From contig JBDRAV010000002.1 of assembly GCA_043823435.1 (NCBI GenBank), positions 61,755-125,754 of the forward strand: a DNA stretch of 64,000 nt. Reading direction: 5' to 3'. The notes under the pieces are model-generated. The model did not search any database and was not told where the DNA came from. It saw only the letters and a list, made by a program, of their open reading frames with translations. Shown in pieces: positions 1 to 64,000 of the stretch (positions are counted from its first letter, which is position 1; each line of letters opens with the position of its first letter). Source of the DNA: Candidatus Omnitrophota bacterium (lineage in GTDB: Bacteria; Omnitrophota; Gorgyraeia; Gygaellales; Profunditerraquicolaceae). The position numbers were made by a program, and so were the translations under genes.

Positions 1-106
1 CGCAGGAGCTGAGGGTACAGCGCAAGAGCCGCAGGCAGACAATAAGAAGGACGAAGATATCATCGATGCGGAGTATAAAGAAGAGGATGGCAAGGATAAG
101 AAGTAA
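1..106 (+). CDS. dnaK: 3' end of molecular chaperone DnaK (partial; C-terminal 34 codons, stop at 104-106)
   Basis: Frame starting at nt 2 reads ...AGAEGTAQEPQADNKKDEDIIDAEYKEEDGKDKK*, the typical acidic/lysine-rich DnaK tail with a DAEY/F-EE motif; dnaJ follows immediately as in the canonical dnaK-dnaJ arrangement. Confidence 0.55.
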   Translation, partial: AGAEGTAQEPQADNKKDEDIIDAEYKEEDGKDKK

Positions 107-208
107 GCTTGTTTATAGGTTATGGTTCACGGTTCATTGTCAATAAATTAAAGAGCAGTCTCTTGCAGCATTTTATTTACCATCAACTATGAACTTTGAA
201 CTAATATA

Positions 209-1321
209 ATGATGGCGACGAAACGCGACTATTACGAGATCCTGGGTGTTAAGAAAGGCGCGGCCCTTGATGAGATAAAGAAATCCTACCGGGAATTGGC
301 CTTGCGCTATCATCCAGATAGGGTGCCTCATGAACAGAAAAAAGAAGCAGAAGAGAAGTTCAAGGAGATCTCTGAGGCATATGCTGTGCTCTCTGATTCC
401 CAGAAGCGTGCACTTTATGACCAGTACGGACACTCCGGAATAGACCAGAAGTATGCCTATGAAGATATCTTTAAGGGGGCAGACTTTAGCAGCGTCTTTA
501 ACGGCATGGGGGATTCTGGCCTAGGAGGAGGAATCTTTGAGGAGATATTTGGTGACCTTGGCTTTGATATCTTCGGCGGAAGAGGAAGGCACGGCGGACG
601 CTCCCGCAGGGGAAGAGACCTTGAGATTACTATAGATATAACCCTGGAAGAGGCAGCGGCCGGTACGGAAAAGACGGTTACCGTACCGCGCTATGAAACA
701 TGTACCACATGTTCGGGCAGCGGAGCAAAGCCGGGGACTAAGAAAGTTACATGCTCTCAGTGTAGAGGTTCTGGTCGCGTAGTGGTTTCCAGCGGTTTCT
801 TTCAGGTTGCCCAAACTTGTCCACGCTGCAGGGGAGAAGGTTCGGTTATACAGAGCCCCTGTTCTGATTGCCGCGGCGAAGGCCGCACAAAAATTATCCG
901 CAAGATTAAAGTAAAAGTACCCACGGGCGTAGCTACCGGTTCGCATTTAAGGGTACGCGGTGAAGGGGAGGCAGGTACTGCAGGCCGCGGTGATTTGTAC
1001 GTGATTATTGAAGTATTGCCGCACAATATTTTCCAGAGGCATAATAATGATATATTGACCGAAATAACCATCAGTTTAACCAAGGCGATACTGGGAGCTG
1101 AGGTAGATGTGCTTACTCTTAACGGTAAGGTAGAAATGAAGATACCCGCAGGGACACAGCCAGGGAGGGTATTCCGTCTTAAAGAGAAGGGTATACCAGA
1201 TGTGCACGGCAGAGGCATAGGAGATGAATTGGTAAGAGTGAATGTGGAGATCCCCAGCCGCCTTACAGCCGAGCAGCGCCGGTTGATCGAAGAGTTTGCC
1301 AGGCTTTCTGGAGAAGGATAA
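209..1321 (+). CDS. dnaJ: Chaperone DnaJ (J domain, G/F-rich linker, four CxxCxGxG zinc-finger repeats)
   Basis: DYYEILGV...[13 protein letters not shown]-domain with HPD; [32 protein letters not shown] repeats. Confidence 0.95.
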
Positions 1322-1426
1322 ATAAAGATAACTTTACGGATAAGATAAAGAAAGCATTTAAATAAAGTTATGAAAGTTAGACTCATAACTCATAACCAGT
1401 AACTCCGAGCGACGAAAGGAGCGAGG

Positions 1427-1702
1427 ATGCCCACGTACGAATATGAATGCAGGCATTGCGGGTATAAATTTGAAGTATCCCAAAAGATCACCGAGAAGCA
1501 TCTGGATAATTGCCCGAAGTGCAACAATAAAATAAACAGGCTTATCGGTTCAGGTTTAGGTATAATCTTTAAGGGTTCAGGTTTCTACGCTACGGATTAC
1601 CGTAAGGGAATCCCTTCCAAAGCGCAGGAGAATGAGAAGACTGCTTGCCCTAAAATTAAAGACGGATGCCAAGGCTGCAATTTAACAGAAAACCCCTCTT
1701 AG
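1427..1702 (+). CDS. FmdB-family zinc-ribbon protein
   Basis: MPTYEYECRHCGYKFEV...CPKCN: classic FmdB/CxxC-x17-CxxC zinc ribbon N-terminus. Confidence 0.7.
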   Translation: MPTYEYECRHCGYKFEVSQKITEKHLDNCPKCNNKINRLIGSGLGIIFKGSGFYATDYRKGIPSKAQENEKTACPKIKDGCQGCNLTENPS

Positions 1703-1705
1703 CGC

Positions 1706-2992
1706 ATGGCAAGAATAGAGCCATTTAGAGCAGTTATATATAATCAGGGAGTGATTGGTGATCTTTCTTCCGTTGCATGCCCGCCTTATGACGTGATCTC
1801 GCCAGCCAAACAGCAATACTACCATGATCTCAGCCCGCATAATTTTATCCGTATACTTCTAGGGAAGGATCTTCCGAAGGAAGATAAGTACCGCAGGGCA
1901 GCGCAACTCTTCAATAATTGGCAGAAAGAAAAGGTGTTCATCCCGGACAGTAGCCCGGCAATCTATTTCTACAGCCAGCAATACAATTTAAAAGGAGAAA
2001 AAAAGACGCGTATGGGTTTTATCGCGCGTTTACGCCTGGAAGACAAGAATTCGGTCATATACACCCACGAACGCACGCGGGTCGAGCCGAAAGAGGACAG
2101 GTTGAAACTTTTGAAAGCGGTAAAGACGAATTTAAGCCCCATATTTGTCGTTTTTTCAGATAAAAAACGCGTCATCCGGTATGTCTACGAAACACAGGCC
2201 AGGGATACCGAACCTTTTATCGATATAGTGGATCAGGACAAGGTTTCCCATAAAATATGGAGGCTGGGAGGGGAGCACATTTTAAATAGAATACAGGCAG
2301 ATATGCAAAAAGAGAATATTTTCATTGCCGACGGCCATCATCGCTATGAGGTAGCCTGCGCATATAGAAGGGAGATGATAAAGAAATTAGGCGCCCCTGA
2401 CGACGGAGCAGGTTTCAATTATATCTTGGCTTATTTTACAAATACAAGCTCCAGCGCCCTAACCATATTGCCGATTCACCGGCTCCTTAAATTATCTCCG
2501 AGGCAGGATACGGGCAAGTTTATGGCGAGCCTGAAAGAGCACTTTGACCTAGAAGAGGTAAAAGATAAGGTGCGTTTCTTTTTTCTTATGGAGAAGGGCG
2601 GGCGTAGCGAACACCTGCTGGGAATGTATTGTGCAAAGAAGTACTGGCTCCTGCGTTTGAAGAATATCAAGATACTGGATAGGATAATCAGCGATAAACC
2701 GCGTGAGTTCAGATCCCTGGATATAGCCATACTCAATTACCTTATATTGAGGAGGACCTTGGGAGTAGACCTGGAAGATAAGGATATCCTTACGTTCAGC
2801 CACGACGCCAAGGAACTTGTCGAGAAAGCCGACAGTGACAGTTCTTACGTCGTCTTTTTTCTTAACCCGGTGAGAATGGAACAGATAATCTCAGTTGCCA
2901 AGACCGGTGAGAATATGCCGTCTAAATCGACTTATTTTTATCCGAAGGTACTCTCGGGATTACTGATAAATAAACACAAAGAGAATAGTTAG
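1706..2992 (+). CDS. DUF1015-family conserved protein
   Basis: N-terminus MARIEPFRAVIYN...PPYDVIS and size (428 aa) match the DUF1015 family; function unknown. Confidence 0.55.
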   Translation: MARIEPFRAVIYNQGVIGDLSSVACPPYDVISPAKQQYYHDLSPHNFIRILLGKDLPKEDKYRRAAQLFNNWQKEKVFIPDSSPAIYFYSQQYNLKGEKKTRMGFIARLRLEDKNSVIYTHERTRVEPKEDRLKLLKAVKTNLSPIFVVFSDKKRVIRYVYETQARDTEPFIDIVDQDKVSHKIWRLGGEHILNRIQADMQKENIFIADGHHRYEVACAYRREMIKKLGAPDDGAGFNYILAYFTNTSSSALTILPIHRLLKLSPRQDTGKFMASLKEHFDLEEVKDKVRFFFLMEKGGRSEHLLGMYCAKKYWLLRLKNIKILDRIISDKPREFRSLDIAILNYLILRRTLGVDLEDKDILTFSHDAKELVEKADSDSSYVVFFLNPVRMEQIISVAKTGENMPSKSTYFYPKVLSGLLINKHKENS

Positions 2993-3111
2993 CTGAATAT
3001 ATTATTGATAAACAAACCTATCCCTCTTTTATGTTTATTAATAAGGAGGGAGGTTAATTCGCGCATATAACTTACTCATACTTTCGTATTCGTAAGTTAT
3101 GCGCTCATTAA

Positions 3112-3951
3112 ATGGCTCTGTTCGGTAAACCAAAATACACAATAGTGAGTTTGAAGAAAAAGGAGATCCCCGAAGGGCTCTGGACAAAATGCGGGGGATG
3201 TTCCGAGGCGCTCTATAACAAAACGCTTGAAGAGAATCTTAAGGTCTGCCCGAAATGCGGTTACCATTTTGTGCTCGGGGCCTATGAGAGGATAGAAACG
3301 TTTCTGGATAAAGATACGTTCAGGGAATACGATAAAGATATGCTCTCGGCAGACCCCCTTGAATTTAAGGGCCCGAAGACTTACGCGGAGAAGATGTCGC
3401 AGGACCAGCTTACCACGGGTTTGAAAGAAGCGGTAGTGACCGGCGAAGGGCTCTTAGATGGTAAAAAGCTGATTATCGGGGTTACGGACTCACGTTTCAT
3501 CATGGGCTCGATGGGTTCGGTAGTGGGAGAGAAGATAACCCGCGCCATAGAGAGCGCGACGAAAGAAAGGCTGCCCCTGGTCATTATCTCTGGCTCCGGG
3601 GGCGGGGCAAGGATGTATGAGGGATTATTCAGCCTGATGCAGATGGCAAAGACATCAGCCGCGCTTTATTACTACCATAAAGCCAGGCTTCCTTATATAT
3701 CCATACTGACTAACCCTACCATGGCGGGCGTGATGGCTTCATTCGCGGGGTTAGGCGATATAATTATCGCTGAACCAAAGGCATTAATCGGTTTTACGGG
3801 ACCCAGGGTCATAGAGCAGACTATAAGGCAGAAACTGCCTTTGGGGTTTCAGCGCTCGGAATTTTTGCTGGAGCACGGCATGATCGATATGGTGGTACTC
3901 AGGAAGAATATGAAAGGCACGGTTGGCCAGATAATTGATTATCTGAGCTGA
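3112..3951 (+). CDS. accD: Acetyl-CoA carboxylase carboxyltransferase beta subunit
   Basis: N-terminal CGGC...CPKCGYHF zinc finger followed by a carboxyltransferase domain (GSMGSVVGEKI, GGARMYEG). Confidence 0.9.
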   Translation: MALFGKPKYTIVSLKKKEIPEGLWTKCGGCSEALYNKTLEENLKVCPKCGYHFVLGAYERIETFLDKDTFREYDKDMLSADPLEFKGPKTYAEKMSQDQLTTGLKEAVVTGEGLLDGKKLIIGVTDSRFIMGSMGSVVGEKITRAIESATKERLPLVIISGSGGGARMYEGLFSLMQMAKTSAALYYYHKARLPYISILTNPTMAGVMASFAGLGDIIIAEPKALIGFTGPRVIEQTIRQKLPLGFQRSEFLLEHGMIDMVVLRKNMKGTVGQIIDYLS

Positions 3952-4013
3952 TCTTTTATAGATAATTGTTATAATAATGCCGCTATTTTTTTAAACGAAC
4001 GGAGCAAAAAAGA

Positions 4014-5117
4014 ATGGCGCAGGTAAGCCTAAAGAATGTTTCAAAAGAATTCTCTAACGGCACCAAGGCGGTCAACAATATTTCATTGGGGGTTGAGAAT
4101 AAGGAATTCATGGTCTTAGTCGGGCCTTCCGGGTGCGGTAAGTCTACGACCTTAAGGATGATTGCCGGTTTAGAAGAGATAACGCAGGGAGATATCTATA
4201 TAGGCGATAAACTGGTTAACGACATACCCGCTAAGGACCGCGATATCGCCATGGTCTTCCAGAATTACGCGATCTATCCGCACTTTACCGTATTTGATAA
4301 TATGGCATTCGGCCTGAAGCTGAGAAATTACCCCAAGCCCGAGATCGTCCGCAGGGTCAATGAAGCAGCCGAGATCTTAAGCATAAGGCATCTTTTGAAC
4401 CGCAAACCCCGCGAGCTCTCCGGCGGCGAGAGGCAGCGCGTTGCCGTAGGCAGGGCGATTGTCAGGAAACCCGCGGTCTTTTTGTTCGATGAGCCATTAA
4501 GCAACCTTGACGCAAAGTTAAGGATCCAGATGCGCACTGAGATACACAAGCTGCATATAAGGCTTCAATCAACGATAATATACGTTACCCACGACCAGGT
4601 TGAAGCTATGACTATGGGCGACAGGATAGCCGTAATGAGAGGCGGAATATTGCAGCAGGTAGATGATCCCATGCAGGTCTATGACCATCCGAAAAATAAA
4701 TTTGTTTCCGGATTTATCGGTTCCCCTCCCATGAGTTTCATGGAAGGCAGGATAATCAATAAAAACGGGAGAATATATTTTGAGGAAGGCAGGGTAGCCG
4801 TAAGGGTCGTTGAAGACATGTATCCGAAAATCACTCCTTATATCGGAAAGGAGATCATCTTCGGTATACGCTCAGAGGATATTTACGATAAATTATTTGT
4901 TTCAGAGGCGCCTCCGGAGAATATTATAAGGGTAAATTGCGAAGTAGTGGAGCCCATGGGTTCTGAGGTATACCTGTATTTAAATACCGGAAAACATACT
5001 TTTGTTGCCCGTGCCGGAGCGCACGACAGGCCGCGCGTAAACCAGAATATGGAAGTGGTTTTCGATATGAGTAAGGTGCACTTTTTCGACAAGAATACCG
5101 AAGAGACGATTGCATAG
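4014..5117 (+). CDS. ABC transporter ATP-binding protein, sugar-import type (MalK/UgpC/MsmX-like) with C-terminal TOBE domain; no permease gene adjacent
   Basis: Walker A GPSGCGKST, Q-loop, LSGGERQRVAVGRA signature, Walker B FLFDEPLSNLD; C-terminal regulatory domain. Confidence 0.9.
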   Translation: MAQVSLKNVSKEFSNGTKAVNNISLGVENKEFMVLVGPSGCGKSTTLRMIAGLEEITQGDIYIGDKLVNDIPAKDRDIAMVFQNYAIYPHFTVFDNMAFGLKLRNYPKPEIVRRVNEAAEILSIRHLLNRKPRELSGGERQRVAVGRAIVRKPAVFLFDEPLSNLDAKLRIQMRTEIHKLHIRLQSTIIYVTHDQVEAMTMGDRIAVMRGGILQQVDDPMQVYDHPKNKFVSGFIGSPPMSFMEGRIINKNGRIYFEEGRVAVRVVEDMYPKITPYIGKEIIFGIRSEDIYDKLFVSEAPPENIIRVNCEVVEPMGSEVYLYLNTGKHTFVARAGAHDRPRVNQNMEVVFDMSKVHFFDKNTEETIA

Positions 5118-5161
5118 ATTATCAGTTTTATTTGGTATAAGACAGGGCTTGTAACAAAGAT

Positions 5162-6445
5162 GTGCGGGATAAAAGGAAAATCCTATCCCCATTCTGCGCG
5201 AATACCGCCTTCGTCAGGCCCGCTTTCTTCATCCCTGCGATGTTCCATATAGATATGCCCCTACCAAGATTATTAGCCGTTTTCCTCCTAGTCAATATAA
5301 TCAGTGTATATTACCTGTTTAACAGGTATTACAGGAAAAAGCGCTCTCTTGCGATAAACAGCCAGGGCCTGGAAGAGAAGATAAATATCCTGAATACCGA
5401 AAACGTCCGGGAAGAAAGAAACAATTCTGCATTGCAGGAAAAGATCAAGCGCTACAGCGGTCTTAAAGAGATCGTCGAAGTGATAGACCAGAAACTGGAC
5501 CTGGAATATATAGGGGAGAGCCTTACATCAATTGCTTTCTCCATGATTGGCGCAAGTAAAGGGACGTGTACGCTATATTTACTGGATAACCGGACTCAGC
5601 GCCTGAGCCTTTTTAAGACAAAAAAAGAGAATGAGGGGCTGATCATTAAGGCGAAAGATGGGGATATCTTTGACCTGTGGGTATTAAGGCATTTCAGCCC
5701 TTTGTTAATAGAAGATACCAAGAGGGACTTCCGTTTCGACCTGGAGAAGATAGGGGTTAAAGATATAAGGCCTATTTCTTCCTTGATCAGTTCGCCGCTG
5801 ATAAGTGAGCATAAGTTTTTGGGGTTGCTAAGGATCGATAATCCATCCCCCGGATTTTATTCCCAGGATGACCTCAGGTTTCTGGCAACCGTATGCGATC
5901 TTGGGGCGGTCGCTATTGAAAACGGGGAGCTCTTCCAACGGACCAGGGATCTGGCTATCCACGATGAATTGACCCGTCTTTATACCAAGGGGTATTTCAT
6001 TGAGCAATTGGGAATAAAATGCAACAGGGGCCTGCGCCAGAATGCGTTCTTTTCGCTGCTCATGTTTGATATCGACTATTTTAAAAATTACAACGATAAA
6101 TTCGGGCATACCAGCGGCGATTTAGTATTAAAGAGCTTGAGCCATACCATAACTGATTCCTTAAAGAAATTCGACCCTCTTGTAAGCCGTTTCGGAGGAG
6201 AGGAATTCTGTGTAATCCTGCCTTCCCAGGACAAGAATGCCGCTTACATTATCGCCGATGAGCTCAGGGCAAAAATAGAGAAAACAAAGATAATCTTACG
6301 TAACGAGGAGACACATATCAGGGTCTCTATAGGTGTAGCTTCTTTCCCGCGGGATGCTATGGATGCGGATGGGCTTATCTTGAGGTCTGACAAGGCGATG
6401 TATGAAGCAAAACAGAACGGGAGAAACCGGGTATGCTTAGCCTGA
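5162..6445 (+). CDS. Membrane-anchored GAF-GGDEF diguanylate cyclase (start uncertain: GTG at 5162, alternative ATG at 5237/5255)
   Basis: N-terminal TM helix, coiled-coil, GAF-like middle region, C-terminal GGDEF domain with GGEEF active-site motif (SRFGGEEFCVIL). Confidence 0.8.
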   Translation: MRDKRKILSPFCANTAFVRPAFFIPAMFHIDMPLPRLLAVFLLVNIISVYYLFNRYYRKKRSLAINSQGLEEKINILNTENVREERNNSALQEKIKRYSGLKEIVEVIDQKLDLEYIGESLTSIAFSMIGASKGTCTLYLLDNRTQRLSLFKTKKENEGLIIKAKDGDIFDLWVLRHFSPLLIEDTKRDFRFDLEKIGVKDIRPISSLISSPLISEHKFLGLLRIDNPSPGFYSQDDLRFLATVCDLGAVAIENGELFQRTRDLAIHDELTRLYTKGYFIEQLGIKCNRGLRQNAFFSLLMFDIDYFKNYNDKFGHTSGDLVLKSLSHTITDSLKKFDPLVSRFGGEEFCVILPSQDKNAAYIIADELRAKIEKTKIILRNEETHIRVSIGVASFPRDAMDADGLILRSDKAMYEAKQNGRNRVCLA

Positions 6446-7431
6446 TCATATTGGTTTTATTCAGCATGTTTCTGCATCTATCCTTGCGTAGTAGGTTAGA
6501 GGGGCGGATAGTCAGCGTGCCTGTTTTTAACCATGCTAAGGGAGAATACGACAGGCTGCTTGCGCATAACGATGAACTTAAGGCCGCTAATCAGGACCTG
6601 CAGGTGATTCTTGAAGGTATCATGGCGCTTTACGATATAACAAAACAGATCTGCAAGACCCTGGAGATAGATAAGGTCTTTGGAAACTTCAAGAGCGAGA
6701 TGAACAAATACATCAGGTCAGGCGATTGCCAATTTCTCAAGGGAGAGGTAGACATATCTTTTTATAAAGATAAAGCTTACGCGATAATCCCGCTAAACAT
6801 AAACGATAAGCTTGTGGGTTATCTGGTAGCTGACGGGATAAGTCGGGAGGACAAGGAAAGGTTCCATATACTATCCCAGCAATTTCTTCTTGGGGTTAAA
6901 AGGGCAATACTTTATCAGGATGTGCAGGGGTTGGCTATTATAGACAGCCTGACCAATATCTTTAACCGCCGCCATTACATGGAGAGGTTCAAGGAGGAGA
7001 TAGAACGCTCAAGGAAGTCCAAATATAAATTCTGCTGTCTGATGGTAGACATAGATTATTTCGAAAGTTTTAATGACCGCTACGGCCATATAGTAGGAGA
7101 TGCCATATTAAGGGAACTCTCTAAGGCCATACAGGAGAATATCAGGCAGATTGACCTGATTTGCAGGTATGGGGGAGAAGAGTTTTCCCTTATCTTGAGC
7201 GAGACGGATAAAGAGGCGGCCAAATTTGCAGCAGAACGTATACGTTTGGCCGTACAGGACAGGCGCATACGCGTATACGACGAAGAATTAAAGGTCACGG
7301 TGAGTATCGGCATTTCTGCTTATCCTGATGACGGCAAAGATATGGTAAAGCTTATCGATGCCGCGGATTCGGCTCTATACCGGGCAAAGCAGGAAGGCAG
7401 AAACAGGGCTTTTATCTATGGAGCCAAGTAA
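6433..7431 (+). CDS. GGDEF-domain diguanylate cyclase (second tandem copy)
   Basis: RYGGEEFSLIL GGDEF motif and a C-terminal KQEGRNR like the upstream paralog; overlaps upstream gene by 13 nt. Confidence 0.8.
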   Translation: MLSLIILVLFSMFLHLSLRSRLEGRIVSVPVFNHAKGEYDRLLAHNDELKAANQDLQVILEGIMALYDITKQICKTLEIDKVFGNFKSEMNKYIRSGDCQFLKGEVDISFYKDKAYAIIPLNINDKLVGYLVADGISREDKERFHILSQQFLLGVKRAILYQDVQGLAIIDSLTNIFNRRHYMERFKEEIERSRKSKYKFCCLMVDIDYFESFNDRYGHIVGDAILRELSKAIQENIRQIDLICRYGGEEFSLILSETDKEAAKFAAERIRLAVQDRRIRVYDEELKVTVSIGISAYPDDGKDMVKLIDAADSALYRAKQEGRNRAFIYGAK

Positions 7432-7434
7432 TAA

Positions 7435-7510
7435 ATAGGGACAGCGACTATTTTTCTTATTCAAAGATAGAAAATAGTCGCTGTCCCTATAATATTGTCC
7501 CTATAATATT
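7435..7510. promoter_or_regulatory. 20-bp perfect inverted repeat (ATAGGGACAGCGACTATTTT / AAAATAGTCGCTGTCCCTAT) with 16-nt loop, followed by tandem GTCCCTATAATATT x2 (two TATAAT boxes); terminator-like hairpin and/or operator upstream of glk
   Basis: Direct reading: 7435-7454 is the exact reverse complement of 7471-7490; the 14-mer GTCCCTATAATATT occurs at 7483-7496 and 7497-7510. Confidence 0.5.
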
Positions 7511-7549
7511 TATTGCAATTGAGGCATCTTTACGATAAAATAAGCGCTT

Positions 7550-8476
7550 ATGGCGAAGAAATTTATCATAGCTATTGATTTAGGCGGGACGAATTTAAAG
7601 ATCGCACTCCTTGATACCCGCTGCCGGATTAAAGACAAGATCATTCTAAGTACGCATCGGTTCAGTAATAAAGAGATGCTTATTTCGGCAATCTCGGATT
7701 CCGTAGATAAGATTATAAAGGATAATAAGTTAAGTAAGCGGGATATCCTTGGTATCGGCGTGGGGTTAGCCGGATTGATAGATTATGAAAAAGGGGTAGT
7801 CCATTTCCTGCCTAATATCCCCGGATGGAAAGAAGTAGCGCTTAAGCGCATTCTTGAAAGAAGGCTTGGGTTGCCGGTATTACTGGATAACGATGTTAAC
7901 TTGATGTCGCTGGCAGAATATAAAATGGGAGCAGCGAAGGGTTCTAAGAATGCAATATGTATTACCCTGGGTACGGGCGTAGGGGCGGGTATTATCATTA
8001 ACGGTAGCCTTTACCGCGGGTCATCTAACGCAGCCGGGGAAATAGGGCATATGCCTATTAATGAAAAAGGGCCCCGTTGTAATTGCGGCGGCAGCGCATG
8101 CCTTGAGGATTATATCGGCAATAGCATAGTCTTAAAAGAGGCAAAGGGCGTCTTCAGGCGGGATATCTCTCTTGAGGAGTTAAGCTGTTTGGCGAAGAGG
8201 GGAGACCGCAGGGCCCGGGCAATATGGCTAAAAGTAGCCGGAAGATTATCGGTTGCGCTTGTGGGCGTAACAAACCTGCTTAATCCCGACCGTATAGTTA
8301 TCGGCGGAGGAGTGGCAGGCGCGGGGAAAATATTATTTAAAAATATAAGAAAGATTATCATGCAGCGGGCAATGAGCGTGCAGGCAGGGAAGGTGAAAGT
8401 CTATAAGGCGAAACTGGGAAATAATGCGGGTTTAATCGGGGCAGCCATACTCGTGAAGCATGAGGCTGGAAGATGA
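7550..8476 (+). CDS. glk: ROK-family glucokinase (no N-terminal HTH, so kinase rather than repressor)
   Basis: [13 protein letters not shown] ATPase N-terminus and the ROK zinc motif CNCGGSAC; length 308 aa. Confidence 0.85.
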
Positions 8477-9117
8477 AGATCTTCATCGATACGGCAAACG
8501 TCAAAGAGATAAGAGAAGCGGAGTCATTAGGGGTAATTGACGGCGTAACGACAAATCCGACTTTGATCGCAAGAGAAAAACGTAAAGCGCATGATCTGAT
8601 AAAAGAGATCTGTTCCCTGGTAGAAGGTCCGGTGAGCGCAGAAGTCATCGGGCTGCAATCAAAGGATATGGTTAAGGAGGCCGTGGAACTTTCAGAGATA
8701 GCAAAAAACGTGGTAATCAAGATACCTTTGATCAAGGAAGGGCTTAAGGCGGTAAGGGTCCTGCACGGTAAGGGGATAAAGACTAATGTTACCTTATGTT
8801 TTTCTGCGTCCCAGGCATTACTGGCAGCCAAGGCAGGAGCAGATTACGTTTCGCCGTTTATCGGCAGGCTTGATGATATAAGCCAAAAGGGGATGGATTT
8901 AATCGCCGATATAAAACAGATCTATGCGAATTATAATTTTAAGACCGAGATCATCGTGGCCTCGGTACGCAGCCCCATGCATGTTGTGGAAGCGGCGAAG
9001 ATCGGGGCTGATATAGCCACCGTTCCCTTCGCAGTAATCGAGCAGCTCATAAGACACCCTTTAACGGATACAGGAATCCAGCGGTTCCTGGAGGATTACA
9101 AGAAGATTCCCGGATAA
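8473..9117 (+). CDS. fsa: Transaldolase / fructose-6-phosphate aldolase (Fsa/TalC subfamily)
   Basis: [16 protein letters not shown]...GVTTNPTLI and catalytic-lysine region NVVIKIP; ~215 aa, typical of Fsa/short transaldolases. Confidence 0.9.
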
Positions 9118-11324
9118 TGAATATCAACCAGTTAAAGAAACCTTTAATTTTACTGATTGCCGGTTTTTGGTTACTGGCTATTATTACTTATGCCCAGGGC
9201 CAAAAGGATGAACCCATTATAATTAACGGGGATACGGTTGAATATCTGACCGAAGGCAAGGAGGTTACCGCTACAGGCAATGTCTCGGTAATCTATAAAG
9301 GCGCAAAGTTAAGCTGCCGTAAACTTACCATCAATACCCAGACCAAGGATGCCGAAGCCGAAGGCGAAGTGAGGCTGGAGGATAAAAAGGGTGTAATCGA
9401 AGGGGAAAAGGCAAAATATAATTTTCAGACCAAGACCGGGGTTATCATCGATGCCGAATTCAGGGCCAACCCTTATTTTGGCTGGTCGGAAGATGTCGAG
9501 AAGGTGAGCGAAAGCGAATTTATCGCCAGGCGCGGATATATGACCACCTGTGATTACGACAGGCCGCATTACCGCATAAAATCAGAGAAGATGGATATCT
9601 TCCCGGATGACAAGGTGCAGACCAAGGACGATGTTTTCTATGTAGGCCGCGTCCCCGTAATGTATATCCCTCAATACAACCAGAGCCTTAAGGACCCGTT
9701 TATGCATGTGCAGTTAGTGCCCGGTAAGAGCAAGGATTGGGGTATATATATGCTCAGCGCCTGGAGATACGATATTACCGACGATGTCAAGGGGAGGATT
9801 TATTTTGATTACCGTTCAAAGAAGGGGGTAGCTGAAGGGTTCGGGACAAACTACTCGACCTCTGAATTCGGCAGGGGGGATTTCAAGTATTATTATACGC
9901 AGGAGAGGGACCATAACCTTGATAAGAGCAATAGGGCTCCCAGGATATTCCAAAGGTATTTCATACGCTGGCGCCATAAAGCCGATATAGACGAACAGAC
10001 GAATTTCGTGGGCGAATATTACAAGATAACTGATTCTAAAATGGCGATTTATGGTTCAGAATACAGTTTCTTAAAAGATTATTTCTTACGCGAATACGAA
10101 AAAGCTGCCCAACCCCCATCTTATCTTTTATTCCACCATAGTTTCGCTTATTCGAGCCTGGACTTTCTTTTAGAGAAGCGCACTAACCGCTGGTATGACC
10201 CCGGATATCTGGAAAGCCTGCCGGAGATAAAATATAGCTTATCTTCTTTTCAACTCGGGGAGAGCCCATTTTACTTCGATAATAATTCTTCTTTTGGAAA
10301 TTACAATAAGAAGAATACCAGTACCATGACTCCCACTTTGAATAATACCAGCACATCAACGACCGATACGCACGTAAACAGGCTTGATACCAGCAATAAA
10401 TTATCATTGCCTATGAGAATAGCTTTTGTCAGCTTTACGCCGTACGTGATGAACCGGGAGACCTTTTATGACAAGAGGGCTTATGGCTCTAGCATGGCCC
10501 CGCGTACTGTTTTTTATAGCGGAGCTGACCTGAGCACTAAATTTTACCGTATATTTAACGTCCATACCAATCTCCTTGGTTTAGACCTGAACGGGTTGAG
10601 GCATATAATTACCCCTACCGTAGGTTACGCATTCAATCATGAGCCCTCTATTTCTAACGGCGAGTTAAGGCAGATAGACGAAGTGGAGCAGATTGCAAGA
10701 AATAACAGTGTTACCCTGGGGGTAACCAACAAACTGCAGACAAAGAGGAATAATCAGAGCGTAGATATCGCTAATCTAGATCTAACCACCAGTTATTCCC
10801 TTAAGCCTAAAAGCGGGACAAAGAGAGGAAGCAGCCTTTCGGACTTTCTTATCAAGCTGGAGCTCCTGCCGTATTCCTGGATGAGCATATATTCCGATGC
10901 TACTTATGTTCATTCCGGGCCGCGCGATAACGTGAATTACAACCGTTTTGCCAATGTGAACTATGGCCTTAATTTTAATTTTGGAGAAGAGCGCTCTTTC
11001 TCCGTCGGGCAGCGTTATCAGTTAAAAGGCGGGAATGAGATAACTTATGATCTGGAATGGCGCCTGAACCCTAAGTGGAAATTATCTGTTTACCAGAGAT
11101 ACAACAGGGGGCATGATCCGACCTTAATGAGGGGGTTGAGGGAGCAGGAGTATACCGTATCCCGGGATCTGCACTGCTGGGTTTGGGATATTACTTATAA
11201 CGTGAAGAGAGGGCACGGAGAAGCAATCTGGTTTATATTCAGGTTAAAGGCTTTCCCTGAAGTGGAATTTGAGTTTAATCAGAGTTACCATGAGCGTAAG
11301 CCGGGCTCTCAGTCCGGTCCATAA
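9117..11324 (+). CDS. lptD: LPS-assembly protein LptD-like (OstA N-terminal domain plus large C-terminal putative beta-barrel)
   Basis: Signal peptide; an OstA/LptA-like N-terminal beta-jellyroll segment (GNVSVIYKGAKLSCRKLTINTQTKDAEAEGEVRLEDKKGVIEGEKAKYNFQTKTGVI); 735 aa and rich in aromatic/Gly beta-strand patterns. Confidence 0.6.
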   Translation: MNINQLKKPLILLIAGFWLLAIITYAQGQKDEPIIINGDTVEYLTEGKEVTATGNVSVIYKGAKLSCRKLTINTQTKDAEAEGEVRLEDKKGVIEGEKAKYNFQTKTGVIIDAEFRANPYFGWSEDVEKVSESEFIARRGYMTTCDYDRPHYRIKSEKMDIFPDDKVQTKDDVFYVGRVPVMYIPQYNQSLKDPFMHVQLVPGKSKDWGIYMLSAWRYDITDDVKGRIYFDYRSKKGVAEGFGTNYSTSEFGRGDFKYYYTQERDHNLDKSNRAPRIFQRYFIRWRHKADIDEQTNFVGEYYKITDSKMAIYGSEYSFLKDYFLREYEKAAQPPSYLLFHHSFAYSSLDFLLEKRTNRWYDPGYLESLPEIKYSLSSFQLGESPFYFDNNSSFGNYNKKNTSTMTPTLNNTSTSTTDTHVNRLDTSNKLSLPMRIAFVSFTPYVMNRETFYDKRAYGSSMAPRTVFYSGADLSTKFYRIFNVHTNLLGLDLNGLRHIITPTVGYAFNHEPSISNGELRQIDEVEQIARNNSVTLGVTNKLQTKRNNQSVDIANLDLTTSYSLKPKSGTKRGSSLSDFLIKLELLPYSWMSIYSDATYVHSGPRDNVNYNRFANVNYGLNFNFGEERSFSVGQRYQLKGGNEITYDLEWRLNPKWKLSVYQRYNRGHDPTLMRGLREQEYTVSRDLHCWVWDITYNVKRGHGEAIWFIFRLKAFPEVEFEFNQSYHERKPGSQSGP

Positions 11325-11351
11325 TTACCGCATTTTAATCCAAGGAGCTAT

Positions 11352-12656
11352 ATGAATATCTCAATAATCGGCACCGGTTATGTAGGCTTGGTAACAGGCG
11401 CCTGCTTTGCGGAATCAGGGAATAGCGTTATCTGCGCCGATAATAATAAGGGCAAGATCGCAGACCTTAAAAAGGGCATTATTCCCATATATGAACCCGG
11501 GTTGGAAGAGATGGTAAGGGTTAATGTCAAAAAGAAGAGACTCTTCTTTACCACCAGCATTAAAGATGCCGTAGATAACTCCGAGGTGATATTTATCGCC
11601 GTAGGGACTCCTTCCATGGATAACGGCGAGGCAGACCTCACCGGAGTTGAGAACGTGGCCCGTAATATAGCGATGAATTTAAGGCGTTACCGCCTTATCG
11701 TCGAGAAATCCACGGTGCCGGTTGAAACCGGGAAATGGGTTAAGCATACCATCTCCACGTACATCAAGCGCAATGTAAAATTTGACATCGCCTCAAATCC
11801 TGAATTCCTGAGAGAGGGGCAGGCGATCAGTGATTTTATGCATCCGGACAGGATTGTCATCGGGGTGGAATCAAAGAAGGCGAGGGATATCCTGGTAAGC
11901 CTGTATAAACCTTTGAACGCCCCGATAGTTATCACCGATATTAAGTCCGCAGAATTGATCAAACACGCTTCTAATTCTTACCTCGCGACCAAGATATCAT
12001 TCATTAACGCCATCTCCCGCGTGTGCGAGAAAGTCGGAGCTGATATAATAGAAGTCGCGCAGGGTATGGGTATGGATAAAAGGATCGGCCCTGCTTTCCT
12101 GAAAGCAGGCGTAGGATACGGCGGTTCCTGTTTCCCTAAAGACGTCGACGCTTTTATCAACATAACGGAAAAATTAGGCTGCAGTTTTGACCTGCTTAAG
12201 GAAGTCAGAAGGATCAATATGCAGCAGAGTGATTTCTTTATAAACAAGATCAAGGACGCGCTGTGGATAATCAAAGATAAGTCCATAGGCATACTGGGGT
12301 TGTCATTTAAGCCTAATACCGACGATATCCGTAATGCCCCTTCCATAGAGATAATCCGGGCGCTGCAATCGGAAGGTGCAAAAGTAAAGGTTTATGATCC
12401 TTCCGCAACAGCAAAGACCCTCCAGGCTATAGGCAAGGTCAGGTTCTGCAAGGACCCTTATGAGGCCTGTAAAGGGAGCGATTGTTTATTGATTGTTACG
12501 GAGTGGAATGAGTTTAAGGAGCTGGATTTCTCCAGGGTCAGGAGATTGCTGAAGAGGCCCCTTATCATAGACGGCCGCAATATTTATGACCCCCAGAGAA
12601 TAAAGAAATTAGGTTTTACTTATATCGGGATAGGCAGAAGGGGCACTCCTAAATGA
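11352..12656 (+). CDS. ugd: UDP-glucose 6-dehydrogenase
   Basis: MNISIIGTGYVGLVTGACFAESG Rossmann N-terminus, catalytic GGSCFPKD, UDP-binding C-terminal domain. Confidence 0.9.
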   Translation: MNISIIGTGYVGLVTGACFAESGNSVICADNNKGKIADLKKGIIPIYEPGLEEMVRVNVKKKRLFFTTSIKDAVDNSEVIFIAVGTPSMDNGEADLTGVENVARNIAMNLRRYRLIVEKSTVPVETGKWVKHTISTYIKRNVKFDIASNPEFLREGQAISDFMHPDRIVIGVESKKARDILVSLYKPLNAPIVITDIKSAELIKHASNSYLATKISFINAISRVCEKVGADIIEVAQGMGMDKRIGPAFLKAGVGYGGSCFPKDVDAFINITEKLGCSFDLLKEVRRINMQQSDFFINKIKDALWIIKDKSIGILGLSFKPNTDDIRNAPSIEIIRALQSEGAKVKVYDPSATAKTLQAIGKVRFCKDPYEACKGSDCLLIVTEWNEFKELDFSRVRRLLKRPLIIDGRNIYDPQRIKKLGFTYIGIGRRGTPK

Positions 12657-13984
12657 CAACAGGGCATAAGACCATGTACAATCATATACGGGATTTTAAA
12701 AAAAGGGTTAACAGAAAAGAAGTCAGGATAGCGGTTGTAGGCCTGGGCTATGTAGGGTTACCGCTGGCTGTTGAGTTTGCCGGGAGCGGCTTTAAAGTCT
12801 TGGGCATAGAGATAGATAAGGACAGGCTAAACTACATTAAAAAGAAGGAGTCTTATATCAATGATGTGCCCACAAAAGATTTGAAGCGGGTATTGCGCTT
12901 GAATAAATTCAGGGCTAGCGCAGACTTCGGTGCCTTAAGATGGGTTGACGTAATTATTATTTGCGTACCTACTCCCTTAAAGAGGAGATACTATCCTGAT
13001 ATCTCATATATAAAACAGGCGGTTAATTCTATAGCCGGCAATATCCGTAAAGGCGCCCTGGTTGTCCTAGAGAGCACTACTTATCCGGGTACGACTGATG
13101 AAGTAATACGCCCGCTTCTGGAGACCGGGGGGTTAAGGTGCGGCAGGGATTTTTATCTTGCGTTCTCTCCCGAGCGCATCGATCCCGGCAACGCAAGGTA
13201 CCCGGTGTGCAAGATCCCTAAAATCATCGGAGGGGTAACCCCGGAGGCGACGGAATTGACTAAGGCCGTGTACGGGAAGATCATCAACAAGGTGGTTCCG
13301 GTATCATCGGCCAGGGTCGCCGAGGCTGCTAAGCTTCTGGAAAATACATTCCGATTGATAAATATAGGCCTTATAGACGAGTTGGCAATGATGGCAGACC
13401 AGATGAAGATAGATATATGGGAAGTGATCAGGGCGGCAAAAACAAAGCCTTTTGGTTTCATGGCTTTTTATCCCGGCCCCGGCGTAGGGGGGCATTGCAT
13501 ACCCAAGGACCCGCTCTATCTCTATTGGAAGGCGAAGCGCCATGGTTTTAATTCCCGTTTTATAAAATTAGCTTCAGATATCATCACCTATATGCCCGGA
13601 TACGTGGCCAAAAGGGTTATCAGGATATTGGAGAAGAAAGGAAAGAAACTGAATGAAATGAAGGTCCTGGTCATAGGCGTTACCTATAAAAAAGACATAA
13701 AGGATTTAAGGAAATCGCCGTCGCTGGATATAATCGATATTTTGCAGAAAAAGAAGGTATCCGTATCCTATTATGACCCGATAATTCCCTTCCTTAAATT
13801 CAATCATACAGACCTTAAGTCCATAAAGATGGATAAGCACCAGTTAAACAAGTTTGATTGCGCGATAATAGCGGTGGACCATTCTGCGCTGGATTACAAG
13901 TTTATACTGGATAACTCCAAAGTTATCTTTGATGCGCGCAATGCCTATAATAATTTTAAGGACGACAGGATAATAAAGCTATGA
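12653..13984 (+). CDS. Nucleotide-sugar dehydrogenase, UDP-N-acetyl-D-mannosamine/glucosamine dehydrogenase type (WecC/WbpA/Cap5O-like)
   Basis: IAVVGLGYVGLPLAVEFA..., catalytic GGHCIPKD, UDPG_MGDP_dh C-terminal domain. Confidence 0.8.
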   Translation: MTTGHKTMYNHIRDFKKRVNRKEVRIAVVGLGYVGLPLAVEFAGSGFKVLGIEIDKDRLNYIKKKESYINDVPTKDLKRVLRLNKFRASADFGALRWVDVIIICVPTPLKRRYYPDISYIKQAVNSIAGNIRKGALVVLESTTYPGTTDEVIRPLLETGGLRCGRDFYLAFSPERIDPGNARYPVCKIPKIIGGVTPEATELTKAVYGKIINKVVPVSSARVAEAAKLLENTFRLINIGLIDELAMMADQMKIDIWEVIRAAKTKPFGFMAFYPGPGVGGHCIPKDPLYLYWKAKRHGFNSRFIKLASDIITYMPGYVAKRVIRILEKKGKKLNEMKVLVIGVTYKKDIKDLRKSPSLDIIDILQKKKVSVSYYDPIIPFLKFNHTDLKSIKMDKHQLNKFDCAIIAVDHSALDYKFILDNSKVIFDARNAYNNFKDDRIIKL

Positions 13985-14913
13985 GTAGATTCCTGGTAAC
14001 CGGAGGCGCCGGTTTTATCGGTTCTCATATTGCCGAGAGATTAGCCAAGAGCAAGCATTTTGTAAGGGTGCTGGATAATTTCTCAAGCGGCAGAATGGAG
14101 AATCTCGGGGGTATAGCGGACAAGATAGAGTTAATCCGGGGGGATATCCGCTCCAAGGCTACCTGTGTCCGCGCTACCCGTGGCGTTGATTTCATCCTGC
14201 ATCAGGCAGCTTTAAGGAGCGTGCCGAAATCTATGAAGAACCCGGGAGAATATAACGAGGTGAATATAGGCGGTACGCTGAATATGTTGGAGGCATCTTT
14301 AAGAAACAAAGCAAGGTGTTTTGTCTTTGCCTCTTCCAGCTCTGTCTACGGGCAGGTAAATAAATTTCCGCAGAAAGAACTCTTTTTGCCCCAACCCATT
14401 TCACCTTATGCATTGACCAAACTGGCAGGCGAGCATTATTGCCGGATGTTCAGCCGTCACTATGGCCTGCCTACGGTGTCCCTGCGTTATTTTAACGTCT
14501 TCGGGCCAAGGCAGTCCCTGGACGACGAATACGCCGTGGTTATCCCGAAATTTATCAACTGTATATTGAATGACAATCCGCCTCCCGTATACGGGAACGG
14601 AAGGCAATCGCGGGATTTTACTTATATCGATAATGTCGTATCGGCAAATATCCTCTCCGCAAGAAGAGCCGGGCCTTGCGCCATGGTCTTTAATGTAGGC
14701 TGCGGAAAAAATTATACCGTCCTTGAATTGGTCAGGGTGCTGAATAAAATAATGCTCAAGGATATAAGGCCGGTTTTCTTGAAGTCGCGGCCGGGGGACG
14801 TATTTAAAACGCTGGCGGATATATCAACGATAAGGAAGAGGCTCGGCTATAAGCCGGGAATAGATTTTATAAAAGGATTGGAATTAACGATAAAATATTT
14901 CAAAGATGCGTAA
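13981..14913 (+). CDS. NAD-dependent nucleotide-sugar 4-epimerase (WbpP/GalE-like short-chain dehydrogenase)
   Basis: [17 protein letters not shown], catalytic YxxxK ([11 protein letters not shown]), typical SDR extended family. Confidence 0.8.
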
Positions 14914-15859
14914 GAAGACCGCTGTGATTACCGGAGGCGCCGGATTTATAGGTTCGCACCTATGCGATAAACTGATCACAGAAGGCTTCAGGGTTATCTG
15001 CCTTGACAATTTTATCACCAGCAGTATCGCTAATGTAAGGCATCTGCTTAAGTGCAAGAATTTCCACTTTATAAAACATGATGTTTCGCGGTATATCAAT
15101 ATAGCCGGAAAAGTTGACTATATCCTGCATTTTGCTTCTCCGGCTTCCCCGCAGGATTACCTTAAATTCCCTATTCAGACGCTGAAGGTGGGTTCCCTCG
15201 GCACGCATAACGCCCTGGGCTTAGCCAAGAAGAAGAGGGCAAGGTTTCTGCTCGCTTCCACATCCGAAGTCTACGGCGATCCCCTGGTGCATCCCCAGCC
15301 TGAATCATACTGGGGCAATGTAAATCCGGTGGGCGTAAGGGGTTGTTATGATGAGGCAAAGCGTTTCTCCGAGGCTATTACTATGGCATACCGCAGGGAG
15401 CACCGGTTAGCTACAAAGATTGTAAGGATCTTTAATACGTACGGGCCCCGTATGAGGCTAAACGACGGCAGGGTTGTCCCCAACTTTATATATCAGGCTA
15501 TAAACAACAAGCCGATAACTGTATACGGAACCGGCAGGCAGACTCGGTCATTCTGTTACGTAAGCGATTTAATAGAAGGTATATATAAACTGGCACTCTC
15601 CGATATTAATGAACCGGTGAATCTGGGGAATACCCACGAATTTAGCGTTATAAAATTAGCCAATATTATATTGAAATTGGCAGGGGTAAGGAGCAGGCTT
15701 GTGTTCAGGCCCCTGCTTGCTGATGATCCTAAACAGAGGCAGCCGGATATCTCGCGGGCAAAAATGATCCTAAGATGGAAGCCCACAATAGAATTGGAGG
15801 AGGGGTTAAAGATAACGATAGACTGGTTTAGAGGCAATTCAGATTCAGTGAAGGCTTGA
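14906..15859 (+). CDS. UDP-glucuronate decarboxylase (UDP-xylose synthase, UXS/ArnA-decarboxylase-like)
   Basis: [33 protein letters not shown]; highly characteristic of the UXS family; follows ugd. Confidence 0.85.
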
Positions 15860-16015
15860 AAAGCGGCGTATATTTTAATCTTATAAATTAATCAGAAAGA
15901 AGCTATCGGCTTGAATCCGAAAAGATAAATTCAGGGTGACCTGGGGGCACAAAGCCGCGCATCCTCGCTTGAGATGAAGGGCGGGCTACCCCCCCGAAGA
16001 TCCTAAGCGTTTAAA

Positions 16016-16043
16016 CCCCAGGTAGAGCTTACCTAGGGTTTTT
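16016..16043 (+). terminator. Rho-independent terminator candidate after the UDP-sugar operon
   Basis: CCCCAGGTA-gagct-TACCTAGGG stem (one C.A mismatch) followed by TTTTT. Confidence 0.5.
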
Positions 16044-16047
16044 GTGC

Positions 16048-16076
16048 TTGACAAATAGAAAGGGGGGTGCTATAAA
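16048..16076 (+). promoter_or_regulatory. Sigma-70-type promoter candidate (TTGACA-17 nt-TATAAA) ahead of the pilin gene, leaving a ~160-nt leader
   Basis: TTGACA at 16048-16053, 17-nt spacer, TATAAA at 16071-16076. Confidence 0.45.
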
Positions 16077-16238
16077 ACTTACGTAGGCAATAAGGTGACA
16101 TGCGCTCTTTCAGGCTTGCTTCAACCGGCGGGAAGCCAGGCAGTTATAATTTTTTAGAGCGTCATAAATAGTGCTAGGAAGCAGGCATAAGGCGTTAAAT
16201 GGTCAGTCATACCTTAGGAGGGGGGGGAAAATAATAAG

Positions 16239-16679
16239 ATGAGAAAGAAAGGTTTTACCATTGTTGAATTCATGATAGTCGTAGCTATAATTGCTCTCTT
16301 AGCAGCATTAGCCATACCTAACCTGATAAAGCAGAGGATAACCGCTAACGAGTCAACAGCAGAGGTGACCTTAAGGACTATTTCTACGGCCTTTGAGAGG
16401 TATGCTGAGGCAAATAACGGACAGTATCCTACGGATGTGGCTGCTCAGTTGATAGATGCAAGTCCGCCATATCTTAATGAAAATTATTTTATTAAATGTG
16501 TTGCTGCTACACCGTGCTCTGGTTATGTATATGTTGTTTCCGGGTCTCTTGCTACTACAGGTTATACAATTACCGCAAAGCCCGTAAACTGCACTACTTC
16601 CGGGACAAAGAGTTATCAGTTAACTACCGGTAGCGTGCTTTCTACTGATGTAAGCTGCACTGCCGCCCCCGGCAGTTAA
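16239..16679 (+). CDS. Type IV pilin / pseudopilin (prepilin-type N-terminal cleavage/methylation domain)
   Basis: MRKKGFTIVEFMIVVAIIALLAALAIPNL: class III signal peptide with G-1 F+1 E+5; RBS AGGAGGGGGG upstream. Confidence 0.8.
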   Translation: MRKKGFTIVEFMIVVAIIALLAALAIPNLIKQRITANESTAEVTLRTISTAFERYAEANNGQYPTDVAAQLIDASPPYLNENYFIKCVAATPCSGYVYVVSGSLATTGYTITAKPVNCTTSGTKSYQLTTGSVLSTDVSCTAAPGS

Positions 16680-16711
16680 TTCTGGTTTAAAGTGATTTTG
16701 TTTTAAGAAAA

Positions 16712-16742
16712 GGGCAAAAGATAAAATCTTTCGCCCTTTTTT
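16712..16742 (+). terminator. Rho-independent terminator after the pilin gene
   Basis: GGGCAAAAGA-taaaa-TCTTTCGCCC hairpin (one mismatch) followed by TTTTTT. Confidence 0.55.
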
Positions 16743-16926
16743 CTTTTAATGAGCACGCGGCTTATGGTATGAAATAAACATAAGCCACAGTGCGAATTAA
16801 TCCCCTGTTATTTTAAAGTGGCGCAGAAAAATCCGTATATGCAATTTACGTCTACTTCCCGCTGACTATAACTCCTATTCAGAGGAGCGGGGCGTTGCGT
16901 AAATTGTGCAGTTAGATCTTTTTTTC

Positions 16927-16955
16927 TTGACTAATCCTTCATACTAACTTACAAT
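16927..16955 (+). promoter_or_regulatory. Sigma-70-type promoter candidate (TTGACT-17-TACAAT) for the DUF2344-rng operon, leaving a ~210-nt leader
   Basis: TTGACT 16927-16932, 17-nt spacer, TACAAT 16950-16955. Confidence 0.35.
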
Positions 16956-17172
16956 ACCACTTATAGATATGAAAAAAGGAGCCAGTTTCTTCATCTTTGA
17001 ACAGTACAGAAGAACAAGTAAAATATCTCAACCCTTTGGCCGGGCTCAGGTTGTCGGAGCTTCGTTATATTAGTAGCAGGGCTGAGTGGGTTCGCGATTG
17101 ATCCCGGGAAAGACGCCGGGGGAACAAAATGAAGAACAATAAATATCTGGCAGTAATCCCCGCTCAAATTTT

Positions 17173-17505
17173 ATGGCTATAAGATTTACTTTTATTTTTT
17201 CCAAGAAGGGCAGAATGAGATTTATATCCCATTTAGACCTGATGCGTTTATTTATGCGCGCGGTGCGAAGGGCAGAGTTGCCGGTGAAGATGACCGAAGG
17301 GTTCAGCCCCCATCCAAAGTTCAGTATTAAAAGGGCCTTAAAGCTGGGTATAGAAAGCGATAACGAGGAAGCAGCGTTTGTTTTAAGGGAGCAGGTTAGT
17401 CTCCCGGATTTTAAGCAGAGATTACAAAAAGAATTGCCCGAAGGAATACATATACGGGAAGTGCATAGTGAGGTAAAAGAGGATGTCCAAAGAAATCTTA
17501 ATTAA
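17173..17505 (+). CDS. DUF2344/TIGR03936-like protein (family usually found upstream of RNase E/G); about half the usual length
   Basis: RMRFISHLDLMRLFMRAVRRAELPV...GFSPHPKFS matches the conserved RFISHLDL core of the family; overlaps rng start by 23 nt. Confidence 0.55.
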   Translation: MAIRFTFIFSKKGRMRFISHLDLMRLFMRAVRRAELPVKMTEGFSPHPKFSIKRALKLGIESDNEEAAFVLREQVSLPDFKQRLQKELPEGIHIREVHSEVKEDVQRNLN

Positions 17506-18925
17506 CATCGAATCACAGGAAAAGCGGTCTGCCATAGTCAATGCCGGACGCCTGGAAGAATTTTATATTGAACGTCCGCAGGATAAGACTATTGTCGGCA
17601 ATATCTATAAGGGCAAGATTGAAGCGGCCCTGCCTTCAATCGGAGCGGCATTCGTAGATATAGGACTGCCTAAAAAGGGTTTCCTTTATTTATCAGAGAT
17701 AGAATATTCTTTTGAGTCCCTGGAGACCCAAAGCCCCAGCAAGATGGATCAGATAAAAAAGGGGCAGGAGGTCCTGGTGCAGGTGGTGAAAGAATCGTTC
17801 GGGACCAAGGGCCCGCGTTTATCCTGTCATATCGGCTTGGCCGGAAGGTATTTAGTGCTTATGCCGCAGGAGAACCAGGTTGGAGTCTCAAGAAGAATAG
17901 AAGACGATGAAGAAAGAAAACGCCTTAGAAGGGTACTTTCAGAGTTGAAATTAGCGAAGGACGTAGGTTTTATCGTGCGCACAGCAGCCTCGGGAAGGTC
18001 AAAACGGGAACTGCAGAGGGATGCTGATTTCTTGACTAAATTGTGGAAGAGGCTGGAGAAGATCGCGCAGAGCAAGAAGGCCCCTGCCCTTGTTTATGAA
18101 GAGTATGATTTGACGCTCAGGGTGATAAGGGACTCCTTTACCGAAGACGTTTCCAAGTTGATAGTGGATTCAAAGACCGAGTATTACAGGATACAGAATT
18201 TTATGAGGACATTCCTGAATTATTTAAGGAATAAGGTAGAATTATACCGGGGCGATAACCTCTTCGAGGATAAGGATATCGAAAGACAGGTTAATAAGAT
18301 CTTTGAGGCCAGGGTCTATTTAAAATCAAAGGGTTACCTTATCATCGAGCCTACCGAAGGTCTGGTAGTTATCGACGTAAACAGCGGGGGTTTCGCTAAG
18401 AAGCTGAATCAGGAGGATACGGCGTTCAAGGTAAATTGCGAAGCGGCTGTGGAGGCTGCCCGTCAACTGATCCTGCGCGATTTAGGGGGCATAATCGTTA
18501 TAGATTTCATAGACATGGAGAGGGAGAATCACCGCAGAGAGGTCCTGAACATATTAAAAAAGTCGTTGAATAACGACAGGGCAAAATTTGATATCCTGGG
18601 CATCTCCAAGTTCGGGCTGGTAGAGATGACGCGTGAGCGTATACATAGGACAGTACACACCATTTCTTACCAGGCATGCCCCTATTGCCAGGGTAAGGGC
18701 AAGGTCAAGTCCCCGGTTACCATGTCTATTTATGCACTTAAAGAGCTGAAAAGATTCTTAAAAGGAAAGTCCTTAAGACAGGTAAATATTACCCTAAACC
18801 CTGCCGTAATCGACGAGCTCCTGAAGGATAGGGATAGCCTGAACATTATTGAACGCAAGTTCAAAACAAGCATTAACTTCATATCCGATCCTTTATCGCA
18901 CGCCGATGAGATAAAGATACATTAA
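17483..18925 (+). CDS. rng: Ribonuclease E/G family (RNase G-like, S1 domain plus catalytic core, no long C-terminal scaffold)
   Basis: N-terminal S1 domain, DNase-I-like catalytic region (VIDVNSGG...), Zn-link CPYCQGKG; 480 aa. Confidence 0.85.
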   Translation: MSKEILINIESQEKRSAIVNAGRLEEFYIERPQDKTIVGNIYKGKIEAALPSIGAAFVDIGLPKKGFLYLSEIEYSFESLETQSPSKMDQIKKGQEVLVQVVKESFGTKGPRLSCHIGLAGRYLVLMPQENQVGVSRRIEDDEERKRLRRVLSELKLAKDVGFIVRTAASGRSKRELQRDADFLTKLWKRLEKIAQSKKAPALVYEEYDLTLRVIRDSFTEDVSKLIVDSKTEYYRIQNFMRTFLNYLRNKVELYRGDNLFEDKDIERQVNKIFEARVYLKSKGYLIIEPTEGLVVIDVNSGGFAKKLNQEDTAFKVNCEAAVEAARQLILRDLGGIIVIDFIDMERENHRREVLNILKKSLNNDRAKFDILGISKFGLVEMTRERIHRTVHTISYQACPYCQGKGKVKSPVTMSIYALKELKRFLKGKSLRQVNITLNPAVIDELLKDRDSLNIIERKFKTSINFISDPLSHADEIKIH

Positions 18926-19015
18926 GGGAACCCACTCCGCCCGCCGTAGCATCCTCTTTTTAAGTAAGGCGCTATTTATCCCGATAAACCGCGTTTATAA
19001 CCGCCTAAATTTGCC

Positions 19016-19044
19016 TTGACTACCCATATTTAATATGTTAAAAT
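19016..19044 (+). promoter_or_regulatory. Sigma-70-type promoter candidate (TTGACT-17-TAAAAT) upstream of rplU
   Basis: TTGACT 19016-19021, 17-nt spacer, TAAAAT 19039-19044; AGGAGAG RBS before rplU. Confidence 0.4.
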
Positions 19045-19089
19045 TATAACTCTATCAAATTAAATAATATAATTAAAGGAGAGCGACAA

Positions 19090-19407
19090 ATGTATGCAAT
19101 AATTGAAGTTGGAGCAAAACAGTACACCGTTAAAAAGGGCGATATCATTGAAGTAGAAAAACTGGCAGCCAAGGATGGGAAGGATATGGCCTTAAGCCAG
19201 GTTCTATTGTTAAGTAAAGATAAAAAGGTCGAGATAGGCACTCCTTATCTAAAAGATGTCAAGGTAGAAGCCGTAGTTTTAAAGCAGGTAAAGGGGGAGA
19301 AAAAGGTTTCTTTCAAGTACCGGCGCCGCAAGGCATCCCATTGGAAAAAAGGGCACCGTCAGCAATTGACCCGTTTAAAGATAAAAGAAATACTATTAAA
19401 AGAGTAG
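19090..19407 (+). CDS. rplU: 50S ribosomal protein L21
   Basis: MYAIIEVGAKQYTVKKGDIIEVEKL; near-universal L21 N-terminus. Confidence 0.95.
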   Translation: MYAIIEVGAKQYTVKKGDIIEVEKLAAKDGKDMALSQVLLLSKDKKVEIGTPYLKDVKVEAVVLKQVKGEKKVSFKYRRRKASHWKKGHRQQLTRLKIKEILLKE

Positions 19408-19481
19408 GTAGTATTTAGTAGATAGGTAATAGGGAAAACCTAGATCCTAGCTACTAATTCCTAATTGCTACTATAATAACG

Positions 19482-20435
19482 ATGTTCATTGATAGCGTAA
19501 AAATAGATATCAGGGGAGGAAACGGCGGTAAGGGCTGCCAGAGCTTCTACCGTGATAAGTACGCCCGCTGGGGCGTCCCCGACGGAGGAAGAGGGGGGAA
19601 GGGTTCGGATATTATTATCAGGGCGGACAGGAACCTGCGCACCCTGATGGATTTCAGGTATAACAAACATTTTTACGGATTAAACGGAGCTCATGGTTCA
19701 GGCAATAACAAGAAAGGCAAAGAGGCCTCTGCCGTAATCATCCACGTGCCCTGCGGCACGGTCATAAAAGATATCAGGACAGATTGTATCCTGCGCGATT
19801 TAGATAAAGACGGGGAAGAAGTAATAGCCGCTTACGGAGGTAAGGGTGGTTCGGGAAATTACCGCGGTAATACCACTACTTCGGGTTCACCCGGCGAGGA
19901 AAAAAAGCTATTATTAGACTTAAAACTGATCGCGGATGCGGGTGTTATAGGTTTTCCTAATGCAGGCAAATCTACTTTAATAAGCGCTATCTCTCATGCC
20001 AGCCCGCAGATCGCCCCTTATCCATTTACCACAAAATCCCCTGTCCTGGGGGTGGTAAACAAGGACGATGTCCCGTTTGTCATAGCCGATATCCCCGGAT
20101 TAATAGAAGGAGCATCTAAAGGCAAAGGTTTGGGCGATAGATTCCTGAGGCATGTTGAGCGCACAAAGATCCTGGTGCATCTTATTGATATGTCTGCTTC
20201 AGAGGGGCGTAATCCCCTGGAAGATTACAGGGTCATAAATAAGGAACTAAAGGATTATAGCAGCGAAGTCTACAGAAAACCGCAGATCATCGCCGCTAAC
20301 AAGATGGATCTGGAGGGTGCGAAATTAAATCTCGCGAGATTCAGGAAAGCGGTAAGAAAAAGAGTGTATCCCATATCGGCATTAAAGAGAGAAGGCCTGG
20401 AGGAACTGATTGAAGCAATCAGAAAGAAATTATAA
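19482..20435 (+). CDS. obg: GTPase Obg (N-terminal Gly-rich Obg fold plus GTPase; no C-terminal extension)
   Basis: MFIDSVKIDIRGGNGGKGC...; G1 GFPNAGKST, G3 DIPGLIEGA, G4 NKMD. Confidence 0.9.
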   Translation: MFIDSVKIDIRGGNGGKGCQSFYRDKYARWGVPDGGRGGKGSDIIIRADRNLRTLMDFRYNKHFYGLNGAHGSGNNKKGKEASAVIIHVPCGTVIKDIRTDCILRDLDKDGEEVIAAYGGKGGSGNYRGNTTTSGSPGEEKKLLLDLKLIADAGVIGFPNAGKSTLISAISHASPQIAPYPFTTKSPVLGVVNKDDVPFVIADIPGLIEGASKGKGLGDRFLRHVERTKILVHLIDMSASEGRNPLEDYRVINKELKDYSSEVYRKPQIIAANKMDLEGAKLNLARFRKAVRKRVYPISALKREGLEELIEAIRKKL

Positions 20436-21474
20436 AAGAATAGTTATAAAGATCGGCAGCAGCCTGTTTTATTCGGGACGCAAGGAACTTGATTTTGGTG
20501 TTTTGAGCAGCGTTGCCGAACAATCGGCGCAGCTGGTTAAAGATAAGAAAGAAGCGGCCATTGTCTCTTCCGGAGCAATAGCCTTGGGGATGCATCTCTT
20601 GGGATTTAAGGAGAGGCCAAAGGAGCTCTGTGAGTTGCAGGCAGCAGCAGCGATAGGCCAGAATGAAGTGGTTAACCACTACCGCAATTCTTTTAAGGAT
20701 AAGGGAGTCCATGCGGCCCAGATCCTTCTGACCCGGGAAGACCTGAATGACCGAAAACGTTACCTGAACGCCAAGAATACGCTGCTTACTTTGATAAGAT
20801 TGCGAAGCCTGCCTATAATTAACGAAAACGATACGGTATCCACGGAAGAAATAAAATTCGGGGATAATGACCTGCTTTCAGCGCTTGTAGCCGCGCTGAT
20901 AAGCGCGGATCTTTTGATTATTCTTTCTGATATAGACGGCCTGCTGGATAGGGATAAAAAGGTTATTCCGGTAGTAGGAGAGATCACCTCCGAGATAAAA
21001 GCGCTTGCCCGTCCGACGGATAAAAAAACATGCGTAGGCGGAATGATCACCAAGATCGAAGCCGCAAAGATATGTATGGATTCGGGGATACCCTGTGTTA
21101 TTGCAAACGGGCGCACGAAAGATATAATTTTATCGGTAATAAAAGAGCCCGAAAAACACGGGACACTATTTTGTCCCAGGAAGAGCCTTGCGGCAAGAGA
21201 ACGCTGGATCGCCTTTGGCACAAGATCAAAGGGCAGGATCATGGTGGATGACGGCGCAAAGAGAGCGCTCTTGAATAATAAGAGCCTGCTTTCGGTGGGC
21301 GTTACGGGCATTGAAGGTAATTTTGATGCAGGCGATATCGTGAGCGTAACAGATAAAGAGAATATTGAGTTTGCCAGGGGTAAGGTGAGTGTTTCTGTAA
21401 AGCAATTAGATAACGTTAAAGGGAGCCGCCACGACAGGGAAGTCATCCATCGCGACGACATAGTTATCTTATAG
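20410..21474 (+). CDS. proB: Glutamate 5-kinase with C-terminal PUA domain
   Basis: IVIKIGSS amino-acid-kinase N-terminus; PUA domain at C-terminus; followed by proA. Confidence 0.9.
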   Translation: MKQSERNYKRIVIKIGSSLFYSGRKELDFGVLSSVAEQSAQLVKDKKEAAIVSSGAIALGMHLLGFKERPKELCELQAAAAIGQNEVVNHYRNSFKDKGVHAAQILLTREDLNDRKRYLNAKNTLLTLIRLRSLPIINENDTVSTEEIKFGDNDLLSALVAALISADLLIILSDIDGLLDRDKKVIPVVGEITSEIKALARPTDKKTCVGGMITKIEAAKICMDSGIPCVIANGRTKDIILSVIKEPEKHGTLFCPRKSLAARERWIAFGTRSKGRIMVDDGAKRALLNNKSLLSVGVTGIEGNFDAGDIVSVTDKENIEFARGKVSVSVKQLDNVKGSRHDREVIHRDDIVIL

Positions 21475-21540
21475 CACCAGGTGCAAATTTAAGATTGTAC
21501 CTGTCCCCATTACAGGATGCAGGTGCCAAGAGGGATATAA

Positions 21541-22797
21541 ATGGATCTGAAAGAGGAATTAACCAGGATAGCCAGAAATGCGCAGGAAGCATCTAGGTAC
21601 ATGCTGGGCGTATCTTCTGCCACTAAGGATAAGGCCTTAAAGGGTATGGCCATGGCTTTAATCCGTAATAAAAGCGTTATCCTGAAAGCAAATAAAAAGG
21701 ATATCCGTAAGGCTATTGCCGCGAAGTCGCCGGGCGCCTTTATAGAGAGGCTTACCCTTACCGGCAAAAGGATAGAGGAGATGTCGGATTCCCTGCTATC
21801 AATAGCCGGATTAGATGACCCTGTAGGAGAGACGATTAAATCCTGGCGCAGGCCCAATGGCCTGCGGATAAATAAGGTGCGCGTGCCTATCGGGGTAATC
21901 GCGATTATCTATGAGTCTCGCCCTAACGTTACCTCTGATTGCATCGGGTTATGCTTTAAATCTGGTAATAGCGTGATCCTTAGAGGCGGAAGTGAAGCAT
22001 TGAATTCCAATCTCGCCATATACAAGATACTTAAAAGGGAGATAAAGAAATACGCGATACCCGAAGGCGTAATTAATATGGTCTCTACATCTGACAGGCG
22101 TGCCGTGGACTTCTTGCTAAAACTGGATAATTACATCGATCTGGTGATGCCCCGCGGAGGGGAGAGCCTAATCAAGCGGGTGGTTAACCTCTCGCGTATA
22201 CCGGTGATAAAACACTACAAAGGCATATGTCATGTCTATGTTGACGATTGGGCTGACCTGAATATGGCAGAGAAGATCTGCTTTAATGCCAAGGTCCAGA
22301 GGCCCGGAGTCTGCAATGCTATGGAGAACATGCTTGTGCATAGGGACGTAGCAACAAGGTTTCTCCCGGGGATGGCCGGGAAATTCAAAGAAGCGGGTGT
22401 CGAGATCCGCGGTTGTGACATTACCCGTAAAATTGTAAAGGGGATAAAGAGGGTAACCGATAAGGATTATTTTACCGAGTATCTCGATCTTATCCTTTCC
22501 GTAAAAGTGGTTGATGGCCTGGATGAAGCCGTAAGGCACATAAATCATTATGGCTCGCGCCATTCGGACAGCATCGTGACCGACAACAAAGAGAATGCCG
22601 GGCGTTTCTTAAGGGATGTGGATTCTGCCTGTGTATATGTTAACGCTTCCACGCGTTTTACCGACGGCTATCAATTCGGGATGGGTGCGGAGATAGGGAT
22701 CTCTACCGATAAACTGCACGCGCGCGGGCCCATGGCTCTCGAAGAATTAACGACATACAAATATATGGTATTCGGTAACGGCCATATCCGTTCCTAA
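21541..22797 (+). CDS. proA: Gamma-glutamyl phosphate reductase
   Basis: Aldehyde dehydrogenase fold with the ProA-typical catalytic Cys region (CNAMENMLVH) and length 418 aa. Confidence 0.9.
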   Translation: MDLKEELTRIARNAQEASRYMLGVSSATKDKALKGMAMALIRNKSVILKANKKDIRKAIAAKSPGAFIERLTLTGKRIEEMSDSLLSIAGLDDPVGETIKSWRRPNGLRINKVRVPIGVIAIIYESRPNVTSDCIGLCFKSGNSVILRGGSEALNSNLAIYKILKREIKKYAIPEGVINMVSTSDRRAVDFLLKLDNYIDLVMPRGGESLIKRVVNLSRIPVIKHYKGICHVYVDDWADLNMAEKICFNAKVQRPGVCNAMENMLVHRDVATRFLPGMAGKFKEAGVEIRGCDITRKIVKGIKRVTDKDYFTEYLDLILSVKVVDGLDEAVRHINHYGSRHSDSIVTDNKENAGRFLRDVDSACVYVNASTRFTDGYQFGMGAEIGISTDKLHARGPMALEELTTYKYMVFGNGHIRS

Positions 22798-22804
22798 AAA
22801 CGAA

Positions 22805-22918
22805 GGACACTTCTCGTCCCAATCGGAGAAGTGTCCCCTAGATACAAATTATTATTAAGGAGGGACACTTCTCCGATTAGCTAAAGAAACGTTCCCCGAT
22901 TGGGTGAAGAAGTGTCCC
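22805..22918. repeat. Cluster of four alternating-orientation copies of a palindromic element (GGGACACTTCTCCGATTGG / CCAATCGGAGAAGTGTCCCC) forming two hairpins between proA and nadD
   Basis: 22805-22815 GGACACTTCTC is the reverse complement of 22826-22836; 22862-22878 is the reverse complement of 22821-22837; a degenerate fourth copy lies at 22894-22918. Confidence 0.6.
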
Positions 22919-22925
22919 TGAGGGT

Positions 22926-23492
22926 ATGAAGATAGGGGTATTGGGCGGTACTTTTAATCCTATACATATCGGCCATCTTATCCTTGCCGAGGAAGTAAGG
23001 GAGAAGCTGAGTCTTGATAAGGTTATACTTGTACCTGCGAACCTCCCGCCGCATAAGGATAATTCCGATATTGCTCCTGCGGGCGCAAGGTTGGACATGA
23101 TAAGGCTGGCTATAAAAGGGAACAGGCATTTTTCATCATCCGAACTGGAGATAAAAAGAGACGGGCGCTCCTATACCATAGATACCATTAATGAATTTAA
23201 GAAGATATACGCCAACGATGAGTTGTATTTTATTATCGGCTCGGACCTCCTCAAATACCTGGCTGAATGGAAGGACCTGCAGGATATCATTAAAATGGTA
23301 AGGTTTGTAGCTGCTACACGCCCTGGTTACCCTTTGGAAAAGATACCTTCCTATATAGCCACGGTTGCGATAAGGGCGGTTGATATCTCCGGTTTTGAGA
23401 TCAGGAAGGCGATAAAGAAAAATAAATCATTCCAGTACCTGGTACCGGAGAGGGTATTTAATTATATTAATAAAAAGGGGCTTTACCGATGA
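22926..23492 (+). CDS. nadD: Nicotinate-nucleotide adenylyltransferase
   Basis: MKIGVLGGTFNPIHIGH (the HxGH nucleotidyltransferase motif), ~190 aa. Confidence 0.9.
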   Translation: MKIGVLGGTFNPIHIGHLILAEEVREKLSLDKVILVPANLPPHKDNSDIAPAGARLDMIRLAIKGNRHFSSSELEIKRDGRSYTIDTINEFKKIYANDELYFIIGSDLLKYLAEWKDLQDIIKMVRFVAATRPGYPLEKIPSYIATVAIRAVDISGFEIRKAIKKNKSFQYLVPERVFNYINKKGLYR

Positions 23493-24133
23493 GGATAAAG
23501 ATAGCGCCTTCCATACTATCGGCGGATTTCAGCCGCCTGGACAGGGAGATAAAGAAAGTCGAGCTGGCGGGGGCAGATATGCTCCATATCGATATTATGG
23601 ATGGCCATTTCGTGCCCAACATTACTATCGGCCCGGCAGTGGTCAAATCTATCCGTCGTATAACCAAACTCCCTTTAGACGTGCACCTGATGATAGAGAA
23701 CCCGCAAGAGTTAGTTGATGATTTTGTGCGGGCAGGAAGCGATATGATCACTTTTCATATAGAGACCATATCGAGCTCAAAGTTCAAAGCTCAAAGTTCA
23801 AAGCTTAGAAAAAAAGGAATAAAGGTGGGTATTTCTTTAAACCCAGCTACGCCGATAACAAGGATTAAACCCGTGTTGAGATTTGTAGATTTCGTCCTGG
23901 TTATGTCGGTTAACCCGGGATTCAGCGGCCAGGCATTTATGCCGGAGGCATTACCGAAGATAAAGGAGTTACGCTCCATCTTCCGCGGGGATATCGCAGT
24001 GGACGGCGGAGTAAACGATAAAGTAGCAGGCAGCATTATTAAGGCGGGCGCGAATATTTTGGCAGCGGGCTCATACGTGTTCGCAGCCAGGAACACAAAA
24101 TCAGCGATAGAAAGGATCAGGAATGCAAAGTGA
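23489..24133 (+). CDS. rpe: Ribulose-phosphate 3-epimerase (contains a short Ser/Lys-rich insertion encoded by a 14-bp tandem duplication)
   Basis: MRIKIAPSILSADFSRL, HIDIMDGHFVPN, VDGG motifs. Confidence 0.9.
   Translation: MRIKIAPSILSADFSRLDREIKKVELAGADMLHIDIMDGHFVPNITIGPAVVKSIRRITKLPLDVHLMIENPQELVDDFVRAGSDMITFHIETISSSKFKAQSSKLRKKGIKVGISLNPATPITRIKPVLRFVDFVLVMSVNPGFSGQAFMPEALPKIKELRSIFRGDIAVDGGVNDKVAGSIIKAGANILAAGSYVFAARNTKSAIERIRNAK
23775..23802 (+). repeat. Perfect 14-bp x2 tandem repeat (GCTCAAAGTTCAAA) inside rpe
   Basis: Direct reading of 23775-23788 and 23789-23802. Confidence 0.7.
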
Positions 24134-25511
24134 GAATAAGATAAGGTTCGGCACCGACGGCTGGAGGGCGGTTATCGGCCAGGATTACACATTCGAAAAC
24201 CTTAAAGTCGTCTCCCAGGCAGTCAGCGATTATTTAGGCCCGGGTAAATCCATAGCAGTCGGATTTGATACCCGTTTTATGTCCGGGCGTTTCGCAGAAG
24301 TAGCTTCGGATATCTTCCGGAATAACGGTATTGAAGTTGTGCTCTCAGACAGGCCTATACCTACACCGGCCTTAAGTTTTACCGTGAAAAACCGCAGCCT
24401 GGATTTAGGGGTTATGATTACCGCTTCTCATAACCCTTCTGAATATAACGGCTTTAAAATCAAGAATTCTTCAGGGGGCGCAGCAGACCCGGAAGTGACC
24501 AGGGAAGTAGAAAGCCTCCTGGGAAAGAACCCCGCGAAAGAAACGGGAACTGCTACGGTAAAGATAAAAAAGGAAGATCTCATAAACGACTATATAAGAT
24601 TTATCCGCACTTATGTTGACCTGAAGAGGATAAGGAAGAAGAGATTCAAGGTCCTGGTTGACGCCATGTACGGCTCAGGGGATAGTTTTATCGCATCAGT
24701 ACTCAAAGGGACTGATATAAGGCTGGAATTTATGCACAATACCATCAACCCTTCATTCGGGGGGACGCGCCCCGAACCGGTTGAGGAGAATCTAAAAGAG
24801 CTGAAAGATAAGGTCAAAAAGGGCAGATTTGACCTGGGAATAGCCCTTGACGGCGACGCAGACAGGATTGCGGCGGTAGCGCCCGGGGGAGTCTTTATCC
24901 ACCCCCAGAAGATATTGGGCCTTTTGGCGCTGCATCTGAATCAGGATAGGGGATGGAGCGGCGGTATCGTGAAGACCATCGCCGGAACGACTATGATCGA
25001 CCATATAGCCGCTTTCTTAAAAGTAAAACTTTACGAAACACCGGTCGGCTTTAAATATATCTCTACCCTCATGGAAACAGAGGATATACTTACCGGAGGA
25101 GAGGAGGCAGGCGGTATGGGCGTAAAAGGATACATACCGGAGCGGGACGGCAGCGTGGCAGGACTCCTCTTGCTTGAAATGATGGCTTACCGGAATAAGG
25201 ATATCTTAAAGATCCTGAATGAGACAGAGAAGAAATTTGGCAGGTATTATTATTTACGCGAGGATCTGCATCTAAAGAAACGCGTTGAACCCAGGAAGGA
25301 GAATCTCCCCAAAGAGCTTCTAGGAGAAAAGGTAGCCCAGGTAAAGGATTTTGACGGGATAAAAGTTATCTGTGATGATGAAAGCTGGCTGATGTTCCGC
25401 GCCTCGGGCACAGAGCCGATCATGCGCATATACTCAGAGGCCAAGTCTTTAAACAGGGCAAGGAAGCTTCTTGAATACGGAAAGGATCTGGTAAGCAGGG
25501 ATGTTTTATAG
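24123..25511 (+). CDS. Phosphoglucomutase/phosphomannomutase family protein
   Basis: Active-site TASHNPSEYNGFK, metal-binding DGDADR, sugar-binding GGEEAGG. Confidence 0.85.
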   Translation: MQSENKIRFGTDGWRAVIGQDYTFENLKVVSQAVSDYLGPGKSIAVGFDTRFMSGRFAEVASDIFRNNGIEVVLSDRPIPTPALSFTVKNRSLDLGVMITASHNPSEYNGFKIKNSSGGAADPEVTREVESLLGKNPAKETGTATVKIKKEDLINDYIRFIRTYVDLKRIRKKRFKVLVDAMYGSGDSFIASVLKGTDIRLEFMHNTINPSFGGTRPEPVEENLKELKDKVKKGRFDLGIALDGDADRIAAVAPGGVFIHPQKILGLLALHLNQDRGWSGGIVKTIAGTTMIDHIAAFLKVKLYETPVGFKYISTLMETEDILTGGEEAGGMGVKGYIPERDGSVAGLLLLEMMAYRNKDILKILNETEKKFGRYYYLREDLHLKKRVEPRKENLPKELLGEKVAQVKDFDGIKVICDDESWLMFRASGTEPIMRIYSEAKSLNRARKLLEYGKDLVSRDVL

Positions 25512-26085
25512 TATCTTAAGGTTTATATCCATGGTGCTACTTAAGACACTGTTGCGTCTTAGGGTGCAGGGATCAGAGAATATACCGGAAAAAGGGGGCT
25601 TTATTCTGGCCTCTAACCATGTCAGCTACATAGATCCTGTAGCTTTGGGGGTTGCTTGTAAACGCAAGTTAAATTACATGACAAAACAGGAGCTATTCCG
25701 CGGAGCGTTACTTTCCAGATTCTTCCGTATGCTGCATTGCTTTCCGGTGAAAAGGGATTCTGCTGATTTGTCGGCTATAAAGGAAGCAATGCACCGTGTA
25801 AGGGAAGGCGGCGGCCTCCTTTTATTCCCCGAAGGGAGCCGCAGGTTTGACGGGGGACCGCAAGAGCCGTACGCCGGGATAGGGTTTTTGACCGCAAGGC
25901 TTAATGTGCCGGTAATCCCGGCTTTAGTGAATGGTACTGACAAGGCACTTCCCGCCGGAGCTAAATTTATCAGGCTAACCGAAATTTCAGTATCATTCGG
26001 CAAACAAATTCCCATAGAAAGGAGGATGCCTTATCAAGATATCGCCAGGCAGGTAATGGATAATATCAGGCATCTTTCATGCTAA
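25501..26085 (+). CDS. plsC: 1-acyl-sn-glycerol-3-phosphate acyltransferase
   Basis: NHVSYIDP (HX4D) and FPEGSR motifs of the GPAT/LPLAT family. Confidence 0.8.
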   Translation: MFYSILRFISMVLLKTLLRLRVQGSENIPEKGGFILASNHVSYIDPVALGVACKRKLNYMTKQELFRGALLSRFFRMLHCFPVKRDSADLSAIKEAMHRVREGGGLLLFPEGSRRFDGGPQEPYAGIGFLTARLNVPVIPALVNGTDKALPAGAKFIRLTEISVSFGKQIPIERRMPYQDIARQVMDNIRHLSC

Positions 26086-26372
26086 GGGTAAGATCAGCTA
26101 AAAATACCGGTTTTCATTCATATCTAAGATATATAGCAGCTCCGGATCAGCGCAGGCCCCCCGCAACATATCAAATACCATTAATTATACGAAACATTAT
26201 TCAACGGTCCCGTACGCCTTTATATTCCTTTTTTTGTACTTGCTGCGCGCGTTACAAAAATTCTCTGGTAAAGGAGGTGTATCCGTATTGAAATCTTCTT
26301 GCGCCCAGGCGGCGCATGAAATTTATTAAACAATAACTCAGATTAACAATTAAGAAAGGGAGGTAAGAGGAA

Positions 26373-27914
26373 ATGTCAACAGATAAGAATACCATGGAGG
26401 AGCTTTATAATCAGAGCATAAAGATGCTGAAGGAGGCCCAGATTGTAAAGGGCAAGATCGTATCCATAAAATCAAAAGAGGTGTTGGTGGACGTGGGCTT
26501 TAAGTCCGAGGGTATCGTTCCTATCACCCAGTTCAGTAAAGAGGACTTGGGGGTCGGTAAAGAACTGGATTTCTTTGTTGATTGCATTGAAGACGATTCC
26601 GGGATGATAGGCCTCTCCCGCGATAAAGCCATACGCATACAAGGGTGGGATAATATCGTGAAGAACGCTAATGACGGTACCCTTGTTGAGGGTAAGCCGG
26701 TGAAGAAGGTGAAGGGAGGTTTCCTGATAGATGTTATGGGTATAGAAGGGTTCCTACCCACATCGCTTTCCTCCTTCAGGGGGCTGTCGGACAAGAGTAT
26801 CCTTTACAACAAGTTTAAATTCAAGATTATCAAAGTGAATAATTTAAGGCACAGCATAATATTATCCCACCGCGATGCCATGCAGAAATCCAGGGAGGAA
26901 GCGAAAGAAAAGTTATGGCAGGATTTAAAGGTAGGAGCTATTCATCCGGGTACGGTCAAGGCCATAACCGACTTCGGGGCATTTGTGGATTTAGGAGGCG
27001 CAGACGGGCTTCTCTATATCACCGATATGTCCTGGTCTAAGATCAGCCATCCTTCCGAGATAGTGGCGCTGGGGGATAAGATCGATGTGGTCATTCTGAA
27101 TATGGACAAGGAATCCGGAAAGGTTTCTCTCGGCTTAAAGCAGAGATTGCCCGACCCATGGCAGGATATCGAGACCAAGTACAGCGTAGCCTCAAAGGTA
27201 AAGGGTAAGGTGGTAAATATCCTGCCTTACGGCGTATTCGTGGAGCTGGAAAAGGGTATTGAAGGCCTGGTCCATGTATCCGAAATATCCTGGACAAAGA
27301 GGGTGAATAATCCGGGAGAGATGTTTGCCATAGGAGATATGCTGGAAGTTCAGGTGTTAAACATTGATAAGCAATCACGCAAGATATCTTTAAGTTTAAA
27401 ACAGCTGGAGCAAAACCCTTGGTTAGACGTTGAATCTAAATACCCGGTAGGCACAAAAATCCAGGGGAAGGTAAGGGGTTTTACCGCTTACGGGGTATTC
27501 GTGGAACTGGATAACAGCCTGGAAGGAATGATCCACGTTTCGGATATCTCTTGGACCAAAAGAGTAGCCCATCCGCAGGATATCTTTAAGAAAGGCCAGA
27601 AGATAGAAGTAGTGGTGCTTTCCGCGGACGCTGCAAACCGGCGCATTTCGCTCGGCTTAAAGCAATTGCATCCTAACCCATGGCCAGAGATAGCGGTCAA
27701 ATATCCGGTGGATACCGAGCTAGAAACGGAAGTAGTGAATGTGAACGATTTTGGGGTATTCGTAAAGATCGAAGAGGATCTGGAAGGCCTGGTCTATAGC
27801 AGCGAGATAGATAATGATGCTCTCGCGCAATTGAAACCGGGCGATAAGTTAAAAGCGAAAGTAATCAAGGTAGATGCGGAGCAGGCAAAGATAGGCCTTA
27901 CCTCCAAAATCTAG
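26373..27914 (+). CDS. rpsA: 30S ribosomal protein S1 (multiple S1 repeats)
   Basis: Six S1-domain repeats with the recurring G.V..I..FGAFV.L..G..GL.H.S motif; strong RBS AAGAAAGGGAGG. Confidence 0.9.
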   Translation: MSTDKNTMEELYNQSIKMLKEAQIVKGKIVSIKSKEVLVDVGFKSEGIVPITQFSKEDLGVGKELDFFVDCIEDDSGMIGLSRDKAIRIQGWDNIVKNANDGTLVEGKPVKKVKGGFLIDVMGIEGFLPTSLSSFRGLSDKSILYNKFKFKIIKVNNLRHSIILSHRDAMQKSREEAKEKLWQDLKVGAIHPGTVKAITDFGAFVDLGGADGLLYITDMSWSKISHPSEIVALGDKIDVVILNMDKESGKVSLGLKQRLPDPWQDIETKYSVASKVKGKVVNILPYGVFVELEKGIEGLVHVSEISWTKRVNNPGEMFAIGDMLEVQVLNIDKQSRKISLSLKQLEQNPWLDVESKYPVGTKIQGKVRGFTAYGVFVELDNSLEGMIHVSDISWTKRVAHPQDIFKKGQKIEVVVLSADAANRRISLGLKQLHPNPWPEIAVKYPVDTELETEVVNVNDFGVFVKIEEDLEGLVYSSEIDNDALAQLKPGDKLKAKVIKVDAEQAKIGLTSKI

Positions 27915-27992
27915 GGATACTTCTTAACCCAATCCCTGCCTGCCGGCAGGCAGGGAGGGACACTTCTTAATCCAATCGGGGAAGTGTCCCCC
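27914..27992. repeat. Second locus of the same palindromic element family plus a perfect 22-bp palindrome (CCCTGCCTGCCGGCAGGCAGGG) immediately upstream of tyrS
   Basis: 27957-27966 GGGACACTTC is the reverse complement of 27982-27991; CCAATCGGGGAAGTGTCCCC (27973-27992) matches 22819-22838 at 19 of 20 positions; the palindrome at 27934-27955 is a perfect 11+11. Confidence 0.6.
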
Positions 27993-28008
27993 TATGCGAG
28001 GTAGCAAG

Positions 28009-29193
28009 ATGGAGAAACCTGATATCGACAAGCAGTTAGAGATTATCAAGCGCGGAGCAGTGGATATAATTTCCGAGAAGGAATTAAAAACCAAGCTGCA
28101 GGAGAGTATAAAGTCAAAGAGGCCGCTCAATATAAAGGCCGGGTTTGACCCTACCACAGCGGATATCCACCTTGGCCATACTGTTCTTTTGAGGAAACTG
28201 CGGCAGTTCCAGGACCTTGGCCACCGTGTCATCTTTTTAATCGGAGATTTTACTGCCCGTATCGGAGACCCGAGCGGACGGCAGGAGGCAAGAAAGCCCT
28301 TGACTAAAGAAGAGGCCATCGGGAACGCGGCTACTTATAAAAACCAGGTATCCAAAATACTCGATACGGATAATATACGCGTAGTATTTAACAGCGAATG
28401 GTTTGACAGTATGTCGGTATTGGAGATATTGAAACTGACTACGCATGCCACGGTCTCTCAAATGTTGGCGAGAAGCGATTTTAAAAAGAGATTATCCAAG
28501 GGCGATGAGGTCTCTCTTTTAGAGTTTATGTATCCGCTGCTGCAGGGTTATGATTCGGTAAAGTTAGAGGCAGATATCGAATTGGGCGGGACAGACCAGA
28601 TATTCAATCTTCTCGTGGGCAGGGATATGCAGAAGGACTTCGGACAACAGCAGCAGGCAGTCATAACCATGCCGCTTCTGGAAGGAACGGACGGCGTGCA
28701 AAAAATGAGCAAGTCTTACGGAAATTACATTGCCATTAACGACAGCCCGAAGGATATGTTCGGGAAGATCATGTCGATTTCCGATGAGATGATGTTGAAA
28801 TATTATACACTGCTTACTGATGAGGACTTGGAGGCCGTGAAGAAAATTCATCCCAAAGAAGCAAAGTCTAACCTCGCGGAGAATATCACCAGACAATACC
28901 ACGGCAGGGAAGCAGCGGAAAAAGCAAGACGGGAGTTTGAGGATGTTTTTAGCAAAGGAGAATTACCTGAAGAGCTGCCTGTTTATAAGTTGAAGAAAGA
29001 GGGTAGTTCTATAATCGATATCCTGCTGGATAGCGGCCTTACTTTATCCAGAAATGAGGCACGCCGCCTGATACAGCAGGGTGGCGTATCTTTAGACGGT
29101 AAACGCCTGGACAAAGAGGATACGTTCATCGATAAAGAAGGAACGTTGAAGGCGGGGAAGAGGCGCTTCCTGAGACTTATTAAAGAAAAATAG
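28009..29193 (+). CDS. tyrS: Tyrosyl-tRNA synthetase (start at the ATG with a GAGGT RBS; the ORF track's upstream ATG at 27994 lacks an RBS and lies in the hairpin)
   Basis: HIGH-class motif HLGH, KMSKS, C-terminal S4-like domain. Confidence 0.9.
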   Translation: MEKPDIDKQLEIIKRGAVDIISEKELKTKLQESIKSKRPLNIKAGFDPTTADIHLGHTVLLRKLRQFQDLGHRVIFLIGDFTARIGDPSGRQEARKPLTKEEAIGNAATYKNQVSKILDTDNIRVVFNSEWFDSMSVLEILKLTTHATVSQMLARSDFKKRLSKGDEVSLLEFMYPLLQGYDSVKLEADIELGGTDQIFNLLVGRDMQKDFGQQQQAVITMPLLEGTDGVQKMSKSYGNYIAINDSPKDMFGKIMSISDEMMLKYYTLLTDEDLEAVKKIHPKEAKSNLAENITRQYHGREAAEKARREFEDVFSKGELPEELPVYKLKKEGSSIIDILLDSGLTLSRNEARRLIQQGGVSLDGKRLDKEDTFIDKEGTLKAGKRRFLRLIKEK

Positions 29194-29221
29194 CTGATTT
29201 CTAGGAGCCAGGCCAGACATA

Positions 29222-30475
29222 ATGATCAGGTATATAAAAAGAATAGATACATTTGGCAGGAACATAATCCTTGTTTTTCTGGGTTCATCATTAGTGAACG
29301 TATTTAATCTTCTTTTTCAGCTTTTGCTAGCCCACCGTATGTCCAGCGTAGATTTTGCCGGCTTTAGCTCCTTGCTTGCCATATTCACGCTTATATCCGC
29401 TCCGCTGATAACCCTGCAGACAGCGGTAACCAAATATACTGCCGAGTTCAGCGCCCAGAAAAATATCAGGAAGATCAGGGCTTTATTATCCAGTCTTCTT
29501 AGAATGATATTACCTCTTGCCCTTGTAACTTTCATCATCTTCTATTTTCTCTCTTTCGGTATCATGGACAGATTAAAGATCCCTTCCGTAATTGCGGGGT
29601 ATATTCTAGCCTTATTGATCACATCTTGCTGGATCACGCCGGTTTTGACAGGCGCATTGCAGGGCCTTGAATTATTCAAATGGCTGATGTTGCAGTCGGT
29701 AATCAGCGGGGCGGCTAAATTGGTATTCGGAGTTATATTTATCGGTATGGGTTTTAATATCGCGGGGGGGCTGGGCGCGTTCCTGGCGGCGATACTGATC
29801 GGGATACTCATTTCAGTTTTCCCCTTAAAAACCATGCTTTCATTCAGGAAGAAAGAGGAATCCGTAAATTTAAAAGAATTCTTTATCTATCTTGCTCCGG
29901 TAGCTACGGGCTCTTTTTGTTTTATCGCCCTGGTAAGTCTCGATATGGTATTGGTAAAATACCTTTTTACGCCGGTTGATGCGGGTTTTTATTCTCTGGC
30001 ACAAATAGTCGGAAAGATCTTTTTATTTTTCCCGGGAGCGATAACCATTGTAATGTTCCCCAGGACCGCAGGGTTAAAGGCAAAAAACATGTCTACCGGA
30101 TCCACCCTGATGAGGTCGCTTCTATACGCCTCTGTCTTATGCGTTATCGCGAATATCGCATATAATCTTTTCCCATCTTTTATCCTGAAGCTCCTTACCG
30201 GAAAAATATACGGGGAATCCGTTGCGCTGGGCAGACTCTTCGGGGTATCGATGAGCTTTTTTGCTCTCTCCTTTATTTTAATAAATTATTTTCTTTCGGT
30301 AAAAGACCTGCGTTTTATGAAATACCTGGTTCTATCCACGTTATTGGAGCCATTAGCTATAGTTTTGTTCCATAGAAATCTTATGTACGTGCAATTGATA
30401 CTCTGCGTGAATTCGGCTTTACTCTTTTTCACCCATTTATTACTGGCTTACAAAAGAGAGGCTGTCCCCGGATAA
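29222..30475 (+). CDS. Polysaccharide biosynthesis protein / lipid-linked oligosaccharide flippase (Wzx-like, MOP superfamily)
   Basis: About 12 predicted TM helices, 417 aa, Wzx-like hydrophobicity pattern; first gene of the glycan locus. Confidence 0.65.
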   Translation: MIRYIKRIDTFGRNIILVFLGSSLVNVFNLLFQLLLAHRMSSVDFAGFSSLLAIFTLISAPLITLQTAVTKYTAEFSAQKNIRKIRALLSSLLRMILPLALVTFIIFYFLSFGIMDRLKIPSVIAGYILALLITSCWITPVLTGALQGLELFKWLMLQSVISGAAKLVFGVIFIGMGFNIAGGLGAFLAAILIGILISVFPLKTMLSFRKKEESVNLKEFFIYLAPVATGSFCFIALVSLDMVLVKYLFTPVDAGFYSLAQIVGKIFLFFPGAITIVMFPRTAGLKAKNMSTGSTLMRSLLYASVLCVIANIAYNLFPSFILKLLTGKIYGESVALGRLFGVSMSFFALSFILINYFLSVKDLRFMKYLVLSTLLEPLAIVLFHRNLMYVQLILCVNSALLFFTHLLLAYKREAVPG

Positions 30476-30487
30476 AAGGTATAGGAC

Positions 30488-31270
30488 ATGAAAGAAAAGA
30501 TATCTATAGTTATGCCGGCATACAACGAGGGGGGACATATTATATCCAGCATAGAGGAGACGGTAGGAGCATTTAACGGTTTCGGTTATCCCTGGGAGCT
30601 CGTCGTGATGGATGACGGGTCAACGGACGATACTTATGAAAAAGCGAACTCCCTGGCCTCAAAGTATCCTCAGCTTGTAGTCAAAAGGAACCCCGTGAAT
30701 ACCGGTAAAGGCAGAGCGATCAAGAAAGCCCTGCATTATATCACCGGAGATTATACCCTCTTTTTAGATGCGGATATGGACCTGCATCCTGTCCAGGTCC
30801 AGACTCTCTTTGATATCATGGGCCTGGATAAAGCGGATATAGTCATTGGTTCCAAGCTGCATCCGAATTCTAGGGTGAATTATCCCCTACAGCGTAAGGT
30901 AATTAGTTTCTTGTATTATTTACTGGTAAAGATCCTCTTTAACCTGCCGTGTCACGATACGCAGACAGGACTAAAGTTATTTAAGACCGAAGTATTAAGG
31001 AATGTGTTGCCCCGGGTCTTGGTAAAAAAGTTCGCCTTTGATTTAGAAGTTTTGGTAAACGCGCATCATTTAGGATACAAGATTGTGGAAGCGCCTATAA
31101 TCCTGAAGCCTCAGAGGTCTTACGGCCGTATCGGGCCTACAGCGCTTATCGCTACGGGGTGGGACACCCTGGCAATATTTTACAGGATGCATATAGCGAA
31201 ATATTATGACCGTATCGATTATCATCGCCGTAAAAACCTGGCAAAAGAATTTAGAAGAGTGCGTCGCTAA
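30488..31270 (+). CDS. Family 2 glycosyltransferase, polyprenyl-phosphate sugar synthase-like (Dpm1/GtrB/ArnC-type)
   Basis: SIVMPAYNEGGHI, VVMDDGSTDDT, DAD motif (LDADMDLHP); 260 aa. Confidence 0.75.
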   Translation: MKEKISIVMPAYNEGGHIISSIEETVGAFNGFGYPWELVVMDDGSTDDTYEKANSLASKYPQLVVKRNPVNTGKGRAIKKALHYITGDYTLFLDADMDLHPVQVQTLFDIMGLDKADIVIGSKLHPNSRVNYPLQRKVISFLYYLLVKILFNLPCHDTQTGLKLFKTEVLRNVLPRVLVKKFAFDLEVLVNAHHLGYKIVEAPIILKPQRSYGRIGPTALIATGWDTLAIFYRMHIAKYYDRIDYHRRKNLAKEFRRVRR

Positions 31271-32198
31271 ATGCCGGGAACTGGATTATCCTGATTTTGA
31301 GATCATCGTCTTACCGGATACCGAAAAGGGACTGTCCCCGCAGATGCTGAACCAATTAGAAGCCAAGGGGACTGTCCCTATAAAGGTTATCGCCACTGGT
31401 CCAGTAAGCCCGGCGAAAAAGAGGGATATGGCCGTTAGTTATGCCAAAGGGGAGATACTCGCGTTTATCGATGATGATGCTTATCCCGGGGAGGACTGGC
31501 TTAAAAACGCAATCGTTAATTTCAACGACCCGGAAACGGCGGTTGTGGGCGGCCCTGCGATAACGCCGGTAAGCGACAGCCTGAGGCAGAAAGCCAGCGG
31601 TATGGTCTATTCATCAATTCTGGTCAGCGGGGAATACGTTTATAGATATATACCCGGAAGGAGAAAGGAAGTGGACGATTACCCCAGCTCTAATTTCTTG
31701 GTCCGTAAGTCAACGATGCAGCAATTGGGGGGTTTTAACACAAATTTCTGGCCGGGAGAGGACACAAAATTATGCCTTGAGATAACCAGGGAACTGGGCA
31801 AGAAGATAATTTACGACCCGCAGGCCGTCGTTTACCACCACCGCCGGCCTTTATTCCTGGCACACGCAAGGCAGATAGCCAGCTACGCGCTTCACCGCGG
31901 ATATTTTGTCAAACGCTACCCCGGGACCTCCCTGAGACCGGCTTATTTTATCCCGACATTATTTTTATTCGGCATATTCCTGGGAGCGGCTTTATCGGTA
32001 TTCTTTGCTCCTTTCAGGATAGACTATATCCTGGGATTGATTTTATATCTTTCCCTTGTTTTGCTATCCAGTATCCCCAGAGGCTTACGTTTCATCCCGT
32101 ACGTATTCTGCGGAATAGTTTTGACCCATATCACTTACGGTCTATATTTCTTAAAAGGATTGATCTCGGGTAAACTCAAAGAAGAGGAAAGGGCATGA
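31206..32198 (+). CDS. Family 2 glycosyltransferase with C-terminal transmembrane helices (true start may be downstream of the 65-nt overlap)
   Basis: IIIAVKT..., DDD (FIDDDAY), C-terminal multi-TM region. Confidence 0.7.
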   Translation: MTVSIIIAVKTWQKNLEECVAKCRELDYPDFEIIVLPDTEKGLSPQMLNQLEAKGTVPIKVIATGPVSPAKKRDMAVSYAKGEILAFIDDDAYPGEDWLKNAIVNFNDPETAVVGGPAITPVSDSLRQKASGMVYSSILVSGEYVYRYIPGRRKEVDDYPSSNFLVRKSTMQQLGGFNTNFWPGEDTKLCLEITRELGKKIIYDPQAVVYHHRRPLFLAHARQIASYALHRGYFVKRYPGTSLRPAYFIPTLFLFGIFLGAALSVFFAPFRIDYILGLILYLSLVLLSSIPRGLRFIPYVFCGIVLTHITYGLYFLKGLISGKLKEEERA

Positions 32199-33769
32199 AG
32201 GTAATTATCTCTTATCCGCCTTTAAACAGCAGCGACGGCTATCCTACCCTGGGGCAGAACCGCCAGTTCCAATTCTTTAAAGAGCCGACCTACATATATC
32301 CGGTCATCCCCGCAACCGCGGCCACTCTCCTTGAGGGCGCAGGGCATCAGGTTATCTGGAATGATTGTATCGCGCAGGGATGGGATTACGGGCAGTTCCT
32401 TGAATTTATAAAAACAGAGAAACCGGAGTTGATCGCTTTTGAAACAAAGACTCCGGTAGTCAAGCAGCACTGGAAAATAATTAATGATATAAAGGGACTG
32501 TTCCCCACAGGAGGTGGAGTACCAAACCATCAGATAGGTTTGGGTGCCTACGCAGAAACCAAAGGGACTCTTCCTGTGGTTGTCCTCTTCGGCGACCACG
32601 TGACCGCCCTACCCGAGGAATCATTTCAGAACAGCCTGGTTGATTTTGTGCTTACCGGCGGCGATTACGATTTTCTTTTATTGAATTTATGTAACTTTCT
32701 TGCTATGAAGGGTCTGTCCCCGAAGGGGACTGACCCTGAAGTTAGAACCAAGAGGACTGTCCCTGTAGATATTGAACTCGAACCGGGAATCTATTACCGC
32801 GAGAACGGCCAGATTAAAAATACGGGCGTTTTCCAACTTGGCCATGACCTGGATTCTCTGCCGTTTATCGACCGTAACCTTACAGACTGGCAATCTTACG
32901 CCTACAAAAACGGAAACTACAAACGGACTCCAGGCACATATATTATGAGCGGCAGGGATTGCTGGTGGGGGAGTTGTACTTTCTGTTCCTGGCCGCAGTT
33001 GTATCCACGGTTTAGAAGGCGCAACACAGAAAATGTCCTGGAGGAGATCGGGCGGCTGATCCAGGAATGCGGAGTTCGCGAGATAATGGATGACACGGGT
33101 ACGTTTCCCGCGGGCGAATGGTTAAGGGATTTCTGCTGCGGGATGATTAAGCGCGGTTATAATAAGAAAATATTTTTTGACTGCAATATGCGTTTCGGCG
33201 CATTATCCGCAGAAGACTTCTCTTTGATGAAAAAGGCAAATTTCCGTTTACTCCTCTTTGGCCTTGAATCAGCTAATCAAAATACTCTCGATAGGCTCAA
33301 AAAAAACCTGAAAGCGGAGAAGATCGTAGAAGACTGTCGTCTGGCTACTAAAGCAGGATTATACCCGCATATTACAATTATGTTCGGCTACCCTTGGGAA
33401 ACCTATGATGATGCGCTGAAGACGGTCAAGCTGGGTAGGTGGTTGTTGAGGAAGGGGTATGCCTATACCATGCAGGCGACAGTAGCCATACCATACCCGG
33501 GCACCCAGCTTTTTGATGAGTGTAGGCGTGAGGGGCTGCTCAATACCCTGGATTGGGATGACTATGATATGAAATTACCGGTGATGAAGACACGGATCGG
33601 GGATGATAAGATCATGGATCTGGTCCAGAGCATGTACAGGGCATCTTTTCATCCGGAATTTATATTGAGAAAGATCTTGTCCTTAAGAGATATAGATGAC
33701 CTGAAATATTATTTGCGCGCAGCAAAAAAAGTGGCCGGCCATATCTTTGACTTTAAACATAAAACTTAG
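32195..33769 (+). CDS. B12-binding-domain radical SAM protein
   Basis: N-terminal cobalamin-binding-like domain; Cys cluster CWWGSCTFC; radical SAM core; 524 aa. Confidence 0.75.
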   Translation: MKVIISYPPLNSSDGYPTLGQNRQFQFFKEPTYIYPVIPATAATLLEGAGHQVIWNDCIAQGWDYGQFLEFIKTEKPELIAFETKTPVVKQHWKIINDIKGLFPTGGGVPNHQIGLGAYAETKGTLPVVVLFGDHVTALPEESFQNSLVDFVLTGGDYDFLLLNLCNFLAMKGLSPKGTDPEVRTKRTVPVDIELEPGIYYRENGQIKNTGVFQLGHDLDSLPFIDRNLTDWQSYAYKNGNYKRTPGTYIMSGRDCWWGSCTFCSWPQLYPRFRRRNTENVLEEIGRLIQECGVREIMDDTGTFPAGEWLRDFCCGMIKRGYNKKIFFDCNMRFGALSAEDFSLMKKANFRLLLFGLESANQNTLDRLKKNLKAEKIVEDCRLATKAGLYPHITIMFGYPWETYDDALKTVKLGRWLLRKGYAYTMQATVAIPYPGTQLFDECRREGLLNTLDWDDYDMKLPVMKTRIGDDKIMDLVQSMYRASFHPEFILRKILSLRDIDDLKYYLRAAKKVAGHIFDFKHKT

Positions 33770-34030
33770 ATGTCCTGGAGAATAATCGGATTAGCGGCGG
33801 CTACATTAACCATGTTTTCATTTATCCCGCAGATAGTGAAAGTCTCAAAGAACAAGTCTGCCAGGGACGTGAGTCTGGTTACGCTGCTTCAGTTATCTCT
33901 GGGGGTGTCGCTCTGGATCATCTACGGAGTGTACCTGAAAGATACGATTATCATCGGAGCCAATACCATAACACTGTTGAGCCTTATTGTATTATTATAC
34001 CTTTATTTTAATTACAGAACGAAAGAATAA
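33770..34030 (+). CDS. SemiSWEET / PQ-loop (MtN3-like) 3-TM membrane protein
   Basis: 86 aa, three hydrophobic helices, conserved PQ motif (FSFIPQIVKV); starts 1 nt after the rSAM stop. Confidence 0.65.
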   Translation: MSWRIIGLAAATLTMFSFIPQIVKVSKNKSARDVSLVTLLQLSLGVSLWIIYGVYLKDTIIIGANTITLLSLIVLLYLYFNYRTKE

Positions 34031-34035
34031 TTTAT

Positions 34036-35025
34036 ATGGCGCTACCCGCTATAAGCATTATCATACCAACCTTAAACTCGGAACGCACGCTTCGGGAGTG
34101 CCTCAACAGCATAAGAGAACAGGCTTATCCTCAAGGAGAGCTTGAGATAATCATTATTGACGGCGGTTCCCTGGACTCTACTTTGGAGATCGCGCAAAGT
34201 CTCGGGGCTACGGTTATAAAGGAGCCCGGCAGGAAGGATAACCCCGAGGCAAGAAAGGCTATAGGTTTAAGTAAGGCATCTAATAAGTTCGTGGCTTTTA
34301 TTGACTCTGACAATATCCTTCCGCATAAAGATTGGCTGAAGGCGATGGTTGAGCCGCTGGTAAATAACGACAGGATCGTTGGCAGTCAGCCATTGCGTTA
34401 CCAGTATGATAAAAAAATGACCCTCCTGAATAGATATTTTGCGCTTTTCGGAGTAAATGACCCAATCGCTTATTATTTCAATAAACGCGACAGGCTCTCC
34501 TGGGCGGAGGATGGCTGGCGCATGATGGGGGAAGCCAGGGATAGGGGCGGTTATTATTCAGTAAGATTCACCAAAGATATGTTGCCGACCCTGGGGGCTA
34601 ATGGTTTTCTGGCGAGAAAAGATATTCTGCTTAAGGCCAAGGTGGCACCGGATGAATTTTTCCACATAGACGTGAATTACGACCTGGTAAGCCAGGGTTA
34701 TGACGAATACGCCATAATCAAAGACACCATAATTCATCTTAGCGCAGATAACTTCTTCAGCTTTCTCAAGAAAAGGATGGAGTTCATGCGGCGTTACCAC
34801 CAGCGTGATTACGGCTTACGGCGTTACAGGCTCTATGAGCCGAAGGATAAATATAAACTCATTGTTTTTATTTTATTCAGCCTGACTTTTGTAAAACCCC
34901 TATATGACAGCGTAAGGGGGTTTATAAAGATACCGGATATCGCCTGGTTTCTGCACCCGATTATGTGTTTTTCCATAGTTGCGGTCTACGGCTGGGCGAT
35001 AATAAAGGGGCTTATAATAAGATGA
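34036..35025 (+). CDS. Family 2 glycosyltransferase with C-terminal membrane anchor
   Basis: ISIIIPTLNSERTL, IIIDGGSLDST, FIDSDN; C-terminal TM helices. Confidence 0.75.
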   Translation: MALPAISIIIPTLNSERTLRECLNSIREQAYPQGELEIIIIDGGSLDSTLEIAQSLGATVIKEPGRKDNPEARKAIGLSKASNKFVAFIDSDNILPHKDWLKAMVEPLVNNDRIVGSQPLRYQYDKKMTLLNRYFALFGVNDPIAYYFNKRDRLSWAEDGWRMMGEARDRGGYYSVRFTKDMLPTLGANGFLARKDILLKAKVAPDEFFHIDVNYDLVSQGYDEYAIIKDTIIHLSADNFFSFLKKRMEFMRRYHQRDYGLRRYRLYEPKDKYKLIVFILFSLTFVKPLYDSVRGFIKIPDIAWFLHPIMCFSIVAVYGWAIIKGLIIR

Positions 35026-36155
35026 GATCCGTGCTGATCATCACACCGTCTTTTCTCCCCGAGATCGGAGGCGTTGAGACGCGTTTCAACGATATATGCA
35101 ATGAACTGGATAAGAGGGGGTATATCGTTACTGTCTTGACCTACCAGCCCCTTATAACGTCTGCAAAAGGTTTGCCGATAGAAAAGAAGGGCAACATTAC
35201 CATATACAGGACTCCATGGATAGGATTTGATCTATTCCATAAATTAAAGCCTTATCCTATCCTGCAGGCGCTTTATCTATGTCCTGCGTTACTATTAAGG
35301 TCCCTGATATTCATGATAAAGAAACGCACCGCGATAAATGTCATACATACGGCGGGATTCAGTTCCGCATTGATCGGAAGGGTGCTTAAGGGAGTTTTTA
35401 AAAAGCGTTGGATAGTGAGCACCCATGCCATATATGATTTAAAACCCGGTTTTACCAGCAGGATGATCCGGTGGATATTGTCCGGGGCGGATGTCATCCT
35501 GACACTTTCAGAGCCTTCCAGGCAGGAGTTAATCAGGATAGGGATATCCTCCGATAAACTGATAAACCAGATAACCTGGGTCAACCAGGACCTCTTTAAA
35601 CCTTTGGATAAGGAGACATGTAAAAGAATGGTGCCGCACAAAAACAACTTTATAGTTTTGTTTGTAGGGCGCCTCTTCGAGATAAAGGGGATCAGGGATT
35701 TAGTCAGCATAGCAAGAGATACGCCATCTATTGATTATCTTTTTATAGGAGACGGCCCGTTAGCCGCCTTTTTAAAAAAAGAAGAGGGGATAGCAAAGAA
35801 CATATATTTTCTTTCCCGCGTGGAGAATGAGGAGCTTCCATTATATTATAATGCCGCTGATGCCGTAGTGATGCCTTCCCAGTATAAAGAAGGTTTGGGC
35901 AGGGTAGTGGTGGAAGCGTTATATTGCGGTACTCCGGTTATCGCCTCTAATTTAGGAGGTCTGGCATATCTTTTGGATAGCAGCGTATCAATAATGATAG
36001 AACCGGACCGGGAGAATATAAAATCGGCGATCACGGACTTATATGAACACCCTAAGAAATTGTCCCGGTTGCGCGATAATTGTCGGGAATTCGCCCTGAG
36101 GAAATTCGGATTACAGAACTTTGAAGTAATAGCCAATGCCTATAATTTAAACTGA
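35022..36155 (+). CDS. Family 4 (GT-B) glycosyltransferase
   Basis: Start ATG overlaps the upstream stop (ATGA); C-terminal E..EGLGRVVVEALYCGTPVIAS GT4 motif. Confidence 0.8.
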   Translation: MRSVLIITPSFLPEIGGVETRFNDICNELDKRGYIVTVLTYQPLITSAKGLPIEKKGNITIYRTPWIGFDLFHKLKPYPILQALYLCPALLLRSLIFMIKKRTAINVIHTAGFSSALIGRVLKGVFKKRWIVSTHAIYDLKPGFTSRMIRWILSGADVILTLSEPSRQELIRIGISSDKLINQITWVNQDLFKPLDKETCKRMVPHKNNFIVLFVGRLFEIKGIRDLVSIARDTPSIDYLFIGDGPLAAFLKKEEGIAKNIYFLSRVENEELPLYYNAADAVVMPSQYKEGLGRVVVEALYCGTPVIASNLGGLAYLLDSSVSIMIEPDRENIKSAITDLYEHPKKLSRLRDNCREFALRKFGLQNFEVIANAYNLN

Positions 36156-36156
36156 T

Positions 36157-37941
36157 ATGTGCGGTATAGCTGGGATTGTCTGCAAAAAAGAGAAGTTCGA
36201 TTTAGAAACCCAAATTAAGGAGATGGCCTCTATCCTTAAGAACCGCGGCCCGGATGGAGAAGGCTTTCTGTTGGATAAAAGCGAAGGCGTTTACCTCGGT
36301 CACCGGCGCCTGAGCATTATCGATCTTTCCGAAAGGGCTAACCAGCCGTTATTTAACGAGGATAAGAGCCTGGCACTTGTTTTTAACGGTGAGATATACA
36401 ACTATATAGAGCTGCGCGATGAGTTGATTGCCGGGGGGCATAAATTTATTTCTTCAACCGACTCCGAAGTATTATTGCATGGCTGGGAGGAGTGGGGCTT
36501 ATCACTTTTTGAGAAGATTAACGGGATGTTCGCTTTCTGTATTTACGACCGCGTAAAAAAGGAGATGATCCTGGCGCGGGATAATATCGGCATAAAGCCC
36601 CTGTATTACTTGGATTCCCCGGGCATATTCGCATTTGCTTCGGAATCAAGGGCGTTTTATCCTTTGCGGGGGAGATTCTGGAAGCCCGGGATAAACGACA
36701 ATATCCTCCGTCAGATGCTCTTATTCCAGTATGTGATAGATAAGGAGGAGACGTTGTATGCCCAAGTGAAAAAACTGCCTGCCGGGCACTACTTGTATTA
36801 TAAAGAAGATGCGGCTGAAGTTAAGCCGTATTGGACGGTCAGGGTGAACCCCGGTTATTCAAGGCTTAAATTTGAAGAGGCGGTTAGGGAGTGCGACGAG
36901 CAGTTTAACCGAAGCATAAAATGGCAGTTAAGATCCGATGTACCCGTAGGTATCTTATTATCCGGAGGGCTGGATTCTTCCCTGGTTACTGCAGTAGCCA
37001 CCAGGCACGCCCGGCAGGTTAATACCTTTACCGCTACCTTTGACCACAAGCTGGATGAACGCAGTTATGCCAAGAGGTGCTCTGAATACCTCGGCACAAA
37101 CCACGCGGAATTTAATATCGACCCTTTAAGCATCAATAACCGTATTGAAGAGATCATCAAATATTATGATGATCTTTCTTCGTTTGACGGTGGCGTTTTC
37201 ACTATATACCTTATGGCGGAGAAGATCAGGGAGTTCAACATAAAAGTCTTACTTGTAGGCGAAGGCTCGGATGAGTTATTCGGAGGGTATTCGTGGTTCG
37301 GTCTCTCCCAGGCGCCTTTCAGGTATATGCCGGGCATATTAAGGAGCGCGGCTTACCATTATGCGGTATCACGGCAATTCTCGGGGTGGAAGAATATAAA
37401 ACACAGCCTGTATATGCATAAGATAATTTCCGCTTTCCGTGAAAAGGATATCTTCAGGCAGGTGTCGCGTTTTGAAATTGAGCACCAGTTGCCGAACCAT
37501 TTCTTGATGAAGGTTGACCACGGGACTATGGCGCATTCTCTGGAAGCAAGGGTTCCGTATCTGGATAAAGAACTGGTAGGGCTAGCCTTCAGCCTGCCGG
37601 GAGAATTTAAATTAAAAGGAAGTTTTTTTAATTTTAATAAGAATAACGAAAAGTTTATCTTAAGGGAGGTAGCAAGAAAATACCTGCCGCCGGATATATA
37701 TGGGAGAAAAAAGAGAGGATTTTCCATCCCGATAGAGCTGGTGTTAAAGAGTAACCGGGATAAGGTGAGAGATTATCTGATTTCTTCCGGCAGCATCGCG
37801 CGCACTTTCTATTCACATAAGGAAATCGATGGCCTATTTACTTTTAAAAATAGACTGTATTCTCCGGTGCATAAGCAGAAGGAATTTATTCTATGGCGAT
37901 TATTTCTGCTGGATGTCTGGAAGCGTAACTATTTAAATTAA
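36157..37941 (+). CDS. Asparagine synthase (glutamine-hydrolysing) family amidotransferase (WbpS/AsnB-like)
   Basis: MCGIAGIV N-terminal nucleophile Cys2; SGGLDSS PP-loop. Confidence 0.85.
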   Translation: MCGIAGIVCKKEKFDLETQIKEMASILKNRGPDGEGFLLDKSEGVYLGHRRLSIIDLSERANQPLFNEDKSLALVFNGEIYNYIELRDELIAGGHKFISSTDSEVLLHGWEEWGLSLFEKINGMFAFCIYDRVKKEMILARDNIGIKPLYYLDSPGIFAFASESRAFYPLRGRFWKPGINDNILRQMLLFQYVIDKEETLYAQVKKLPAGHYLYYKEDAAEVKPYWTVRVNPGYSRLKFEEAVRECDEQFNRSIKWQLRSDVPVGILLSGGLDSSLVTAVATRHARQVNTFTATFDHKLDERSYAKRCSEYLGTNHAEFNIDPLSINNRIEEIIKYYDDLSSFDGGVFTIYLMAEKIREFNIKVLLVGEGSDELFGGYSWFGLSQAPFRYMPGILRSAAYHYAVSRQFSGWKNIKHSLYMHKIISAFREKDIFRQVSRFEIEHQLPNHFLMKVDHGTMAHSLEARVPYLDKELVGLAFSLPGEFKLKGSFFNFNKNNEKFILREVARKYLPPDIYGRKKRGFSIPIELVLKSNRDKVRDYLISSGSIARTFYSHKEIDGLFTFKNRLYSPVHKQKEFILWRLFLLDVWKRNYLN

Positions 37942-37943
37942 TC

Positions 37944-39104
37944 ATGATAGGAAAAATTATAAAAAAAATATTCTTTATCTTTTTTGCCCTTTTGCTTTCG
38001 GTGATTTTGCTGGATATCGGATTAAGGATTATAGCGGGATTACGGGAAAGGATAGATAAAGAGAATGAAGTAATCGACCCGAAGATCCTGCTTTCTTCAT
38101 TTAAGGATGTAGATTGGGCCGAGAAGTATTTCCAGGAAAATAAAGCGAGCGGTCAGGAGGATTTTTTTCCTTTTTATGAATGGAGGACAAAAGAATTCCA
38201 CGGAGAATTTATCAACGTAGATGATCAAGGCAGAAGAAAGACATGGAACCTCGAAGACCGCGATATAAAACAGAACAAGAAAATATTTTGTTTTGGCGGT
38301 TCAACAATGTGGGGGCACGGAGTACGCGACGACTTTACTATCCCGTCGCTTCTATCCAGGAGGTTCGCTGAGGACCGGCGTAGCGACCTTTATTTTGTAA
38401 ATTATGGAGAGAATGCCTATACATTTACCCAGGAGTTAATTTATCTGATTTTATTGTTGAAGAAAGGAATAGTGCCTGATTACGTGATTTTTTACGACGG
38501 CGTAAACGAATGCCTTTCGGCTGCGCAGAATAAGAAAGCGGGCTTGACCATTAATCTAAACGATATGCGGGAGAAGCTACATTATAAGAAGCCTTCGTAT
38601 ATCCAGATGTTCCTTAAGGGTTTAAGCGGGATAATCGAACGTGACAGCCAGTTAATTAAATTAGTCAAAGGCCTCAGGGATAAATACGGAAAGAATAATA
38701 TAGGTAAGGATGATATTGATCCGATCGTGTCTAATGAGGAGGTGGAGTCTCTCGCGATGGACGTGGTGTCGGATTACAAGAGTAATGTTGATTTGCTTGA
38801 GCGCCTTTCTTCAAGCTATGGGTTTAAATATTTCTTATTCTGGCAGCCGGCAGTATTCCTGACGGACCCACTCACCGAAGAAGAAAAAAGTTTTGATTTA
38901 TGGCAGGACCGCTTCCTAGTTGAATTATACAAACAGACTTATAATAGGATCCGGCAGGAAGCAGGGTTGCTGAATTCTTTTGACCTGTCCCCTCTTCTGG
39001 ATAATAAAAATAAATCTCTGTATATTGATTTCTGTCATCTTAATGAAGAAGGAAACGCAATTATTGCCGAGCAGGTATATACTGTTTTAAAGGATAAATT
39101 ATAA
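37944..39104 (+). CDS. Membrane-anchored hypothetical protein, possible SGNH/GDSL-like hydrolase or acyltransferase
   Basis: N-terminal TM helix; IFCFGGSTMWGHG resembles the GDS(L) block I of SGNH hydrolases; weak. Confidence 0.35.
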   Translation: MIGKIIKKIFFIFFALLLSVILLDIGLRIIAGLRERIDKENEVIDPKILLSSFKDVDWAEKYFQENKASGQEDFFPFYEWRTKEFHGEFINVDDQGRRKTWNLEDRDIKQNKKIFCFGGSTMWGHGVRDDFTIPSLLSRRFAEDRRSDLYFVNYGENAYTFTQELIYLILLLKKGIVPDYVIFYDGVNECLSAAQNKKAGLTINLNDMREKLHYKKPSYIQMFLKGLSGIIERDSQLIKLVKGLRDKYGKNNIGKDDIDPIVSNEEVESLAMDVVSDYKSNVDLLERLSSSYGFKYFLFWQPAVFLTDPLTEEEKSFDLWQDRFLVELYKQTYNRIRQEAGLLNSFDLSPLLDNKNKSLYIDFCHLNEEGNAIIAEQVYTVLKDKL

Positions 39105-39106
39105 GC

Positions 39107-40120
39107 ATGGTGAATGAGGTTATATATAATACGGTTTTATATAATTATAAGGTCAAGAGAGTGGCCGGGTTCCTGTTAAGGAGCCGTTTCCTGACGGGAA
39201 ATCCCATATACCGTTTTTTATACGGCCGGGCCACGAGAAGAAAAATGCGGGCCTTTGAGAAGGTGCCTTTCAGGGTAATGCTGGAGAACACGAATCTTTG
39301 CGAGGCATACTGCGCTTTTTGCCCCCATAAAGATATGAAGAGGCAGGCAGGCGTTATGGATTTCGGCTTAACCAGGAAAATTATTGATGAGTGCAGGGAT
39401 TTATCCATAGACCACGTCACTATATACGGCTTTGGCGAGCCTCTGTTAGACAGAGATTTCTTTCGGCGCGTAGAATATGCCAAGAGAAAAGGCATTAAAA
39501 GAGTCACCACTAATACAAATGCAGCTTTCCTGGACGAAGGGAAGAACGGGTCGCTTATTGCTTCAGGGATCAATGAGGTATACATAAGCTTTGACGCCTT
39601 TACGGAGGGGACCTATAAGAAGATAAGGCCGAATCTTGACTTTGATAAAGTGAAACAGAATATATTGGATCTGATAGATAGAAGGAATAAAAACGAAAAA
39701 AACAGTCCTTTAATAGTCTTGAGTTTTGTCGAAAACGATATAAACAAGAATGAGGTACAAAGCTACATTAATTATTGGAAAGGTAAAGCGGATTATGTAT
39801 CCGTGTCTTTAGCACATAACTGGACAGGGGATATGCCCGGTTGTCCGGTTGCTGATGGTTCTTTCAGGGACCCCTGCCGTCTCCTTTGGACGGATATGTT
39901 TATACTGTATAATGGGGATGTGGCGTTATGCTGCAATGATTTTGACGGCCGCATCATAATCGGAAACGTAAAAGAGCGTTCTATCCGGGATATCTGGTCA
40001 GGGGAGAGGCTGGGCGGAATACGGCGTGAGCATATTAGACGCAATTTCGGCGCGGTCAACGTTTGTAAGGATTGCAATTATAATTACCACTATAAATCAA
40101 ATTGGTGGGTATCGAAATGA
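39107..40120 (+). CDS. Radical SAM protein with C-terminal SPASM/twitch Cys-rich domain
   Basis: CEAYCAFCPH CxxxCxxC motif; C-terminal CRLLW...CCNDF...CKDC cysteine cluster. Confidence 0.75.
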   Translation: MVNEVIYNTVLYNYKVKRVAGFLLRSRFLTGNPIYRFLYGRATRRKMRAFEKVPFRVMLENTNLCEAYCAFCPHKDMKRQAGVMDFGLTRKIIDECRDLSIDHVTIYGFGEPLLDRDFFRRVEYAKRKGIKRVTTNTNAAFLDEGKNGSLIASGINEVYISFDAFTEGTYKKIRPNLDFDKVKQNILDLIDRRNKNEKNSPLIVLSFVENDINKNEVQSYINYWKGKADYVSVSLAHNWTGDMPGCPVADGSFRDPCRLLWTDMFILYNGDVALCCNDFDGRIIIGNVKERSIRDIWSGERLGGIRREHIRRNFGAVNVCKDCNYNYHYKSNWWVSK

Positions 40121-40139
40121 AAATGAAACGGAGGCTATT

Positions 40140-41192
40140 ATGAAGCGGGCTTTGATTACGGGCATAACCGGCCAGGACGGGGCCTATCTGGCAAAATTCT
40201 TACTGGAGAAGGGATATGAAGTATTCGGTACATACAGGAGGCTCTCTACCCCTAATTTCTGGAGGCTGCAATACCTGGATGTATTTGACAGGGTAAGCCT
40301 GATCCCGGCAGACCTCATCGATGCCGCATCGATAGGGGAGGCGCTTGAGATATCCCGGCCGCAGGAGATATACCATCTGGCGGCGCAGAGCTTTGTCGGG
40401 ACCTCCTTTGAGCAGCCTATAGGATCGGGCGAAATCACCGCACTTGGCGTAACGCGCATCCTTGAAGAGGTCAGGCAATTCGATCCAAAAATAAAATTTT
40501 ACCAGGCGTCTACTTCGGAATTGTACGGCAACGGCCATAAGAAGCCGCAGGATGAAGATACCTGTTTCAATCCTTCAAGCCCCTATGCGGCATCGAAGCT
40601 ATACGGTTACTGGATTACAAAGATTTACCGGGAAGGATACGGGATATTCGCATCTAACGGTATCCTCTTTAACCATGAATCGCCATTAAGGGGGCTTGAG
40701 TTTGTTACGAGGAAGATATCAAATGCGGTAGCAAAGATCAAGCTGGGCCTGGAGAAGGAATTAAGGATTGGCAATCTAAACGCCAAAAGGGACTGGGGGT
40801 ATGCCCCGGAGTATGTAGAAAGCATGTGGTTGATACTGCAGCAGGACAGGCCTGACGATTTTGTTATCGCTACTGGGGAAACGCACTCGGTGAAAGAATT
40901 CATCGTAGAGGCGTTCAGCAGGGCCGGCCTGAAATGGGAGAAATACGTGAAAACCGATAAGGCATTGCTAAGGCCCCTGGATGTGGATACCCTTTGCGGG
41001 GATTATTCCAAGGCGAAAAAGGTACTACGCTGGCAGCCCAGGATCAAATTCAAAGAATTGGCCCGGATAATGGTAGATGAGGATATCAACAGATGGCGTA
41101 GGTATTTAAAGGGGGAGCATTTCCCCTGGGACGCAGCAACATACCCTCATGAAAACAAGATACTTTCAAGAGAATATAAAAGGGATAGATAA
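40140..41192 (+). CDS. gmd: GDP-mannose 4,6-dehydratase
   Basis: MKRALITGITGQDGAYLAKFLLEKGYEVFG, STSELYG, YAASKLYGYW: canonical Gmd motifs; start chosen at the ATG with GGAGG RBS. Confidence 0.85.
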   Translation: MKRALITGITGQDGAYLAKFLLEKGYEVFGTYRRLSTPNFWRLQYLDVFDRVSLIPADLIDAASIGEALEISRPQEIYHLAAQSFVGTSFEQPIGSGEITALGVTRILEEVRQFDPKIKFYQASTSELYGNGHKKPQDEDTCFNPSSPYAASKLYGYWITKIYREGYGIFASNGILFNHESPLRGLEFVTRKISNAVAKIKLGLEKELRIGNLNAKRDWGYAPEYVESMWLILQQDRPDDFVIATGETHSVKEFIVEAFSRAGLKWEKYVKTDKALLRPLDVDTLCGDYSKAKKVLRWQPRIKFKELARIMVDEDINRWRRYLKGEHFPWDAATYPHENKILSREYKRDR

Positions 41193-41201
41193 GGATAGAT
41201 A

Positions 41202-42425
41202 ATGCATTGCCGTATCTGCAAAAGTGAAAGATTAAGGCGTTTCCTAGACCTGGGCTCTACTCCCGCGGCCGATGATTTTCTTACTCCCCAGCGCCTTAAG
41301 GAGCCGGAGGCCAGTTATCCGCTTGAGGCCTATATTTGTGGAGAATGTTCTCTGGTACAGCTTGGATACGTAGTGCCGCCAGAAGTGCTTTTTCAGAAGG
41401 ATTACCCGTATGAGTCTTCCATGACAGAGACCGGCGTAAAACATTTCCATTCTTTTGCCAAAGAGGTGGCCGGCGAATTTAAATTAACGGCTGGTGATCT
41501 GGCCGTTGATATCGGCTCTAACGTAGGGGTATTGCTGGAGGGGTTCAAGAAACTCGGTATCGGCGTCTTAGGAGTTGAACCTGCGCCGAATATATGCAAG
41601 ATAGCAAGCCAGCGCGGGATAGAGACCCTGAATACTTTTTTTAATGAGGATACCGTATCCAGGATAATAGATGTAAAAGGGAAAGCAAAGATCATAACCG
41701 GAACTAACGTAGTTGCCCATATAGATGATCTGCACGCATTATTGAATAATATAGACCGTCTGTTGACAGAGGAGGGGGTCTTTATATTTGAAGCGCCTTA
41801 TCTGGTCAATCTGATCGAGAACAGGGAGTATGACACTATATACCATGAGCATTTATCTTATCTTTCGGTTAAGCCGCTGGTCAGGCTCTTTAACATGTTT
41901 GATATGGAGATCTTTGATATAAATAAACAGTCCATCCACGGCGGATCATTGCGTTATTTCGCTTCCAGAAAGAACGACTATAATATCTCCGGGCGCGTGG
42001 GAGAGCTGCTTGCCTTGGAGGAAGAGCGCAGGATATATGATATAAAAGTGCTGGAGGCATTTGCGCAGGATATCAGGGATAACAAAACAGAATTGACGCG
42101 CCTCCTGCAATCTTTAAAGAAGAGCGGCAAGAGGATAGCCGGTGTGGGGGCGCCGGCCAAGGGGATGACGTTATTGAATTATTGCGGGATCGGCACGGGA
42201 ATGTTGGATTTTATTACCGAGAAGTCAAAGCTTAAAATCGGGAAATATACTCCGGGAACGCATATCCCGGTCCTCCCGGATTCGGAATTATTGAAAGAGC
42301 GCCCCGATTTCGCGTTATTATTATCCTGGAACTTCGCGGATGAGATCATGGCGAATTTAAAAGATTATGCAGCGACCGGGGGAAAATTCATTATTCCGAT
42401 ACCCAGGCCCCATATCGCCGATTAG
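41202..42425 (+). CDS. Nucleotide-sugar C-methyltransferase (N-terminal Zn-ribbon, class I SAM MTase, C-methyltransferase C-terminal domain; TylC3/NovU-like)
   Basis: CRICKS...C..C N-terminal zinc-binding domain, SAM-binding VDIGSNVG, 407 aa. Confidence 0.7.
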   Translation: MHCRICKSERLRRFLDLGSTPAADDFLTPQRLKEPEASYPLEAYICGECSLVQLGYVVPPEVLFQKDYPYESSMTETGVKHFHSFAKEVAGEFKLTAGDLAVDIGSNVGVLLEGFKKLGIGVLGVEPAPNICKIASQRGIETLNTFFNEDTVSRIIDVKGKAKIITGTNVVAHIDDLHALLNNIDRLLTEEGVFIFEAPYLVNLIENREYDTIYHEHLSYLSVKPLVRLFNMFDMEIFDINKQSIHGGSLRYFASRKNDYNISGRVGELLALEEERRIYDIKVLEAFAQDIRDNKTELTRLLQSLKKSGKRIAGVGAPAKGMTLLNYCGIGTGMLDFITEKSKLKIGKYTPGTHIPVLPDSELLKERPDFALLLSWNFADEIMANLKDYAATGGKFIIPIPRPHIAD

Positions 42426-42440
42426 AGAGGGAAAGCCAAG

Positions 42441-42815
42441 ATGAAGATAAAAAGGATAAAAGTTTCATTTGCGGACAAAAGAGGAAGGATAAAGGATATC
42501 ATTGAAGGAGAGCGCATCGAATCTGTCACCCTTATTTCTTCCAAAAAAGGCTCCGCCCGGGGGAACCATTACCATAAGAAGTCGGTTCAATATAACTACA
42601 TAATCAGAGGGAAGATGAAACTTTTTAGCCGGATGCCCGGAGGAAAAACAAAGGTAACTCTTCTTAAGCCGGGGGATCTGGCCTGCAATCCCGAGGGTGA
42701 GCAGCACGCATTAGTCGCTCTGGAGGATTCGGAGTTCATGGTTTTTACGAGGGGCCCGCGGGGAGGCTCTAATTACGAAAAGGATACCTTTAGGTTAAAG
42801 GATAGGTTGGACTGA
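42441..42815 (+). CDS. Cupin-fold sugar-nucleotide 3,4-ketoisomerase-like (FdtA/QdtA/WxcM C-terminal domain-like)
   Basis: 124 aa cupin with RGNHYH...HALVALEDSEFMVFT pattern typical of the FdtA family. Confidence 0.5.
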   Translation: MKIKRIKVSFADKRGRIKDIIEGERIESVTLISSKKGSARGNHYHKKSVQYNYIIRGKMKLFSRMPGGKTKVTLLKPGDLACNPEGEQHALVALEDSEFMVFTRGPRGGSNYEKDTFRLKDRLD

Positions 42816-42816
42816 T

Positions 42817-43944
42817 ATGAAAATGCATATACCTGTTTCCGGACCGTTAATCAGCGGCAGGGCGATACGAAATGTAATATCCGCATTGGAAGAAAGATCC
42901 ATTTCAGGGTTATGTGGGCGCTATCTTAATGAGTTTGAAGGCGCTTTTGCACGCTACTGCGGGAGTAAGTTCGGCGTCGCGACCAATAGCGGCACGACAG
43001 CCCTGCATATAGCCTGCGCGGCGCTCGGCATTAAAAAAGGCGATGAGGTGCTGGTATCGACGTTTACGAATATGGCCACTATTTTTTCCATTTTATATCA
43101 GGGTGCCAGGCCCGTAGCAGTTGATATTGAGCCGGATACCTGGAATATGGACCCTGGTTTACTGGAGAAGAAGGTTACCAGCAGGACAAAAGCCATATTG
43201 GCAGTACATATATACGGCCACCCCGCAGATATGTCTCCTATATTGAGTGTCGCCAGGAGGCACGGGCTTTACGTAATAGAGGATGCTGCTGAAGCGCACG
43301 GCGCACTCTATAACGGCAGAAAGGTGGGTTCTTTCGGGGATGCCGGGTGTTTTAGCTTTTACGCCAATAAGATCATTACCACCGGAGAAGGCGGTATGCT
43401 GGTTACTCAAAGCAGGAGGTTGGCAGATAAGGCGCGCTCATTGAAGAGCCTGGCATTCGGGGATAAAAATAAATTTATGCATCAGGATATAGGATTTGGA
43501 TACAGGATGACGAATATCCAGGCAGCCATAGGATGCGCGCAGCTGGAAGATATCGACAAGATAATCTCGCGTAAACGTCAAATAGCTAAATATTATAATG
43601 AAGGCCTGGCTGACGTCAAGGGCCTGCAGCTTCCGGTAGAGAAGGGCTATGCGAGGTGCGTTTATTGGATGTACCACGTAGTCGTGCATAAAAAATTCGG
43701 TATTTCAAGGGATCTGTTGATGAAAAGGCTCGCAGCTTGCGGTATAGAGACGCGGGAGTCTTTCGTACCCTATAATATGCAGCGTATTTTCATCAGGCGG
43801 GGGTGGGTTAAACCCGCAGAGTGCCCCGTGGCAAATTATGCCGCCAGGAACGGCCTTTATCTTCCCAGCGGACCGGGCTTGAAAGAGAAAGAATTGAATT
43901 ATATCGTAGATAAAATAACAAGTATTCAAAGGAAGTCCAGGTGA
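42817..43944 (+). CDS. DegT/DnrJ/EryC1/StrS family PLP-dependent nucleotide-sugar aminotransferase
   Basis: TNSGTTALHIA; catalytic Lys context FSFYANKIITTGEGG; 375 aa. Confidence 0.85.
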   Translation: MKMHIPVSGPLISGRAIRNVISALEERSISGLCGRYLNEFEGAFARYCGSKFGVATNSGTTALHIACAALGIKKGDEVLVSTFTNMATIFSILYQGARPVAVDIEPDTWNMDPGLLEKKVTSRTKAILAVHIYGHPADMSPILSVARRHGLYVIEDAAEAHGALYNGRKVGSFGDAGCFSFYANKIITTGEGGMLVTQSRRLADKARSLKSLAFGDKNKFMHQDIGFGYRMTNIQAAIGCAQLEDIDKIISRKRQIAKYYNEGLADVKGLQLPVEKGYARCVYWMYHVVVHKKFGISRDLLMKRLAACGIETRESFVPYNMQRIFIRRGWVKPAECPVANYAARNGLYLPSGPGLKEKELNYIVDKITSIQRKSR

Positions 43945-44705
43945 GCAACAACTTTAAAAAATACGCCGGGTATTATGACCTGATCTATAAGGATAAAGAT
44001 TACGGGAAGGAGTGCGAATTCATAGAGCGGATATTTAGAAAGTACGCCGCGCGCAAGCCCCGTTCTATCATGGACCTGGCCTGCGGGACAGGCAGCCATG
44101 CCATATCTCTGGCAGAAAGAGGATACAAGGTATATGGATCCGATATCTCTGCTGCGATGGTCGCGATAGCCAGGAGAAAGTCAAAAGAGAGGGGCCTGGA
44201 TACGGAGTTCCGTAAAGGCAGGATGCAGCATTCTGCTACCAGCAAGAAGTTTGACGCAGCGCTCATATTGTTCGCCTCCATAGATTATCTGACTAAGACA
44301 AAAGATATCAGGGGTACTTTTATCAACGTATCAGAGCACCTGAAAAAGAACGGGCTCTTCATCTTTGATTTCTGGAATGGTGATGCGGTGACCAGGAAGC
44401 TCATACCTAAAAGCACAAAGATAGTTTCCGATAAGGATATGCGGATAAAGAGGTCATGCGTAAAGCGCCTGGACATGGCAGCGCATTTATGCGAAGTGAA
44501 GTTCGATTTTTCGGTATATAAGAAGGGCAAGCTGGCGGATTCATTCCGCGAGAAGCACCTGATCCGTTATTTCTTCCCGGAAGAAATCAGAAGGCGCCTG
44601 GCGCTTTCCGGGTTTGAAATCTTAAAGATCTGCCCGTTTTTGAAATTAGGCAGGAGCATAAACGAAGACGACTGGGATATCACGGTTATAGCCAGGAGAT
44701 CTTAA
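43941..44705 (+). CDS. Class I SAM-dependent methyltransferase
   Basis: Motif I DLACGTGSHAISLA, post-I acidic residue GSDIS. Confidence 0.7.
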   Translation: MSNNFKKYAGYYDLIYKDKDYGKECEFIERIFRKYAARKPRSIMDLACGTGSHAISLAERGYKVYGSDISAAMVAIARRKSKERGLDTEFRKGRMQHSATSKKFDAALILFASIDYLTKTKDIRGTFINVSEHLKKNGLFIFDFWNGDAVTRKLIPKSTKIVSDKDMRIKRSCVKRLDMAAHLCEVKFDFSVYKKGKLADSFREKHLIRYFFPEEIRRRLALSGFEILKICPFLKLGRSINEDDWDITVIARRS

Positions 44706-46226
44706 ATGAAGATTTTGCTTATTAACCCCCCCATAACCAGGCATGAGAGCGACCCTCTGGCAGGAGAAGCGGGGAATCTGCCTCTGGGCCTTTGTTATAT
44801 AGCGGCTTATTTAAAGAAAAATAATTATGAAGTCAGGGTCCTGGATGCTATGGCTGAAGGGGTGGGGAATATTGAAAAGAGGGGGCAATTCGTAAGGACG
44901 GGCCTAAGCGAAGAGAAAATAGAGGAGGCGATCCGCGAATTCAATCCGCAGGTGGTGGGGATAACTACCATGTTTACTTCTTATGCGCAGGATTCACATG
45001 ACATCGCAAAATTGGTTAAGAGGATAGATAATAATATCCTGGTTGTTCTCGGGGGCGTGCATGCTACGGCCTGTTATGATATGGTCTTCTCGGATAAGAA
45101 CGTGGATATTGTAGTGAAAGGTGAGGGGGAGATCACTATCGTGGAATTGATGCGCGCGCTTGAAAAGAAAGAAGCGATTACCGGTATACCGGGAACGATA
45201 GTCAGGTCGGGTGGTGAGCTCTTAAATAACGCGGACAGGCCCTTTATCGAGGACCTGGATAGATTGCCGTTTCCGCAGAGGGAATTCCTTCCCGTAGATG
45301 TATATTTGCGGGGCGCGAGGCTCTCTTATTGTATGCGCCAGCCGGTGATGGGTATGGTGACCAGCCGCGGATGCCCCTGTCGTTGTTCTTATTGCGGCAT
45401 CCACGCCGTCTGGAAGCATACATGGCGGGCCAGGAGCGCGGCTAATGTCGCAGATGAAATAGAATATTTGATCCGCCTATATGGCGCAAAGGAGTTCCAC
45501 TTCTTAGATGACAGCATATCCGCAGATAAACAGCGTATGCATGAAATATGCGATGAGATAATCAAGCGCAAGCTGGATATACGCTGGACTACCCCTAACG
45601 GCATAGCAATATGGACGCTGGACGAGCTGTTGTTAAAGAAGATGCGTAAGAGCGGTTGTTACCGTCTTACTTTCGGGATCGAGTCAGGGAATGAGCCCAC
45701 GCAGAGATTTATCGGAAAAATAATCAAATTCGAGCACGCGAACAGGATAATCAAGGCTGCCAATAGCCTGGGGATGTGGACCCTGGCTACTTTTATCATC
45801 GGTTTCCCCTATGAAACCAGGGAAGAGATCTTTGAAACAATAGAATTTTCCAAGAAATTGGATATTGATATTGCATTTTATAACGTGTTAATGCCTTTTC
45901 CTACTACCAGGGTTTACGAAATATTCCATAAAGAAGGGCTGTTGCCGGTAAACAGGTCTCTGGAATTTTTTAATGCCTTTACCGGAAAAGGCGGCGGGTG
46001 CGATACGAAATTATTCAAGAAGGAAGAATTGGCAGAATTCAGCGATATAGCGCATCGGGAATTCTACCGCAGCAGGATAAAGAAATTCATGAATCCGTTC
46101 AGGATCATGAATAAAATAAGAAGTTGGGAATCCGCAGGTTATGTTTTTACATTGCTCAAAGGAGTCATTTCTTATTCTACGGGAGAGTTTGAAACTAAGT
46201 CGAACCCGGAAAAGGCAAGGACCTGA
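44706..46226 (+). CDS. B12-binding-domain radical SAM protein (class B rSAM, putative methyltransferase)
   Basis: N-terminal cobalamin-binding-like domain; CPCRCSYCG contains the CX3CX2C cluster. Confidence 0.8.
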   Translation: MKILLINPPITRHESDPLAGEAGNLPLGLCYIAAYLKKNNYEVRVLDAMAEGVGNIEKRGQFVRTGLSEEKIEEAIREFNPQVVGITTMFTSYAQDSHDIAKLVKRIDNNILVVLGGVHATACYDMVFSDKNVDIVVKGEGEITIVELMRALEKKEAITGIPGTIVRSGGELLNNADRPFIEDLDRLPFPQREFLPVDVYLRGARLSYCMRQPVMGMVTSRGCPCRCSYCGIHAVWKHTWRARSAANVADEIEYLIRLYGAKEFHFLDDSISADKQRMHEICDEIIKRKLDIRWTTPNGIAIWTLDELLLKKMRKSGCYRLTFGIESGNEPTQRFIGKIIKFEHANRIIKAANSLGMWTLATFIIGFPYETREEIFETIEFSKKLDIDIAFYNVLMPFPTTRVYEIFHKEGLLPVNRSLEFFNAFTGKGGGCDTKLFKKEELAEFSDIAHREFYRSRIKKFMNPFRIMNKIRSWESAGYVFTLLKGVISYSTGEFETKSNPEKART

Positions 46227-46231
46227 TCTTT

Positions 46232-47404
46232 ATGGAGATAATTGTTTTGGCAAATACGGTATTGGTAAAAGGAGGGATAAGCGGAGGGGATATAGTCCTT
46301 CCTTATATCAACAAATACTGGGGAGGAAGGTTCAAGATAAAAGTAATGACCACTACCCAGGGCAGAAGGGTATGGGAGAGCATAGGCTCAAACGCGGAAT
46401 TTATTCTCCTGCCCCATATGAAATATGAGGAGCGCGAATTAAAGTTTACCTTCCTTTTCACGTATATCATACGGACCATATTCGCTGCTTTAAAATTAAG
46501 CAAAATGTTGCATGGCCGGAAAGAGGGCAATATCGTTCTGAGCGCAAGCGATTTCTTTCCGGATGTTTTGCCTGCCTGCCTCCTTAAGGGCAAAGGCAAT
46601 TTCTGGGTTGCGCGCGTATACCACCTTATAAAATCCCCTTCCGAAAGAAAGGGCAACCCCTTGTTGAATATATTATCTTTTTTACTGCAAAGGGCGAGCC
46701 TTGCGATGATAAGGGCTAAGGCAGACCTTATCCTGACCCCTATAGGCACATACAAGGAATTATGCGCCCTGGGTTTTGATAAGGAGCGGATATTTATAAA
46801 TAACCCTGGGGTGGACCTGCAGAAGATAGATTCGGTAAGGCCGTCAGACAGGCATTACGACGCCATCTTCATAGGCGCCCTTTTACATAATAAAGGGTCA
46901 TATGATATCGTAAATATCTGGAACGAGGTTACAAAGAAGATAAGAGATGCGAAGCTGGTTGTGATCGGAGGCGGGCCCAAAAAAGAGGTAGAGGATTTTA
47001 AGAAGATGATAGAAGAGAGGGGCCTGGGTTCACATATCGAGTACCTGGGATTCGTCAGGGATATCGAAGATGTATACACCCGCCTTAAAAGCAGCAGGGT
47101 ATTGATTTTAACCGGCCATGAAAACGGATGGAGTATCCCCGTTTCAGAAGCATTCGCTTGCGGGATACCGGTAGTCGCGTATAACCTTAAGATGTTCGGT
47201 ACGGCATTCAAACGCGGCTTTATAAGCGTGCCTTTATACGATACCGGTAAGTTCGCAGAAGAGATCATAAATCTTTTAGAAGATGATAAACTAAGGGCAG
47301 AGTTATCCAAAGAGGCATACAGCGAAGGCCGCGGCCTGGGCTGGGATAAGGTATCGCAAGGTTTAGGCATTCGCTTGGAAGCATATTCTATCGAGAGGGG
47401 TTAA
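46232..47404 (+). CDS. Family 4 (GT-B) glycosyltransferase
   Basis: GT-B fold pattern; C-terminal EAFACGIPVVAYN GT4 motif. Confidence 0.75.
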   Translation: MEIIVLANTVLVKGGISGGDIVLPYINKYWGGRFKIKVMTTTQGRRVWESIGSNAEFILLPHMKYEERELKFTFLFTYIIRTIFAALKLSKMLHGRKEGNIVLSASDFFPDVLPACLLKGKGNFWVARVYHLIKSPSERKGNPLLNILSFLLQRASLAMIRAKADLILTPIGTYKELCALGFDKERIFINNPGVDLQKIDSVRPSDRHYDAIFIGALLHNKGSYDIVNIWNEVTKKIRDAKLVVIGGGPKKEVEDFKKMIEERGLGSHIEYLGFVRDIEDVYTRLKSSRVLILTGHENGWSIPVSEAFACGIPVVAYNLKMFGTAFKRGFISVPLYDTGKFAEEIINLLEDDKLRAELSKEAYSEGRGLGWDKVSQGLGIRLEAYSIERG

Positions 47405-48994
47405 GTGGCCATAGACAAGAAGAAAAAGATATTAATCATCGGGCTGGATGGGGTTGACCCGGACCTGCTGGATAAGTTTATCAGCGAAGGGATATTGCCG
47501 AATTTTAAGAGGCTGATCGCCAACGGTGCCTACGGGAAGATAAAATCTTCCATACCAATTATAACGACGGTCACCTGGAATTCTTTTATAACCGGGAAGA
47601 ATCCCGGCAAACACGGCATATTCGGCTTCGTCAATTTTAAGAAAGGCTCTTATGAATTGAAGATATTGAATTCAGCCGACCGGAAGGCCGATGGGATATG
47701 GGGATTATTGAACCGTTTCGGGAAGACAGTCGGTATCTTTAATCTTCCGTCATTGTACCCGGCAGAGAAGATAGATAGGTTCATGGTCTGCGGGATGCTC
47801 ACCCCTAATAAAAATAGCCGTTTTATTTATCCTCACGGGCTTCAGGAAGAATTCCTTCGCGAAATAAAAGATTACGAAATAGATGTAGGGGTGGTAAAGG
47901 CGGCCTACGACAGCAAGGATATCCTGCTTAAGAATATGTATTTTTTAACTGACAAGAGGTTCGAGGCGAGCGCGTATTTATTAAATAAGTACCCCTGCGA
48001 CCTGTTTGTAACCATAATCACGGAAACAGACAGGGTCCAGCATTATTTCTTAGATGACGCTGTGGCCTTGCGTGAATATTTCAAATACCTGGATAAAAAG
48101 ACAGGAGAGCTGCTGGCGCAGGCAGGAGATGACGCCACGGTATTTATAGTCTCCGACCATGGCATGGGCGCCTTCAGCAAGTACATCTATATAAACAGGT
48201 TCCTTATGGACGGCGGGTTCTTAAAGATCAACAAGCGCTCGACAAATTACGTAAAGCATTCTTTTACTAAAAAGATAATTCAAGTTCTAAGCACATTTCT
48301 TATGCGGATGAAATTCGATGTGGAACGGCTCAAGAAGATGCTGCCGCAGGGGCTTGTAAACAGCCTTACCTACCTTTATTGTTACTACGGCGGTATTGAC
48401 TGGGGTAAGAGCAGCGCTTATTTTTGTTCGGGCACCGGCGAAGGAATAACCATCAACACAAAGAAGCGTTTCCCCGCGGGGATAGTAGAAGAGCGGGATT
48501 ATGAAGCCCTTAGGGATAATATTATAAAAGGGCTGCTTGGTATCAAGGATCCGGATACGGGAGAGAGGGTCATTGAGGCTGCCTATAAAAGGGAAGAGTT
48601 GCTGAACGGTGATCATACTCAGGAGGCCCCTGACATAATCCTGAGATTACGTGACGGTTATGCTACCAATGAATCCGTAGAAACAGAAGTTGTATTGGGA
48701 GAGCGGCCTTTGCAAGAAATGCTTCTTGCGGAACACCGTTTGGAAGGTATAATTATTGCTTATGGAAAGGACATCAGGCAGGGCGTAAGAATAGAGGGAA
48801 GCAGCATTCTGGATATCGCTCCTACGCTACTGCGCATCTTCGGGATACCCGTGCCGCAGGATTTTGACGGCAAACCGCTGGAGGAGATATTCAAGCCAGG
48901 GGTGTTGAGCTTATCAAAAACCAGACCTCTCGGCGAAGCCGAGGCGTTACAGAAAAGGATCAGAGAATTGAAATCATCCGGCAGGATAAAATAG
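47405..48994 (+). CDS. Alkaline-phosphatase-superfamily protein, type I phosphodiesterase/nucleotide pyrophosphatase (NPP) family
   Basis: ILIIGLDGVDPDLL and PIITTVTWNSFITGKNPGKHGIF match the NPP-family metal site and Thr nucleophile block. Confidence 0.7.
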   Translation: MAIDKKKKILIIGLDGVDPDLLDKFISEGILPNFKRLIANGAYGKIKSSIPIITTVTWNSFITGKNPGKHGIFGFVNFKKGSYELKILNSADRKADGIWGLLNRFGKTVGIFNLPSLYPAEKIDRFMVCGMLTPNKNSRFIYPHGLQEEFLREIKDYEIDVGVVKAAYDSKDILLKNMYFLTDKRFEASAYLLNKYPCDLFVTIITETDRVQHYFLDDAVALREYFKYLDKKTGELLAQAGDDATVFIVSDHGMGAFSKYIYINRFLMDGGFLKINKRSTNYVKHSFTKKIIQVLSTFLMRMKFDVERLKKMLPQGLVNSLTYLYCYYGGIDWGKSSAYFCSGTGEGITINTKKRFPAGIVEERDYEALRDNIIKGLLGIKDPDTGERVIEAAYKREELLNGDHTQEAPDIILRLRDGYATNESVETEVVLGERPLQEMLLAEHRLEGIIIAYGKDIRQGVRIEGSSILDIAPTLLRIFGIPVPQDFDGKPLEEIFKPGVLSLSKTRPLGEAEALQKRIRELKSSGRIK

Positions 48995-49017
48995 AAAATT
49001 AAGACATTAAGAGATTA

Positions 49018-49494
49018 TTGATGAGAAGGCTTAAGAACTTTATCGGACTTAAATTGATGAGCTTCTTTATAAGGCTTAATTTCCGCCTTATTACAATGTG
49101 CAACGAGAGGATATTTGAGTATCCATGGGTTTTGACGCGCTGCAAGGCCGTGCGAGGGGACAAAATAGGAGACTTTGGCTGCAAGGGTAGCATGCTGGTG
49201 CCTTATTTGTCTTCTTTGGGCTTCCAGGTCTATGGCGTAGATCTTGCCGAGGGGTTGGATTTTTCCTCGCATTTTCTGGATAACTACAAAGATTTCAAAT
49301 TCGTCAAGAGCGATATAAGAAAAATGCCTTTCCCGGATAGTTTTTTTGACGTTTCATTTTCCATATCCACCCTGGAACATATATTCTCCGATGACAATTC
49401 CTGTGAAGATAATATAGCGCTTCAGGAGATTGTCAGAGTGACTAAGTCAGGTGGCCGGATACTTCTGAGTTTTCGTACGGAAGCGGCAATGTAA
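49018..49494 (+). CDS. Class I SAM-dependent methyltransferase fragment (Methyltransf_11-like); probably frameshifted
   Basis: VYGVDLAEG..., SISTLEHI..., GGRILLSF MTase motifs, but only 158 aa; a stop-free, start-less ~70-codon frame continues to ~49700. Confidence 0.5.
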   Translation: MMRRLKNFIGLKLMSFFIRLNFRLITMCNERIFEYPWVLTRCKAVRGDKIGDFGCKGSMLVPYLSSLGFQVYGVDLAEGLDFSSHFLDNYKDFKFVKSDIRKMPFPDSFFDVSFSISTLEHIFSDDNSCEDNIALQEIVRVTKSGGRILLSFRTEAAM

Positions 49495-49700
49495 GTAAGG
49501 GGCATATAGGGTATCCCTATAAGATATATAATGAAAAATCATTAAAAGAATTTTTGGATATCCCCGGATTAATATTAGAGGATATAGATTATTTTATAAA
49601 AAAAGCGCCAGTTTGGATTAAAGCAAAAAGAGAGGATATTGAAGGCCTGGATAATACAATGGAAACCCGCGGAACGGTTTGCCTGAGTCTCAAAAAAACA
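49018..49700 (+). pseudogene. Putative frameshift-disrupted methyltransferase gene (N-terminal ORF plus out-of-frame C-terminal remainder)
   Basis: After ...GGRILLSFRTEAAM* the +2 frame reads 70 codons with no stop and no start (NVSKGHIGYPYKIYNEKSLKEFLD...CLSLKKT*), the expected missing length of a ~230-aa MTase. Confidence 0.35.
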
Positions 49701-49714
49701 TAAGGAGATAATAA

Positions 49715-49942
49715 ATGGATAATCAGTCTAACGAATATGTGCAGATCCCGATACCAGGTATAATTGTCGAAAAGATAAAGAAGCGCATCAAGGATACGGA
49801 GTTCTCTACGGTATCCGAATATGTAATGTTTATCCTGAAAGAGGTACTGGGCGAGGAAGATAAAAAGGATATGCTTACCGAAGAAGAGGAGAAAGAGGTA
49901 AAAGAAACCCTTAAGAAACTCGGGTATTTGAAAGATGAATAA
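49715..49942 (+). CDS. Small ribbon-helix-helix (CopG/Arc/MetJ-like) protein with a Lys/Glu-rich tail; overlaps the next gene start by 8 nt
   Basis: YVQIPIPGIIVEKIKKRI...TVSEYVMFILKEVL fits a beta-alpha-alpha RHH pattern; GGAG RBS (AAGGAGAT); 75 aa. Confidence 0.45.
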   Translation: MDNQSNEYVQIPIPGIIVEKIKKRIKDTEFSTVSEYVMFILKEVLGEEDKKDMLTEEEEKEVKETLKKLGYLKDE

Positions 49943-51047
49943 GCCGAATGTGATAGTTCTGACCGTAGATATGGTGCGTAATGACATGCTGGGCAAATTC
50001 CCGGCTTTTAGAAAGCTAAAAGAAAAAGGCGTGCTCTTTTCTCATATGATCACCTACGCCCCATATACGATAGCTTCGCTGCACGCCATCTTTACCGGTA
50101 TGTACGGAAGGGATACGAATGTCGATGCCTATTTCAAGCCGGTAAAATTTGACAAGGACCACTGTTATACCCTTACGCAGTACTTGAAGAAGGACGGCTA
50201 TTATACCGAGGCCGACGTGATGGCGGAGTTGACCATACCGCGCTACGGCTTCGATAAATTTACCGTTCATGACGAGCATAAGGATAACCTCCTGGAGCGG
50301 CACGAGGGGGTTATCGAAAGGGCTATGCGGCAGCAGGAGAGGTTCTTTCTTTACCTGCATTACAGCAATATACATACCGAGATAGTGAAGAACGTAATCA
50401 GGAGATATACCGATTTTGACGCAGGATATTTCGGAAAGATCGATGAGAACCGCGCACAATACGAGACTTATGTGCAAAAGGCATGCGATTACGTGGAAGG
50501 GGTCATTGAGCTTTTCGACAGGCATAATTTATGGGAGAACACCTTATTTATTGTGCTCTCTGACCATGGCTGCGGTATCGGCGAGAAACCGGGGGAAAAG
50601 GCATATGGGGTATATACCTATGATTATTCTATCAAGGTATTCTCTTTCTTCATATACCCGAAGTTTTTACCGCAGAACAAGGAGGTCGGTATCCAGGTAA
50701 GAAGCGTAGATATAATGCCTACGGTACTGGATATCCTGGGTATAGAACCCGATAATGCATATAAACAGATGAGAGGCGCATCATTGATGGAGATGATACG
50801 GGATAGAGATAGTACTGACAGGATCGCTTTCGCGGAAACCGGCGGACTCGAAGGCCCGTATCCGTCCCCCTATCAACCGAACGTAAAGTGCATACGTTCC
50901 AGGAAATGGAAGCTTATCTATAATAGCACAACCGGAGCAAAAGAGCTCTACGATCTGGAGAATGACCCTGGTGAGAAGGATAATTGCATAGATAAATATC
51001 CGGAGCCGGCGTCTGAGCTCTGGAGCGAACTTTCAAAGAATATATAA
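49935..51047 (+). CDS. Sulfatase-fold (PF00884-like) enzyme with Thr in place of the Cys/Ser-FGly nucleophile; predicted phospho- or sulfo-group transferase/hydrolase
   Basis: PNVIVLTVDMVRNDMLG and SDHGCGIGE blocks of the sulfatase fold; the nucleophile segment reads APYTIASLHAIFTG with no C/S-x-P-x-R. Confidence 0.65.
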   Translation: MNKPNVIVLTVDMVRNDMLGKFPAFRKLKEKGVLFSHMITYAPYTIASLHAIFTGMYGRDTNVDAYFKPVKFDKDHCYTLTQYLKKDGYYTEADVMAELTIPRYGFDKFTVHDEHKDNLLERHEGVIERAMRQQERFFLYLHYSNIHTEIVKNVIRRYTDFDAGYFGKIDENRAQYETYVQKACDYVEGVIELFDRHNLWENTLFIVLSDHGCGIGEKPGEKAYGVYTYDYSIKVFSFFIYPKFLPQNKEVGIQVRSVDIMPTVLDILGIEPDNAYKQMRGASLMEMIRDRDSTDRIAFAETGGLEGPYPSPYQPNVKCIRSRKWKLIYNSTTGAKELYDLENDPGEKDNCIDKYPEPASELWSELSKNI

Positions 51048-51051
51048 AATA

Positions 51052-52197
51052 ATGATACAGGCACACGGCGGAAAGCTGGTTAACAGGGTTTTATCCAAAG
51101 AGGATGTATCGCAGATAATCTCACGTTCCAGGTATCTTATGCATTTGAGGGTTGACCATGACACCCTGTTGGATTTAGAGAATATTGCGCTAGGTGTATA
51201 CAGCCCCTTAAAAGGATTTATGGCTGAGGATGAATTCAAGAGCGTGGTATTAAGAAGACGCCTGTCGGATGGGCTGCCTTGGACTATACCCATTGTATTG
51301 CCTGTTAGCAAGGCAGAAGCTAAGAAGCTTTCGCGTTCCGAGATATTGCTCTGTGACCAGGGTGGCCTCCCGATAGGCATTATCAAGCCAGGGGCCCCTT
51401 ACACCATACATAGGGCCAGGGCGGTAAAGCACATATTCGGAACAACCAGCATGAAACACCCCGGGGTGCATAAATTCTATCAGGGATCTGATATATTCCT
51501 GGGTGGCGAGATCTCGCTGATCCGCAAAAATAAATATCCTTTTTATGATTTTAACCTGGAGCCCGCCAAAACCAGGGAGTTGATCCGTAAGAAGAAGTGG
51601 AAGACGATAGCGGGGTTTCAGACCCGTAATATCCCGCACCGGGCGCATGAATTCCTGCAAAAGATAGGCCTCTCGGTGGTAGACGGTATCCTTATCCATC
51701 CTATTATCGGATGGAAGAAAAAAGGGGATTTTAACCCGGAGGTGATCATAAAGGCGTACCAGATACTCATCGAACACTACTATCCGCGTGACCGAGTGAT
51801 ATTCTCAGGGCTTGCTACGGCGATGAGGTATGCAGGCCCGCTGGAAGCGGTCTTCCACGCCATTATACGCAAGAATTTTGGATGTACCCACTTTATTGTA
51901 GGCAGGGACCACGCAGGGGTGGGAGGGTTTTACGATAAATATGCCGCGCACCGCATATTTGATAAGTTTCCCGATTTAGGGATAGTCCCCATGCTCTTAA
52001 ACGGCCCTTATTATTGCAAAAAGTGCCTGAGCGTGGTAAGCGACAAGATATGCCCGCATCGCGATACGCACAATATCGAGATAAGCGGTACGCTCATCCG
52101 CCGCATGATCTCCCGGGGAGAACGCATACCGGATGAATATCTGCGCGAAGAGGTCGGAGAGTTTATCTATAAGCATAAAGACAGGTGTTTTATCTGA
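51052..52197 (+). CDS. sat: Sulfate adenylyltransferase (ATP sulfurylase, homo-oligomeric type)
   Basis: QTRNIPHRAHEF and VGRDHAGVG signature motifs plus N-terminal PUA-like domain; 381 aa. Confidence 0.9.
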   Translation: MIQAHGGKLVNRVLSKEDVSQIISRSRYLMHLRVDHDTLLDLENIALGVYSPLKGFMAEDEFKSVVLRRRLSDGLPWTIPIVLPVSKAEAKKLSRSEILLCDQGGLPIGIIKPGAPYTIHRARAVKHIFGTTSMKHPGVHKFYQGSDIFLGGEISLIRKNKYPFYDFNLEPAKTRELIRKKKWKTIAGFQTRNIPHRAHEFLQKIGLSVVDGILIHPIIGWKKKGDFNPEVIIKAYQILIEHYYPRDRVIFSGLATAMRYAGPLEAVFHAIIRKNFGCTHFIVGRDHAGVGGFYDKYAAHRIFDKFPDLGIVPMLLNGPYYCKKCLSVVSDKICPHRDTHNIEISGTLIRRMISRGERIPDEYLREEVGEFIYKHKDRCFI

Positions 52198-52210
52198 AAG
52201 GAGAAGAGTA

Positions 52211-53671
52211 ATGGTAAAAATAATCTCCACAATAAGCCCGAAGACAGGTAGGCTTAAAGGGATAGACGTCGGAAGGATAAATTGCGCATTCGGCCCAAAA
52301 GAAGAGATCGCGCAGCTTGCCGGAAAGATAAAAGGCCCCTGGGGCTATCAATTACTACTGGACCTGCCGATCAACAGGAAGAAGATACGTACAAATGAAC
52401 TCTCTGCCGAAGAACTCATCGCCCTTGCCATACGCATAAAACCACAATATGTGGCTTTATCTTACGTAAAGTCCCACCGCGATATCGAAAGCTTCCGCAA
52501 GCACTTCGAGAAGACGGGGATACAAATAGTTTCTAAGATCGAGGCTGCCGAGGCGATGGAAGACCTGGACAGGATAATCCTTTTTTCGGACGCGGTAATG
52601 ATAGACAGGGGCGACCTTGCCGTTTCCATAGGTATAGAGAAACTGCACCAGGCGCAGAAGAGGATAGTGCGTAAATGCAATGAGCTCGGCAGGCAGGTCA
52701 TCGTAGCCACGGAGTTCCTCTTATCCATGGTTGACAATAATCAACCCACCAAGTCCGAGGTCGTGGATATAGCTAATGCCATCTCTGACGGCGCTGATTT
52801 CATAATGCTTTCCGAAGAGACCGCTATCGGTAATTTCTCGCAGCATTCTGTGGACGTGATCAAGAAGATCATCGCAGAGCTGGAGGACAAATATAAGGTA
52901 ATACTCCTTTCCGCCGGGGCTTCCATAGGGATGGGGGCGCTTACCGCACAACGCCATACCTGCCTTGTAGATATAGGCAATACGACTATCCTAGAGACGC
53001 AGCTGGCGGCTTGCAGGTATTGCAATATCAACGACGAAGATATCGTGATAGCCACGGGGAAAGGGGATTCGGCCATACGCGACTTCGTGCACCACAAACT
53101 TAAGAAAACAGATATAGAATTTGTTTATAACCCCTGGTATGAGAATTCCAATATGCTGGTTACGATATGGCTGGCGCGTGAATTTATCCGTAAGGGCTTT
53201 ATCGTGATTTACGGGGATGTTATTTTTGACCCCGAGATCTTAAAGCGAATCATCAAAAACCAGGACGACATCGTCCTGGGGGTGGAGAAGAAGAGGTGCG
53301 ACGAAGAGGATGAAAAGATCTGTATCAAAGACGGTATAATGACCCTGTCCAAGGAATACGCCAGCCTGCCGTTTCCCAGGCACAAGTGCATACCCGTCAA
53401 TGAAGCTTACGGAGAATTCATTGGTATCGCGAAGTTCAACCGATGGGGCGCTAATATACTTATAAATGAAATGGATAAGATCGTAAGAGAGAGCGACCTG
53501 AAGATCTATCTTATGGAGGCCTTTGAGCACCTTGCGGCAAAAGGGTATAGACTGAATATCGAAGATATCACCGGCCTTCCCTGGAATGACAATGATACCA
53601 TATATGACCTGAATTTAACGCGCGATAAGGTATTGCCAGATATGCGCAAAAGGCATAACCGCATTTTTTGA
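52211..53671 (+). CDS. Fusion protein: N-terminal pyruvate-kinase-like barrel domain (no PK C-terminal regulatory domain) plus C-terminal LicC/CTP:phosphocholine-cytidylyltransferase-like nucleotidyltransferase domain
   Basis: PK motifs KIISTISPKT, GRINCAFG, MIDRGDLAVSIGIEKL, VATEFLLSM, MLSEETAIG; then ILLSAGASIGMG...LVDIGNTTILETQL NT-domain G-loop and a ~230-aa NTP_transferase-like region; RBS AAGGAGAAGAG; start 14 nt after the sat stop. Confidence 0.7.
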   Translation: MVKIISTISPKTGRLKGIDVGRINCAFGPKEEIAQLAGKIKGPWGYQLLLDLPINRKKIRTNELSAEELIALAIRIKPQYVALSYVKSHRDIESFRKHFEKTGIQIVSKIEAAEAMEDLDRIILFSDAVMIDRGDLAVSIGIEKLHQAQKRIVRKCNELGRQVIVATEFLLSMVDNNQPTKSEVVDIANAISDGADFIMLSEETAIGNFSQHSVDVIKKIIAELEDKYKVILLSAGASIGMGALTAQRHTCLVDIGNTTILETQLAACRYCNINDEDIVIATGKGDSAIRDFVHHKLKKTDIEFVYNPWYENSNMLVTIWLAREFIRKGFIVIYGDVIFDPEILKRIIKNQDDIVLGVEKKRCDEEDEKICIKDGIMTLSKEYASLPFPRHKCIPVNEAYGEFIGIAKFNRWGANILINEMDKIVRESDLKIYLMEAFEHLAAKGYRLNIEDITGLPWNDNDTIYDLNLTRDKVLPDMRKRHNRIF

Positions 53672-53672
53672 T

Positions 53673-55433
53673 ATGCTTAAACCCGGTAAGAATATACTTA
53701 TAATACTGCTGTTTTTCATTATCGCCTCGATATTTACTTATCCGCTGGCCCTGAAGATGGATAAGGCGATACCGGGTTTTGGCAGTACGGACGAACCTTT
53801 TGCAGTAATATCTAATATGTGGTTAGTAAAATATAGCTCCCAGCGCGGGATAGACCTGAAGAATAATGACTATATAGCTTATCCTTTCGGAGTAGACCTG
53901 ACCGCTTACTGGGGGAGCTCATACCTTTGGGAATACCTAAAGAATACCCTGTCTTTTATCACAAGCCATATCGTTGCCTTTAATATCCTGATATTCATGA
54001 GTTTTATCCTTTCGGGGTGGTTCACTTACCTGTTGGTTTACCGCCTCACTGGTTCCGCTGTGGCAGGGATATTCTCCGGGGCGATATTCTCACTGTGCCC
54101 GTATCATTTTGCCCGTGTCTGGCAGCACCTGGCGCTTTCCCAGATCCAATGGATGCCGTTATATCTGTTAAGCCTGCTATCTTTCAAGGATAAGCCCGTT
54201 CCTAGAAATATATTTTTTGTCGCGGTATCTTTATTTTTAGTGGTTTCTTTTAATTTTTATTACGCCTATTTTATGGCGGTGGCGAGCGCCCTCTTCGTCG
54301 TTTTTATTATTAAGGAGAACGGTATTAGAAGGGCGGCGTTTAATTATATATCGAAACTTTTTCTTGCCTACTTGATAGTCTTGGTCATGATAGCACCTAA
54401 CCTGTGGGAGGTTTATAAGTATAAGAATTCATCCAGGCGCGATATCCCGCTTGAACATAATATTGCGCAGCGCCCCTTCGATGATTTATTTTCGCAATCC
54501 GCAAGGCCGTTAAGTTATATTTTACCTTCCAGCGAACACCCTCTTTTCGGGGGGATTGCCCGGATCTTCCTGGGCAGTAAATTATACGGCGAAAGCCTTA
54601 CGGAACATGCGCTTTATCTGGGGTGGATACCGCTTATTCTCGCTTTTATGGTTTATCGTAAGTGCAGGAAAGACGCGCATAAACTAAAATATAAGAAGGA
54701 TGTTTTCTGCCTCGATTTCTTTGTATGGCTTGCCGTTATCAGCTGGTTATTTTCGCAGCCCCCATGGTGGCAGATAGGTCCGTTTAGGGTATATATGCCG
54801 TCTTTTTTTATGTATAAAGCCCTGCCGATGTTCAGGGCATATTGCAGGTTCGGCGTAGTCCTGATGTTGGCAGTCGCGGTGCTGGCGGGTTTTGGCCTGA
54901 GGTACCTTTTGGAGCGTTATAATAATAAGGCGTTAAAAGGGGTACTGGTTACGGTCGTATTTGGCATGCTTTTCTTTGAGTTCCTGAACTTTCCGCCCCT
55001 CAAGGTCATAGAATTAGATAATTCCCCAGCGGTATACGAGTGGTTAAGCAAACAGAAGGGTGATTTTGCGGTAGCAGAATACCCGCTTGATTACCAGAGC
55101 CAAAACGTGTATTATTTATTCTATCAGACCGTGCACCGTAAAAAGATTATAAATGCTAGTAATCCCGGGACTTACGCCAGCAGTGTCGCGAAGCTTATCC
55201 GTACACTCTCCGATCCCGATACCGTTAAAATCCTGAATTGGATGGGGGTAAAGTATGTGATAGTCCATCGCGACGATTATATAAATACAGGGTTGATCGA
55301 TGAGATAGATGAGGCAAAGAAGATATCCTTTAACCCTCTGTTGAAATTTGTACGGAGTTTTCCTGATACGGATTTATACGCGATAAATACCCGCGAGAAA
55401 TTGGATCCGGAGACGTTGTTGCGTTCTCCATAA
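53673..55433 (+). CDS. Large polytopic membrane protein, putative GT-C-fold glycosyltransferase (YfhO/ArnT/PMT-like)
   Basis: About 12-14 TM helices, 586 aa, N-terminal FTYPLALKMDKAIPGFGSTDEP region resembling GT-C/YfhO proteins; no soluble-domain motifs found. Confidence 0.45.
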   Translation: MLKPGKNILIILLFFIIASIFTYPLALKMDKAIPGFGSTDEPFAVISNMWLVKYSSQRGIDLKNNDYIAYPFGVDLTAYWGSSYLWEYLKNTLSFITSHIVAFNILIFMSFILSGWFTYLLVYRLTGSAVAGIFSGAIFSLCPYHFARVWQHLALSQIQWMPLYLLSLLSFKDKPVPRNIFFVAVSLFLVVSFNFYYAYFMAVASALFVVFIIKENGIRRAAFNYISKLFLAYLIVLVMIAPNLWEVYKYKNSSRRDIPLEHNIAQRPFDDLFSQSARPLSYILPSSEHPLFGGIARIFLGSKLYGESLTEHALYLGWIPLILAFMVYRKCRKDAHKLKYKKDVFCLDFFVWLAVISWLFSQPPWWQIGPFRVYMPSFFMYKALPMFRAYCRFGVVLMLAVAVLAGFGLRYLLERYNNKALKGVLVTVVFGMLFFEFLNFPPLKVIELDNSPAVYEWLSKQKGDFAVAEYPLDYQSQNVYYLFYQTVHRKKIINASNPGTYASSVAKLIRTLSDPDTVKILNWMGVKYVIVHRDDYINTGLIDEIDEAKKISFNPLLKFVRSFPDTDLYAINTREKLDPETLLRSP

Positions 55434-55451
55434 CCATTAATAAGTACGGAT

Positions 55452-56186
55452 ATGCGTAGAAACAAGGTTACCGATATACAGACAGTTATATTATGCGGCG
55501 GAAAAGGTGCACGCATGGGGTTTCAGGATATCCCCAAGCCGATGTTCGGCATAGGAGAGAGGCCGATACTCTGGCATATCATGAATATATATGCGCATTA
55601 CGGTTTCAATGATTTTATCCTTTCGCTGGGTTATAAGAAAGAAATAATCAAGGAGTATTTCAGGGATTACCATGAATGGCATATCTGTTTTGCGGATACG
55701 GGGCTGGATACGAATACCGGAGGTAGGATCAAGAAGGTCGAACGCTTCATAAAGGGTGATACCTTCTTCGTAACTTACGGTGACGGGTTAAGCAATATAA
55801 ACCTGAATGCCCTGTTAGATTTTCATAAACGCCATAAAAAGATCGCAACTCTGGCTTCCGTACGGCCGTATTCACAGTTTGGCGTCATGAGTATTGATGC
55901 GCATACTGGAGTTGTCACAAATTTCCAGGAGAAGCCGGTATTAGATCACTGGATAAACGGTGGATTCTTTGTATTTAACCGCGAGGTATTCAGATACCTT
56001 AAGGTTACAGATATCCTGGAGAGCGATACCTTTTCAAGATTAGTAAAGGATAAAAACCTGGTTGCGTATAAGCATGCCGGGTTCTGGGAATGCATGGATA
56101 CCTATAAGGATAACTTACGTTTAAACCAGCTCTGGAAAGCAGGGAATGCGCCGTGGGCGGTATGGCGCAAAGGAAAGGGAAGATGA
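55452..56186 (+). CDS. rfbF: Glucose-1-phosphate cytidylyltransferase
   Basis: ILCGGKGARMGFQDIPKPMFGIGERPILWHIM is near-identical in pattern to RfbF/DdhA N-terminus; 244 aa. Confidence 0.85.
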   Translation: MRRNKVTDIQTVILCGGKGARMGFQDIPKPMFGIGERPILWHIMNIYAHYGFNDFILSLGYKKEIIKEYFRDYHEWHICFADTGLDTNTGGRIKKVERFIKGDTFFVTYGDGLSNINLNALLDFHKRHKKIATLASVRPYSQFGVMSIDAHTGVVTNFQEKPVLDHWINGGFFVFNREVFRYLKVTDILESDTFSRLVKDKNLVAYKHAGFWECMDTYKDNLRLNQLWKAGNAPWAVWRKGKGR

Positions 56187-57190
56187 AAGAAAATTTCTGG
56201 AAAAACAAGAGAGTTATCGTGACCGGAGCGAACGGATTTTTAGCCTCGCATTTAACGGTTTCTTTGCTGGATAGAGAAGCGATGGTCGTGGGCCTGGTCA
56301 AAGAGGCCATACCCGGTTCTCTTTTAGAAGCTAGGACAAAACGGCATAAGTATAAAGACTTGAAAATAATTAAAGGCGACATCGTTGACCGCGCATTTGT
56401 GAGGAAATGCTTTAAGGCGTATAAACCGCATTTTTGTTTTCATGTGGCAGCCCAGGCGATAGTCGGGAAGGCCAATAGGTCGCCCCTGTCTACCTTAAAG
56501 ACGAATATAGAGGGCACATGGAATATACTTGAAGCGGTAAGAGAATTATCCCCGGATACTAATATAATTGTAGCCTCAAGCGATAAGGCGTACGGAGAGC
56601 ATAAAATACTGCCCTATACAGAGTCAGCGGCTTTACAGGCGATGCACCCTTATGACGCGTCCAAGGCCTGCGCTGATATACTGACGCGTACTTACGCTCA
56701 TACCTATGGCCTCGCGGCAGCGGTGACCCGGTGCGCGAACATATACGGTCCGGGAGATTTGAATTTTTCGCGCATCATTCCGGATACCGTAAGGTCCGTA
56801 TTCCTGAAGAGGGATCCCGTGATACGCAGCGATGGGACGCCGCTTAGAGATTACATATTTGTCGATGATGTGGTTGATGCCTATCTGGTGCTGGCCAGGA
56901 GCCTCTATTTTTACAAGGATAAGGTCGCGGGAGAGGCTTTTAATTTCGGCAGCGGCAAGCCAGTAAGCGTTTTGGATCTCGTAAAATTAATCATAAGATT
57001 ATCCGGTTCCATGAACCTTAAGCCCCGTATCCTGAGTAAGCGCAAAATCAAGGGAGAGATAGATAGGCAGTATCTTTCAAGCAGCAAAGCGCATAAGGTA
57101 TTGAACTGGAGCCCGGAATATGGCTTAAGAGAGGGTTTAAGCAGGACTATGGCATGGTACCGTGATTATTTAAGAATAAAGCAGGATTGA
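56183..57190 (+). CDS. rfbG: CDP-glucose 4,6-dehydratase
   Basis: FWKNKRVIVTGANGFLASHL, catalytic YDASKACADIL (YxxxK); start overlaps the rfbF stop (ATGA). Confidence 0.8.
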   Translation: MKENFWKNKRVIVTGANGFLASHLTVSLLDREAMVVGLVKEAIPGSLLEARTKRHKYKDLKIIKGDIVDRAFVRKCFKAYKPHFCFHVAAQAIVGKANRSPLSTLKTNIEGTWNILEAVRELSPDTNIIVASSDKAYGEHKILPYTESAALQAMHPYDASKACADILTRTYAHTYGLAAAVTRCANIYGPGDLNFSRIIPDTVRSVFLKRDPVIRSDGTPLRDYIFVDDVVDAYLVLARSLYFYKDKVAGEAFNFGSGKPVSVLDLVKLIIRLSGSMNLKPRILSKRKIKGEIDRQYLSSSKAHKVLNWSPEYGLREGLSRTMAWYRDYLRIKQD

Positions 57191-57200
57191 CCGGATATAA

Positions 57201-59018
57201 ATGAATATTTTAGGCATATCTTCTTTTTATCATGATAGCGCGGCGTGCCTGGTAAGGGATGGCGACATCGTTGCCGCGGCGCAGGAGGAGCGGTTTACCC
57301 GCAAGAAACATGATTTTAATTTCCCTCTCAATTCCATAAACTGGTGCCTTGAGGCCGCAGGAATCATACCGCAGGAACTTGATTATGTCATCTTCTATGA
57401 TAAGCCTTTTATTAAATTCGAAAGAATCCTGGAAACTGCCCTTACTTATGCCCCTTCGGGCGTGCGGCAATTTATCCAGGCGATGCCGCTATGGTTGAAA
57501 CAAAAGCTCTGGATCCCCGAGTTGATAAGAAAGGACCTGCATTATAAGGGCAGGATATTATTCTGCGGCCATCACGAATCACACGCTGCCAGTGCATTTT
57601 ATCCTTCGCCTTTCAAGAGTGCTGCATTTCTGACTATGGACGGCGTGGGGGAGTGGGATACAGCCAGCTTCGGGATAGGAGAGGGAAACGACATTGAAAT
57701 TCTACAGACTTTGAGGTTTCCACATTCTCTGGGCCTTTTGTATTCCACTTTTACGTATTACACTGGCTTTAAAGTAAATTCCGGGGAGTATAAATTAATG
57801 GGCCTGGCCCCGTACGGTGAGCCGAAATACGCAGGGCCGATTCTTGATGAATTAATAGATCTTAAGGAAGACGGTTCATTTAAATTAAATATGAAATTTT
57901 TCGGTTACTGTGACGGACTTAAGATGACTAACCGCAGATTTGAAAAGTTATTCGGCGGTCCGGCCAGGAAGCCGGAAACAAAAATAACAAAAAAGGATAT
58001 GGATATTGCGGCCTCGATACAGAAGGTAGCCGAAGAGGTCATACTGCGTATGGTAAGGCATGTGCATAAAGTTACAGGTAAGAGCAGCCTTTGCCTTGCG
58101 GGCGGAGTAGCTTTGAACTGCGTGGGTAACGGCCGTATTTTACGGGAAGGCCCGTTTAAAAATATATGGATCCAGCCGGCCAGCGGCGATGCAGGGGCGG
58201 CATTGGGTGCTGCGCTTCTGGTCTGGTATAGGTATTTAGGGAATAGGCGTTATAGCGACGATAAGAAAGATAGCCAGAAAGCATCTCTACTGGGGCCCGC
58301 GTACACAGACGCAGATATAGAGGATTTTCTGGTAAAAGAAAAAGTCCCTTATAAGAAGCTTGAGTATTCAGATATCCCTGAAAGAGTGGCGGAGCTGATC
58401 GCTCAGGGCAATGTAATCGGGTGGTTTCAGGGGCGCCTTGAGTTTGGCCCGAGGGCGCTGGGGGCAAGGAGCATAATCGCAGATGCCAGAAGCCCCCAAA
58501 TGCAGTCCAGGATGAACCTGAAAATAAAATACCGGGAGTCTTTCCGGCCCTTTGCCCCTACGGTCTTAAGCGAAAAGGCTTCGGAGTGGTTTGAAATAAC
58601 ACCGGAAAGCCCCTATATGCTTCTGGTTGCTGCGGTAAGAGAAGATAAAAGAGCGGATCCCGGGGTAGGGGAAAGCGGATTATCGGGATTTGACAAACTG
58701 AAAGTAATACGTTCGCAAATACCGGCAGTAACTCACGTCGATAATTCAGCCAGGATACAGACGATTAAAAGAGAAGACAATCCTTTATATTATGATATGA
58801 TAAGTGCGTTTTACAAGAAAACGGCTTGTCCGGTTATAATAAATACATCTTTTAACGTAAGAGGGGAACCTCTTGTATGTAGCCCCGAGGACGCATTCAA
58901 GTGTTTTATAAGGACAGGAATGGATTATCTGATCATGGGCCCTTTTCTGCTGGATAAGAAAGGGCAAAAGCCGCTTGAGAAAGACATAAAATGGCAGGAG
59001 GTTTTTGAGTTGGATTAA
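57201..59018 (+). CDS. NodU/CmcH-family O-carbamoyltransferase
   Basis: MNILGISSFYHDSAACLVRDGDIVAAAQEERFTRKKHD is the YrdC/Kae1-like NodU N-terminus; 605 aa. Confidence 0.9.
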   Translation: MNILGISSFYHDSAACLVRDGDIVAAAQEERFTRKKHDFNFPLNSINWCLEAAGIIPQELDYVIFYDKPFIKFERILETALTYAPSGVRQFIQAMPLWLKQKLWIPELIRKDLHYKGRILFCGHHESHAASAFYPSPFKSAAFLTMDGVGEWDTASFGIGEGNDIEILQTLRFPHSLGLLYSTFTYYTGFKVNSGEYKLMGLAPYGEPKYAGPILDELIDLKEDGSFKLNMKFFGYCDGLKMTNRRFEKLFGGPARKPETKITKKDMDIAASIQKVAEEVILRMVRHVHKVTGKSSLCLAGGVALNCVGNGRILREGPFKNIWIQPASGDAGAALGAALLVWYRYLGNRRYSDDKKDSQKASLLGPAYTDADIEDFLVKEKVPYKKLEYSDIPERVAELIAQGNVIGWFQGRLEFGPRALGARSIIADARSPQMQSRMNLKIKYRESFRPFAPTVLSEKASEWFEITPESPYMLLVAAVREDKRADPGVGESGLSGFDKLKVIRSQIPAVTHVDNSARIQTIKREDNPLYYDMISAFYKKTACPVIINTSFNVRGEPLVCSPEDAFKCFIRTGMDYLIMGPFLLDKKGQKPLEKDIKWQEVFELD

Positions 59019-59061
59019 AGTTCAGTAGTTAGTAGGTAGTAGATAGTAGATAGGGGTTAGG

Positions 59062-59463
59062 GTGGAAAAACTAAAATTAGATAAAGATAATCTAAGGAAA
59101 TTCGGAATCATTATGGGTATTGCGTTTATGGTGATAACCGTGATTATACTTATCAGGCACAAGCATAATCTAATACCTACGGCTATAGTTTCAGCAATAT
59201 TCTTGATATCGGCTTTTACCGCGCCGCTATTATTGAAACCAGTTTATTTAGGATGGATGAGATTTGCGTTTATATTGAGTTGGATTAATACAAGGGTAAT
59301 CTTGTTTATTATGTTTTATTTAATTTTTGCACCCGTAGGCATTATAATGCGTATTTTAAGGATAGATCTTTTGAGAAGGAAGATAGATAAAGATAAAGAT
59401 TCTTACTGGCAGGATGCCGATAAGAAGCCTTTTAACAGGGCGGATTACGACAGGCAGTTTTAG
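59062..59463 (+). CDS. SxtJ-like small membrane protein (commonly encoded after NodU/CmcH carbamoyltransferases)
   Basis: 133 aa, 3-4 TM helices, position directly after the carbamoyltransferase and before a DUF5989-like ORF. Confidence 0.5.
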   Translation: MEKLKLDKDNLRKFGIIMGIAFMVITVIILIRHKHNLIPTAIVSAIFLISAFTAPLLLKPVYLGWMRFAFILSWINTRVILFIMFYLIFAPVGIIMRILRIDLLRRKIDKDKDSYWQDADKKPFNRADYDRQF

Positions 59464-59476
59464 AGGAGGGGACGCG

Positions 59477-59635
59477 ATGAGCAAATTTACGATTATAAGG
59501 GAATTCTGGGATTTCTTGAAGGTAAGGAAAAAATGGTGGCTGGCCCCTATAGTCATCATGCTTTTATTATTAGGGATGCTTATTTTTTTCACACAGTCAT
59601 CCGCGGTTGCACCTTTTATTTACACCCTTTTTTAG
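59477..59635 (+). CDS. DUF5989 (SxtK-like) 52-aa single-TM protein
   Basis: MSKFTIIREFWDFLKVRKKWWLAPIVIMLLLLGMLIFFTQSSAVAPFIYTLF matches the conserved DUF5989 pattern; RBS GAGGAGGGG. Confidence 0.55.
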   Translation: MSKFTIIREFWDFLKVRKKWWLAPIVIMLLLLGMLIFFTQSSAVAPFIYTLF

Positions 59636-59662
59636 AAAATTCTGAAAGGATGGTAAAGCGAG

Positions 59663-60445
59663 ATGAGAAAGAGAAGGGTCTTCCCGGTTTTCTTATTCCT
59701 TTTGTTTATTGTCGTTATATTTGCCGTTAAGCAGATAAATGATAATAATCCGCTGGTTATCATCAGGCATAATGGCCTGGGAGATAAATTATCAAACGAC
59801 GGTAATGACCTTACTTTTTTGGTAAGTTATATGGGATTGATTCCTGCAGGTGAGGCGAGATTGGAGAATAGGGGTGAGGAGCTCTACCAGGGTAAACAGG
59901 TATACCATTTATCCGCGCAGGCCTACCTTTCGGGATTCTACTCCAAGTTTTTTGACCTCCGGGCACAGATAGACTCTTATCTAGACAAAAAGGGATTGTA
60001 TTCTTTGAAATTTACGCAGAGACTTATTGTCCCCAATAAGCCGGATGATGAAAAGGAAGTCCTATATGACCAGGCGCAGAATTTTATGGAATTAAGAGGG
60101 GTAAAAAGGAAGATACTCCCCGCAACGCAGGATCCGCTTTCGGCAATATTTTATATCCGGAATCAGGATCTAAAAATAGGGAAAATATTCGATATAAATA
60201 TAAACACAAACCAGAAAAACTATCAGTTTTACGCCGAAGTTATCGCAAGGCAAGAATACACGCTGGCATCCGGAAAGATAGGCGTATGGATATTGAAGGG
60301 GAGCGTGCACAGGCGAGATAAGAATATTTACCATAAGACCGCGCTGAAATTATGGCTTTTGGATAATCCTTCTAAGATACCGGTCCTGGTGAAGGCCATG
60401 ACCAACGGGGGGCAGATCACCTCCAGGCTTAGTGCCACTGAATGA
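59663..60445 (+). CDS. Secreted/periplasmic hypothetical protein (DUF3108-like)
   Basis: N-terminal signal-anchor RKRRVFPVFLFLLFIVVIFA; no catalytic motifs; weak resemblance to DUF3108. Confidence 0.35.
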   Translation: MRKRRVFPVFLFLLFIVVIFAVKQINDNNPLVIIRHNGLGDKLSNDGNDLTFLVSYMGLIPAGEARLENRGEELYQGKQVYHLSAQAYLSGFYSKFFDLRAQIDSYLDKKGLYSLKFTQRLIVPNKPDDEKEVLYDQAQNFMELRGVKRKILPATQDPLSAIFYIRNQDLKIGKIFDININTNQKNYQFYAEVIARQEYTLASGKIGVWILKGSVHRRDKNIYHKTALKLWLLDNPSKIPVLVKAMTNGGQITSRLSATE

Positions 60446-60569
60446 GCTGATACGTTCGGCGGCGTCCAAACTCCGCCCTTTAGGGCGGAGTAAGTATGCG
60501 CCGCTCTCAGTATCACCCTAAAGCAGACCCCGGACTTTAGGCCGGGGAAGCAGGAGGGTTGATTTAAAG

Positions 60570-61292
60570 ATGATAAATATAGCCGATACAGGAGAAAGGA
60601 TACTCCCCGAGAAAGAATCTCCGTTGATGACGGCGAGGCACTTGTGCGCCTACAAATTCGCCAGGGACCTCCTCGCAGGTAAAGGGGTATTGGATATAGG
60701 TTGCGGCGAAGGTTACGGCAGCTATTATTTAAGCGGGTCTTCCAAAGAGGTAACGGCCATAGACTACAACCAGGAAATAATAGATCACGCGAAGAATAAA
60801 TATATTGCGAACAACCTGGAATTTTACAGTTTAGATATAAAAGATCTATGTTCCCTGAAAGGCAAATTCGATGCAATATGTTCTTTTCAGGTCATAGAGC
60901 ACCTGCAAGATACGCAGGGGTTCCTGAAGAATATAAAGCTTCTTTTGAATCCCGCAGGCATTTTTATCTGTTCAACCCCGAACATGCTGGATGCCTCACA
61001 AAACAGCGTTAGGCCCCTGAACAGGTTTCATGTCAGGGAGTATCTGTTTGATGAATTCAGGCAATTGCTAGGAGTACATTTTAAGAGAATAGAAATATCG
61101 GGTTTAAAAAAAGGGGCCAGGCTTAATGTGTACAGGATGCTTAAGAAGTCGGGGCTCTTTAATTTTTTGCCTGACCCGATAAACCCCGTAAAGAAATTCT
61201 ACCAGAAGATAGATTGCGGTAATTTCATCATTGTTAAAAAAGGCCTGGATACGGCCCTGGATTTTATCGCAGTATGCAGCGACCCGGTTTAA
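60570..61292 (+). CDS. Class I SAM-dependent methyltransferase
   Basis: Motif I VLDIGCGEGYGSYYLS, motif II ICSFQVIEHL. Confidence 0.7.
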   Translation: MINIADTGERILPEKESPLMTARHLCAYKFARDLLAGKGVLDIGCGEGYGSYYLSGSSKEVTAIDYNQEIIDHAKNKYIANNLEFYSLDIKDLCSLKGKFDAICSFQVIEHLQDTQGFLKNIKLLLNPAGIFICSTPNMLDASQNSVRPLNRFHVREYLFDEFRQLLGVHFKRIEISGLKKGARLNVYRMLKKSGLFNFLPDPINPVKKFYQKIDCGNFIIVKKGLDTALDFIAVCSDPV

Positions 61293-61293
61293 T

Positions 61294-63348
61294 ATGGATA
61301 TAATCGTTTTCTTATTCATGAATTGCATTGTAGCTGCCAGTTCATTTATCTTTGTCTATAAGCTGTTTAAGGTATCCGATTTCACCGATTCACTGATCTG
61401 CTGGTTTATTATTTATTTTGCCCAGATCGTATCCACGGAACTCTTACTCGGTGCCTTCGGAGTACTCTATTTAAAAAACATCATTCTGCTGAATTTAAGC
61501 ATACTGTTGGCTATCTGGTACGGGACCAGAAAGTATCCCTCGGCCTTTGATTTAAGCCCGGCTAGAAGTATCATATCGGGGATACTCAACAGCAGAATAA
61601 TGCTTTTTATCGCATGCGTAATCCTCTCCTTCGCGGCAGTGAAGGTCTTTATTAATCTCGTTAATCCGCCTTTCGGATGGGACAGCCTGAATTATCATTT
61701 TACGTTTCCCGTAGAATGGATGAAGCACGCGAACCTCAATAATCCCATTGTAATATCCGATGACCCTTCGCCGACTTATTATCCGATAGGCGGGAGCCTC
61801 TTTTATCTCTGGCTGATTTTTCCTCTTAAGAGCGTCTTCCTGGCGGATATAGGCCAGATACCGTTTTTTATCCTGGCCTTTCTCTCTGTTTATAGCATAT
61901 CCCTCAAGCTCGATTTAAGCGAAAGGTATTCTTTTTATGCCGCGGCCCTCTTTTGTATCATCCCCAATTTCTTCAAACAATTGCAGATCGCCTATCTTGA
62001 TGTCATGGTTGCGGCGTTGTTCCTCTCTTCTTTAAACTCTCTTTTCTTGTTAAGCCGGGAATTTTCATTCCGGAATATACTCTTTTTCAGCTTCAGCCTC
62101 GGTCTCTTCTTAAGCCTGAAGACAGTAGCTTTACCTTATTCAATTTTATTGTTTCTACCTTTTGTATTGGTCGCTCTTAAAAATTACCGCAGATTCTATT
62201 TATTCATAATCGCTGTTTTTGTAGTAATTGCTTTGGGCGGGTTTTCTTATATAAGGAATTTTATAGAGGCAGGGAATCCAATGTATCCTTTGAGTATGGT
62301 CCTGTTCGGAAATCCAGTTTTTAAAGGGGTTATAGATAGCAGTGTTTACAGGGTGCATTTTAAAACAGAAGATTACCGGATCGCAAAATTATTGTTTCAT
62401 GAAGGCATGGGCCTTCAGTCTCTTTTGTTTATCCTGCCCTCGGCATTCCTCGCCCTGCCGGTTGCCGTAGCAAAGAAGATAAAGAGGCTCACGCCATTAA
62501 CGGCATATTGCATGATTTTGCCCATCCTGATATACCTTATTTATCGCTACGTCATCCCGCTGCCAAATACCAGGTACCTGTATCCCCTTTTAGGCGTGGG
62601 GATGATTTCCGGGTTTTATCTCGCACGGGCCATGAATATCCCCGGAAAGATCGTAAATATCGCGGTCATTATATGCACTCTAAGTTCCATGGCAGAGCTT
62701 GCCAAGCGGCAGGAGCTGGTCGTTTCCATATTGTTGACCTTCATCTTGTTCCTTGTCTTTATTCTATTAATAAGGCGCAGGATATCCATAAGGATCCCTT
62801 TGGCGGCAGCGGCCCTTTCGGCCTGCCTGGTCATTTTGTTAGTATGCCTTAATAACGATTATATAAAGAATGAATACCCAAGATATACCAAGATGGTAAA
62901 ATATTCCGGTTTCTGGCCGGATGCTACCTATGCGTGGAATTGGTTGAACAGGAATACGCAAGGCGATAATATTGCTTATGTGGGAAGGCCGGTGCCTTTT
63001 CCGCTATACGGAACTAATTTCAAGAATAATGTTTATTATGTCTCCGTAAACAGTACGGAACCGGTGAAATTGCATTATTTCCCCGGTAGCAGCTATAGCT
63101 GGGGATACGATTTCTTGAGCCTGCACCGTAACCTCAGGGCAAATGGTAACTACCGCGGAAATGTAGATTATTCTCTCTGGCTGAATAACCTTATTCAACG
63201 CGATACCGATTACCTGTTTGTTTACAGCCTGCATCAGACAAAAGACCTGGTATTCCCTGTTGAAGATAAATGGGCAAGGGCTGACCCCCTTAAATTCAGC
63301 CCTGTCTTTACAAATCAGAGTATACATATCTATAAGATAATCAGATGA
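61294..63348 (+). CDS. Large polytopic membrane protein, putative GT-C-fold glycosyltransferase (ArnT/PMT-like); start at the ATG 1 nt after the upstream stop
   Basis: 684 aa, >12 TM helices, periplasmic-loop region NPPFGWDSLNYHFTFPVEWMKH reminiscent of GT-C enzymes; paired with a Dpm1/GtrB-like GT2 downstream. Confidence 0.45.
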   Translation: MDIIVFLFMNCIVAASSFIFVYKLFKVSDFTDSLICWFIIYFAQIVSTELLLGAFGVLYLKNIILLNLSILLAIWYGTRKYPSAFDLSPARSIISGILNSRIMLFIACVILSFAAVKVFINLVNPPFGWDSLNYHFTFPVEWMKHANLNNPIVISDDPSPTYYPIGGSLFYLWLIFPLKSVFLADIGQIPFFILAFLSVYSISLKLDLSERYSFYAAALFCIIPNFFKQLQIAYLDVMVAALFLSSLNSLFLLSREFSFRNILFFSFSLGLFLSLKTVALPYSILLFLPFVLVALKNYRRFYLFIIAVFVVIALGGFSYIRNFIEAGNPMYPLSMVLFGNPVFKGVIDSSVYRVHFKTEDYRIAKLLFHEGMGLQSLLFILPSAFLALPVAVAKKIKRLTPLTAYCMILPILIYLIYRYVIPLPNTRYLYPLLGVGMISGFYLARAMNIPGKIVNIAVIICTLSSMAELAKRQELVVSILLTFILFLVFILLIRRRISIRIPLAAAALSACLVILLVCLNNDYIKNEYPRYTKMVKYSGFWPDATYAWNWLNRNTQGDNIAYVGRPVPFPLYGTNFKNNVYYVSVNSTEPVKLHYFPGSSYSWGYDFLSLHRNLRANGNYRGNVDYSLWLNNLIQRDTDYLFVYSLHQTKDLVFPVEDKWARADPLKFSPVFTNQSIHIYKIIR

Positions 63349-64000
63349 AGCTCACCATTCTCATACCCGCGCACAACGAACAGGATAATATAACGGACGT
63401 GATAAATAAAATAGAGGCTTCACTGGATATCCCGCATGAGTTAATAGTGGTTAACGACCACTCTACGGATGGTACGCCGGCATTAATCGACGAGGCCGCC
63501 CGCCGCTATTCCAATATCAGGCGGGTAGAGAATACCGGCGAAATAGGTTTTGCCAATGCCATCAAGACAGGTTTCGCCAATAATAATTCGGATGCGGTTG
63601 TCCCGGTAATGGCTGACCTTTGCGATGACCTGCTTACGATCAAGGATATGTTCAGGAAGATAAACGAAGGCTATGACGTTGTCTGCGGGGCAAGATATAT
63701 CAAGGGTGGTTCCCGTATAGGAGGCTCCAGGATAAAAGGGTTCTTCTCATGTTTTGTCGGTTGGACTATGCATTATCTGTCGGGGATCCCGGTGCATGAT
63801 GTAGCTAATGCCTTTAAGATGTACAGGAAGAGCGCTCTGGACAATATAGATATCCGGTCTAAGGGATTTGAAATATCCATGGAGTTGCCCCTTAAAGCCT
63901 ATTACCTGGGCCTTAAGATTGGTGAAGTCCCTACGGTGTGGAGAGAGAGGACTAAAGGAAAATCAAATTTCAACATGTTTAAATTGCTCCCCGGATACTT
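63345..64000 (+). CDS. Family 2 glycosyltransferase, polyprenyl-phosphate sugar synthase type (Dpm1/GtrB/ArnC-like), 3' end outside window
   Basis: MKLTILIPAHNEQDNI, LIVVNDHSTDGT, ADLCDD; start overlaps the upstream stop (ATGA). Confidence 0.75.
   Translation, partial: MKLTILIPAHNEQDNITDVINKIEASLDIPHELIVVNDHSTDGTPALIDEAARRYSNIRRVENTGEIGFANAIKTGFANNNSDAVVPVMADLCDDLLTIKDMFRKINEGYDVVCGARYIKGGSRIGGSRIKGFFSCFVGWTMHYLSGIPVHDVANAFKMYRKSALDNIDIRSKGFEISMELPLKAYYLGLKIGEVPTVWRERTKGKSNFNMFKLLPGY

What the first reader, a model, noticed from the sequence alone, without database searches (positions are those of the whole stretch)
52211..53671. Unusual pyruvate-kinase-barrel::LicC-like nucleotidyltransferase fusion protein
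Residues ~1-240 carry the canonical PK catalytic motifs (TISPKT, GRINCAFG, MIDRGDLAV, ATEFLLSM, MLSEETAIG) but lack the PK C-terminal allosteric domain. Residues ~250-490 start with an ILLSAGxxxGMG glycine loop and look like a sugar/phosphocholine cytidylyltransferase. Known PEP-linked NT fusions use PEP mutase (ICL/PEPM fold), not PK. Known PEP/2-phospholactate nucleotidyltransferases (CofC/FbiD) are unfused. A PK-like domain physically coupled to an NT domain suggests channeling of a PEP-derived or PK-phosphorylated intermediate into an NDP-activated donor.
Basis: partly seen in the sequence, partly recalled or inferred. Interest (0 to 1): 0.7.

Follow-up and report, generated by a model that had tools for sequence, protein, structure and literature searches.

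The report
Sulfurylase-coupled pyruvate-kinase–nucleotidyltransferase fusion
A stripped-down pyruvate kinase barrel fused to a decayed nucleotidyltransferase domain always sits beside ATP sulfurylase and probably uses phosphoenolpyruvate to drive sulfate activation without APS kinase, a coupling I found described nowhere.

Summary
ORF 52211-53671 (486 aa) is a pyruvate-kinase (PK) catalytic barrel fused to a LicC/PntC-type nucleotidyltransferase (NT) domain. More than 100 homologues exist in Omnitrophota and Planctomycetota.

- The PK half also lacks the lid (B) domain.
- The NT half has lost the Arg and Lys of the pyrophosphate/alpha-phosphate site, which its unfused relatives keep.
- Every fusion with readable flanks lies next to ATP sulfurylase (Sat), against 0 of 80 ordinary PK loci and 0 of 69 unfused NT loci.

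The PK half belongs to a distinct "PK*" group. It carries Asp where ordinary PKs have Ala292 (0 of 209 ordinary PKs have Asp). The group includes direct PK*-Sat fusion proteins. It also includes DPANN archaeal cassettes of the form PK*, Sat, APS kinase, pAp-phosphatase-like PHP. No APS kinase or known sulfotransferase occurs near any PK*-NT gene.

Best reading (inferred, not shown): PK*-NT consumes the APS made by Sat. It couples phosphoenolpyruvate (PEP) to sulfate activation, and the product feeds phospho- or sulfo-group transferases on surface glycans or lipids. Chemistry and product are unknown.

The parts
52211..53671 (+). PK*-NT fusion gene (486 aa)
   Evidence: Single ORF. Identical to NCBI P0001. 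Model pLDDT 94.
52211..52885 (+). PK* half: pyruvate-kinase A-domain TIM barrel only (residues 1-225)
52367..52402 (+). Scar of the deleted lid (B) domain: loop PINRKKIRTNEL (residues 53-64), with invariant K58 and near-invariant R60
   Evidence: Alignment A1 shows about 95 residues present here in the long forms and in true PKs. Column counts.
52604..52606 (+). Codon for Asp132 (rabbit PK Ala292 position), the marker of sulfurylase-coupled PKs
   Evidence: Asp in 103 of 103 fusions, in the DPANN Sat-linked PKs and in the PK-Sat fusions. Ala in all 209 ordinary PKs checked: 80, 9 and 120. Numbering mapped through 1a49.
52892..53668 (+). NT half: LicC/PntC-type nucleotidyltransferase fold (residues 228-486)
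52910..52960 (+). Degenerate nucleotide-phosphate loop SAGASIGMGALTAQRHT (residues 234-250). The canonical form is GxG(T/S)R...PK.
   Evidence: Arg15 equivalent is Gly and Lys25 equivalent is Thr. All ~65 readable unfused relatives examined keep R and PK. The role of these residues is described in PMC6697681.
51052..52197 (+). ATP sulfurylase (Sat), 13 nt upstream of the fusion gene; the invariant partner
   Evidence: NCBIfam NF003166 473 bits (cutoff 387); TIGR00339 350 bits (cutoff 323). QTRNIPHRAH and VGRDHAG motifs. Adjacent in every fusion locus.
49935..51047 (+). Cytosolic sulfatase-fold protein (called AlkP-S here) with Thr in place of the formylglycine Cys; candidate group transferase
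   Evidence: Pfam Sulfatase. Alignment to sulfatase 6hr5 shows Cys to Thr and Arg to Leu. No TM segment or signal peptide. 46-69% identical orthologues follow or precede Sat in L001 and L088.
49018..49494 (+). SAM methyltransferase between the two alkaline-phosphatase-superfamily genes
   Evidence: Pfam. The same trio (larger AlkP, AlkP-S, methyltransferase) occurs in L172 and L173.
47405..48994 (+). Cytosolic type-I phosphodiesterase / nucleotide pyrophosphatase-like protein (Thr nucleophile)
   Evidence: Pfam Phosphodiest, E=9e-40. PDB hits PhnA and NPP. Homologues in L001, L005, L088 and L170.
53673..55433 (+). 586-aa polytopic membrane protein whose start lies 1 nt after the fusion gene's stop; candidate membrane transferase, function unknown
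   Evidence: At least 8 predicted TM segments. No Pfam, NCBIfam or PDB hit.

Best explanation
The protein is the signature enzyme of a sulfate-activation module that has no APS kinase. ATP sulfurylase (51052-52197) makes APS, a strongly uphill reaction that only proceeds if APS is removed at once. PK*-NT is the APS-side partner.

Its PK* half keeps the complete PEP, Mg2+ and phosphoryl-transfer machinery of pyruvate kinase. It has lost the allosteric C-domain and, in this window, the nucleotide-binding lid. Its NT half keeps the nucleotide fold, the metal ligands and the nucleophile-side Lys. It has lost the pyrophosphate pocket, so it most likely holds a nucleotide without a PPi leaving group, namely APS rather than CTP.

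The mechanism I commit to: the NT half binds APS and the PK* half spends PEP on it. The net reaction is APS + PEP giving a 3'-phosphorylated PAPS-type donor plus pyruvate. One polypeptide thereby replaces the PK* plus APS kinase pair seen in the DPANN cassettes. The activated group is then passed to a surface glycan or lipid. The transferase would be the sulfatase-fold Thr enzyme in this window, or CDP-alcohol-phosphotransferase-like, TagF-like or LtaS-like enzymes elsewhere.

Shown: the architecture, the residue pattern, the strict Sat linkage, the PK*-Sat fusion proteins, the DPANN cassettes, and the absence of APS kinase.

Inferred: that APS is the ligand of the NT half, that PEP is the phosphoryl donor to it, the identity of the product, and the roles of the transferases.
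For: 1. Sat is adjacent in every PK*-NT locus with readable flanks: the window, L001-L007, L088, L089, L093-L097 and L168-L171. These span two phyla and both gene orders, and the genes often overlap by 4 nt. The controls are 0 of 80 ordinary PK loci and 0 of 69 unfused NT loci.
2. Rosetta-stone fusions exist: P0362 (lid-less PK* + Sat), P0369 (Sat + PK* with A and B domains) and P0389 (full PK* + Sat).
3. Asp at the Ala292 position marks all Sat-linked PKs and none of 209 ordinary PKs. The D-type sequences fall outside the ordinary PK cluster in an NJ tree.
4. Two DPANN cassettes have the form PK*, Sat, APS kinase, PHP. The PHP proteins match the pAp-phosphatase/RNase AM family (2yb1, 7ug9; E 1e-23 to 1e-31).
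5. No APS kinase lies in the window or in 15 fusion loci. No sulfotransferase, APS kinase or CysQ Pfam domain was found in the window ORFs scanned (+ strand, at least 120 aa).
6. The NT loop decay is specific to the fusions. It removes exactly the PPi-site Arg15 and the alpha-phosphate Lys25 defined in PntC (PMC6697681).
7. A second, independent nucleotidyltransferase-like tail on a lid-less PK* (P0374) has also lost its HxGH motif.
8. PK plus PEP is what chemists add in vitro to keep APS kinase running (PMC9885120).
Against: - No assay and no ligand-bound structure exists. I could not inspect the model coordinates, so I do not know whether the two active sites face each other.
- In NT folds the ribose hydroxyls are normally buried, which makes 3'-phosphorylation of a bound APS awkward.
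- The region of the NT half that follows the signature loop closely resembles that of the unfused relatives, which are presumed cytidylyltransferases. This argues for a cytidine rather than an adenine ligand.
- The nucleophile-side Lys (K392) and the metal ligands remain invariant. This looks like retained nucleotidyl-transfer chemistry rather than mere binding.
- The recurrent neighbours are phospho-alcohol transferases, not known sulfotransferases.
- Long forms keep the lid and Lys25, so they may work as ordinary NDP kinases.
- The complementarity between APS kinase and the NT domain rests on only two archaeal cassettes.
- APS kinase could be encoded elsewhere in these genomes.
Confidence: 0.35

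Rival explanations
1. The fusion follows kinase plus cytidylyltransferase logic, like LicA and LicC. The PK* half makes or holds a 2-oxyacid phosphate (PEP, phosphoglycerate, phospholactate or a sulfated derivative), or regenerates CTP. The NT half converts it into a CDP-linked donor. The phospho-X group of that donor is installed by the neighbouring CDP-alcohol phosphotransferase, TagF-like or alkaline-phosphatase-type transferases. Sat supplies sulfate for X or for the same glycan.
For: - The NT half is closest to the cytidylyltransferases PntC, LicC and IPCT.
- Metal ligands and the Lys153 equivalent are invariant. 4 of 91 fusions keep Arg15, and the long forms keep Lys25.
- A CDP-OH_P_transf gene follows the module in L089, L094, L096, L168, L169 and L170, and lies nearby in L171. 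A TagF-like gene is present in L005.
- The canonical DxxDGxxAR...G...D...D motif is intact in L168.
- Unfused relatives L116 and L117 are fused to TagF-like transferases.
- PEP-mutase-NT fusions set a precedent (PMC6697681).
Against: - The loss of Arg15, and of Lys25 in the short forms, should cripple CTP-dependent transfer.
- The idea gives no reason for the absolute Sat linkage, for PK*-Sat fusions without an NT domain, or for the DPANN PK*, Sat, APS-kinase cassettes.
- PEP and phosphoglycerate need no dedicated kinase.
- No NDP is produced for a PK to recycle.
Confidence: 0.22
2. The NT half still performs nucleotidyl-transfer chemistry but uses APS instead of an NTP as donor, with sulfate as the leaving group instead of PPi. 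It adenylylates a phosphate or phosphonate nucleophile to give ADP-X. Alternatively it transfers the sulfuryl group. The PK* half merely supplies ATP to Sat.
For: - Only the leaving-group (PPi) side of the NT site has decayed. The nucleophile-side Lys and the metal ligands are invariant.
- Sat provides APS next door.
- Long forms retain the lid with the Arg119, Lys206 and His77 equivalents needed to phosphorylate ADP.
Against: - With sulfate acting only catalytically, the net reaction is the same as using ATP directly, so there is no energetic gain.
- The lid-less PK* of this window should bind ADP poorly.
- The base-pocket region looks like that of the cytidine enzymes.
- No precedent is known to me.
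Confidence: 0.15
3. PK* is only a dedicated ATP generator for Sat, as PK is in in-vitro PAPS synthesis. The NT-like domain is a non-catalytic nucleotide sensor that replaced the allosteric C-domain. APS kinase and sulfotransferases are encoded elsewhere in the genome.
For: - The NT domain occupies the sequence position of the PK C-domain.
- Its catalytic loop is decayed.
- PK plus PEP is used for ATP regeneration in vitro.
- DPANN cassettes pair a full PK* with APS kinase.
Against: - 36 invariant NT-domain positions, including metal ligands and Lys residues, argue for catalysis.
- A lid-less barrel is unlikely to be an efficient ADP kinase.
- A module-specific Sat without a module-specific APS consumer in 15 loci would be odd.
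Confidence: 0.1
4. It is an ordinary glycolytic pyruvate kinase, as annotated, or an assembly or frameshift artefact.
For: NCBI and JGI name it 'pyruvate kinase'.
Against: - It lacks the B and C domains.
- It scores far below the PK equivalog cutoffs: 184 against 306, and 189 against 432.
- More than 100 homologues share the architecture.
- It lies in a glycan cluster next to Sat.
- Ordinary PKs exist separately in the same phyla (P0117, L049).
Confidence: 0.02

Closest known systems
Pyruvate kinase (EC 2.7.1.40; e.g. rabbit PKM1 1a49, B. stearothermophilus 2e28)
   Different: No C-domain, and no lid (B) domain in this window. Ala292 is replaced by Asp. His77 is replaced by Phe in the short forms. 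It is fused to an NT domain and genetically tied to ATP sulfurylase instead of glycolysis.
PntC / LicC phosphonate- and phosphocholine-cytidylyltransferases (6pd1, 1jyk), including the PEP-mutase-NT fusions of phosphonate clusters such as Fom1
   Different: The GXG(T/S)R...PK signature has decayed (Arg15 to Gly, second Gly to Ser, Lys25 to Thr). The partner barrel is PK, not PEP mutase. No Ppd or other phosphonate genes are in the module. Sat is the invariant neighbour.
Classical PAPS synthesis (ATP sulfurylase + APS kinase, CysC/PAPSS), and the DPANN cassette PK*, Sat, APS kinase, PHP found here
   Same: A canonical Sat is present and needs an APS sink. PK chemistry is linked to sulfate activation, as in chemoenzymatic PAPS synthesis. 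Phosphoesterases lie nearby.
   Different: There is no P-loop APS kinase and no recognised sulfotransferase or CysQ. The APS-side enzyme would be a PK barrel plus an NT fold, which is unprecedented for this step.
Campylobacter O-methyl-phosphoramidate pathway (Cj1415-Cj1418; own knowledge of Raushel-group work) and its relative in L174
   Same: Similar logic: a PEP-family phosphotransfer domain plus a cytidylyltransferase (fused in L174) builds a PAPS-like nucleotide donor of a small tetrahedral group. Homologues of the sulfatase-fold protein AlkP-S and methyltransferases sit alongside.
   Different: The kinase fold is different (PPDK-type with a swivelling His, against PK). The cytidylyltransferase is HIGH-type. 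An amidase replaces Sat. The transferred group is phosphoramidate.
CofC/FbiD (2-phospho-L-lactate / PEP guanylyltransferase of F420 biosynthesis)
   Same: An NT-superfamily enzyme that activates PEP or a 2-oxyacid phosphate as an NDP diester.
   Different: No sequence match to the CofC family at E<=1. Those enzymes are unfused. The F420-pathway genes CofD and FbiA are absent from the Pfam tables of neighbours.

Membership tests
Pyruvate kinase (functional EC 2.7.1.40) | A-domain TIM barrel with the PEP, Mg2+ and phosphoryl-transfer residues (Arg72, Asn74, Asp112, Lys269, Glu271, Asp295, Thr327, Ser361, Glu363) | tested here: met
   [not shown]
Pyruvate kinase (functional EC 2.7.1.40) | Lid (B) domain that closes over ADP/ATP (Lys206 and others) | tested here: not met
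   Deleted in the window protein and in 36 short forms. Present in 58 long forms.
Pyruvate kinase (functional EC 2.7.1.40) | C-terminal alpha/beta domain (PF02887) | tested here: not met
   No PF02887 hit. The NT domain occupies its place.
Pyruvate kinase (functional EC 2.7.1.40) | Score above the curated equivalog cutoffs | tested here: not met
   TIGR01064 184 bits against cutoff 306. NF004491 189.5 bits against cutoff 432.
Sat-coupled PK* group (defined here) | Asp at the Ala292 position (M-I/V-D-R-G-D-L) plus genetic linkage or fusion to ATP sulfurylase | tested here: met
   D132. Sat lies 13 nt upstream. The pattern holds across.
LicC/PntC-type cytidylyltransferase | NT alpha/beta fold homologous to LicC and PntC | tested here: met
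   [not shown]
LicC/PntC-type cytidylyltransferase | GXG(T/S)R motif with Arg15 forming the PPi pocket | tested here: not met
   The sequence is A-S-I-G-M-G, and the Arg15 equivalent is Gly (76 of 91 fusions). The role of Arg15 is described in PMC6697681.
LicC/PntC-type cytidylyltransferase | Terminal Lys of the ...PK motif on the alpha-phosphate | tested here: not met
   Thr250 in the window protein. Lys in 57 of 91 fusions, the long forms.
LicC/PntC-type cytidylyltransferase | Metal-binding acidic residues and the nucleophile-guiding Lys153 | tested here: met
   D336, D460, D462 and K392 are invariant, or 90 of 91. Equivalence rests on the alignment only.
LicC/PntC-type cytidylyltransferase | CTP-dependent formation of a CMP/CDP-linked product | not testable with these tools
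   Needs an enzyme assay.
APS kinase / PAPS synthase | P-loop APS-kinase domain (PF01583) | tested here: not met
   No such domain in the protein, in the window or in 15 fusion loci.
APS kinase / PAPS synthase | Conversion of APS to PAPS | not testable with these tools
   Proposed as functional analogy only.
HpcH/HpaI aldolase or PEP mutase barrels | Best match to those families rather than to PK | tested here: not met
   [not shown]
CofC/FbiD | Match to the CofC family model | tested here: not met
   Absent from the Pfam and NCBIfam hit lists at E<=1.

The most novel reading that the evidence does not exclude
PK*-NT is a new kind of PAPS synthase. It would be a PEP-dependent APS 3'-phosphotransferase built from a lid-less pyruvate-kinase barrel and a nucleotidyltransferase fold turned into an APS holder. 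Alternatively it makes a new activated sulfate nucleotide. The co-encoded sulfatase-fold Thr enzymes and CDP-alcohol-phosphotransferase-like membrane proteins would then be unrecognised sulfotransferases that sulfate surface glycans or lipids in Omnitrophota, Planctomycetota and DPANN archaea.
Probability: 0.2. Interest if true: 0.88.

Novelty: new variant of a known kind. Interest (0 to 1): 0.72.

Why it matters
Sulfate activation is textbook chemistry: ATP sulfurylase, then APS kinase. Here a pyruvate-kinase lineage is hard-wired to ATP sulfurylase, by gene fusion, by overlapping genes and by a private active-site-region substitution. This holds across Omnitrophota, Planctomycetota and DPANN archaea. 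In the bacterial version APS kinase is missing, and a decayed nucleotidyltransferase domain is fused to the PK barrel instead.

If PEP drives the APS-consuming step, this is a new enzymatic solution to the thermodynamic problem of sulfate activation. It could also matter for organisms that conserve pyrophosphate, but that is speculation. It would point as well to unrecognised sulfo- or phospho-group transferases that decorate cell surfaces in largely uncultured phyla.

Practically, hundreds of proteins now annotated 'pyruvate kinase', 'choline kinase' or 'arylsulfatase A-like' are probably misnamed. The hypothesis can be tested directly with two recombinant proteins.

Tried and rejected
- **Genome scan.** The genome-contig scan with the full-length alignment chose PK-generic peptide patterns. 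I re-used those 80 loci as a negative control.
- **HpcH aldolase or PEP mutase identity of the barrel.** Rejected.
- **CofC/FbiD or F420-type reading.** No family match and no pathway neighbours.
- **Phosphonate pathway (PK barrel as a PEP-mutase analogue).** No Ppd, aminotransferase or ADH is conserved with the fusion. Phosphonate genes occur only in the archaeal locus L175.
- **Real sulfatase next to Sat.** Rejected. Thr replaces the formylglycine Cys and Leu replaces the Arg.
- **APS kinase hidden nearby.** tblastn with E. coli CysC and two DPANN APS kinases found nothing. A Pfam scan of the window ORFs (+ strand, at least 120 aa) found none.
- **Triple fusions or informative fusions of Sat or AlkP-S in the 90%-identity database.** None.
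- **Speculative chemistries.** I considered sulfoenolpyruvate or C-sulfonation, phosphosulfate or 'CDP-sulfate', and a PEP + Pi to PPi cycle. I set these aside as unsupported.
- **Literature.** Eight searches found no description of a PK-NT fusion or of a natural PK-sulfurylase linkage.
- **Unavailable or unhelpful.** The afdb50 fold library was unavailable. Foldseek against PDB gave only PK hits. Model coordinates could not be inspected, so the geometry between the two domains is unknown.
Full report
**1. What is at the coordinates**

A single ORF runs 52211-53671 on the + strand and encodes 486 aa. Its ATG is preceded by a Shine-Dalgarno-like GGAGAAGAG and lies 13 nt after the stop of the upstream gene. 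The protein is identical to an NCBI entry named 'MAG: pyruvate kinase [Candidatus Omnitrophota bacterium]' on a 133-kb contig (P0001).

- Pfam finds the pyruvate-kinase barrel (PF00224, E=4e-43), but only profile positions 180-328 match (residues 68-214). It also finds a marginal NTP_transf_3 hit at residues 230-358.
- The PK equivalog models score far below their cutoffs.
- An AlphaFold model built on 91 homologues is confident (pLDDT 94, pTM 0.82).

**2.

*The lid is missing.* Aligning the protein with homologues and true PKs shows two forms of the fusion.
- A long form (about 570-600 aa, mostly Planctomycetota) keeps the PK lid (B) domain.
- A short form (about 480-490 aa, Omnitrophota, including this window) has the lid excised. 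A 12-residue loop replaces it (residues 53-64).
- Of the listed fusions, 36 are short and 58 long.
- Neither form has the PK C-domain. The NT domain follows the barrel directly.

*The PK catalytic set is intact.* Across 91 fusions the counterparts of rabbit Arg72, Asn74, Asp112, Lys269, Glu271, Arg293, Asp295, Ser361 and Glu363 are invariant. Thr327 is Thr or Ser. Lys58 is invariant; it corresponds to the Lys in the LDLPG-x-K-I-R region that the two bacterial PKs in alignment A1 also carry, which in K+-independent PKs replaces the cation (own knowledge). Arg60 (the Arg119 equivalent) is kept in 86 of 91. His77 is kept in the long forms and is Phe in the short forms, so it co-varies with the loss of the lid.

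*The NT signature has decayed.*
- Canonical relatives read AAGxGxRLxPLTxxxPK. The fusions read AAGxSxGxGSLTxxxH(K/T)C.
- The PntC Arg15 equivalent is Gly in 76 of 91 fusions and Arg in only 4. The second Gly of GxG is Ser in 74.
- The Lys25 equivalent is Lys in the long forms but Thr, Val or Ala in the short forms. It is Thr250 here.
- All of the roughly 65 readable unfused relatives recovered from metagenomes keep R and PK.
- In PntC these residues form the pyrophosphate pocket (Arg15) and contact the alpha-phosphate (Lys25). R15A, K25A and K153A each leave less than 10% activity, and the Lys-to-Ala change abolishes activity in FrbH and YgbP (PMC6697681).
- The Lys153 equivalent (K392) and the acidic metal ligands (D336, D460, D462) stay invariant in the fusions.

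In short, the leaving-group side of the NT site has decayed while the rest is under strong selection.

**3. The surroundings**

The window from about 29 kb to 63 kb is one large surface-glycan cluster. It contains a flippase, GT2 and GT4 transferases, radical-SAM enzymes, an AsnB-like amidotransferase, GDP-mannose dehydratase, a C-methyltransferase, a DegT aminotransferase, a carbamoyltransferase and others.

Immediately around the target, all on the + strand, lie:
- a cytosolic phosphodiesterase/NPP-like protein (47405);
- a methyltransferase (49018);
- a cytosolic sulfatase-fold protein, called AlkP-S here (49935);
- ATP sulfurylase (51052);
- PK-NT (52211);
- a 586-aa polytopic membrane protein with no family match, starting 1 nt after the PK-NT stop (53673).

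The sulfurylase passes NCBIfam cutoffs (473 against 387; 350 against 323) and has the QTRNxPHRAH and GRDHAG motifs. AlkP-S is not a sulfatase. Thr replaces the formylglycine Cys and Leu replaces the Arg of CxPxR. It has no signal peptide or TM segment. None of the window ORFs scanned (+ strand, at least 120 aa) has an APS-kinase, sulfotransferase or CysQ domain.

**4. The decisive comparative result: the partner is ATP sulfurylase**

Contexts came from exact-protein look-ups and from a metagenome scan with an NT-specific profile. I analysed them by tblastn.

- Every fusion with readable flanks has Sat next to it: the window, L001-L007, L088, L089, L093-L097 and L168-L171.
- The gene order differs between forms. 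It is Sat then PK-NT in short forms and PK-NT then Sat in long forms. The genes often overlap by 4 nt.
- Controls: 0 of 80 ordinary PK loci (1.3 Mb) and 0 of 69 loci of unfused NT relatives (0.54 Mb) contain a Sat homologue.
- No APS kinase is found in the window or in 15 fusion loci, using E. coli CysC and two archaeal APS kinases as queries.

The third member of the module varies in fold but not in type.
- A CDP-alcohol phosphotransferase appears in L089, L094, L096, L097/L168, L169, L170 and L171. Its nearest NCBIfam models, all weak matches, are archaetidylinositol-phosphate, DIPP and PIP synthases. The signature motif is intact in L168.
- A TagF-like glycerophosphotransferase appears in L005.
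- The cytosolic AlkP-S appears in the window, in L088 and in L001 (46-69% identity).
- Membrane-anchored LtaS/EptA-like alkaline-phosphatase-superfamily proteins appear in L003, L005, L089 and L171.
- A phosphoesterase of changing family is usually nearby: PAP2, PHP, Metallophos or HAD.

**5. The PK half belongs to a sulfurylase-coupled PK group ('PK*')**

The barrel carries Asp132 in M-I-D-R-G-D-L, where PKs have Ala292. The numbering is mapped through 1a49.

- Asp is found in 103 of 103 fusions.
- Ala is found in all 80 ordinary PKs from the genome loci, in all 9 true PKs, and in 120 ordinary PK representatives. The remaining twelve representatives had another residue or no readable motif.

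Searching Sat homologues uncovered two DPANN archaeal cassettes.
- Nanoarchaeota L175 and Woesearchaeota L177 both carry [HTH + full-length PK] then [Sat] then [APS kinase] then [PHP phosphoesterase]. PK and Sat overlap by 4 nt in L175.
- Both PKs carry the Asp.
- The PHP proteins match the 3',5'-bisphosphate-nucleotidase/RNase AM family (2yb1/2yb4, 7ug9) at E 1e-23 to 1e-31. The pAp-phosphatase activity of 2yb1 (Cv1693) is my own knowledge.

An exhaustive HMMER search with the window's PK half (sequences) found direct fusion proteins.
- P0362 is a lid-less PK* plus Sat.
- P0369 is Sat plus a PK* with A and B domains and no C domain.
- P0389 is a full PK* plus Sat.
- All three are Asp-type. 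None of the 120 Ala-type representatives is Sat-fused.

The same search found stand-alone lid-less, C-less PK* barrels of 224-251 aa. It also found P0374, a lid-less PK* with a HIGH-type cytidylyltransferase-like tail whose HxGH motif is lost. In a rough NJ tree without support values, all Ala-type PKs cluster together and all Asp-type sequences fall outside that cluster.

So PK chemistry is coupled to sulfate activation in nature. The NT domain is one of several partners of PK*. The NT-fused form is the one found without APS kinase: 15 loci against 2 archaeal cassettes.

**6. How it most likely works**

The ATP-sulfurylase reaction is strongly unfavourable and needs an immediate APS sink (established knowledge). 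In vitro, PK plus PEP is added to regenerate the ATP used by APS kinase and to relieve ADP inhibition (PMC9885120). The DPANN cassette looks like the natural version of that recipe.

In the bacterial modules the only protein that always accompanies Sat is PK*-NT. By elimination it is the APS-side enzyme. I therefore propose that the NT half, having lost its PPi pocket, holds APS rather than CTP. I propose that the PK* half spends PEP on it, with the net reaction APS + PEP giving a PAPS-type product plus pyruvate. One polypeptide would thereby replace PK* plus APS kinase.

This accounts for:
- the Sat linkage;
- the missing APS kinase;
- the dispensability of the ADP-binding lid;
- the fusion-specific decay of the NT loop, and the parallel decay in P0374;
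- the nearby phosphoesterases, which could dispose of pAp.

It would also be energetically attractive, because PEP makes the overall activation favourable without pyrophosphate hydrolysis.

This mechanism is inference. Several points count against it.
- I could not inspect the model's coordinates.
- NT folds usually bury the ribose hydroxyls.
- The region after the signature loop resembles that of the unfused relatives, which are presumed cytidylyltransferases.
- The nucleophile-side residues are still conserved.
- The recurrent downstream enzymes are phospho-alcohol transferases, not known sulfotransferases.

I put this reading at about 0.35. The broader statement, that the protein is a component of a PEP-linked, Sat-dependent activation module, I would put at about 0.7.

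**7. Rivals**

It explains neither Sat, nor the PK*-Sat fusions, nor the decayed catalytic loop.

b. *The NT half uses APS as nucleotidyl or sulfuryl donor while PK* feeds ATP to Sat, about 0.15.* This fits the residue pattern best. But it brings no energetic gain if sulfate is merely released, and it suits a lid-less PK poorly.

c. *PK* is only an ATP generator and the NT half a regulatory nucleotide sensor, with APS kinase elsewhere, about 0.1.* The many invariant catalytic-type residues in the NT half weaken it.

d. *An ordinary PK or an artefact.* Rejected.

**8. The accessory alkaline-phosphatase-type genes**

AlkP-S belongs to a much wider family. There are 691 hits at E<1e-20, with 45-50% identity from Omnitrophota to DPANN. 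Without Sat or PK*-NT it still occurs as a trio with a larger AlkP protein and a methyltransferase in glycan clusters (L172, L173). That is the same trio as 47405, 49018 and 49935 here.

In L174 it sits beside a 965-aa fusion of a cytidylyltransferase with a PPDK-type kinase, plus a class-I amidotransferase. This is the gene content of the Campylobacter O-methyl-phosphoramidate pathway (own knowledge). It suggests that AlkP-S transfers a small nucleotide-activated tetrahedral group (phosphoramidyl, sulfuryl or phospho-X) onto sugars. It also shows a second case of a PEP-family phosphotransfer domain fused to a cytidylyltransferase.

**9. Comparison with the known, and novelty**

- The protein works with PK-type chemistry but is not a pyruvate kinase by membership. 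The lid, the C-domain, the equivalog score and Ala292 all fail.
- It has the LicC/PntC fold but fails the two signature residues of that family.
- It is not an APS kinase by any sequence criterion.
- Eight literature searches found no description of the fusion or of a natural PK-sulfurylase linkage.
- Databases call these proteins 'pyruvate kinase' or 'choline kinase'.

I classify it as a new variant of known kinds: a new PK lineage and architecture tied to sulfate activation. If the proposed chemistry holds, the enzyme activity would be new.

**10. Verdict**

Interest 0.72.

Noticed in passing
L174 8001-12862 (JGI 3300082556, Ga0675950_000061): A 965-aa fusion of CTP_transf_like + PPDK_N + PEP-utilizers lies next to a GATase/Peptidase_C26 and an AlkP-S homologue. 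This looks like the Campylobacter O-methyl-phosphoramidate pathway (Cj1416 + Cj1418 fused, plus Cj1417) in an unrelated metagenomic organism.
   Followed up: partly
L175 7367-19134 (Nanoarchaeota GCA_018816725.1) and L177 8236-12656 (Woesearchaeota GCA_016188175.1): DPANN cassette of HTH-pyruvate kinase, ATP sulfurylase, APS kinase and PHP (pAp-phosphatase-like). In L175 it is followed by fosfomycin/HEP-like phosphonate genes: a CT-PEP mutase fusion, Ppd, Fe-ADH and two B12 radical-SAM enzymes. A CDP-alcohol-phosphotransferase-like gene, not called by Pfam, sits between the APS kinase and the PHP gene.
   Followed up: partly
window 47405-51047; L172 6632-9811; L173 6490-10049: A recurrent trio (larger alkaline-phosphatase-superfamily protein, about 375-aa sulfatase-fold protein with a Thr nucleophile, SAM methyltransferase) occurs in glycan clusters of bacteria and DPANN archaea. 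It appears with or without Sat, and its function is unknown.
   Followed up: partly
window 53673-55433: A 586-aa protein with at least 8 TM segments starts 1 nt after the PK-NT stop. It has no Pfam, NCBIfam or PDB match and no homologue in the other fusion loci.
   Followed up: partly
window 39107-40120: A radical-SAM + SPASM protein (anSME-like architecture) sits in the same cluster, although the sulfatase-fold protein has no Cys or Ser to mature. Similar rSAM-SPASM genes lie near AlkP-S homologues in L173 and L174.
   Followed up: no
window 44706-46226: A B12-binding radical-SAM enzyme whose best NCBIfam matches are P-methyltransferase families (Sden_1168, PhpK), all below cutoff. B12-rSAM genes recur near the module in L005 and L170.
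   Followed up: no
P0374 (342 aa): A lid-less PK* barrel is fused to a roughly 110-aa HIGH-type cytidylyltransferase-like tail whose HxGH motif is lost. This is a second, independent decayed nucleotidyltransferase fused to PK*.
   Followed up: partly
P0366-P0370, P0402, P0432, P0491 (224-251 aa): Stand-alone pyruvate-kinase barrels without lid or C-domain, all Asp-type.
   Followed up: no
window 57201-59463: A carbamoyltransferase is followed by an SxtJ-like small protein inside the glycan cluster.
   Followed up: no
window 61231-63348: A 705-aa ORF with no family match, at the edge of the cluster.
   Followed up: no
[not shown]
   Followed up: no
L001, L003, L097/L168, L169 (Planctomycetota): Conserved synteny upstream of the module: proline dehydrogenase, a thioredoxin-reductase-like flavoprotein, PTS EIIA-2, and a divergently transcribed 580-650-aa PAP2 membrane protein.
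   Followed up: no
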